DNA of 32,000 nt from an uncultured Rivularia sp. (lineage in GTDB: Bacteria > Cyanobacteriota > Cyanobacteriia > Cyanobacteriales > Nostocaceae), in contig OY762007.1 in assembly GCA_963665115.1 (NCBI GenBank), positions 4,132,341-4,164,340 on the forward strand. Direction: 5' to 3'. Shown one piece after another: positions 1 through 32,000 of this stretch. The notes below the pieces were generated by a model, which did not search any database, was not told where the DNA came from, and saw only the letters and a program-made list of their open reading frames with translations. Position 1 is the stretch's first letter. The number at the start of each line of letters is the position of its first letter. A program made the position numbers and the translations under genes.

Positions 1-1
1 A

Positions 2-1417
2 AGCGAATCTACAGCTACACCAGCGAAAGCTAAAAAAGGTGGTTGTGGAACTGGCTGCGACGATAATAGCAGCCCTAGCATCGAAATAGATGAGAGAACA
101 AAAGAGCGGATTGCAAAGCACCCTTGTTATAGCGAAGAAGCTCATCATCATTATGCAAGAATGCACGTTGCCGTTGCTCCTGCCTGCAACATTCAGTGCA
201 ACTACTGCAACCGAAAGTATGACTGTGCGAACGAAAGTCGTCCCGGAGTAGTTAGCGAACTACTCTCACCAGAAGAAGCAGCACAAAAAGTTCTGGTAGT
301 TGCAGGTAAGATTCCTCAAATGACAGTGTTAGGAATCGCTGGTCCTGGCGACCCCTTAGCAAACCCGGAAAAGACCTTCAGCACCTTTGAGAAGATTAAT
401 AAAGAAGCACCAGACATTAAATTGTGTCTATCAACCAACGGTTTGATGCTACCGGATTATGTAGAACGGATTAAGGAATTAAACGTTGACCATGTAACAA
501 TTACAATCAACATGGTCGATCCTGAAATCGGAGCCAAAATCTACCCTTGGGTTCACTATAAGCGCAAGCGTTACAGAGGAATTGAAGGAGCAAGAATTCT
601 GCATGAAAGACAGATGGAAGGCTTAGAACTTCTTCGCGAAGCAGATATTCTATGCAAAATTAACTCTGTATTGATTCCAGGAGTTAACGACCATCATCTT
701 CCCGAAGTAAACAAAGCTGTCCGCGAACGAGGCGCATTTATTCACAATATTATGCCCTTGATTAGCGCCCCAGAACACGGTACTCACTTTGGATTGAACG
801 GACAAAGAGGTCCTACTTCTAAAGAATTAAAAGAAGTACAAGACAAATGTTCTGGTAACATGAAAATGATGCGTCATTGTCGCCAGTGTCGTGCAGACGC
901 AGTAGGATTATTAGGAGAAGACCGCAGCCAAGAATTTAGCAAAGAAAAATTCATGGAAATGACTCCAGAATATAATCTGGAGCAGCGTCAAGAAGTTCAT
1001 CAAGGCATCGAGAAAAATATACAAGAACTCGAAGCAGCCAAAAAAGGACTTGAAACCTTCGATTTAGAACTTAGCGGCGAAAAAATGTTGCTAGCAGTAG
1101 CAACCAAAGGTGGTGGTATAGTTAACCAACACTTTGGACATGCCAAAGAGTTTCAAATATACGAAGTTGATGGTAGAAAAGTTGAATTCATCGGCCATCG
1201 CAAAGTTGACCATTTCTGTCAAGATGGATACGGTGAGGAAGCCACTTTAGAAAATATCATAAAAACACTTGCTGATTGTCAAGCAGTATTGGTTTCCAAA
1301 ATTGGGGATTGTCCCAAAGAAGAACTTCAAAAAGCAGGAATAAAAGCTGTTGAAGCTTACGACGTAATTGATAAAGTTGCTCTAGAATTTTACAAAGAAG
1401 CAATTAATAATCAGTAA
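2..1417 (+). CDS. nifB: NifB, radical-SAM NifB-co synthase; the 5' end lies outside the window
   Basis: The frame is open from nt 2: ...[36 protein letters not shown] carries the CxxxCxxC radical-SAM motif. The C-terminal NifX-like domain is present ([27 protein letters not shown]). The track ORF 161..1417 begins only at an internal Met. Confidence 0.95.
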
Positions 1418-1427
1418 AAGTTAATAG

Positions 1428-1499
1428 TTTTAGATTTTGGATTTATATTCAATCCAAAATCTAAAATCCAAAATCCAAAATCCAAAATTCAGAATCATT
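1428..1499. repeat. Perfect 16-bp hairpin followed by an STRR-like heptamer array in the nifB-fdxN spacer
   Basis: TTTTAGATTTTGGATT (1428..1443) pairs perfectly with AATCCAAAATCTAAAA (1451..1466) across a 7-nt loop. From 1451 there are seven tandem heptamers: AATCCAA, AATCTAA, AATCCAA x3, AATTCAG, AATCATT. Confidence 0.85.
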
Positions 1500-1551
1500 C
1501 ATTACCCAGTGCCATTACCTCAATTCAAGAACATAAATAAAGGTAGAAAAA

Positions 1552-1887
1552 ATGGCTTACAAAATTACTAACAAATGTATTTCCTGCGATTTGTGTAAAA
1601 CGATATGTCCCGAGAACGCTATCAAAATAGTTGATCAACGTCCCTGGATTGACCCCGAACTTTGTACAAATTGTGTTGATAGTATTTATTCAGTACCCCA
1701 ATGTAAAGCAGGTTGTCCTACATTTGACGGCTGCGTGGAAATAACATCCGATTATTGGCAAAACTGGTTTGAAAATTACAAAAATGTAATATCACAAGTC
1801 ACTAATAAAACAGATTATTGGCAAAACTGGTTCAATATTTATTCGCAAAAATACTCCGAACAGTTAGTAGTAGACAGTGAGCAGTGA
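1552..1887 (+). CDS. fdxN: FdxN-type 2x[4Fe-4S] ferredoxin, uninterrupted
   Basis: Two Cys clusters are present (CISCDLCKTICP and CTNCVDSIYSVPQCKAGCP). The position between nifB and nifS is the canonical cyanobacterial order. Confidence 0.85.
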   Translation: MAYKITNKCISCDLCKTICPENAIKIVDQRPWIDPELCTNCVDSIYSVPQCKAGCPTFDGCVEITSDYWQNWFENYKNVISQVTNKTDYWQNWFNIYSQKYSEQLVVDSEQ

Positions 1888-2023
1888 GTGAGGTTAAAGG
1901 TTATTCACCTTGTCCCCTTATACCCTTGTCTCCCCATTTCCTTCTCTCCTACTGCCTGGTTATAAAAAAAACAGTAAAAGAGAAAACCGTTTATTCTGAA
2001 GTATTCTTAGAGATATTAAAATT

Positions 2024-3237
2024 ATGCAAAAAAAAGACTGTATTTATTTAGATAATAACGCTACTACTAAAGTAGATCCGCAAGTTGTAGAGGCAATGTT
2101 GCCCTACTTAACCGAAAATTACGGCAATCCTTCCAGTATGCATACCTTTGGAGGAGGAGTCGGTAAAGCAGTAAAGCAAGCTAGAGAAAATATTGCAGCT
2201 TTGCTTGGTGCAGAATCCTCTGAAATTGTCTTTAACAGTGGTGGAACTGAAGGAGATAACGCTGCTATTCGGGCTGCACTCCAAGCACAGCCTGACAAAA
2301 AACATATTATTACCACCCAGGTAGAACATCCCGCAGTACTTAACCTTTGCAAACAACTGCAAAAGCAAGGCTACAGAGTTACTTATCTTTCGGTGAATCG
2401 TCAGGGGGACAGCTAGATTTACATGAATTGGAAGAAGCACTAACTCACGAAACCGCTTTGGTAAGCGTTATGTATGCTAATAACGAAACTGGCGTGATAT
2501 TCCCGGTAGAAGAAGTTGGCAAACTAGCTAAAAAACATGGCGCACTGTTTCATGTTGATGGAGTCCAGGCTGTAGGGAAAATTCCCCTTAATATGAAAGA
2601 CAGCACCATTGATATGCTGACGCTCTCAGGCCACAAAATGCATTCACCCAAAGGGATTGGCGCATTATACGTGCGAAAAGGAGTCAGATTCCGTCCTTTG
2701 ATAATCGGTGGAGGGCAAGAACGCGGCAGACGTGCGGGAACCGAAAACGTGCCTGCAATCGTAGCTTTAGGTAAAGCTGCCGAACTCGAACTGCTACATT
2801 TAGAAGAAGCAGGAAAAAGACAAAAAAGTTTACGCGATCGCCTAGAACAAGCTATAATAGAATCAGTTGAAGAATGCGAAATCAATGGTGGCGCAACGCA
2901 GAGATTGCCTAACACTACAAATATTGGTTTCAAATATATCGAAGGCGAAGCAATTTTACTACTACTCAATCAGCACGGAATCTGTGCATCCAGCGGTTCC
3001 GCTTGTAGTTCCGGTTCTTTAGAGCCTTCCCATATTTTACGGTCAATGGGAGTACCCTATACAACTTTGCACGGTTCCATTCGCTTTAGTCTTTCTCGTT
3101 ACAATACTGAAGCTGATGTTGATGCAGTATTAGCAGTACTACCCGCCATCGTGCGCCGTCTACGCGAGCTATCACCCTTCAAAAACGATGATGCGGCTTG
3201 GCTAAAAGACCAAGAACAAGCTTTAGCTCAACACTAA
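2024..3237 (+). CDS. nifS: NifS cysteine desulfurase, read in two frames with an apparent 1-nt deletion at a G5 run (2404..2408)
   Basis: ORF 2024..2416 encodes MQKKDCIYLDNNATTKVDP...RVTYLSVNRQG. ORF 2347..3237 continues with GQLDLHELEEAL...LSGHKMHSPKGIGALYVRKG (PLP-Lys motif) and SSGSACSSGS (active-site Cys). The total of 1214 nt plus 1 equals 405 codons. Confidence 0.88.
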
Positions 3238-3355
3238 AAGTTAGGAATTAGGAGTTAAGAGTGAGGAGTTAAAGAATTTATCCTACTCTTCCCAAAACTC
3301 CCACCTCCTCACGAAAAATTATTCATAATTCACTACTCATTACGAAAATAAAGCT

Positions 3356-4255
3356 ATGTGGGACTACACAGATAAAGTATTAGAATTCTTCTACAACCCA
3401 AAAAATCAGGGTACTTTAGAAGATAACGGCGAAAATGGAGTTAAAGTTGCTGTTGGGGAAGTAGGTAGTATCGCCTGCGGAGACGCACTAAGACTGCATA
3501 TAAAAGTAGACGAAGATACAAACAAAATCCTTGACGCTCGATTTCAAACATTTGGTTGCACAAGTGCGATCGCATCTTCCGAAGCTCTGGTAGAATTAGT
3601 AAAGGGCAAGACAATAGATGAAGCCCTCAATATTTCTAACAAAGAGATTGCCGAGTTTTTAGGCGGATTACCTCAAGAAAAAATGCACTGCTCGGTAATG
3701 GGGCAAGAAGCCTTAGAAGCAGCAATTTCTAACTATAAAGGTATTCCAATTGTCGCTCACGACGAAGATGACGAAGGAGCTATTATCTGTACCTGCTTCG
3801 GTATCACCGAGCCTAAAATTCAACGAATTGTAAAAGAAAATAAGCTTACAACCGCAGAAGAAGTTACGAACTTTATTAAAGCTGGTGGCGGATGTGGAAC
3901 TTGTTTGGCAACCATTGATGACATCATCATCGAAAACCAAAGAAGTTCTCACTTTACCGCTCAGGAAACATCCAGCAACGGTAATACAAACGGCAAGATT
4001 AGCGAAAAACCGCTAACACCAGTGCAAAAAATAGCACTTATACAAAAAGTATTAGATGAAGAAGTAAGACCCATTCTAATCGCCGATGGGGGAGACGTAG
4101 AACTTTACGATGTAGAAGGCGATAATGTCAGAGTTATGCTTCAAGGCGCTTGCGGTTCATGTTCTAGCAGCTTGGCTACTCTCAAAAATGCCATCGAAGC
4201 TAAATTAAAAGAACGTATCAGCAATAGTATTACAGTCGAATCAGTTAGCAGTTAG
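3356..4255 (+). CDS. nifU: NifU Fe-S cluster scaffold
   Basis: The N-terminal IscU-like domain is present (GSIACGDALRLHIKV, FGCTSAIASSEAL, HCSVMG). So are the central ferredoxin-like Cys set (CTCFG...GGGCGTC) and the C-terminal Nfu domain (GACGSCSSS). Confidence 0.95.
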   Translation: MWDYTDKVLEFFYNPKNQGTLEDNGENGVKVAVGEVGSIACGDALRLHIKVDEDTNKILDARFQTFGCTSAIASSEALVELVKGKTIDEALNISNKEIAEFLGGLPQEKMHCSVMGQEALEAAISNYKGIPIVAHDEDDEGAIICTCFGITEPKIQRIVKENKLTTAEEVTNFIKAGGGCGTCLATIDDIIIENQRSSHFTAQETSSNGNTNGKISEKPLTPVQKIALIQKVLDEEVRPILIADGGDVELYDVEGDNVRVMLQGACGSCSSSLATLKNAIEAKLKERISNSITVESVSS

Positions 4256-4279
4256 TGGTTAGTAGAAATCTATGAATAT

Positions 4280-4321
4280 CAACTAGCAACTAGCAACTAT
4301 CAACTAACAACCATCAACTAA
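4280..4321. repeat. STRR-like heptamer array in the nifU-nifH spacer
   Basis: Six tandem heptamers: CAACTAG, CAACTAG, CAACTAT, CAACTAA, CAACCAT, CAACTAA. Confidence 0.85.
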
Positions 4322-4457
4322 TTATGAATCTACAGCAAATAGTTGTAGAGCGTGCGCCACCCGCGACGTTCTATAAGCAAGTCACCCACCTCATAGGAGT
4401 GACAACTAGCAACCACTGCACCCACTCGATAAACCAATTAATTGCAGGAGAAAATAA

Positions 4458-4850
<393 letters not shown>

Positions 4851-4929
4851 TGAAATAGCAATCATTAGAACGATTAACCTGGACTCTACATTATTTTTAA
4901 ATTAAATAACTGCTATTATTCTATTAAAA

Positions 4930-4979
4930 AAGTGGTTTAGTAAAGCATTTTAACAAAATAACTTAAATAAACCACACTT
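4930..4979 (-). terminator. Possible terminator of the element-1 recombinase gene
   Basis: AAGTGGTTTA (4930..4939) pairs with TAAACCACACTT (4968..4979) with a 2-nt bulge. On the minus strand the stem is followed by TTTTTAATAG. It lies about 150 bp downstream of the stop at 5132. Confidence 0.35.
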
Positions 4980-5131
4980 ATTTTTATCTTATTTTTATTG
5001 CTTTTACTTTAATCTATTTCCCAATCATATTTTTTGGTAAAGTTGATTGTACTTAATTCAATTACAATCCTTTTAAGCGAAAATACATAATTGCAAACAA
5101 AGAAATTGTATCGTTATATATCTTTTATAAA

Positions 5132-6540
5132 TCACGTTTTTACTTGTTTTTCTATCTCCAAGCGTTTAATCGTTATCCTTAATGTTTCATTCTCTAACTC
5201 TAATTCCTTGACTCTACTTTCAAGTACTTTCATCATGCCTTGTTTAGCAGTTGCTGTATCAATGGCACTTTTACGATTGTCTAGTGAGAACCATTTTTGA
5301 TAAGTATTGGTATGCATCTGCACGCTATGACCTAAATTATCTGATGCAGCTTTGATTGGTATACCCATTAAGTGCGCTCTAATTGCCCAAGCATGACGCA
5401 AATCGTAGGGAGTAAAACCACATTTTGCTTTTTTAAACCAGTTGCAATTAGCTAATTTGTTAGAATTAAGCCTTTTGTAGGAGATTGAATCTGTAAAATA
5501 TTCTGCAACTGATGAAGATACTTCTTGATTCTTTAAATCAAATAGTTCAATCCATCTTTCGTGTAGTGGTAAAACTTCTCTTTCTCCAGTTTTAGCTAAT
5601 TCATCTACTTTCCAGGTACTGTTAATATTCTCTTTACTTAACCACCATTCGATATTAGGACGTAAAAATAACTCACGCGGGCCCTCAACCCGTATGTTGC
5701 TAACATCCCATATATCCACCGATATATTTTCCAATTATCTTCAAATTTTCTATTCTTAATTCCTCGCTGCTGCCTACCGTTTGCATATTGTTCGTATCCC
5801 AAATATGCTGCTTCTATTTGGCTGTCACTAGGAATATTCCTTTTTTGTGCCTTTGGTCGTTTCAGATATTCGGCTACGTTTATATCTATATCAAAATACT
5901 TTGCGAATATTGATATAGAAATAGCCAAATTTCGTCTAGGGTAGCTTTCTGGTTCGGTAGTATCGAGTATTTGTAAAAGATTATCTGATGTTGCTAGTTG
6001 TTCTAAAGGTATGCGTCTTGTTAACTCTCTAAAGTAGTTATTAAAACTGTGTTCGCTTTTGATTGTGCGCTTGTGGTTTTTGAAGTACTCATTCTCAAAT
6101 CTTTCTAATAAATCACCAAACGTTTTGACTTCTAGTTTTTGCTTGCTCTTAACTCCCAAGTATTTATCATTCCATACAAAACTTTTTCTGGCTATTAACT
6201 TACCTAATTCGTAAGCTTCTTCCTCAGCGGTTTTTAACCCATCTAAATTTGCTGGTATTCCCAATGAAATCAAATACTGTTTAGTACCAGTACCTTTTTT
6301 ATCTTTATCGCCTGGTTTTAGGGGAAGTGTTGCCTGTAAAGCCAAACTATTGTTGTTCTTCGTCACCTTAGCTTTACACCTAGCTGCTTTTAATCGTTCT
6401 TTTAACTGAGCAAACTGCTTTTCAAATTCTTCTTGCATATATTTTTCTCTATGCGCGTCATGGTGTTTGATGCCGAAGTATGACCCATCTGTGCTTGGTA
6501 GTGGCTGATAGTCAGCAAACCCTGTATCTCTATCAATCAT
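5132..6540 (-). pseudogene. XisA/XisC-family tyrosine recombinase, frameshifted at GGGCCC (5679..5684)
   Basis: ORF 5638..6540 contains ...LQATLPLKPGDKDKKGTGTKQYLISLGIPANLDGLKTAEEEAYELGKLIARKSFVWNDKYLG...IYRWIYGMLATYGLR. ORF 5132..5734 continues with PRELFLRPNIEWWLSKENINSTWKV...YDLRHAWAIRAHLMGIPIKAASDNLGHSVQMHTNTYQKW, which holds the catalytic R-H-R-Y region. The total of 1409 nt is not a multiple of 3. Confidence 0.8.
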
Positions 6541-6632
6541 ATTTACCTTACTTTTACATTACTTTTTTGGCTGTTTAGCACAAGCTTTTACATAGCTGTA
6601 ATTAGTTCAGGCTAAACAAAAGTATTGTATAA

Positions 6633-6740
<108 letters not shown>

Positions 6741-6822
6741 TAAATCTACTTTTTATAATTTAAAACTTTCAAAAAAAAATATCTAATTTTAACTATAGGA
6801 TTAATATTTAGGTATTAAAAGA

Positions 6823-6852
6823 CCTGCTTTTATTCACAAAAGCGGGTTTTTT
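6823..6852. terminator. Hairpin plus T-run in the left arm of element 2
   Basis: CCTGCTTTT (6823..6831) pairs with AAAAGCGGG (6838..6846) with one G-U pair. It is followed by T6 (6847..6852) on the plus strand and by TCTTTTAAT on the minus strand. It sits downstream of the integrase stop and in the path of nifH read-through. Confidence 0.5.
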
Positions 6853-6925
6853 AGTTATTGTTAATCAATCAAAAATATTTATTTATGATTATTCCGAATT
6901 TACAATGTCCAATTCCCAAATTCCT

Positions 6926-8371
6926 TTACTTAGTAAATTTTGATAATAATGTTGTGAGTTGATTTATTTGTGCTTGCTGTTGCTCAATGATTGCTTTCAA
7001 TTCATCAACTTGAGAATTATTTTGTTGTGTATTTTCTTTGATACAAGATAACTCTGGATTAATATCGCTAGCAACCATTGATGCATCGCGGTAATGTTTA
7101 CGACTTACTTCTTCTGAATGCTCGCACCATGCGTTAACAATATGGGTTTCTCGACCTAAATCATATATTTGATGAGAAACAAAAGTATGCCGAGTATTAT
7201 TAACAGGTAAATATTTTGATACTTTTCCTTGCTCTACTAAATCTTTAACTAATCCTATATAATGAACGCCTCTAGAGGTTTTCCCATACCATTTTTCGCT
7301 CAAAGTTACTTGATGTATAGGTTTACCATTACCTTTAACTGAAAACACGCAATCATTGTCTTCTCCTTTTTTTAATTTGCTTAATATTTTCCATAATTTA
7401 CTATCTCTTTTCATGGGAAAGAATCTTATTGTTTCATTCTTAGTAGGCTTGAATATACGTGATTTACTATCAAAAGATTTTCTGATAATAATTCTTTCCT
7501 CATCAAACCTTATATCTTGCCACCATAAAGCTAAAGCCTCACCATTTCTACATCCAGTTAAAAATTTAAATGCGATTAATGGATAATATTTACAAAGTTT
7601 GGGATGAGTTTTAAAAGCTTCCATAATAATTTCAGCTTCTTCCCAACTAAAAGCTTTCTTTTTATCTAATAATTCATTATCTTCTGTATTTGATTTATCT
7701 TGATTTATTTCTTTTATTCTCTTTTTTGCAATTAAAGTCTCTTTTAATCCTAAAAAAGGATTTTTACCGATATAAACATCTTTGGCTATAGCGTAACTGT
7801 ATGCTCTTTCTAAAGCGCTCACAAGAGATTTTACATCATGAGCGTTACGATTTTTAATTAACCAATTAAATATTTGATTTGGGTCATATCCTACTTCTTT
7901 GATAGCAGAATTTAAATAATTAAGAAATGCACCTTTATAACTATTGATAAAAGTTGTTTTAGCTAGTCTATGTTCGGAAAATTCACAATACATTTGCCAA
8001 ATTTCCAAAATTGAAGGATTGGGTTTTACTGTACCTCCACTTTTATCTTCTGAAGCGATTCTAACTAATCTGATACGTGCCTTCAATCCGTACTCCTCTA
8101 AAACCTGTTGATACCTCTGTTCGTTAAATGCACCGCTGGTATCTACAAGCCATCCTAATTCCAATTCTTGCTGCAACCTCCGAGCAATTTTCATGGCTAA
8201 TTCTTCATTATCAGAAATGGCTTCTAAATTAATAGACTTCTTAAATTGCTTTCCTGCAAAATACTGTTTAGGAAAAACAACTCTAAATCTACCTTTTAAA
8301 TTTTCAATAGTGACTTGTTTTATATTCTTTTTACTATTATCTGATTCAAGGTACATATTCTGTATACTCAA
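6926..8371 (-). CDS. Tyrosine recombinase (phage-integrase family), intact at 481 aa and distinct from the XisA-like proteins
   Basis: The C-terminal catalytic region has LTGCRNGEALAL (Arg), NNTRHTFVSH (H-x-x-R) and EHSEEVSRKHYRD (His and the Tyr nucleophile). I saw no shared blocks with the recombinases at 5132..6540 or 31293... Confidence 0.8.
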   Translation of the reverse strand: MSIQNMYLESDNSKKNIKQVTIENLKGRFRVVFPKQYFAGKQFKKSINLEAISDNEELAMKIARRLQQELELGWLVDTSGAFNEQRYQQVLEEYGLKARIRLVRIASEDKSGGTVKPNPSILEIWQMYCEFSEHRLAKTTFINSYKGAFLNYLNSAIKEVGYDPNQIFNWLIKNRNAHDVKSLVSALERAYSYAIAKDVYIGKNPFLGLKETLIAKKRIKEINQDKSNTEDNELLDKKKAFSWEEAEIIMEAFKTHPKLCKYYPLIAFKFLTGCRNGEALALWWQDIRFDEERIIIRKSFDSKSRIFKPTKNETIRFFPMKRDSKLWKILSKLKKGEDNDCVFSVKGNGKPIHQVTLSEKWYGKTSRGVHYIGLVKDLVEQGKVSKYLPVNNTRHTFVSHQIYDLGRETHIVNAWCEHSEEVSRKHYRDASMVASDINPELSCIKENTQQNNSQVDELKAIIEQQQAQINQLTTLLSKFTK

Positions 8372-8418
8372 AACAATTTTAAGTATTGCAAAAGTTGAAT
8401 TTAAACTAATTGCAATAA

Positions 8419-10255
<1,837 letters not shown>

Positions 10256-10522
10256 TTCTGGGTTGTTCATAATCTTTTTTAATGTTTCATCATCAAGGTG
10301 TTTGAAGCGTTTGAACAGCATCAATTGTTCTAGTAGTTCTTCGGCTAGGGTTTTCATCTGCTTATTTACTATATTTACAGTAAAAAATGAAGGAATAAAT
10401 TGATAAAGACTAAGATAAAACTTAATTTTTTGTTGCGCTGTACTCTATAAACCAAACTAAGCATTTTCATGATTAAAGAGAAGCGCATCAGAGAATAAAC
10501 ACTGAAGGAGCAATGAAATTAC

Positions 10523-10925
10523 TTAAAACGTAGACTCTATAAGCTTCATAGCCCTTATACCTTTTTGATAATACTTTTGCTTGTTGCGATTTAATCTGAT
10601 TAATCTGATTACTAATTCTATGCAATCATCCTTGAAAATAACCCAATTTTGACCGTATAAACCAACATAAAAACTGCTATGTCTTCGCTCCAAACGAGGA
10701 TATTATTTGACACGACCTACATATTTTTGTACTCCTTTATGTTTAATTTTTTGACCTTGAATAGTTGCGCTAGTGTAAGCAATTGCTATTAACAACACTA
10801 AACAAATAAAGCGTTTATCTTTAACATTTGTCTCTTCCAAATTATAGCCGCCTGTTTTAAATTATCTAAATATTTCCTCTATATCAAATCGTTTTTTACA
10901 AGCCAAAATTGCGGATTATAAACTA
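10523..10925 (-). pseudogene. C-terminal remnant of an IS4-family DDE transposase
   Basis: The minus-strand translation reads ...CKKRFDIEEIFR*FKTGGYNLEETNVKDKRFICLVLLIAIAYTSATIQGQKIKHKGVQKYVGRVK*YPRLERRHSSFYVGLYGQNWVIF...YYQKGIRAMKLIESTF*. It keeps the Y(2)R(3)E(6)K spacing typical of IS4 with the Y replaced by C, has two in-frame stops and lacks an N-terminal part. Confidence 0.6.
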
Positions 10926-10937
10926 TCAAAATTTGAA

Positions 10938-11211
10938 CTGGGAGAACAAGGAATCGGTGGAAACCGCGAAATCAAAGGAGGTCAGATATTTGCTCCCTTT
11001 GCGATCGCCGACGGAACTCTTGAAGAAGTATTAGACGATAATCCCGACAACGACCCCCCAAGTCTACTTTGCTCATATTAGTGCAAATACTGATGGAGTA
11101 GACCACATTCGTAACTTAGGTGGTAACACCTGGGGTGTCGAAGAGATGCTCGGTGGTGGTGATATGGACTTCAACGATATTGTCTTTAAATTAGACGTAA
11201 CTGTGAGATAA
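10938..11211 (+). pseudogene. 3' remnant of a DUF4114-domain protein gene, frameshifted at a C6 run (11054..11059)
   Basis: Encodes LGEQGIGGNREIKGGQIFAPFAIADGTLEEVLDDNPDNDPP, then in another frame QVYFAHISANTDGVDHIRNLGGNTWGVEEMLGGGDMDFNDIVFKLDVTVR*. This parallels the C-terminus of the 1922-aa protein (SNDPSIYFPYLGANSDGVDHIKLLADNTFGFEDLPKGGDFDYNDLIVKVDFIG). The 5' end is cut off by the IS remnant. Confidence 0.7.
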
Positions 11212-11359
11212 ATGCAGTCTTCGTCGATTTAACTTAAAAGGTTTGAGTCTCCTCTCCCGCTAAAGCTTAAAACTTTAGTGGGAGTTTCTTCATTACTTGG
11301 TATTTTAAAATACATTTAATCAATAAAGTTTTATTTTCATATTTCCTCAATATTTTTCT

Positions 11360-11539
11360 ATGAATAAAAATAAAAATTATATTTTTGTTAAAAATAAACA
11401 ACCGAAACAACGAATTACAAATGATGCTCAAAATATTCGTCAACCAAAACATAGTGATTCTATTGAAAGTACTCTAGAAATTCTCAGACTATTAGAACGG
11501 AATGATAATCTCTCTAAATGTAAAACGGTGTCTTCTTGA
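11360..11539 (+). CDS. Hypothetical 59-aa basic ORF followed by a strong hairpin terminator
   Basis: My own translation is MNKNKNYIFVKNKQPKQRITNDAQNIRQPKHSDSIESTLEILRLLERNDNLSKCKTVSS. It lies in an AT-rich region and falls below the track cutoff. The only support is the terminator 27 nt downstream. Confidence 0.2.
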   Translation: MNKNKNYIFVKNKQPKQRITNDAQNIRQPKHSDSIESTLEILRLLERNDNLSKCKTVSS

Positions 11540-11565
11540 ATAGTTCGTTTTCCCTGAAACAATGT

Positions 11566-11597
11566 AGAGACGTAGCAATGCTACGTCTCTTTTATTT
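11566..11597 (+). terminator. Rho-independent terminator-like hairpin
   Basis: AGAGACGTAGC (11566..11576) pairs perfectly with GCTACGTCTCT (11580..11590) across a 3-nt loop, followed by TTTATTT. Confidence 0.55.
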
Positions 11598-11731
11598 GCT
11601 GCTATAAGTAAACCGCTATTGTCAACTTTAAAGAAACCCAGTTTCTTTTTATAAAAACACGATTATCTCGTTTGGTCATTTGCAAGAAACCGGGTTTATT
11701 AGTGCTTGTTGATAATGGTGCAAGATTTGTG

Positions 11732-14700
11732 TTAACCGATAAAATCAACCTTAACAATCAAGTCGTTATAATCAAAGTCACCACCCTTGGGTAAATCCTC
11801 AAAACCAAAGGTATTGTCAGCAAGTAACTTAATATGGTCAACACCATCACTATTCGCTCCCAAGTATGGGAAGTAAATTGAAGGGTCGTTGCTGGTATCA
11901 TCGTCGTTAAGTTGGTCAAGATTACCGTTAACAATAATCAACGGAGCAATAATCGAACCAGCTTCCATTTGAGCAACCCCGGTTTCAAGTCCTTGATTAT
12001 CAGCACTGAATTCAACAACTTCACCTGTAACCGCATCTTTAACAATGTTATCTAAAGCAACTTGCAGATAGTTATCGGTATTTGGTGCGAATCCGTCAAC
12101 TTCACCCGCTACATTATCAACTTGATAGAAGTAAACTTCGTTGTCGAATGCAGCTTCTCGGAATACAGAAAACTCAGCAGTTACTTGTCCGGTAACACCA
12201 GTTAAATCAATTAATTCAAGGGAAGAATTCTGAAGATTTGTACCTATCGCTAAATCTTGGGAACTTGGTTGAATATCTACTACCAAATCATCATTCCAAG
12301 CAAGAGAAAATCCTGAATCACCATTCGATTCTACCTGTAAATTAGTGGTGTTAGAGAAAATCACTTGTTCAGTAGAATTACTATCTTGAGCGAAATAAAA
12401 TCTAATATTCTCACCGTTAGCAAATTCCAAAATGCGAGTATTAGTTTCAGCATCAAAACTGTTAGGAGAATTAGCTAGTGCAGAGAAAATAACTTGCGCT
12501 CTTTCAAGTGCTGCACTTGTGTAACCAGCTTCATCGGGAAGAATACCGTTGATGCTACCTTGCTCATCATCAACTACAAATACTCCCAGTTCGGTTACAG
12601 CATCGGAATCGTTACCACTCAAAGTTACTTGTAGTTTGGGATTACCAATTTCTTGAGAAAGATTAAAGATTGCTAATTCAGAATTAGTTTGGTTAATTTC
12701 TCCTGTAAAAATCTGTTCTAATTTCTGCTGCAATTGAGTTTGAGCATCTTCTGGTGTGATAGTATTGGCACCAACTTCATACAATAATTCGGGAATTTGG
12801 TTGTAAGCAATTTGTTTGATGCTCGCGCTTCTTTCTAATAAAGATTCTTCATCCTCTGCTAAAGGTAATAATGCTCTATCGATAAATTGCAGCGTCAACC
12901 CAAAGCTATCAGCCAAGAAACTGGTATCTTTATTATCAATGAGCGACAGAATCGAATCATCTAAATTACTGTTGAAAGCTTCTTGGAACGCTTTTTGTAT
13001 TGCTTCATCATCTAAGTCAGCATCCAACTCACTTAAACTGAGTAATCCAGTTGCAGTTACAGCGACGCTTAACTCGTCTACTTCTGCAAATTCTTTACCA
13101 GTAGCACCGCTCAAGAAATGGGTCACTCCATGCAGTAAAGCAGCTACTCGAATGTGGCTAAGGTAAGTAGTTGCAGCTAATTCTGTATCGGTACCTTGCC
13201 CCAAAGCTTCAACGGGGTTGAAGGTATGAATATCTACCGACTCATCAATACCCAACACTTGCTTGATTTGTGCTTCTGCGCTGTCATGCTCCATCCCGGT
13301 TTGCATCAACCGTTGTACCATTGTCGTCAACGGGGTAATCATTGTACTACCTGCTACTGCCCATAAGTCGGAATGCAATGGCACATCACCAATGGTATCG
13401 GTTCCTCCAGTTGCTACCAGTCGTCCTTCTTCGTAATCTAATTCACCGTTATTATTGGTGTCGAATATGTTTAATGGGATCGTTAGGTCATACTCGCCAT
13501 CGGCATTGGTAACGGTAAAGGGTTCTTCTTCATCAATTTCATTGTTGAAATTAGCATCCCAGTAGACGGTAGAAGTTTCTACTGGTCCGTTGGATACCGT
13601 ACCTGATTCGCTAGAATACTGGATTTCGTAAGCCCCGATATCGGTAGCATCACCACTTGAACGCTCGTAGCCGTCACCGCGTTGGTCGGTTTCTAAATTG
13701 TCGTCGTTATTACCAGCATCAAGAGCAGGGCTATCATCTAGCAGAGCATGGGTGTAGGTGGAACCGCCGTTATCAGCTAAGGTTGTGTCGAGGATGTCTT
13801 CTAAAGCTGTTGGGTTTGTGCCGTCGCTGAAAGCGGTGATGTCGCTGTCTTCTAAAGTAACATTCACCAATGCCTGTGCTTCAGTTTGGCTATCGTCGCC
13901 GAATAAATTATTTCCATCCGAAGAAGTTGTACCACCGAAAGTTGAAGAGTAGACTTCGTTGCCATCTTCGTCTGCTGTATTGCCAGAAATTAAACTACTG
14001 GTGATATTTAATTGTCCCGAATCTCTGGATAAACCACCACCATCATCCCCAGCGATATTATTTATAACAGTACTGTTACTCAAGTTAAGAGTACCGCCGA
14101 TTAAAGCAATGCCACCACCATAACTTTCAGTTGCTTCGTTACCAGAAATTGTACTGTTACTGATGGTGATTGTATCACTACTTAAAATTTTAATACCACC
14201 TGCGTGATAGATAGCCGTGTTATTAGAAATAGTACTGTTATTTAGGTATAAATTAGCTCGAAAATCGTTATGAATACCGCCACCATACTCGGCTGTATTA
14301 CCAGAGATGGTGCTATCGGTGATAGTAAGAGTTTCTAAATTATAAATACCACCACCGCTAACTGCGTCCACAGCCGAATCGTAACCAGTATAAACAAATG
14401 AGCCTGTATTTCCTCCTGTAATTGTTAAACCAGTGATTTCAACTGTCTCTTGATTGAAATAATCACCATCAGAAATGTAGAACACCCGGCTATTCTCTTG
14501 AGCATCGATGGTTAAGTCAACATTAGAGCCGTCGATTGTAACCGAGCGCTCAATCTCCAACTGTTCCAATAGGTAGATAGTCTCGCCATCTAAAGATGCA
14601 TCAAACTCAATATTTCCGCCATCTTCAACAAGAATCAGCGCTTCTCGAAGCGATAAATCATTATCAGAGAAGTTACCGTCTAATTCGTCTTCTAAAAGCG

Positions 14701-17500
14701 TAACTGTAACATTTGCAGCGTTAGTGAAACTAGTATTGTCCGTGATGTTTTCAATATTCTCGAAAGAGAAATAATCAGCGCTGGTATTCCCACTCAACAC
14801 CACTGTATCGCTATCCGAGCTAGAACCAATAAAGTTTTCTACATTGGTGATAATGTCAGTGCTACCCGAACCATCAGTTACCGTAATGCTGCTAGCATCG
14901 GTATTGATATAAATAGTAACTGCACTGTCACTATCGCTATAATCAACGGTATCGCTTCCGGTTCCACCATCAAAAGTATTATCGTTGCTGTCACTAACAA
15001 AAGTATCGTCGTAATCCGAGCCAATTACATTGTCAATATCAACTAAAGTATCGGTACCACCATCTCCATCGCTAGCCGTACCCGCTTCTAAATCAACGCT
15101 AATACCACTACTTGCCGTGCTGTAGCTAACGGTGTCGGTGTCATCTTCAGTATCCCCATCATCGGCAGTACCGCCATAAATTGTATCATCGCCTCCACGA
15201 CCTTCGAGAGTATCGTTCCCTTCACCGCCTTCAAGGATATTATTATTATCGTCGCCCGTAATACTATCATCGTAGCTAGAACCAGTTACGTTCTCAATAC
15301 CAGAGATATAATCTTGGTCTCCATAGCCATCATTAGTAACTGCTTGTTGGGTAGAGGGTTCGTAGGTGGAGCTATCATCATAATCGTCCGCAGACTGATT
15401 AATTAAATCTACAGTCACACCATCTTCTGCATTAATATAGCTAACAGTGTCGCTGCCACCCTCACCAAAAATTAAATCCTCACCAGCTACACCATGAAGA
15501 ATATTGTCGTTATCATCACCAATAAGGGTATCACTGTAGGAACTTCCCGAAAGATTTTCAATGCTGTAAAGTTTATCTAAACCTTGTTCTTTAGTTGAAC
15601 TTTCGGGTAAACCATCATTGGCTGTAGCATACTCCTCACCGTCTGTATCTACAGATACATTAGAAAGGTCTACATAAACACCTTGGGTAGCACCGATGAA
15701 AAATGCAGTGTCGCTACCATCACCACCGTAGAGTTCGTCATCACCTTCACCACCATCAAGCCAGTCATCGCCACCATAACCGAAGATTTCATCTTCATCG
15801 TCCGTATCAGCATTGTCTTTAGTATAGCCATAAAGAACATCGCTATACTCTTCGGTTCCATAAATTTTATCTGTATTCTCCGTGCCATAAACGGTTTGAG
15901 GACCAAAGGCTCCAACAATGAAAAACCCACTTTCATAGTCGGTGATACCTAAATCTGAGAAACTAAAATTATCCAATTCATCCTCAGAATAAGTCTCACC
16001 TCCCTGACGGATCTGATATTCACCACCTACCTTTTCTACATAAATGGCATTATTAGTATACTGAGTTGACAAATAATCTTTAGCATTTGCATCGTCATTA
16101 AAAAAATCTCCACCTAAATGAACCAGGAACTCATCATCATTATTTTTGAATGTTATTCCGGGTAGTCCATCATAGATATCACCAGCCGTATCAAATGCAA
16201 CAGTATCATCGTCGTCATGATAAACAACTAAGAAATCTTCTGTAGGGTCGAAATCGTAAATAACTGTACTTGTTTGAGTGCTTTCTACAGGTTCTGCGGC
16301 GCTCGTTTCTGCTCCATCTACAATGTAATCTAAAATATCTTTGGCAATGGGAACGACTTCTTTAATTAAATTTAGAGTAAAACCAATTTCGCTAGGGGCA
16401 AGTTCTTTGAGTGTAGTGAAAACTGTGTCGCTTAAATCTGTTAAAATGTTATCATAAGCATAATCAAGAAAATCACTTCCAGTTCCAGAACCACTTCCAC
16501 TGCCTGAATTTGGGTTAGCATTAATAATAAAGGTGTCTATCCCTTCCCCACCAAATATATGGTTTTCGTCCTCATCGTAGACGCTTTCATAGATTACGTC
16601 GTTTCCATCACCACCAGAGATAACTGTATCTCCTTGACCTCCGTAAACTACGTCGTCACCTTCGTTAGCAAATAGAAAGTCTGCACCATCAGATTCAAAT
16701 TCGATAGTAATCGAATCTTTATTGCTGCTATCTTCTACAACAATAGTGTAGTCACCGTCTGCAGTAGATGGTGAAGTTGTATTAGAACCAGAAATAACGT
16801 CGTCTCCAGGACCTGCCCAGATACCATCATTATATACACTTCCAATAATTTTATCGTTACCTGAAATTTCGTATTCAGCAAAACCCAGAGCTAAGTCTTC
16901 TAGATACTCAATATAAAATGAAGTAGTGTCTGTTGTCCCATAACCATAGAAAGCATTAAAGGATGTTGTAGGCTCTATCTGACTTACGCGATTGTAATCA
17001 GAGTTAGCAACCACATATTTACCTTCACCAACATCGTCTGCTAAATAGTCTAATATGTTGTCAAATGAAGAATAGTTATCTAACGAACCACCGTAATCTT
17101 CTTCAAGAGCTTCCTCCTCTTCCTCATCAAAATTATGGTCAAGACCAGCACTGAAGTCAAGCTCCATATCCAGAACTTGATCTGAATCAAATATTGTTTG
17201 ATAGTCATACAAATCAAACACGGAAATATAATCGTTTGAATTATACTCAGATTTAACGTAACTGCCACTACCATTACCAGCAGCGAAATAATCAGTAGTT
17301 CTATCCTCAGACTCTAAATATTGACTTAAATAATTCTCAACATAAGGTAGAAATGAATGAGTAAATTGTACTTCTTCTTCATTCTCCCCAAGTATCAATC
17401 CGTTCCAGATATATTCAAAAGCATCGTCGAATGAGACAACCTCAAAAGCTTCAGTATATTCTGAGTCTCCATTGCTATACAATTTCAAGCTTTGTGTCAT
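11732..17500 (-). CDS. Giant secreted-type protein (1922 aa): acidic N-terminal region, RTX-like Ca-binding repeats, right-handed beta-helix (PbH1-type) region, C-terminal DUF4114 domain
   Basis: GGxGxD nonapeptide-like repeats are present (GGQGDTVISGGDGNDVIY; GGDDWLDGGEGDDELYGGDGSDTAFF; GGEGNDTLEGRGGDDTIYGG). So are beta-helix repeats (TISGNTAEYGGGIHN, TISNNTAIYHAGGI, TISGNEATESYGGGIA) ending in DQRGDGYERSSGDATDIGAYE. The C-terminus reads FGFEDLPKGGDFDYNDLIVKVDF. I found no Cys residue and no N-terminal signal peptide. Confidence 0.85.
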   Translation of the reverse strand: MTQSLKLYSNGDSEYTEAFEVVSFDDAFEYIWNGLILGENEEEVQFTHSFLPYVENYLSQYLESEDRTTDYFAAGNGSGSYVKSEYNSNDYISVFDLYDYQTIFDSDQVLDMELDFSAGLDHNFDEEEEEALEEDYGGSLDNYSSFDNILDYLADDVGEGKYVVANSDYNRVSQIEPTTSFNAFYGYGTTDTTSFYIEYLEDLALGFAEYEISGNDKIIGSVYNDGIWAGPGDDVISGSNTTSPSTADGDYTIVVEDSSNKDSITIEFESDGADFLFANEGDDVVYGGQGDTVISGGDGNDVIYESVYDEDENHIFGGEGIDTFIINANPNSGSGSGSGTGSDFLDYAYDNILTDLSDTVFTTLKELAPSEIGFTLNLIKEVVPIAKDILDYIVDGAETSAAEPVESTQTSTVIYDFDPTEDFLVVYHDDDDTVAFDTAGDIYDGLPGITFKNNDDEFLVHLGGDFFNDDANAKDYLSTQYTNNAIYVEKVGGEYQIRQGGETYSEDELDNFSFSDLGITDYESGFFIVGAFGPQTVYGTENTDKIYGTEEYSDVLYGYTKDNADTDDEDEIFGYGGDDWLDGGEGDDELYGGDGSDTAFFIGATQGVYVDLSNVSVDTDGEEYATANDGLPESSTKEQGLDKLYSIENLSGSSYSDTLIGDDNDNILHGVAGEDLIFGEGGSDTVSYINAEDGVTVDLINQSADDYDDSSTYEPSTQQAVTNDGYGDQDYISGIENVTGSSYDDSITGDDNNNILEGGEGNDTLEGRGGDDTIYGGTADDGDTEDDTDTVSYSTASSGISVDLEAGTASDGDGGTDTLVDIDNVIGSDYDDTFVSDSNDNTFDGGTGSDTVDYSDSDSAVTIYINTDASSITVTDGSGSTDIITNVENFIGSSSDSDTVVLSGNTSADYFSFENIENITDNTSFTNAANVTVTLLEDELDGNFSDNDLSLREALILVEDGGNIEFDASLDGETIYLLEQLEIERSVTIDGSNVDLTIDAQENSRVFYISDGDYFNQETVEITGLTITGGNTGSFVYTGYDSAVDAVSGGGIYNLETLTITDSTISGNTAEYGGGIHNDFRANLYLNNSTISNNTAIYHAGGIKILSSDTITISNSTISGNEATESYGGGIALIGGTLNLSNSTVINNIAGDDGGGLSRDSGQLNITSSLISGNTADEDGNEVYSSTFGGTTSSDGNNLFGDDSQTEAQALVNVTLEDSDITAFSDGTNPTALEDILDTTLADNGGSTYTHALLDDSPALDAGNNDDNLETDQRGDGYERSSGDATDIGAYEIQYSSESGTVSNGPVETSTVYWDANFNNEIDEEEPFTVTNADGEYDLTIPLNIFDTNNNGELDYEEGRLVATGGTDTIGDVPLHSDLWAVAGSTMITPLTTMVQRLMQTGMEHDSAEAQIKQVLGIDESVDIHTFNPVEALGQGTDTELAATTYLSHIRVAALLHGVTHFLSGATGKEFAEVDELSVAVTATGLLSLSELDADLDDEAIQKAFQEAFNSNLDDSILSLIDNKDTSFLADSFGLTLQFIDRALLPLAEDEESLLERSASIKQIAYNQIPELLYEVGANTITPEDAQTQLQQKLEQIFTGEINQTNSELAIFNLSQEIGNPKLQVTLSGNDSDAVTELGVFVVDDEQGSINGILPDEAGYTSAALERAQVIFSALANSPNSFDAETNTRILEFANGENIRFYFAQDSNSTEQVIFSNTTNLQVESNGDSGFSLAWNDDLVVDIQPSSQDLAIGTNLQNSSLELIDLTGVTGQVTAEFSVFREAAFDNEVYFYQVDNVAGEVDGFAPNTDNYLQVALDNIVKDAVTGEVVEFSADNQGLETGVAQMEAGSIIAPLIIVNGNLDQLNDDDTSNDPSIYFPYLGANSDGVDHIKLLADNTFGFEDLPKGGDFDYNDLIVKVDFIG

Positions 17501-17573
17501 GATTATTAATTCCTTCGTGTAATTTTGTTAGCTTTTACGTCTCAACAATCCGAAAATAATCAACGCCGATTAT

Positions 17574-17681
17574 TTAACCCCTAAAGTCAAAGTTGAAAAT
17601 CAAGTCGCTACAATCAAGGTCATTACCCTCCGGTAAATGCTCAAAACCAATTGTTGTAAATCAAGATATCTACACCATGAT
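17574..17681 (-). pseudogene. Second DUF4114 C-terminal remnant, just upstream of the giant gene
   Basis: The minus strand encodes GFEHLPEGNDLDCSDLIFNFDFRG* (17574..17648). It is preceded out of frame by HGVDILIYNNW. Compare the giant protein's DGVDHIKLLADNTFGFEDLPKGGDFDYNDLIVKVDFIG*. Confidence 0.6.
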
Positions 17682-17970
17682 TTTTGTTTCCTTATTTGTG
17701 TTCTAAGTAATATATTCATAGATACAAATAATGTAGCTCTAGGTAGATGCAATACTTAACGAGTCTCAGCCTCTAGCTTAAATAAGCAAAAACTGATTAT
17801 TTCAGTTATGAAGTGCAACCCCGTGAAAAGTCGAGTCCAATTTTGATTGTGAAATATTAAGAAATTATTTCAATAAATCAAACCAAAATTAGCTATCTAC
17901 GATTAAGATTACACAGGAAATTCCTTTAAGTGGTATTGCATATTACCTTCAAAGCAGGGTAGAAAAAGTT

Positions 17971-18018
17971 GTCAATTTTTATCAACTTTTATCAACTTTT
18001 ATCAACTTTCAGTTGAAT
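17971..18018. promoter_or_regulatory. Array A: four 10-bp-phased tandem repeats (minus-strand consensus AAAGTTGATA) in the divergent giant-gene/TpsA intergenic region
   Basis: The plus strand reads GTCAATTTTT ATCAACTTTT ATCAACTTTT ATCAACTTTC, then AGTTGAAT, forming the palindrome TCAACT-TTC-AGTTGA. The array lies 248..295 bp upstream of the ATG at 18266. Confidence 0.6.
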
Positions 18019-18265
18019 AGTAATGGTTTTTCCTATCGGTTTTCTGTAGGAGAATAAAGCTAAAAAAGAGCATACAGGATAAATTAATTTGCATTTTTTA
18101 TATAGTTGGTAATTAATATCCAATTAACTCAAATAATCATCACTTTTCGCTTAATTAATTGATAACTTATAGCAATATAGCGGTTTTCGATTATGTGAGG
18201 TACACTTTATAACTGTATTTATCAAAATTTAGCTATATTTACCATAAGCTATTGCTATACCTGTT

Positions 18266-21200
18266 ATGCCCAATTATTTACTAATCAAGCACAAGCAAAT
18301 ATTCCTATGGTATAGGAATCAATTACAGGTACTTTTATCTCTGGAAAAATTAAAATCAACATTTCTTTACCTATCATTACTCTGGAACATTACTACCGCA
18401 ATCTCCACGCTGACAATTTCCACAGTTTTGGCTCAAATCACTCCCGATACAACTTTAGATAATTCTCCCTCTAAAGTAAATTCTCAAGGTTTGAATAATT
18501 TATTGATTGAAGGTGGAGTTAGAAACCAAAGCAATCTTTTTCACAGTTTCCAAGAATTTAACATAAACAACGGACAGCAGGTTTTTTTTGCAAATCCCCA
18601 AGGAATAAACAATATAATCACTCGCGTTACAGGTAATAACCCTTCAAATATCAACGGTGTTTTAGGAGTTAACGGTTTAGCAAATTTATTTTTTATTAAT
18701 CCCAACGGAATTATCTTTGGTAAAGGTTCTCGTCTTGATGTAAATGGTTCTTTTATCGGTGCGACTGCTGAGAGCGTAATCTTCTCAGATGATAGTATTT
18801 TTAGTGCTGTTGAACCGAATAATCCAGCGTTATTAAAAGTAAACGTTCCTTTGGGTTTGCAATACGGTAAAAATACCGCAGCAATTCAACTAAAAGAAGC
18901 TAATTTACAAGTAAAACCTGGTGAAAGTTTAAGTTTAATTGGTGGAAATGTTGATCTAGAAAATTCTACTCTCAAAGCACCGGGGGGAACGATTCAATTA
19001 GGTGGTTTGTTAGCTTCGGGAACTGTGAATTTAAATGATTTAAAATCCTTCAGCTTTCCAGAAAACGTAAAACTTGCTGATGTTTCTTTAACTAATAAAT
19101 CCAATATTGAAGTTATAGCTAGTGGTGGTGGAGATATTTTTGTCAATGCGAATAATTTTTCTTTAAATAACAGTAGTTTTCGAGCCGGAATTAAAGATAG
19201 ATTGGGAGATAGAGAAGCAGTTGCGGGTGATATTTCTATTAACGCTACAGGAGATATTAATATTGACCAAGACAGTAATATTAGGAATATTTTAGAACTT
19301 AATTCTTTGGGTAGTGGAGGAAAAATTGATATCAAAACAAATAACTTTTTCCTTAAAGATTCAAATATATTAACCAATACTGGTAGTATTGGTGATGCGG
19401 GAAATATCACGATTGAAGCAGCGAATAATTTAGAAGTTATTTCTAGTCCCCAAAACATAGCTTTAGGAATAAGAGGAAGAAAAGGTATATTTTCCAGAGT
19501 TGAAAGAAATGGCACTGGGAATGGTGGTAATATTACTGTCAAAGCTCCGGATATTACTCTTTCAGGTATTGGCGGTATTGAAAGCGGAAGCAGTGGTTTG
19601 GGAAATGCTGGGAAAATATTGATAGAAAGCGATCGCCTTAAAATCATTGAGAATGCAGTTGTATCAGCAAATACAGCGAATTTAGGGAATGCTGGAGAAA
19701 TTTTAATTAAGTCATCTGAGTTTATTGAAGTCAGTAATAAAATTAGCGATTCTCGATTTGCAAATTTAACCGGACCACCGGGAGGAATTGTTGTAGATGT
19801 ACGTCCACGAGGTACTGGAAATGGTGGCAAAATTAGTTTAGAAACCACAAGATTAACTATAAAAGATGGAGCATTGGTTGTAGCGGGTAGTAGAGGAGGA
19901 GGAAATGCTGGTGATATAAATATTCGTGCTACAGAATTAATTGAAGTTACTGGTAGAAGTCAAAACGATAGAAATATGTATACCAGTCAAATAGGTACAG
20001 CATTACAGGAAAATTCCACGGGTAAACAAGGGGGTAATCTTTTTTTAGAAACCAAGAATTTGATTGTTAGTAATGGAGCAGAAATTGATGTTAGTACAAA
20101 TAATTCTGGACAAGCTGGAGATTTAACTGTTATAGCATCTGAATCGGTTTTTTTAGGGGGATTATATGAAGGTATTCCCAGCCGTTTGCAATCTCAAGTC
20201 GATAAAAATGGTAGCGGAACGGGAGGAGATATTTTAGTTCAAACTGGAATAATAAATTTAAAAAATGGCGCTCAAATTTCTGCTGCTAATTTAGGAAAGG
20301 GAAATAGTGGTAACGTTAATATCTTTGCTGATGAAATAAATATAGCCGGTTCTACATTAGCTCTTGAAAAATTGCCTTTTAGAACTTCCGAATTTGTCAC
20401 AGATGACACGGGGAATTTATTTCCGAGCGGAATTTTTAGCAGTTCATTACAAGTAGGAGATGCAGGTAATTTAGAAATAGAAACGGGTAAATTAACTCTT
20501 GAAGATAAGGCTCAAATTTCAGTCAGCAGTCAACAACTTGGTGCAGCAGGAAATTTGGAAATTCAAGCAAATCAAATTTATCTCGATAATGCAATAATCA
20601 GCGCTGACACTGTAGCGGGAGATAAAGGAAGTATTTATTTGAATGGTGCAGATATTCGATTGCGTCAAGGTAGTCGGTTAACAACAAATGCGACTCAAAC
20701 TGCTACCGGAGGTAACATTGATATTGATAGCTTAACTTTAGTTGGTTTAGAAAATAGCGATATTACAGCTAATGCAGAAGATAATTTTGGTGGTAGAGTA
20801 ATTATCAATGCTGAAGCACTTTTTGGGATTGCGTTTAGAGATTTTATCACTCCACAAAGCGATATTACTGCAACTTCTGCGTTGGGAGCAGAATTTAATG
20901 GTGTCGTCGAAATTAACACCCCAGATATTGACCCCTACTTCTGCGTTGGAAGAGTTACCAGAAACATTTACCAACCCATCGCAAATTACAGCGGGATGTC
21001 CCGCTGATGGAGGAAATAAGTTTGCTGAAACAGGAAGAGGTGGTTTACCAAAAAGTCCTCAAGAAGTTTTACGTTCTCAGGTAGTTGTTGAAGATTGGAG
21101 AGTTTCGCTTGGGGAAGTTGTTGATAAAGCAGAAATTCAACAAGAAGAAAATAAATTTACCCCAATTGTTGAAGCTCAAGGTTGGATTGTAAACGAAGAC

Positions 21201-21275
21201 GGAGTTATCGAATTTGTGGCTAATTTACCTAAAGATAATGTCCCTGTTGGAAACAATTCAGTAAATTGTGGTTAA
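18266..21275 (+). CDS. Filamentous-haemagglutinin-like (TpsA-type) exoprotein, with an apparent 1-nt insertion at a C4 run (20932..20935)
   Basis: The N-terminal TPS/haemagglutination-activity domain is present (NLFHSFQEFNI, ITRVTGNNPSNINGVLG, LFFINPNGIIFG). Long beta-helical GNAG-type repeats follow. Frame 1 ends ..NTPDIDP, and the next frame continues TSALEELPETFTNPSQITAGCPADGGNKFAETGRGGLPKSPQE... to 21275. The total of 3010 nt minus 1 equals 1003 codons. The start codon is uncertain. Confidence 0.8.
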
Positions 21276-21439
21276 AGCTGTGAAAAATTAACGGTTAACA
21301 ATTAACGAGAAAATTGTAGGTTGGGTTGAGCCACGTTAGCGAAGCGTGTCCGATAGGACATAAACTAACACAAAATCTATTGTTACAAAATTCAAAAAAT
21401 TGGGAAACATAAGAAAGTCAATTTCAGTAATATCCTGTA

Positions 21440-23578
21440 ATGAAAGCCGTTTTACAACACAGCGAAGAAGATTGTGGTGCTGCTTGTTTGGCTACTGTTG
21501 CGAAACACTACGGTAGAACTTTCACTCTGAGCAGAATGCGAGAATTTGTTGGTACGGGTAGTCAAGGTACTACTCTTTTAGGGTTGAAGCGGGGAGCAGA
21601 AAATTTAGGATTTAATGCTCGTACACTCAGAGCTACTCCTAAGCTGATCGAATCGTTAGATCAAATAACTTTGCCTGCAATTATTCACTGGAAGGGCTAT
21701 CACTGGGTAGTATTATTCCAGCAAAAGGGAAACAAATATGTAATTGCAGATCCTGCTGTGGGTATACGCAACCTTAGCAAGCGGGAATTAACGCAAGGTT
21801 GGGTAAATGGCGTAATGTTGCTCTTAAACCCCGATGATAACCGTTTTTACCAACAAGAATCAGATAAGATAGACGGTTTTGGTCGTTTTTTGAAACGGGT
21901 TTTACCTTATCGGTATATTTTAGCAGAAGCGATCGCCATTAATATTGTGGTGGGTTTGCTGGCTTTGGCAACTCCTTTTATGATGCAAATACTGACGGAT
22001 GATGTATTGGTTAGGGGTGATATCCAGCTTTTAACTACTGTCAGTATTGCGGTGATGGGGATGAATGTTTTTCGCTCTGCAATTGGTATTGTGCAATCCC
22101 ATCTTGTAGGACAATATGCTCAACGGTTAGAATTAGGTTTGATTTTAGATTATGGCTATAAGCTGCTACGTTTACCTTTATCTTATTTTGAAGCTCGTCG
22201 TAGTGGAGAAGTTGTTAGCCGTATTAGTGATGTTAGGAAAATCAATCAACTGGTTTCTCAAGTTGTTTTAAGTTTACCCAGTCAATTTTTTATCGCTGTC
22301 ATCTCTTTAGGGATAATGTTATTTTACAGTTGGCAGCTTGCTTTGGCTTCTATACTCGCTTTTATTATAGTTATAGCTGTTAACTTTTTATTTTTACCCG
22401 CATTGCGCCAAAAAACCCGCGCTACGATTATTTTAGGTACGGAAAATCAAGGTTTTTTGGTAGAAACATTTCGCGGTATTCAAATTCTCAAAACAACTCA
22501 GGGAACTCCCCAAGCTTGGGAGGAATATCAAGCTAATTACAGTCGTCTTGCTAATCTCAACTGGAGTACTATGAAGTTGGGATTATATAGCAACACATTT
22601 ACAACTTTGCTCAATAGTCTGACAAATGTTGGTTTACTTTGGCTGGGCAGTTATTTTGTAATTAATCGCACCCTCAGCATCGGACAATTACTTGCTTTTA
22701 ACGGTATGAGCGGTAATTTCTTAGGCTTTTTAGGTGTCGCGATGGGATTAATTGATGAATTTATTACTGCTCAAGTAGTAATTAAACGGTTGACTGAAGT
22801 TTTAGATGCGAAAGAGGAAGATGAAAACGGGAATGAAAAACCTTGGGTAGAAATTTCAGAAAAAGCCAATATCGTCTGCGACAAACTTAATTTTCACCAT
22901 CAAGGTAGAGTTAACCTGCTCAAGGATTTTTCTTTAACTATTCCCGGTGGAAAGGTGACAGCTTTGATTGGACAATCTGGCTGTGGTAAAAGTACTTTAG
23001 TTAAAATTATTGGCGGATTGTACGAATTGCAATCGGGAAATATCCGCTACGATATTTACAATCAAGACGATATTTCCTTAGAATGTCGCCGACAGCAGAT
23101 AGTATTAGTTCCCCAAGAGCCTCATTTTTGGAGTCGCTCAATTGTTGATAATTTCCGCTTTGCCTATCCTAGCGTTGATTTTGAACAAATTGTTAAAGCT
23201 TGTCAGATAGCTTATGCAGATGAATTTATCAGCGAATTACCAGATAAATACCATACTATTTTAGGGGAATTTGGTACAAACCTTTCTGGGGGACAAAGAC
23301 AAAGATTAGCGATCGCCAGAGCAATTGTCACAAACCCACCGATTTTAATTTTAGATGAATCTACTGGTGCTTTAGATCCAGTTTTGGAAAGTAAAGTATT
23401 AGAAAGCTTATTAGAATATCGTCAAGGAAAAACAACGATTATGATTAGTCATCGCCCTAGAGTCATTGGACGTGCGAACTTTATTGTACTGTTGGAAAAA
23501 GGAGAATTGCAGCTTACAGGTAATCCTCAAGAATTACTACAAAAACCAGGGAAACATTTAGATTTTCTAACACCTTGA
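21440..23578 (+). CDS. Peptide-processing ABC exporter with an N-terminal C39 peptidase domain (712 aa)
   Basis: The C39 triad candidates are HSEEDCGAACLATVAKHYG (Cys), GYHWVVLF (His) and IADPAVG (Asp). The protein has six predicted TM segments, Walker A GQSGCGKST, signature LSGGQRQRLAIARA and Walker B ILILDE. Confidence 0.9.
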   Translation: MKAVLQHSEEDCGAACLATVAKHYGRTFTLSRMREFVGTGSQGTTLLGLKRGAENLGFNARTLRATPKLIESLDQITLPAIIHWKGYHWVVLFQQKGNKYVIADPAVGIRNLSKRELTQGWVNGVMLLLNPDDNRFYQQESDKIDGFGRFLKRVLPYRYILAEAIAINIVVGLLALATPFMMQILTDDVLVRGDIQLLTTVSIAVMGMNVFRSAIGIVQSHLVGQYAQRLELGLILDYGYKLLRLPLSYFEARRSGEVVSRISDVRKINQLVSQVVLSLPSQFFIAVISLGIMLFYSWQLALASILAFIIVIAVNFLFLPALRQKTRATIILGTENQGFLVETFRGIQILKTTQGTPQAWEEYQANYSRLANLNWSTMKLGLYSNTFTTLLNSLTNVGLLWLGSYFVINRTLSIGQLLAFNGMSGNFLGFLGVAMGLIDEFITAQVVIKRLTEVLDAKEEDENGNEKPWVEISEKANIVCDKLNFHHQGRVNLLKDFSLTIPGGKVTALIGQSGCGKSTLVKIIGGLYELQSGNIRYDIYNQDDISLECRRQQIVLVPQEPHFWSRSIVDNFRFAYPSVDFEQIVKACQIAYADEFISELPDKYHTILGEFGTNLSGGQRQRLAIARAIVTNPPILILDESTGALDPVLESKVLESLLEYRQGKTTIMISHRPRVIGRANFIVLLEKGELQLTGNPQELLQKPGKHLDFLTP

Positions 23579-23629
23579 GAATATAGCGCTTTTCACCGTT
23601 GATGGAATACACATTAACCTCACCCCCAT

Positions 23630-23654
23630 CCCCTCTCCTTGTCAAGGAGAGGGG
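23630..23654. terminator. GC-rich hairpin downstream of the ABC exporter gene
   Basis: CCCCTCTCCTT (23630..23640) pairs perfectly with AAGGAGAGGGG (23644..23654) across a 3-nt loop. Confidence 0.5.
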
Positions 23655-23775
23655 TGGAAGGAAAGGGGTAAGGTTGCGACTTATGGACTCAATTGAAAAC
23701 TGCTATATATGAGTATTCCTAAACAAAGGTGAGATGACTATTAATAGCATTCCTAAATCATTTGTGAGATTTTAG

Positions 23776-23804
23776 AAACCCGGTTTTTTGGAAAAACCGG
23801 GTTT
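23776..23804. terminator. Bidirectional terminator-like hairpin between the convergent ABC and protease genes
   Basis: AAACCCGGTTTTT (23776..23788) pairs perfectly with AAAAACCGGGTTT (23792..23804). The 13-bp stem has T and A runs built into both arms. Confidence 0.6.
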
Positions 23805-23854
23805 GTGGCACCTACCTTTTTTACGACTCATCTAGGATTGCTATATGAGTATTC

Positions 23855-26067
23855 CTAAACAAAGGTAATATCGCTATCCAGATTAAAACCAGATCCATTT
23901 AGGGAAGCAACGGTATTTCCTTCATAGGATAAAGTACCGCCAACTGTGATTGTCTGTTTGAATGGGGCCCCCATCCGATATTTATAGTCTGAGAACTATA
24001 ACTAAAGTCATCCAAACTAGCATCAGAAATTCCAAGAGCTTGAACATCTATACCGATTTTGTCTCCCTGGCTAGAATTAAAGTCAGTAATTATGTCATAA
24101 CTACCAAAATCATCTAAGACGAACAAGTCACTACCATTATTACCACTGAGAGTATCTCTTCCGGCACCACCATACAAAGTATCGTTACCAGCTTTACCAA
24201 GTAGATTATCCTGTCCGGAACCACCATAGACAATATCGTGGTTAGCACCAGCATAGATAGTATCATTACCGTCACCACCTACCAAGATGTCGTTGCCATT
24301 ATAGCCTTTGATGAAATCTGCACCATCGCTACCAAAAATATAATCGATACTATTTGAACCATTTAGAGTATCGTTACTGTTCGTACCTGCTTGGAAGTTA
24401 TCATTAAAACCGGCTAAAACCCCCGTGGTACCAGCAGCGGTAATTGCCATGCCTAAGTTATAAGCATCTACTCTCTGGAAATCTAACCCTGTATTGGTAA
24501 CGTTATCATTTTCGTCATCACCGTCATTAATAGTCACACCAGTAACTTGCATTAAATCGCGGAATTCTTCTACAGATAATCTGCGTCCTAATTCTTGTAC
24601 TGCTAAGTCTTGGGCTAAAGTAGCGATACCAGCAATGAAAGGTGAAGCTTGAGAGGTACCTGCCGATGCCATATATCCACCAGTAGCATTAGCACCAGTA
24701 ATTAATGCTCCAGGAGCAAAAATATCGAGTAAAGTTTCGTGTCTTTGGGAAAAACTAGCAATCCTATCTACATCGCTGCTGTAATCAGTTGCACCACTGC
24801 CATAACCAATTGCACCTTCATTCTCTTCATATACTGCACCTACGGTAATAACATCCGAATGTGCGCCAAAGACATTGACTCCCTGTTCGCTGCTATTGCC
24901 ATAAAAATCGTTACCAGCAGCAGCAGCGACTATGACATCATTATTTGCTAAAGTCTGAAATACATTGCTAAAACTACTAACTACTTCAGTATTGTAATTA
25001 CCAGAACCAAGGGATAAGTTAACGCTGGCAATATTATAGGTATCGATGTTACTTGTCACCCATTGTAAGGCTTCATAAACATCAGTCATAGAAGCGCTAA
25101 GGCCACTATCATCAAACACTTTTAAGTGAATGATATCGGCACCAGAGGCAATGTTCCCAGCGATGCTAGAAACGTGAGAACCATGTCCGTTATAGTCTTG
25201 AGCATTATTGTCATTGTTGCCATAAAAATCATAAGAATAAGCAATGCGATCGGCAAAAACGGAATGGTCTAAGTCAATTCCGGTATCAATGATAACCATT
25301 GAAAAACCAGAACCATCAACGTTAGCGCCAAAAGTGTTATTAAAATCATCCAATCCAACAGCATCATAGCCACTGTCAAATTGAGGTGTGAAAACATCTT
25401 CAGAACTTACATCAACTCTGATTACTTCTTGGGTTGTAGCAACAAATTCCTCATTTACAGATTCTGAGTTGGAAGTATTGCTATTCTCACTTACACTATT
25501 GTCAGATTCGGTATTTTCAGCTTCAGTTTGATTTTGAACCTGGCTATTGTTGGTTTGACCGTTCTCAGATTCTTCTAAGTCTTGATTATCTTGGAAAAGA
25601 TTTTCAGAATTATTCGAGTTTGATAAATCAAAATCTTTTTCTTTTTCTGGTTTATTTGGATTGGATTTATTATTAACAGTTGTTTTCTTGACGATTTTAG
25701 GTAAATCTGCAAAAAAGTCTTCTCGTAAATTGTAATTATTTAGAAGAGATAAAACTTCTTTGAAGCTATTATAAATATTGGCGCTATTTACCTCATTTTC
25801 TACATCTACAGTTGTGCTGTTTGTATTTAGTATGTTATTAACTTCTGCTACATACTGGCTATTATCAGATACAACTTGTTGCAGATTATTTATTTGCTCA
25901 TCAGTCAAAGATAAATCACTTACACCATAGTTGGTAAGCATCCACCATTCGACAAACCCCGCTTTCCATTCACCATCTGTTAACTGTTCCCAATACTCAT
26001 CTGAAAATACTTTTTCCAATTTTTCTTTATTCTTAACTGCTGAATTTTTATGGTTATTTACAGACAT
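23855..26067 (-). CDS. Subtilisin-like (S8) serine protease with C-terminal RTX repeats, and an apparent 1-nt deletion at a G/C run (23964..23972)
   Basis: The catalytic triad motifs are MVIIDTGIDLDH (Asp), NGHGSHVSSIAG (His) and GTSQASPFIAG (Ser). RTX repeats are present (GGDGNDTIYAGANHDIVYGGSGQDNLLGKAGNDTLYGGAGRDTL). The track ORF ends oddly at 23899 (..GWGPHSNRQSQLAVLYPMKEIPLLP*). The neighbouring frame continues as APFKQTITVGGTLSYEGNTVASLNGSGFNLDSDITFV* to 23855. The total of 2213 nt plus 1 equals 738 codons. There is no Cys and no signal peptide. Confidence 0.85.
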
Positions 26068-26227
26068 GATAATTCTCTCAAATTTATAAAATTGTTAAAA
26101 TTTTGTTTGTCTTATTTGAATAGAGAGTTGAAGTTTTTCTCTATCTGTTAAACATCATATTTATTATTTTTCTAATCGTAAATAGAAAATTGATGATATT
26201 TTGTTGTAGAAAATAAATGGTTTATGT

Positions 26228-26251
26228 AAAGTTGATAATAGTTGATAAAAG
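26228..26251. promoter_or_regulatory. Array B: two 10-bp-phased AAAGTTGATA-type repeats upstream of the protease gene
   Basis: The sequence is AAAGTTGATA ATAGTTGATA AAAG, 161..184 bp upstream of the ATG at 26067 on the minus strand. Confidence 0.55.
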
Positions 26252-26490
26252 TAAATGCTTTTTCTAATTACTATTGACATTTAGCGAATATATTAAGTAA
26301 TATTTTTTTATCTTAAGTATATTAATCGAGATGAATTCACTTTATTCAAAATGAAAAATATATTGAAATACTGTTTGATTGCTGAAACTAATACTTTACC
26401 CGATACCCGTTTATGGTTGCGGCTGATAGCCTGCGGGCTTTTGCCATCCGAAGGGATGCTTTCTGCTCAATTATCTGGACTTGATGTTGA

Positions 26491-26524
26491 ACAAAAAAAT
26501 AGAGATGTCAAACTAAACATCTCC
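26491..26524 (-). terminator. Rho-independent terminator of the peptide/hlyD operon
   Basis: The minus strand reads GGAGATGT-ttagtttg-ACATCTCT followed by ATTTTTTT. It lies about 80 bp downstream of the hlyD-like stop at 26601. Confidence 0.6.
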
Positions 26525-26600
26525 AAAAGAAAAGAAAATAGAACACAATAAGTTTTACCCACCAAAAAATAATGACTTATATATAATTTTATAAAAATAT

Positions 26601-28187
26601 TTATAAATTAACTAATAACCTCGCTTTTCTCAGCATAAATGTTAAAACTGTTTCTTCCTTAGAAATAATATCTGCACTACCTTCCATACCTAATTGAATA
26701 TTACATTGTTTCCCAGCTACATTTAAGATTAAATTATCGGGTTTAATTTGTACTTGATAACTTGCTCCTTGAGGAACTATTCCCATTGGGGAAGCGGAGT
26801 TAGAAGCAATTGAATTAGATTGAGGATTGATTGCATCGGGGGAAATACTGCTAACCCTTCCTTTAAGAGTTCCATAATCGGGATAGGGACAAGCTGATAC
26901 TCGCATATGTACTATTTGCCCAAGCTCAACTTTACTGATTTCCCCAGAGGGTATGCTGGCTTTAATTTCTAAAGGTGTGTCACTAGGAGCAATTTGAGCA
27001 ATCATTTCTCCAGCACGAATCACCTGGGAGGTATTTCGCAAATTTAATTGGGCAATTATTCCAGAAGCGGAAGCTCGAATGTTAATATCTTCTAGTTCGG
27101 TTTCTATTTGTTGTAAATCTTTTTTATAAGTTTGTAATTGATTCTGTAACTGTGCTTGATTTTGCATCAATTGTTCTTTTTGCTGCTTGAGTCTGGATGA
27201 AGTCGCTTCTCCCCTAGCTCTTTCTTGTGCAATTCTTTCTCGTGCGATCGCAATTTCTGCTGGAGTAGGATTAAGAGTAGTTTTTACCTTCTTTAATCTT
27301 GCATTCGCTACTTCTATCGCTCTTTGTTGCTTAGCAACGGTTTGTTTATGAGCTTCAACTATGGCTTTTTGTGATTCTAGAGCTTGTTGTTGTTGCTCGA
27401 CTGCGAGAATAGCTTCATCATATCTGTCTCGGGAAAGCGCACCCGATTCAACAATTGATTTATAGCGATCGCGCTTTTTCTTTGCTGTTTTTAAGGAAGC
27501 TGCGGTAGAGCGTAAATTAGCTTGAGCCGATTTTAATTCTGATTTACTTCTTCGTAAATCTTCTTGCATTAATCTAACATTAGCCGTCGCTTCTTCAACA
27601 TCGGAGATAGCGCTAATTTGACGGTTTTGATGCTCCCTTTGAGTACGTTGCAATTCCGCTAATCCAGAAGCTACTGCGCGGTTGGTTTGTTCTGCTTCTG
27701 CTCTAATTTGATTATCTAATGCTACAATTTGTGCTGTTAATTGAGTTAATTGAATTGTACTTTGTTGAATATTTCCTGCTAGGTGACTTTTCTTAGTTTG
27801 TAAACGAGAATCATCAAGTACGGCAATGATATCTCCTTGTTTAACTTGTTGATTTCCCTTAACTAAAATACTATTTACCGTTCCTTCCGTCGCAGCTTGC
27901 ACCAAACGCAATTCCCCAGCCGGACGAATTGTCGCGGGAACTTTAACTGTAGTCTTATATTTAAGGATACTTGTAAGAGTAACACCCGCACCAAAAGCAG
28001 CTAAAAGTACTAAACCGCCAATCGTAGTCCATTTACCAATAGGAGGTAAAAAATCTTCTGGATTTGCAGTATTTATAGATTCTAAATTAATTCCTTTGGG
28101 TGATGGTATTGCTTTTTCGATTGATTTTTCTACCCCAGAGAAGGAATTTATATTATTTGATATTGAAGGAATATCGGCATTAGTCAT
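26601..28187 (-). CDS. HlyD-family membrane-fusion (periplasmic adaptor) protein, 528 aa
   Basis: It has an N-terminal TM segment (WTTIGGLVLLAAFGAGVTLTSIL) and a lipoyl-like motif (VKQGDIIAVLDD). A long coiled-coil region rich in Q, A, R and E follows, then a C-terminal beta-barrel region. Confidence 0.88.
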   Translation of the reverse strand: MTNADIPSISNNINSFSGVEKSIEKAIPSPKGINLESINTANPEDFLPPIGKWTTIGGLVLLAAFGAGVTLTSILKYKTTVKVPATIRPAGELRLVQAATEGTVNSILVKGNQQVKQGDIIAVLDDSRLQTKKSHLAGNIQQSTIQLTQLTAQIVALDNQIRAEAEQTNRAVASGLAELQRTQREHQNRQISAISDVEEATANVRLMQEDLRRSKSELKSAQANLRSTAASLKTAKKKRDRYKSIVESGALSRDRYDEAILAVEQQQQALESQKAIVEAHKQTVAKQQRAIEVANARLKKVKTTLNPTPAEIAIARERIAQERARGEATSSRLKQQKEQLMQNQAQLQNQLQTYKKDLQQIETELEDINIRASASGIIAQLNLRNTSQVIRAGEMIAQIAPSDTPLEIKASIPSGEISKVELGQIVHMRVSACPYPDYGTLKGRVSSISPDAINPQSNSIASNSASPMGIVPQGASYQVQIKPDNLILNVAGKQCNIQLGMEGSADIISKEETVLTFMLRKARLLVNL

Positions 28188-28223
28188 GGTTAAAGGAAAA
28201 CAGGTAAATTTAAGAAAAGAAAA

Positions 28224-28253
28224 GGTAGAGATATTGTATTTAACATCTCTACC
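28224..28253 (-). terminator. Hairpin (possible attenuator) between the peptide genes and hlyD
   Basis: GGTAGAGAT (28224..28232) pairs perfectly with ATCTCTACC (28245..28253). On the minus strand the stem is followed by TTTTCTTTTCTT. Confidence 0.5.
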
Positions 28254-28317
28254 AAAAAAAGTGTATAAGAGAATATTTTTTAAGGCAATTAGATGAAAAT
28301 TCTCATAATTTTTACTA

Positions 28318-28463
28318 TTAAATACTTATCCTCCAAGTAGACGGTACAAAGCTATAAGCAAGAAAAAATCCACCAGTTAAGTTTTCAGAAGATTCATCTG
28401 ACAACACTTGAAATATTTTTTTTTAACTTCAGTAGCTATATTTTTCTTCTTTTTGATAGACAT
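28318..28463 (-). pseudogene. Third double-glycine-leader peptide gene, out of frame at a 9-nt homopolymer (28416..28424)
   Basis: The ATG frame reads MSIKKKKNIATEVKKKYFKCCQMNLLKT*. The other frame reads IFQVLSDESSENLTGG|FFLAYSFVPSTWRISI*. One extra A (A10) would fuse them into a 48-aa precursor. The 5' leader AAAACTTGGAG is shared with its two paralogues. Confidence 0.6.
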
Positions 28464-28598
28464 GACGATTTTCTCCAAGTTTTGAAAAAGGTTTTATTTA
28501 ATTTTGGTTTATGAGTGAAGCTGAAAGATTTAGTAATCTAGGTAGTGTATAGTTTGCTTTGATTTTCTTACTTCAAAAGCTTATCTAGGTTCTTACCT

Positions 28599-28853
28599 TT
28601 ACGATTTGATTAATATTATGTCTACTTGAGCTTCTTGTTCATCTGATGAAGTTATTGTTGTTTCTCCGATCACTGTTCCTTCTCCGTCATAATTATCGGC
28701 AAACTTAAATAATTTTTTAAGTTCATTTAACCACGAACTACTACTAAACAGTTTATTTAAAATTGAAGCAGTAATAAATCCACCAGTTAACTGTTCGGAA
28801 GCATCATCTGACAATTCTTCAAACAAATGTTGTTGATTTTTGTTACTAAACAT
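28599..28853 (-). CDS. Double-glycine-leader peptide precursor 2 (84 aa)
   Basis: The leader is MFSNKNQQHLFEELSDDASEQLTGG. The 59-aa Cys-free core is FITASILNKLFSSSSWLNELKKLFKFADNYDGEGTVIGETTITSSDEQEAQVDIILIKS. Confidence 0.75.
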   Translation of the reverse strand: MFSNKNQQHLFEELSDDASEQLTGGFITASILNKLFSSSSWLNELKKLFKFADNYDGEGTVIGETTITSSDEQEAQVDIILIKS

Positions 28854-28975
28854 TATTTTAAATCCAAGTTTTTACCAAAGATTTGAGTTAGTTGTACCTT
28901 GAGTGAAGTTGAATTATTTCGTAAATTGGGTACTACTCTACTTTAATTTCATAAAAATAGAGTTTTTTTAGATTT

Positions 28976-29005
28976 GTTAGAGATATTATAAATAACATCT
29001 CCAAC
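28976..29005 (-). terminator. Hairpin after peptide gene 1, related in sequence to the one at 28224..28253
   Basis: GTTAGAGAT (28976..28984) pairs with ATCTCCAAC (28997..29005) with one wobble. It has the same AGAGAT..ATCTC core and a 12-nt loop. Confidence 0.4.
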
Positions 29006-29048
29006 AAGATTGCACCTCAATCACTCAAAGTATTTAACGGCTTTATAA

Positions 29049-29288
29049 TTAACCAAACATTGAGTTATATTGCGCGAGCAACATTGGTTTTACAATATTT
29101 CTCAAAAATTTTGGAAAAGACTTTAATGTATTGCCAAACATTTCATTAAATGATGGGGGTTCGTCTGTAATATATGTTGGTTGAATATCTTTGGATTCTG
29201 CATACAGTTGTTCTCCACCAGTCAAATTTTCAGAAGCTTCATCTGACAATACTTCAAATAATTGCTCTTGATTTTTGTTAATAGACAT
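29049..29288 (-). CDS. Double-glycine-leader peptide precursor 1 (79 aa)
   Basis: The leader is MSINKNQEQLFEVLSDEASENLTGG. The 54-aa Cys-free core is EQLYAESKDIQPTYITDEPPSFNEMFGNTLKSFPKFLRNIVKPMLLAQYNSMFG. Confidence 0.75.
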   Translation of the reverse strand: MSINKNQEQLFEVLSDEASENLTGGEQLYAESKDIQPTYITDEPPSFNEMFGNTLKSFPKFLRNIVKPMLLAQYNSMFG

Positions 29289-29410
29289 TGTTTGAACTCC
29301 AAGTTTTAAAAAAGGTTTTAAGTTGTTTTAAGCCTTGATTGAGGTTTTGCTTTGCTGTTCCTCCATCTGTAAACAATACTAAACGTTTTTTCTCTCAGTG
29401 TAAATAAACA

Positions 29411-29472
29411 AAAGTTGATATCTTTTTTGAAGAATAAACCAACATTTTCATCAAAGTTGACAAAAGTTGATA
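29411..29472. promoter_or_regulatory. Array C: AAAGTTGATA at 29411..29420 plus the tandem pair AAAGTTGACA AAAGTTGATA at 29453..29472, upstream of the peptide operon
   Basis: The array lies 123..184 bp upstream of the ATG at 29288 on the minus strand. It has the same orientation relative to its gene as arrays A and B. Confidence 0.55.
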
Positions 29473-29915
29473 TATCCGTTTTTTGCCCTTGCAAAAAACT
29501 TGATTGTTGGTGTAATAGTTATTCTTTGCTTTTAATTTTTTTTGATTAAATATGATTGCTTAGCTTAAGATATTTAATATATGTAATTATTCCCACATTC
29601 TTGATAAGAAAGAAGTAAATTAATTAGTGATTATTTTAAATAAAATATGAAGCTGTTGATTTTTTTCTAGTAATTTTCACTAACATTTGTTTCTATATCC
29701 GCAAATACCACGACTCGAAGAGAAATAATGCAACTACAACTGTCACAGCATTCGCAGCGGAATTTTACGAAATTATATGATTGCGAGCGGTAGCCTTAAC
29801 GGCAGCTTTGCGGAACGAAAGTGTAGCGTGTCCCGTATGGACTCAGCAATTTACCCTTATACTGGGAATGTTTACTGTTACGCTACTTCCAGCTTAATAT
29901 TGCTCCGATAAATGA

Positions 29916-30690
29916 CTACGCAACAATCCATAGATGTTCGTGGGTATCCGGCCATATTTGAATTTGCGGACGAGCTTCTAGCGCCGTACTAATTAATTGA
30001 CTGGCAATATCGGCGTGAATAGAAACTCCACTGACTCTATCGCGATAATGAGTATAAAAATAGTCATCTAAACTTGCCGCTGTAGGGTCCAATTAAAACA
30101 ATGCGATCGCGAATAAATTCAGGTGACATTTTCCCTGTTAATACCTGATTCATTGAGATTGTAGGGAAACCAGAGCGGAGGTTGCGAAAGTTAGCTAATA
30201 CTTGATAACCACCTATATCATTTCGCAGATAGCCGCCATCCGAAGCATCTAATTCAATTAGAAAACCTTTACCGAGTTTGAGCGATAAAACTTCTTCTCC
30301 AACAAATTCTGGATAAATGCCTTTGCTTTCAAGATAGTTTAAAGCTAACTGCGTTCCCAAACCCAAGATAATGTCGCCGTTTTTATCTTCAATAGATAAT
30401 AGATTACGTCTGACTCTACCATCTTGGTCTACAACTATATCAGAAGCACTTACCTGTCCTAATTCTTTTAATTTTAGTGGTGGATTAACGAAATTAGAAG
30501 CACTACCCGTCATCTTCTAAATTCCGAATAAACTTAGTGTGGATGCAAAAACCTGTACTAGCTGCTTAAATGCTGGCTCTACAGGTAAATCGCGATAAAT
30601 ATCAAGTCCAATAACTGATGGTTGGTGTTGTTTTACGATTGATAATAATCTCATCTTCCCAAAAAATATATCCTTGTATGGTCTACACCT
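29916..30690 (-). pseudogene. CHASE2 sensor-domain gene remnant (in-frame stop, frameshift, both ends truncated)
   Basis: The minus strand encodes ..SVIGLDIYRDLPVEPAFKQLVQVFASTLSLFGI*KMTGSASNFVNPPLKLKELGQVSASDIVVDQDGRVRRNLLS...IRDRIVLIGP. After a frame change near 30070 it continues TAASLDDYFYTHYRDRVSGVSIHADIASQLISTALEARPQIQIW...*. There is no TM region or output domain, and it abuts the right junction. Confidence 0.6.
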
Positions 30691-30695
30691 CTAGA

Positions 30696-30801
30696 AATGG
30701 ATGAGTTAGAAGCACTTCTCGTTGAGTTCGGTATCTTGGATGATGATACCAAGAACGCAGACGTAATTGGTAAAAAAGCTGAAGAAGTTCCTGCTACCTA
30801 G
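30696..30801 (+). CDS. nifH: nifH segment 4 of 4 (completes codon 263, through the stop)
   Basis: Encodes (E)[34 protein letters not shown], the canonical NifH C-terminus. Confidence 0.92.
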
Positions 30802-30823
30802 TAGTAAGTGATGTCTTAGCGAC

Positions 30824-30873
30824 AAAGGGTAAAGCTAAAGGTACAACTAAACGTTATACCTTTTACCCTTTAC
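30824..30873 (+). other. Imperfect stem-loop in the nifH-nifD spacer
   Basis: AAAGGGTAAAGCTAAAGGTA pairs with TACCTTTTACCCTTT, leaving a small bulge. Confidence 0.45.
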
Positions 30874-30952
30874 CTTCTACCAAATGCTTCAATCAACTCT
30901 TACTATTCCTCAAATCCCAAGTAGTTACCAGTAGTAAAAAAGGCAGAGAAAT

Positions 30953-31186
30953 ATGTCACCCGTAGATAAGAAGAACACCGTCGAAGAAAGAAAGCAGCTA
31001 GTTAACGAAGTTTTAGACGCTTATCCTGAGAAAGCTAAAAAAAGACGTGCTAAGCACCTCAACGTCCACGAAGAAGGTAAGAGTGATTGTGGCGTAAAGT
31101 CTAATGTCAAGTCTCTTCCTGGTGTAATGACCGCTCGTGGTTGTGCATATGCAGGTTCCAAGGGTGTGGTTTGGGGTCCGATTAAA
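30953..31186 (+). CDS. nifD: nifD 5' segment (codons 1 to 78), interrupted
   Basis: Encodes [78 protein letters not shown]. The canonical continuation DM.HISHGPVGCG is absent. The ORF runs into NMFYL* instead. Confidence 0.9.
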
Positions 31187-32000
31187 AATATGTTTTATCT
31201 TTAAAATAAAATACCCTAAACTGTTTGTAGAGAACAATTTTAAGCAAATTAAATGTTCTTTACAAGCAGTTATTTTTTAGGGCATATTTAGGATGAAAAA
31301 GGTGCATCAAGAAGATTTAGATGATTTATTTGAATATTTTGAAGTTCCGGCAAGCACCGATGGAAGCTACATGGGTACACAAGCTCAGGTGAAAGCAACG
31401 CAAGAATATATGGATAAAATAATTGAGGAGAAGCTTACAAATATAAATGCAAGACTCAAGGCGAGTCAAAGCAAGGTAAGTATTAAAAAAGTTGGAAACA
31501 CTCTACAGTTAAGAGCTACTCTTCCGTTAAAACCTGGCGATACTAATAAATCGGGGAGAACTAGAAAGCAATACTTTATCTCTTTAAGTATTCCAGCGAA
31601 TTTGAACGGATTAAAAACAGCTGAAGAAGAAGCTAATGAATTAGGCACGCTGATTGCAAGAAAATGCTTTGAATGGAATGACAAATATCTAGGTATAAAT
31701 ACAAATAAACAGGAGTATAAAACTTTTAAGCAAGTATTAGAAACTTTAGAAAATGAATATTTTAGTACTAGAAAAAGAACTATTAAGAGCGAGCATAGTT
31801 TTTGGCATTTGTATAAACGATATAAACAATATTTTGAATCAAATTTACCAGTTACCAGTGAAAATATCATTACAATTATTAGAAATATTGGTTCCCCGAC
31901 ATCTCGCGACCAAGCAATCAGAGTCGCTAGGGTATTTTCTCAAATTCATCAAATAGAAGTCAATTTCAAAAATTTAAAATTGCCTGTAGTCCCTAATGAT
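31187..32000. mobile_element. nifD interruption element, left end only (continues beyond the window)
   Basis: The NifD match is lost after codon 78, and a XisA-like recombinase gene starts 106 bp inside. The junction position is good to a few nt because the right end and the direct repeat are not in the window. Confidence 0.8.
31293..32000 (+). CDS. XisA/XisC-family tyrosine recombinase, N-terminal 236 codons (3' end outside the window)
   Basis: My own translation is open to the window end: MKKVHQEDLDDLFEYFEVPASTDGSYMGTQ...LQLRATLPLKPGDTNKSGRTRKQYFISLSIPANLNGLKTAEEEANELGTLIARKCFEWNDKYLG...RKRTIKSEHSF... This is clearly paralogous to ORF 5638..6540. It is missing from the ORF track because it has no stop codon inside the window. 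Confidence 0.85.
   Translation, partial: MKKVHQEDLDDLFEYFEVPASTDGSYMGTQAQVKATQEYMDKIIEEKLTNINARLKASQSKVSIKKVGNTLQLRATLPLKPGDTNKSGRTRKQYFISLSIPANLNGLKTAEEEANELGTLIARKCFEWNDKYLGINTNKQEYKTFKQVLETLENEYFSTRKRTIKSEHSFWHLYKRYKQYFESNLPVTSENIITIIRNIGSPTSRDQAIRVARVFSQIHQIEVNFKNLKLPVVPND

What the first reader, a model, noticed from the sequence alone, without database searches (positions are those of the whole stretch)
17971..29472. The same 10-bp-phased tandem motif AAAGTTGATA appears upstream of three separate cargo transcription units
Seen:
- Array A (17971..18010) reads GAAAGTTGAT AAAAGTTGAT AAAAGTTGAT AAAAATTGAC on the minus strand.
- Array B (26228..26251) reads AAAGTTGATA ATAGTTGATA AAAG.
- Array C reads AAAGTTGATA at 29411 and AAAGTTGACA AAAGTTGATA at 29453..29472.

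The repeat period is exactly 10 bp in all three. On the sense strand of the nearest downstream gene the motif always reads TATCAACTTT. It lies 248..295 bp before the TpsA/ABC unit, 161..184 bp before the S8 protease and 123..184 bp before the GG-peptide/hlyD operon.

Inference: helically phased direct repeats are typical of winged-helix (OmpR/PhoB-type) response-regulator sites. The cyanobacterial HLR1 and Pho boxes have this kind of layout. These three promoters may therefore form one regulon. No transcription factor is encoded in the element, and the only sensor-like gene there is a dead CHASE2 remnant. The regulator would then be chromosomal.
Basis: partly seen in the sequence, partly recalled or inferred. 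Interest (0 to 1): 0.68.

Follow-up and report, generated by a model that had tools for sequence, protein, structure and literature searches.

The report
Shared promoter boxes of a cyanobacterial regulon
Three promoters in a DNA element that interrupts the nitrogenase gene nifH carry the same 10-bp box, TATCAACTTT, which recurs at fixed promoter positions in several genera of filamentous cyanobacteria, so it is most likely the docking site of an unidentified transcription factor that switches on a set of secretion and signalling genes together.

Summary
There are nine TATCAACTTT boxes in three 10-bp-phased arrays, each reading in the sense direction of the gene downstream. This is far above chance: six exact 10-mers against 0.22 expected.

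The boxes are not a generic repeat. The same box lies upstream of non-homologous genes in Calothrix, Rivularia, Spirulina and Phormidium, in one layout: box or boxes, 6 nt, -35, 17 nt, -10. Separated boxes lie 2, 3, 4 or 5 helical turns apart.

Promoters B and C are paralogues of the promoter of a small leader-like protein family found in those genera. Their boxes are 79-100% conserved, against 31-42% for flanks and spacers. Array A has an orthologue in an uncultured Rivularia with two boxes instead of four.

The best reading is a head-to-tail activator site for a transcription factor encoded outside the window. A winged-helix OmpR/PhoB-type response regulator is the most likely type. The layout matches RpaB's HLR1 site, but the sequence does not.

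In the window the boxes tie together the parts of one export pathway: the peptidase-containing ABC exporter (PCAT), HlyD, the double-glycine (GG) leader peptides and a leader-bearing S8 protease. The factor was not identified. No paper holding the tandem string was found.

The parts
17971..18010 (+). Array A. Four contiguous boxes (TGTCAATTTT, then TATCAACTTT three times) with a 10-bp period, 256-295 bp upstream of the TPS-domain gene. No -35/-10 at the standard distance was recognised.
   Evidence: The orthologous region in uncultured Rivularia (L052, 92.7% identical over 3.35 kb) has two boxes.
18266..23578 (+). Unit A: TPS-domain protein (18266-21007), an ORF with no family match (20808-21275), and a peptidase-C39 ABC exporter, or PCAT (21440-23578).
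   Evidence: Pfam: TPS 6e-54; Peptidase_C39, ABC_membrane and ABC_tran. NCBIfam TIGR01901.
26228..26258 (-). Array B, distal part. Two boxes (TATCAACTAT TATCAACTTT, 26247-26228) and a decayed third box upstream (about 26258-26248).
26186..26198 (-). Promoter B, degenerate proximal box TATCATCAATTTT. It looks like a box with a 3-bp insertion. CATCAATTTT matches 8 of 10 positions and starts 42 bp after the last distal box.
26154..26182 (-). Predicted promoter B: -35 TTTACG (26182-26177), 17-nt spacer, -10 TATGAT (26159-26154). The predicted 5' UTR to the S8 start codon is about 80 nt.
   Evidence: Consensus scan and alignment with promoter C and the p55 promoters. No transcript data.
23899..26067 (-). 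Unit B: S8 subtilase with RTX repeats. Its N-terminus is homologous to the double-glycine leaders of the neighbouring peptides.
   Evidence: Pfam. Repeat family D1. Leader alignment.
29453..29472 (-). Array C, distal pair: TATCAACTTT TGTCAACTTT.
29411..29420 (-). Promoter C, proximal box (aaga)TATCAACTTT. It ends 6 nt before the -35 and starts 42 bp after the last distal box.
   Evidence: It is 100% conserved against the p55 promoters.
29376..29404 (-). Predicted promoter C: -35 TTTACA (29404-29399), 17-nt spacer, -10 TAGTAT (29381-29376). A conserved block GTTTACAGATGGAGG follows.
26601..29288 (-). Unit C: double-glycine leader peptides (29049-29288, 28599-28853, and a third copy at about 28190-28478 with a frameshift in an A-run) and a HlyD-family adaptor (26601-28187).
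29916..30654 (-). Fragmented CHASE2 gene directly upstream of promoter C. Intact clusters in Calothrix and Rivularia show the same order: CHASE2, then motif, then a small gene.
   Evidence: Pfam CHASE2. ORFs. L031 layout.

Best explanation
The TATCAACTTT boxes are sequence-specific binding sites for one transcription factor encoded outside this window.

The factor binds head-to-tail to contiguous 10-bp boxes on one face of the helix. In promoters B and C a proximal box abuts the -35 element, covering about -51 to -42 of the predicted start. Two or three distal boxes lie four helical turns upstream. That layout is typical of an activator that recruits RNA polymerase and is stabilised by cooperative contacts with distal sites. 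Array A is a four-box site of the same kind, further from its gene.

Together the boxes co-regulate the parts of one export pathway: the PCAT (unit A), the HlyD adaptor and double-glycine peptides (unit C) and a leader-bearing S8 protease (unit B). In related genomes the same element controls the CHASE2 / DUF928-AAA_35 / TPS-CHAT gene clusters.

The most likely binder is a winged-helix OmpR/PhoB-type response regulator related to RpaB but with a different specificity.

Shown here: the boxes, their conservation, their position relative to predicted promoters, and their phasing. Inferred: protein binding, activation rather than repression, and the family of the factor.
For: - Enrichment. Six exact 10-mers against 0.22 expected. 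Eleven weight-matrix hits against 1.1 in shuffles, using a matrix built only from other genomes.
- Rarity elsewhere. The tandem 20-mer has about 1e-3 expected occurrences per 8.7-Mb genome (my own estimate from base composition). It was found in at least 115 genome loci and 53 metagenome loci.
- Fixed architecture in promoters that share no other similarity and drive different genes. The genes are a 57-aa protein, a 254-aa protein, DUF928-AAA_35, an OprB porin, an FHA protein, an eCIS_core protein and a 1376-aa secreted protein. The genera are Calothrix, Rivularia, Spirulina and Phormidium. The layout is box(es), 6 nt, -35 (TTTACG, TTGGCA or TTTGCA), 17 nt, -10.
- Phylogenetic footprint. Between promoters B and C and their paralogues in other genera, boxes are 79-100% identical while flanks and spacers are 31-42%.
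- Phasing. Non-adjacent boxes lie 20-22, 31, 41-44 or 53-54 bp apart, which is 2 to 5 turns of 10.5 bp. Rayleigh R = 0.68, p about 2e-4, phase near zero.
- Position. The promoter-proximal tandem pair is centred about -51.5 from the predicted start. This matches the activating position reported for RpaB/HLR1, -66 to -45 with a peak at -51 (PMC6525291).
- Half-site similarity. On the reverse strand the unit reads TTGAYAAA-AG, matching 6-7 of 8 positions of the HLR1 half-site in the same 8+2 layout.
- Functional coherence of the three units.
Against: - No regulator was identified. No gene with a DNA-binding domain lies next to the motif in the window or in about 170 fetched loci. The few response-regulator genes found are not consistently adjacent.
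- The promoters and transcription starts are predictions from consensus, not mapped.
- B and C share ancestry, so the window holds fewer independent occurrences than three.
- Array A lacks the proximal layout, and TpsA paralogues in other genomes carry the pair inverted. A single orientation-dependent mechanism does not cover all sites.
- The sequence fails HLR1 and Pho-box consensus tests.
- The closest HlyD/PCAT locus in Nostoc lacks the motif, so it is lineage-specific rather than a general feature of PCAT loci.
Confidence: 0.6

Rival explanations
1. The element is real and does the same job, but the binder is not an OmpR/PhoB-type response regulator. It could be a LytTR-type regulator, as in the Gram-positive regulons for double-glycine peptides and bacteriocins. 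Or it could be a small BldC/Xis-like winged-helix protein that polymerises head-to-tail on variable numbers of direct repeats.
For: - The reverse strand AAAGTTGAT fits the LytTR half-site consensus [TA][AC][CA]GTTN[AG][TG] at six boxes (the consensus is recalled from Nikolskaya and Galperin 2002 and was not re-read here).
- LytTR regulators classically control PCAT and double-glycine peptide loci. AgrA sites lie just upstream of the promoters, centred near -60 (PMC4227749).
- BldC binds 2 to 4 head-to-tail repeats of about 9 bp cooperatively (PMC5859096). That fits the variable box number (1-4) seen here.
Against: - From memory, LytTR sites are 9-bp repeats separated by 12-13 bp, giving a period of 21-22. 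Here the boxes are contiguous at 10 bp, and no paired LytTR pattern overlaps the arrays.
- The LytTR half-site pattern is loose: it has 46 matches in the window.
- No LytTR or excisionase-type gene was found near the motif, though the LytTR search of the other loci used a single AgrA query and was not sensitive.
- The BldC consensus AATTXXXX(C) is not matched.
Confidence: 0.2
2. The boxes are inherited baggage. B and C are duplicated promoter-plus-leader cassettes and A grew by replication slippage. The shared motif then reflects common descent and tandem expansion, not a current regulatory function.
For: - B, C and the p55 promoters align along their whole length, and the downstream coding leaders are homologous.
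- Array A has four boxes and its orthologue two, so the copy number is unstable.
Against: - Within the homologous promoters the boxes are 79-100% conserved while the spacers are 31-42%.
- The same box at the same distance from the -35 occurs in promoters with no other similarity, in several genera.
- The spacing is helically phased.
Confidence: 0.07
3. The effect is protein-independent. The T4 tracts repeated every 10 bp make intrinsically curved DNA that acts as an upstream activating or UP-like element.
For: Each box ends in CTTT(T), so the arrays are phased T-tracts. Phased A/T tracts are known to bend DNA and can stimulate promoters; this rests on general knowledge and was not tested here.
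Against: - The invariant part is the non-tract core ATCAAC, at 0.89-0.97 per position. Curvature would not require it.
- Single proximal boxes have no phasing, yet they are the best conserved.
Confidence: 0.06
4. The boxes are a generic dispersed short tandem repeat of this genome, like the STRR heptamers of heterocystous cyanobacteria. Alternatively they are accessory sites for the recombinases of the excision element.
For: The window does contain several heptamer tandem repeats, and all three arrays lie in a recombinase-bearing element.
Against: - There are no exact copies outside the three arrays in 32 kb.
- In 232 kb of related loci almost every copy is promoter-type.
- None of the motif-bearing loci from other cyanobacterial genomes carries a recombinase or a nif gene; the only weak serine-recombinase match (E = 2.8e-4) is in a GC-poor metagenome contig, L124.
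Confidence: 0.03

Closest known systems
HLR1 element bound by RpaB (OmpR-family response regulator, cyanobacteria)
   Same: - Direct repeats with a 10-bp period, as an 8-nt half-site plus 2 nt.
- An activating position centred about -51 from the start.
- Multiple or twin boxes in some promoters (PMC6525291).
- The reverse strand here, TTGAYAAA-AG, matches 6-7 of 8 half-site positions.
   Different: - The HLR1 core is TTACA. Here position 3 is an invariant G, and position 5 is mostly T.
- At 12-13 of 16 matches, 260 other window sites score as well.
- The HLR1-like reading lies on the antisense strand relative to the gene.
- Arrays here reach 3-4 contiguous boxes.
- The target genes are secretion and signalling genes, not photosynthesis or light-stress genes.
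Pho boxes bound by PhoB/SphR
   Same: Tandem direct repeats next to, or replacing, the -35 element, bound head-to-tail by a winged-helix response regulator (established knowledge).
   Different: - The period is 11 bp, against 10 bp here.
- The cyanobacterial unit YTTAAYYW and the E. coli unit CTGTCAT are not matched.
- No phosphate-related genes lie downstream.
Promoter repeats of the Gram-positive regulons for double-glycine peptides and bacteriocins (PlnC/D, ComE, BlpR, AgrA; LytTR regulators)
   Same: - Every operon of a PCAT / accessory protein / double-glycine peptide system carries the same direct repeats just upstream of its -35.
- The half-site consensus fits AAAGTTGAT.
   Different: - The repeat spacing is 21-22 bp, against contiguous 10 bp here.
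- The regulator and kinase are normally encoded in the locus. None is encoded here.
BldC-family regulators (Streptomyces)
   Same: Cooperative head-to-tail binding to a variable number (2-4) of short direct repeats (PMC5859096).
   Different: - The repeat is about 9 bp, AATTXXXX(C).
- The organism and the motif differ.
- No BldC-like gene was detected near the motif.

Membership tests
OmpR/PhoB-type response-regulator site (HLR1-like) | Head-to-tail direct repeats with a 10-11 bp period. | tested here: met
   The period is exactly 10 bp in A, B and C, and the same in the other genomes.
OmpR/PhoB-type response-regulator site (HLR1-like) | HLR1 consensus (G/T)TTACA(T/A)(T/A)-N2-(G/T)TTACA(T/A)(T/A). 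| tested here: not met
   The best overlap has 3-4 mismatches of 16, on the reverse strand. 260 window sites reach that level. G at half-site position 3 is invariant where HLR1 has T.
OmpR/PhoB-type response-regulator site (HLR1-like) | Site centred about -66 to -45 from the transcription start for activation. | tested here: inconclusive
   The tandem pair is centred about -51.5 relative to starts predicted from the -35/-10 consensus. No mapped starts are available.
OmpR/PhoB-type response-regulator site (HLR1-like) | Bound by an OmpR-family protein. | not testable with these tools
   No regulator gene is in the window. The whole source genome was not available.
Cyanobacterial Pho box | Two or three YTTAAYYW units with an 11-bp period. 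| tested here: not met
   There are 3-4 mismatches, the period is wrong, and 546 window sites score equally.
LytTR-regulator binding site | 9-bp half-site [TA][AC][CA]GTTN[AG][TG]. | tested here: met
   Six boxes fit on the reverse strand, but the pattern has 46 matches in the window. The consensus is quoted from memory.
LytTR-regulator binding site | Two half-sites separated by a 12-13 bp spacer. | tested here: not met
   No paired match overlaps the arrays. The boxes are contiguous at 10 bp.
BldC-type site | A variable number of head-to-tail repeats, each AATTXXXX(C). | tested here: not met
   The variable number (1-4) is seen, but the unit sequence and the 9-bp length do not fit (PMC5859096).
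Dispersed short tandem repeat (STRR-like) | Many copies scattered through intergenic DNA, regardless of promoters. | tested here: not met
   All six exact window copies lie in the three arrays. In 232 kb of related loci, the 9 copies outside arrays are mostly single promoter-type boxes. The whole genome was not scanned.
RpaA site | Match to the S. elongatus RpaA matrix. | tested here: inconclusive
   Only an eye comparison with the top FIMO matches in Anabaena (for example AATATTTAAGATTTTCTTTAGATTT; PMC10805033 supplement). No resemblance was seen. The matrix itself was not available.

The most novel reading that the evidence does not exclude
The box marks a peptide-signalling (quorum-sensing or kin-recognition-like) regulon in marine filamentous cyanobacteria. 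Small leader-type proteins (the double-glycine peptides here, and the 53-57-aa proteins elsewhere) would be exported by the PCAT/HlyD pair. They would feed back, through an unidentified sensor and regulator, on every promoter carrying the box, including those of the CHASE2 / AAA_35 / DUF928 / TPS-CHAT clusters. This would be a cyanobacterial counterpart of the Gram-positive bacteriocin and competence circuits. In this strain part of it rides on a DNA element that is cut out of nifH in heterocysts.
Probability: 0.12. Interest if true: 0.75.

Novelty: new member of a known kind. Interest (0 to 1): 0.5.

Why it matters
The box gives a concrete, testable handle on a set of cyanobacterial genes whose regulation and function are unknown. 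These are the CHASE2, DUF928, AAA_35 and TPS-CHAT clusters and the PCAT-exported double-glycine peptides.

A 10-bp sequence with a fixed promoter position can be used directly to fish for the regulator, to predict the regulon genome-wide, and to build reporters.

It also shows that the cargo of a heterocyst excision element is wired into a host regulon and does not carry its own control.

Tried and rejected
- Orthologue check of the HlyD locus. The closest relative (Nostoc, 70% identical protein) and two more distant PCAT/HlyD loci lack the motif. The motif is therefore lineage-specific, and these loci could not test conservation.
- Orthologues of the S8 protease. None closer than 40-58% partial identity was found, so promoter B could not be compared with an orthologue.
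- Exact look-ups of window proteins to obtain the source contig failed.
- Literal-string literature search for the tandem motif: no paper holds it; the 10-mer alone turns up only in unrelated papers such as primer lists.
- SigJ J-box idea, prompted by the recurrent -10 CATACT. The defining GGG trio is absent in most promoters, and no related motif is in that paper's supplement.
- RpaA: no resemblance to the listed matches.
- Search for regulators next to the motif, by phmmer with CheY, AgrA, OmpR and NarL against all ORFs of the fetched loci. Only scattered hits came back, none consistently adjacent.
- The AAA_35 protein as regulator. Its N-terminal region is shared with the CHASE2 protein. 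That suggests an adaptor domain rather than a DNA-binding domain. Its structure could not be predicted under the tool's input rule.
- Recombinase accessory-site idea: rejected.
- Rfam: no RNA family in the window.
- The non-cyanobacterial TGTCAACTTT arrays found by the degenerate pattern were treated as separate phenomena and were not used as evidence.
Full report
**Context of the window**

The window is the nif region of a heterocyst-forming cyanobacterium. It holds nifB, fdxN, nifS, nifU and nifH, then nifD from 30953.

nifH is broken into four pieces by three inserted elements:
- E1, about 4824-6656, carries a tyrosine recombinase that appears frameshifted.
- E2, about 6738-8469, carries a tyrosine recombinase at 6926-8371.
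- E3, about 8812-30690, carries a serine recombinase at 8873-10255 and all the "cargo".

The cargo of E3 is:
- an RTX/DUF4114 protein (11732-17500, minus strand);
- a TPS-domain protein (18266-21007);
- a peptidase-C39 ABC exporter, or PCAT (21440-23578);
- an S8/RTX protease (23899-26067, minus strand);
- a HlyD adaptor (26601-28187, minus strand);
- double-glycine leader peptides (28599-28853 and 29049-29288, minus strand, plus a frameshifted third copy);
- a fragmented CHASE2 gene (29916-30654, minus strand).

No ORF of at least 60 aa in E3 other than the recombinase hits a DNA-binding family.

**The observation**

They are far from chance:
- Six exact TATCAACTTT copies against 0.22 expected, all inside the arrays.
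- Fifteen one-mismatch matches against 6.25 +/- 2.4 in shuffles.
- With a weight matrix built only from boxes in other genomes, eleven hits of at least 12 bits against 1.1 +/- 1.0 in shuffles. Nine of the eleven are the arrays.

**Promoter anatomy in the window**

Promoters B and C align with each other.

Each has two distal boxes. A proximal box starts 42 bp after the last distal box. The proximal box is perfect in C. In B it is degenerate and looks as if it has a 3-bp insertion.

After the proximal box come a -35 (TTTACG or TTTACA), a 17-nt spacer, a -10 (TATGAT or TAGTAT), and a conserved block GTTTAACAGATAGAG / GTTTACAGATGGAGG. The predicted 5' UTRs are about 80 nt.

Array A has four contiguous boxes. 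I could not find a -35/-10 at the standard distance, so its promoter remains undefined.

**Evidence from other genomes**

A metagenome scan with the exact 21-mer returned 53 loci. By my own estimate from base composition, a genome like this one should hold about 1e-3 copies of that pattern.

The hits fall into classes. The TGTCAAC-type arrays in Anaerolineae, Deltaproteobacteria and Bacteroidetes have their own conserved flanks. I treat them as separate phenomena.

The TATCAAC-type hits in cyanobacteria come from Calothrix parasitica, Calothrix PCC 7716, several Rivularia, Spirulina, Phormidium CCY1219 and unnamed marine bins. They show one recurring layout: (aga)TATCAACTTTT, about 5 nt, -35 (TTTACG, TTGGCA or TTTGCA), 17 nt, -10 (often CATACT). 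Often two or three more boxes lie further upstream.

The downstream genes are unrelated to each other:
- a conserved 57-aa protein just after a CHASE2 gene;
- a 254-aa protein;
- the DUF928-AAA_35 operon;
- TPS-CHAT pairs;
- an OprB porin;
- an FHA-domain membrane protein;
- an eCIS_core protein;
- a 1376-aa secreted protein;
- a 53-57-aa "p55" family.

None of these cyanobacterial loci holds a recombinase or a nif gene, so the motif is not a property of the excision element.

In 232 kb of these loci the exact 10-mer occurs 97 times, against 1.2 expected. The nine copies outside tandem arrays are mostly further promoter-type boxes.

**Footprint and phasing**

Promoters B and C are paralogues of the p55 promoters. 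The alignment runs from the distal boxes into the coding region. The encoded N-termini share the leader segment...EQLFEVLSDEASENLTGG in the window peptide against ...EELFKMLSSESYEQLVDR in p55.

So B and C are not independent inventions. Within these alignments, however, the boxes are 79-100% identical, while the upstream flank, the spacer between distal and proximal boxes and most of the 5' UTR are 31-42% identical.

Array A and its flank are orthologous to the TPS upstream region of an uncultured Rivularia (L052), at 92.7% identity over 3.35 kb. That region has two boxes instead of four. Relative to it, the RTX gene in the window is a 6.4-kb insertion or deletion whose edge lies about 40 bp from the array.

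Across 17 promoters, non-adjacent boxes are spaced 20-22, 31, 41-44 or 53-54 bp apart. These are 2, 3, 4 and 5 turns of 10.5 bp. Rayleigh R = 0.68, p about 2e-4, with mean phase near zero. Some of these promoters are paralogues, so the p value is optimistic.

**Mechanism**

A sequence-specific core is invariant across genera: ATCAAC, at 0.89-0.97 per position. It has a fixed position next to the -35, contiguous head-to-tail copies, and integral-turn spacing to distal copies. Together these point to a DNA-binding protein that sits on one face of the helix and contacts RNA polymerase.

The promoter-proximal tandem pair is centred about -51.5 from the predicted start. That is the activating position documented for RpaB on HLR1, -66 to -45 with a peak at -51 (PMC6525291).

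HLR1 has the same 8+2 layout. On the reverse strand our unit TTGAYAAA-AG matches 6-7 of 8 positions of its half-site. But the invariant G at position 3 replaces the T of the TTACA core, and the match is not significant as an HLR1 match.

I therefore favour a paralogous OmpR/PhoB-type response regulator with its own specificity, and I stress that this is inference.

The alternatives for the binder are as follows:
- LytTR regulators fit the half-site consensus, but not the 12-13-bp spacer rule (PMC4227749).
- BldC-type proteins fit the variable copy number, but not the unit (PMC5859096).
- RpaA matches listed for Anabaena look different.

Three further readings are weak for the reasons given under the rival explanations: pure curvature from the phased T-tracts, inherited baggage, and a dispersed repeat.

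**What it does in this element**

Unit A supplies the PCAT. Unit C supplies the HlyD adaptor and the double-glycine peptides. Unit B supplies a protease whose N-terminus carries the same leader. A common control element on all three is what a single export pathway would need.

In Calothrix and Rivularia the gene order is CHASE2, then the motif, then a small gene. This order is mirrored at promoter C, where the CHASE2 gene is in fragments. The cargo therefore looks like a rearranged piece of the chromosomal CHASE2/TPS cluster that kept its host-controlled promoters.

**Limits**

- No regulator was found.
- No transcript data exist for these promoters.
- The source genome could not be scanned.
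- TPS paralogues in related genomes carry the pair in the opposite orientation, about 170-190 bp upstream. Array A has no recognisable proximal layout. The distal sites may therefore work in either orientation, or serve something else.
- The closest Nostoc HlyD/PCAT locus and two others lack the motif.

**Novelty**

No paper in the held library contains the tandem string. The sequence matches none of the cyanobacterial direct-repeat elements I tested: HLR1, Pho box, L box and G box.

The kind of element is familiar: response-regulator-type direct repeats at an activator position. This box and its regulon appear undescribed. I rate it a new member of a known kind, of moderate interest, because it makes an uncharacterised gene set directly testable.

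Noticed in passing
window 4458-8982 and 30640-31204: nifH is split into four pieces by three separate insertions: about 4824-6656, about 6738-8469 and about 8812-30690. Two of them are minimal elements of 1.6-1.8 kb that carry little more than a tyrosine recombinase gene. nifD (from 30953) is also interrupted, near codon 80 (about 31190).
   Followed up: partly
window 2024-3237: nifS (Aminotran_5) is read as two overlapping ORFs, 2024-2416 and 2347-3237. This is either a frameshift or a sequencing error.
   Followed up: no
window 25973-26067, 28356-28478, 28766-28853, 29201-29288: The 722-aa S8/RTX protease begins with the same leader-type sequence as the double-glycine peptides, but has DG where the peptides have GG. 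A third peptide gene, at about 28190-28478, has this leader but is frameshifted in an A9 run.
   Followed up: partly
window 11527-17927, compared with L052 884-886: The 1922-aa RTX/DUF4114 gene and its flanks are absent from the otherwise 88-93% identical region of an uncultured Rivularia. A 77-nt copy of the 3' end of the gene (17574-17650, 81% identical to 11732-11808) lies just upstream of its start.
   Followed up: partly
L031, L050, L076, L095, L103, L125, L135, L153, L164: A conserved cluster occurs in Calothrix and Rivularia: CHASE2, a 57-aa protein, AAA_35, DUF928 and a 254-aa protein. The CHASE2 protein shares a region with the AAA_35 protein (phmmer E about 1e-14), perhaps an adaptor domain. 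The 57-, 254- and 53-57-aa proteins hit no Pfam or NCBIfam family.
   Followed up: partly
L022, L026, L028, L074, L078, L082, L091, L094, L097, L106, L115 (Anaerolineae and relatives): Arrays of TGTCAACTTT in two to four copies recur in many contigs. Each is preceded by a conserved hairpin-like sequence (attcgtt...aacgaat), and some lie next to tRNA genes. This looks like a separate repeated element or promoter type.
   Followed up: no
L003, L016, L039, L108, L123, L143, L158, L159 (Saprospiraceae/Bacteroidetes); L121, L127, L139, L140, L163, L165 (metagenomes): Arrays of TATCAACNNT with a 10-bp period lie directly in front of start codons in Saprospiraceae-type contigs, sometimes with inverted arrays upstream. 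Some metagenome contigs also hold very long satellite-like arrays of TTATCAACTTTT.
   Followed up: no
promoters in L012, L031, L048, L093 and others: The predicted -10 of many motif promoters is CATACT, often preceded by GC or GGC. It resembles the aAtacT part of the SigJ J-box (GGGaAtacT) but lacks the conserved GGG.
   Followed up: partly
window 23706-23741 and 23842-23877: A 36-nt direct repeat (89% identical, 136 bp apart) lies in the convergent gap between the PCAT and S8 genes.
   Followed up: no
L171 and L172 (P0077); also P0067 and P0081: Some cyanobacterial HlyD homologues are fused to an N-terminal response-regulator receiver domain. In L173 a TPS protein, HlyD and a receiver-GerE regulator lie in a row next to a PCAT, a Nif11-leader protein and a LanM-like (DUF4135/LANC_like) gene.
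   Followed up: no
window 1451-1496, 3235-3277, 4277-4321, 30857-30881: Heptamer tandem repeats (AATCCAA, TAAGAGT, CAACTAG, TACCTTT) lie in the nif intergenic spacers. They are typical STRR-like repeats and are unrelated to the 10-bp box.
   Followed up: no

Follow-up and report, generated by a model that had tools for sequence, protein, structure and literature searches.

The window analysed here is a 32,000-nucleotide stretch of the genome of an uncultured Rivularia sp., in which nifH is split by a 21.9 kb element (8798..30689, plus strand) bounded by 7-bp CTACACC direct repeats at 8798–8804 and 30683–30689. Joining both repeats gives a continuous NifH C-terminus, and an XisF-family serine recombinase (8873–10255; 492.6 bits against a cut-off of 375) begins about 70 nt inside the left element end. 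These three features bear out the placement of the locus in a nif-interrupting element, as proposed in the initial annotation; its developmental excision is a prediction. The element carries a cyanobacterial peptide-export system that is real but fairly ordinary, its sole unusual feature being that the leader and promoter of the peptides are also fused to a large secreted protease. The rest of the element is rich in surface and secreted proteins. A neighbouring 1922-aa RTX/DUF4114 protein has its RTX repeats in the centre and its DUF4114 domain at the C-terminus, and a DUF4114 remnant (repeat family D4) is also present.

Precursor peptides and their shared leader

Three tandem small genes on the minus strand encode peptides with a leader of 25–32 aa ending in LTGG, in agreement with the initial annotation. 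The product of pep1 (29049..29288) has 79 aa, of which a 25-aa leader (MSINKNQEQLFEVLSDEASENLTGG) precedes a 54-aa core beginning EQLY, while that of pep2 (28599..28853) has 84 aa and joins a 25-aa leader (MFSNKNQQHLFEELSDDASEQLTGG) to a 59-aa core beginning FITA. The pep3 gene (28318..28463) extends from an ATG at 28461–28463 to a stop codon at 28318–28320, but its ATG frame and its leader frame are one base apart, the shift lying in an A9 run at 28416–28424. The leader and 16-aa core assigned to pep3 by the initial annotation stand, whereas the out-of-frame ATG had been overlooked; the corrected product (…IFQVLSDESSENLTGG followed by the core FFLAYSFVPSTWRISI) has a 32-aa leader, as in L001–L005, L007 and the S8 protease gene described below. 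This frameshift is probably an assembly error because it is one of several homopolymer frameshifts in the window, and nifS and an element recombinase show the same kind of defect.

The leader is a four-copy DNA repeat, flagged independently by a repeat search as families D1–D3, and its homology ends at the GG site. Between pep1 and pep2, the leader is 84% identical and the 60 nt upstream 71%, whereas the cores, at 44%, lie at the shuffled baseline of 47.6 ± 3.3%; the leader similarity is thus more than chance. The three cores (54, 59 and 16 aa) are Cys-free and show no significant mutual similarity, as first described, and the common 5′ untranslated block is recovered as AAAACTTGGA(G), 10–12 nt ahead of each ATG. 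Leader-HMM scores are 63.9 bits for pep1, 59.7 for pep2 and 40.6 for pep3. Read by eye, the leader ends in two Gly residues (−2 and −1) and carries hydrophobic side chains at −4, −12 and −15; position −7 is Ser or Trp where a hydrophobic residue is canonical, and the Glu falls at −9 instead of −8 (compare PMC8277102).

Very few proteins have this exact leader: a search of 1.84 billion protein representatives recovered it, outside the present locus, in a single family of 91-aa Nostoc/Scytonema peptides. Such same-leader relatives occur in seven Nostoc/Scytonema genomes, which have the same 32-aa leader and the same layout, a precursor gene followed by hlyD and convergent with the ABC gene. A single 91-aa cargo (KSWWKK…GGMTALGLYTAGELALE) is kept across all seven genomes of this sister clade, so that the diversifying cargo suggested previously holds inside the Rivularia locus only. 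Homologues of the pep1–3 cores were found nowhere, including in the search among 1.84 billion representatives, and no precursor matches a curated bacteriocin family; pep1 has no Pfam or NCBIfam match, and the leader region of pep2 reaches 13 bits against NF038167 ‘CTB family bacteriocin’, below the cut-off of 32. In the AlphaFold model of pep1 (mean pLDDT 72.8), the leader forms a helix at residues 3–21, and the C-terminal 33 residues are predicted as a helical hairpin (47–78; pLDDT 75–88), while the model of pep2 is unreliable (pLDDT 45).

Exporter, protease and recurrent neighbours

The ABC exporter (21440..23578, plus strand) is a 712-aa peptidase-containing transporter (PCAT) composed of C39, 6-TM and nucleotide-binding domains (PF03412 at 122 bits, PF00664 and PF00005). 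It aligns over its full length to PCAT1 (4ry2, E = 2.6e-100) and ComA, and its Gln6, Cys12, His88 and Asp104 coincide with the catalytic residues of their peptidases, which adds Gln6 to the conserved Cys, His and Asp already recognised. Among genome contigs, 536 relatives of the exporter were found; across 100% of its length, it shares 81% identity with full-length orthologues, and GG-leader proteins are encoded immediately upstream of the ABC gene in most related loci examined. The HlyD-family periplasmic adaptor is encoded at 26601..28187 (minus strand; 528 aa; TIGR01843 at 151.5 bits, PF13437, PF13533); of 85 loci analysed, 80 have its orthologue beside the ABC gene. Domain matches and the intact catalytic triad support the export architecture of GG precursors, HlyD adaptor and C39 exporter. 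As noted initially, the window contains neither an outer-membrane factor of the TolC type nor an immunity gene.

Between hlyD and the ABC gene lies a gene for an S8 subtilase with C-terminal RTX repeats (23899..26067, minus strand; 722 aa; PF00082 at 91 bits, PF00353 at 72.6 bits), in which the motifs DTG, HGSH and GTSQASP are visible by eye. Its residues 1–32 (25972–26067, minus strand) are the fourth homologous leader copy, a member of repeat family D1 that ends in LTDG and scores 44.7 bits with the leader HMM, or 62.6 bits in an exhaustive search. The protein itself aside, none of its 119 best S8 homologues has a leader-type N-terminus. The C39 peptidase may not cut at the Asp-Gly end of this leader, which may be a relic of promoter capture only. 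The initial statement that no modification enzyme accompanies the peptides is nevertheless inaccurate, since this leader-bearing, apparently co-regulated protease gene lies within the span it covered.

Reading the export genes as a stand-alone unit also overlooks two recurrent partners. Directly upstream of the ABC gene, a TPS-domain (filamentous-haemagglutinin-type) β-helical protein with a Sec-type signal peptide (18266..21275, plus strand; PF05860 at 184 bits) is encoded by a gene frameshifted at a C4 run near 20935, its ORF 18266–21007 continuing at 20808–21275. In 44 of the 85 related loci, a TPS homologue is encoded no more than 10 kb from the PCAT gene, in many cases as the next gene after hlyD, and all these homologues have AxA-type signal peptides. 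The second partner is a CHASE2 remnant (29916..30654, minus strand), truncated at its 5′ and 3′ ends and frameshifted, in which PF05226 is matched in three frames (model positions 59–249); it is homologous to the CHAT–CHASE2 genes found beside related PCAT loci (E = 1e-15).

Direct repeats of TATCAACTTT lie ahead of three sets of genes, namely the peptide operon, the S8 gene and the TPS–ABC pair. They are found as TATCAACTTTTGTCAAC about 170 nt upstream of pep1 (29456..29472, minus strand), as TATCAAC repeats about 165 nt upstream of the S8 gene (26231..26257, minus strand; repeat families I2 and I9) and as 3–4 tandem TATCAACTTT copies about 260 nt upstream of the TPS gene (17970..18006, plus strand; repeat family D8). 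The window holds 7 matches where 0.37 are expected, a number reached in none of 100 shuffles, and all are upstream of genes of the system. The upstream regions of pep1 and the S8 gene are paralogous; a scan for the σ70 consensus was no better than chance (24 found, 25.1 expected). Hairpins follow pep1 (28978–29007; z = −5.0), pep3 (28224..28253, minus strand; GGTAGAGATGTT…ATATCTCTACC and a T-tract, attenuator- or terminator-like) and hlyD (26500..26525, minus strand; terminator-like, with a T-tract), and the last of these would make the S8 gene a separate transcription unit. The single operon of peptides and HlyD proposed earlier is right in that hlyD follows the peptide genes, but the terminator-like hairpin between pep3 and hlyD had been missed.

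Proposed mechanism and alternative explanations

The locus is likely to code for a PCAT secretion system of a working type and of the group III bacteriocin-like kind. In the mechanism that we propose, the C39 domain would dock the amphipathic leader of 25–32 aa (…LFEVLSDExxExLTGG) and cut after Gly-Gly, and the transporter, HlyD and an unlinked TolC-type outer-membrane channel would export mature pep1 (54 aa) and pep2 (59 aa), as well as pep3 (16 aa), provided that its A9 frameshift is an artefact or is bypassed. Hydrophobic moments and charges were computed, and each mature peptide would be unmodified, with an amphipathic cationic helical segment beside an acidic one, which is why we read them as membrane-active, bacteriocin-like pro-peptides. 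A second trimming step, outside the cell, would fall most plausibly to the secreted S8/RTX protease, which has the promoter type of the peptides and a leader-derived N-terminus. The TATCAACTTT repeats would be bound by a regulator, presumably of the winged-helix type and encoded elsewhere, and would co-regulate three units: pep1–3 together with hlyD, the S8 gene alone, and the TPS–ABC pair. The hairpins behind the peptide genes would keep transporter mRNA lower than precursor mRNA. New cargo would have arisen when the promoter–5′UTR–leader module was duplicated and joined to unrelated sequence downstream. The whole set would be passenger DNA on an XisF-type nifH element and should thus be excised from the chromosome in heterocysts. 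Points that speak against this reading are the missing immunity and outer-membrane genes, the lack of a curated-family match and of core homologues, the unusual leader residues at −7 and −9, the Asp-Gly end of the S8 leader and the chance-level σ70 scan. Given the frameshifts in pep3, the TPS gene and the CHASE2 remnant, some of the locus may also be in decay.

The same machinery could conceivably serve a cargo that is not antimicrobial, although we regard this as somewhat unlikely. The peptides would then contribute to the extracellular matrix, to adhesion or to biofilms in the manner of EbfG1–4, the cargo of PteB in Synechococcus elongatus, where biofilm formation is driven by small GG-motif proteins (PMC4997328); their partners would be the co-regulated TPS β-helix protein together with the S8 protease and the 1922-aa RTX/DUF4114 protein. 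The missing immunity gene, the promoter repeat of the adhesin-type TPS gene and the abundance of surface and secreted proteins elsewhere in the element are consistent with such a role, as are the folded GG cargos of the sister family (95–145 aa, often β/γ-crystallin domains), which are encoded in an operon with TPS proteins. However, the pep1–3 cores are dissimilar to the crystallin-type cargos of related loci, pep1 and pep2 resemble short amphipathic helices rather than folded domains, and the 91-aa cargo of the sister clade resembles, by appearance only, a cationic, Gly-rich, membrane-active peptide. It appears improbable that the system has lost its function and that the locus is passenger DNA in decay on a selfish element, the S8 leader being a by-product of promoter capture. 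This would account for the three frameshifted genes, the Gly-to-Asp change at −2 of the S8 leader, the CHASE2 gene truncated at both ends, the DUF4114 remnant and the orphan cores. Yet the occurrence of the same homopolymer frameshift type in nifS and the element recombinase points to assembly error, the ABC, HlyD, S8, pep1 and pep2 ORFs are intact, and the exporter keeps its catalytic residues and its full-length identity to orthologues.

In class II bacteriocin regulons, it is common to find a short induction peptide with a GG leader, together with promoters that contain direct repeats. The direct repeats ahead of all three transcription units recall this arrangement, and the peptides, especially the 16-aa pep3, might be secreted signals, either a pheromone inducing the TATCAAC-repeat promoters or a developmental signal of the HetC kind. 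The location inside an element presumably excised in heterocysts and the requirement of the PCAT HetC for heterocyst differentiation (PMC4133259, PMC10986499) would fit the latter, but a signalling role is very unlikely, as the element has no histidine kinase or response regulator, the exporter lacks the cyclic-nucleotide-binding domain essential in HetC (PMC10986499), the peptides show no RGSGR-type motif on reading and no HetP-like KIxDLxYLE motif (PMC3140520), and pep3 is out of frame as sequenced. Equally hard to credit is a system devoted mainly to type I secretion of the RTX proteins of the element, the S8 protease and the 1922-aa protein, with the small peptides as secondary clients. 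Neither of these two large proteins has a Sec signal and both contain RTX repeats, RTX proteins are found repeatedly in the neighbourhood of related PCAT loci, and an active C39 domain is kept in some RTX exporters, such as CyaB, although a degenerate C39-like domain is usual in this class (PMC8277102) and the catalytic residues are intact here. The GG-leader proteins directly upstream of related ABC genes also argue against it, as do the central RTX repeats and C-terminal DUF4114 domain of the 1922-aa protein, whose N-terminus gives no leader-HMM match.

Comparison with known systems

With PCAT1–CtA of Clostridium thermocellum and ComA–ComC of Streptococcus, the bacteriocin-like system favoured here shares the Gln/Cys/His/Asp set of the exporter and a cargo with an N-terminal helical leader, cut after GG in those systems and, judging from the sequence, probably here. 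Sequence identity to them is low, the leader lacks the Glu(−8)–Leu(−7) signature, and the Gram-negative setting requires HlyD and an outer-membrane channel. In the case of class II lanthipeptides and cytolysin, the C39 cut by LanT is followed by that of an extracellular subtilisin such as LicP or CylA. The Rivularia locus likewise combines a C39 exporter with a secreted S8 protease, but it has no lanthionine enzymes, its cores are Cys-free, and its protease, for which a trimming role may be proposed, bears a leader copy and RTX repeats.

Among cyanobacterial exporters, PteB of S. elongatus PCC 7942 is also a PCAT accompanied by several tandem-encoded small GG-motif proteins, EbfG1-4 (PMC4997328); the cargo there serves biofilm formation, and the likeness is one of exporter type and gene arrangement. 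The analogy with HetC of Anabaena/Nostoc PCC 7120 drawn by the initial annotation is weak. HetC is a cyanobacterial ABC exporter with an active C39 domain (PMC4133259, PMC10986499), and the catalytic residues are intact in the Rivularia protein, but HetC belongs to the long type and cannot function without its N-terminal cyclic-nucleotide-binding domain (PMC10986499, PMC3140520), whereas the present exporter is of the short type, its C39 domain starting at residue 2. Long-type paralogues match it at E = 8e-95, compared with 0 for orthologues, and a HetC-like identity was rejected for want of the N-terminal domain.

The element itself resembles the fdxN element with XisF and, more closely, the nifH-781 element of Rivularia sp. 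PCC 7116, in which the same variant is catalogued with an ACACC repeat at nifH position 781 and a serine recombinase 74 nt from the element start (Hilton et al. 2016, PMC4874684, Table B). The XisF-family recombinase at the element start, the ACACC core repeat at the identical nifH position and the restoration of the reading frame when the repeats join are common to both, but the present element measures 21.9 kb against the 61.95 kb listed. Bacteriocin or ABC-transporter genes do not occur as element cargo in the main text of that study (PMC4874684).

As judged from gene content, the locus has the architecture of the “group III” bacteriocin-like clusters described from cyanobacteria by Wang et al. 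2011 (PMC3140520). These clusters combine a short-type C39-ABC with HlyD and a mean of 3.9 precursors of 29–129 aa with little-conserved cores, and they often show frameshifts and rearrangements. A short C39-ABC, an hlyD gene and tandem GG precursors with unrelated cores are common to both, as is the lack of LanM and of a second ABC gene. Unlike these clusters, the Rivularia locus lies inside a nifH excision element, has its ABC gene on the opposite strand behind a TPS gene, uses a very rare leader subfamily with only one other peptide family among 1.84 billion representatives, and includes a leader-carrying S8/RTX protease.

The exporter, its adaptor and the precursor peptides

The export machinery is encoded by a plus-strand ABC exporter gene (21440–23578, 712 aa) and a minus-strand HlyD adaptor gene (26601–28187), both with the expected domains. 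The exporter begins with a C39 peptidase domain (PF03412, 122 bits, residues 2–133), which is followed in the same chain by a six-TM domain (PF00664, residues 164–425) and a nucleotide-binding domain (PF00005, residues 494–642), i.e., the C39 peptidase and type IV exporter core that define PCAT/AMS proteins. Its alignment with PCAT1 and ComA (4ry2, 8hf4) extends over the full length. In this alignment, Gln6, Cys12, His88 and Asp104 fall on Q11, C17, H96 and D112 of ComA, and the last three on C21, H99 and D115 of PCAT1; the roles of these residues, including the oxyanion Gln, have been described (PMC8277102). The initial annotation, which held that the catalytic residues of the peptidase are kept and that the locus has a C39-ABC/HlyD/GG-precursor architecture, was correct on both points.

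The precursors are encoded by three tandem genes on the minus strand. Both pep1 (29049–29288) and pep2 (28599–28853) are intact ORFs with a 25-aa leader ending in LTGG, while pep3 has this leader in front of a stretch of 16 residues. All three leaders have Gly at −1 and −2 and lie near a PCAT gene, as proposed at the outset, and the leader DNA was found independently as a repeat family (D1–D3) in a repeat search of the window. The leaders of pep1 and pep2 are 84% identical and the 60 nt upstream are 71% identical, whereas core identity is 44%, the level of shuffled sequence (47.6 ± 3.3%). The homology therefore stops exactly at the GG site. The cores of the three peptides are Cys-free and show no significant similarity to one another, again in line with the initial annotation. 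The leader has the hydrophobic positions Leu(−4), Leu(−12) and Phe(−15), with Ser at −7 (Trp in the copy carried by the S8 protease), and its Glu residues stand at −9 and −6, not −8; the signature reported for GG leaders is Leu(−12)-x3-Glu(−8)-Leu(−7) (PMC8277102).

The leader belongs to a rare family. None of the curated precursor families (NF038167, NHLP, Nif11, TIGR01847; Pfam) matched pep1–3 at E ≤ 0.01, the best score being 13 bits for pep2 against the CTB family NF038167, which has a cut-off of 32. A word-based homologue search with pep1 returned pep1 alone. Relatives were reached through the gene neighbourhood of the exporter and through an exhaustive leader-profile search of 1.84 billion representatives, in which the only carriers of the leader were pep1, pep2, the S8 protein and one 91-aa family, apart from four repetitive false positives. 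The leader HMM search that the initial annotation had proposed as a check thus does recover a homologous GG leader elsewhere, in this single Nostoc/Scytonema family. Rfam gave no match anywhere in the window.

The ATG of pep3 is out of frame with its leader owing to a run of nine A residues (28416–28424), and a one-base correction restores a leader of 32 aa, as long as the S8 copy and the leaders of related genomes. Comparable frameshifts in short homopolymers affect nifS (G5, ~2403), an element-borne tyrosine recombinase gene (GGGCCC, ~5680), the TPS gene, which encodes a filamentous-haemagglutinin-type β-helical protein (C4, ~20935), and a CHASE2 remnant (CCC, ~30095). Because the corrected length fits and these other genes are similarly affected, assembly error is the likeliest cause in pep3, and the five frameshifts look like systematic assembly error; if they were real, restoration of nitrogenase would be compromised. 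Programmed frameshifting at the A9 run was judged less likely than error or mutation, since the slippery run is absent from the leaders of relatives and similar frameshifts occur in unrelated genes. In a related Nostoc MAG (L006, 13951–14262), an in-frame stop lies within the leader of the 91-aa precursor (…IENQ*ELFEVLSDECC…), which represents either another disrupted precursor or a MAG error.

A leader-bearing protease and shared upstream sequences

Between hlyD and the ABC gene, a minus-strand gene (23899–26067) encodes a 722-aa S8 subtilase with C-terminal RTX repeats (PF00353, 72.6 bits). The leader occurs a fourth time in its residues 1–32, MSVNNHKNSAVKNKEKLEKVFSDEYWEQLTDG; this stretch comes from the same DNA repeat family as the pep leaders and scores 44.7 bits against the leader HMM and 62.6 bits in the exhaustive search. 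The regions upstream of the S8 gene and of pep1 are paralogous. The leader copy of the S8 protein terminates in Asp-Gly (LTDG) rather than Gly-Gly, so it falls outside the GG definition. A leader-type N-terminus was found in none of the 119 best homologues, the S8 protein itself excepted. RTX substrates of type I systems are defined by C-terminal Gly/Asp-rich nonapeptides, the lack of a Sec signal and a cognate ABC protein whose C39-like domain is degenerate or absent; here, the repeats are present, no signal peptide was seen by reading, and the C39 domain of the adjacent ABC protein is catalytically intact. The initial statement that no modification enzyme accompanies the precursors is wrong in spirit, given a leader-bearing protease gene within the locus. 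The convergent stop codons of the S8 and ABC genes enclose a 36-nt direct repeat (23706–23741 and 23842–23877), 89% identical and 136 nt apart.

Tandem copies of a 10-bp direct repeat, TATCAACTTT, stand upstream of three genes: pep1 (copies at 29456–29472), the S8 gene (26231–26257) and the TPS gene located ahead of the ABC gene (17970–18006). The window holds seven matches against 0.37 expected, a number reached in none of 100 shuffles. The repeat is absent from the related loci at ≤2 mismatches, and the loosely similar GTTGATAACTTT, which the close relatives L001–L007 have ~390 nt upstream, was not counted as one. Six of these relatives (L001–L005 and L007) share a conserved block, AGAAAGTTTGTTGATAACTTTAAAG, ~390 nt upstream of their 91-aa precursor genes. 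This block includes GTTGATA, the reverse complement of the TATCAAC repeat unit of the window, and may be a related operator, the match being too weak to count. A scan for σ70 promoters performed no better than on shuffled sequences. Similar hairpins follow pep1, pep3 and hlyD, the latter two with T-tracts. This arrangement suggests that transcription is attenuated on its way from the precursor genes into hlyD and that the S8 gene has a transcript of its own.

The nifH element

The window covers a cyanobacterial nif region. It holds nifB, fdxN, nifS and nifU, then nifH in fragments and the 5′ part of nifD. The export locus lies in a 21.9-kb element that interrupts nifH and is bounded by the direct repeat CTACACC (8798–8804 and 30683–30689). 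A serine recombinase of the XisF family begins ~70 nt within the left border (NF041201, 492.6 bits against a cut-off of 375), and joining both repeat copies restores an uninterrupted NifH C-terminus in the spliced translation. An interrupted nif gene, repeats that restore its ORF and a recombinase of its own characterize XisF-type excision elements; the sequence therefore supports the initial placement of the locus in such an element, which would be excised during heterocyst differentiation. Rivularia sp. PCC 7116 carries the same variant, with an ACACC core, insertion at nifH position 781 and a serine recombinase 74 nt in, yet its element is listed at 61.95 kb, compared with 21.9 kb here (Hilton et al. 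2016, PMC4874684, Table B).

Four pieces of nifH can be recognized between 4458 and 8804 and at 30690–30801: 4458–~4830, a mini-exon at ~6660–6730, ~8465–8804 and 30690–30801. Besides the 21.9-kb element, the gene is thus interrupted by two small tyrosine-recombinase elements. The mini-exon comprises 24 codons and takes in the cluster-ligand Cys region. The nifD gene, from 30953, is again interrupted at ~31190.

The 21.9-kb element also encodes a 1922-aa protein (11732–17500, minus strand) that has RTX repeats in its middle part and a DUF4114 domain at its C-terminus. Its gene is flanked by two short DUF4114-coding remnants (17574–17650 and 11035–11208) with 81% DNA identity to its 3′ end. The N-terminus of this protein, …EAFEVVSFDDAFEYIWNG, appears leader-like by eye; it lies outside the DNA repeat family and the leader HMM finds no match in it at E ≤ 10, so a leader was rejected.

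Related loci, function and known systems

The exporter belongs to a large family that is well conserved in cyanobacteria: 3444 proteins reach E ≤ 1e-50, and 536 loci were confirmed in species-representative genomes. In the closest clade (81% identity, seven Nostoc/Scytonema genomes), the layout is the same, with a precursor gene followed by hlyD and convergent with the ABC gene. This clade has a single precursor of 91 aa, whose 32-aa leader, MSINKNESL.IENQEELFEVLSDECCEQLTGG, is the same and whose core, KSWWKK…GGMTALGLYTAGELALE…, is conserved. In a wider clade (72–75% identity), other GG leaders, …EQLFTELTPEEGAVIEGG and …ELDNEVAATCSGG, are found on proteins of 95–145 aa, some with β/γ-crystallin domains (PF00030), encoded directly upstream of the ABC and HlyD genes.

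The locus belongs to a gene neighbourhood that is larger and recurs elsewhere. In 44 of 85 related loci, a TPS-domain protein is encoded no more than 10 kb away, often immediately 3′ of hlyD, and all the TPS-domain proteins of those loci have Sec-type signal peptides. In keeping with them, the TPS gene of the window (18266–21275, frame-corrected) ends 164 nt before the ABC gene. A recurrent operon among loci L008–L086 (e.g., L016 8741–17678, L035, L083 and L085) runs from one or more GG-leader proteins through C39-ABC and HlyD to one or more Sec-signal TPS proteins. No TpsB was seen in the four related loci with gene tables. In several related loci, a divergent set encoding an ECF-like σ factor (Sigma70_r4), DUF1822, CHAT–CHASE2 and DUF928 stands beside the PCAT operon (e.g., L085 2656–8549 and L086 329–7143), CHAT–CHASE2 being present in 25 of 87 loci. 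The CHASE2 remnant of the window (29916–30654), truncated and abutting the right border of the element, is homologous to these CHAT–CHASE2 genes. The caspase–CHASE2/ECF-σ/DUF1822 module has been read as a sensory system (Kaur et al. 2021, PMC8195603); the searchable literature yielded no paper tying the CHASE2/ECF-σ module, or TPS proteins, to PCAT operons.

In the likeliest mechanism, the C39 domain would take the helical leader and cleave after GG, and the ABC/HlyD pair, together with an unlinked outer-membrane channel, would carry the mature peptides out. The secreted S8 protease, if co-regulated as the locus suggests, may then trim the exported pro-peptides. We favour the reading of these peptides as membrane-active, bacteriocin-like pro-peptides because pep1 is modelled as a C-terminal helical hairpin behind a disordered acidic N-terminal part (AlphaFold, moderate confidence) and both pep1 and pep2 have a cationic amphipathic segment and an acidic one; these features lend indirect support to a putative antimicrobial activity of the mature peptides. 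The model of pep2 was too uncertain for use (pLDDT 45). Against a bacteriocin stands the lack of an immunity gene: there is no plausible small ORF between or after the peptide genes, whose 130–195-nt gaps hold only hairpins, and no TolC-like gene, immunity gene, histidine kinase or response regulator was found in the window, as the initial annotation had noted for the first two. A serious rival is that the peptides serve the matrix or biofilm, as EbfG and PteB do (PMC4997328).

A more far-reaching reading strikes us as improbable. It joins four elements: a promoter–leader module that would be a portable export-and-regulation cassette; an S8/RTX protease that would be a genuine PCAT client, with a GG-type leader at its N-terminus and RTX repeats at its C-terminus, maturing the co-exported pro-peptides extracellularly; an operon of GG protein, PCAT, HlyD and Sec-dependent TPS protein that would constitute an undescribed cyanobacterial secretion or surface-display system; and a copy of this system captured by the nifH element, so that it would be removed from the heterocyst chromosome. 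The third element is proposed because of the TPS genes in 44 of the loci, the lack of TpsB in the four annotated ones and the frequent ECF-σ/DUF1822/CHAT–CHASE2 flank; secretion or display would then be shared between a type-I-like exporter and a β-helix protein of the two-partner-secretion type.

Should the ordinary interpretation hold, the locus would enlarge an already extensive catalogue of cyanobacterial GG-peptide clusters by a rare subfamily of leaders and by two or three orphan peptides that are secreted and unmodified, and would provide one of the few functional guesses on the cargo of a nif-interrupting element. Two points are more unusual, though unproven: a leader/promoter cassette joined to the gene of a large S8/RTX protease, and the PCAT–HlyD–TPS linkage. 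Both could be of greater importance. The clean duplication of a promoter–5′UTR–leader module onto unrelated genes, including a protease gene, offers a single-locus view of how leader-dependent exporters gain cargo, and the recurrent linkage of this PCAT/HlyD family with Sec-dependent TPS proteins and CHAT–CHASE2/ECF-σ modules, of which the searchable literature gives no description, may indicate that filamentous cyanobacteria possess a larger secretion or surface system. Both leave the basic classification unchanged.

Among known systems, the initial analogy to HetC is weak. HetC-type PCATs are about 1000 aa long and carry a CAP_ED domain before C39, whereas the exporter studied here has 712 aa with C39 from residue 2, and a domain search found no match to a cNMP-binding domain in it; in HetC, the N-terminal cyclic-nucleotide-binding domain is needed (PMC10986499, PMC3140520). 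The architecture matches the group III bacteriocin-like clusters of cyanobacteria, with a short-type C39-ABC protein, HlyD and precursors, and with no CAP_ED domain, second ABC gene or LanM. Group III clusters encode a mean of 3.9 precursors of 29–129 aa with little core conservation (Wang et al. 2011, PMC3140520).
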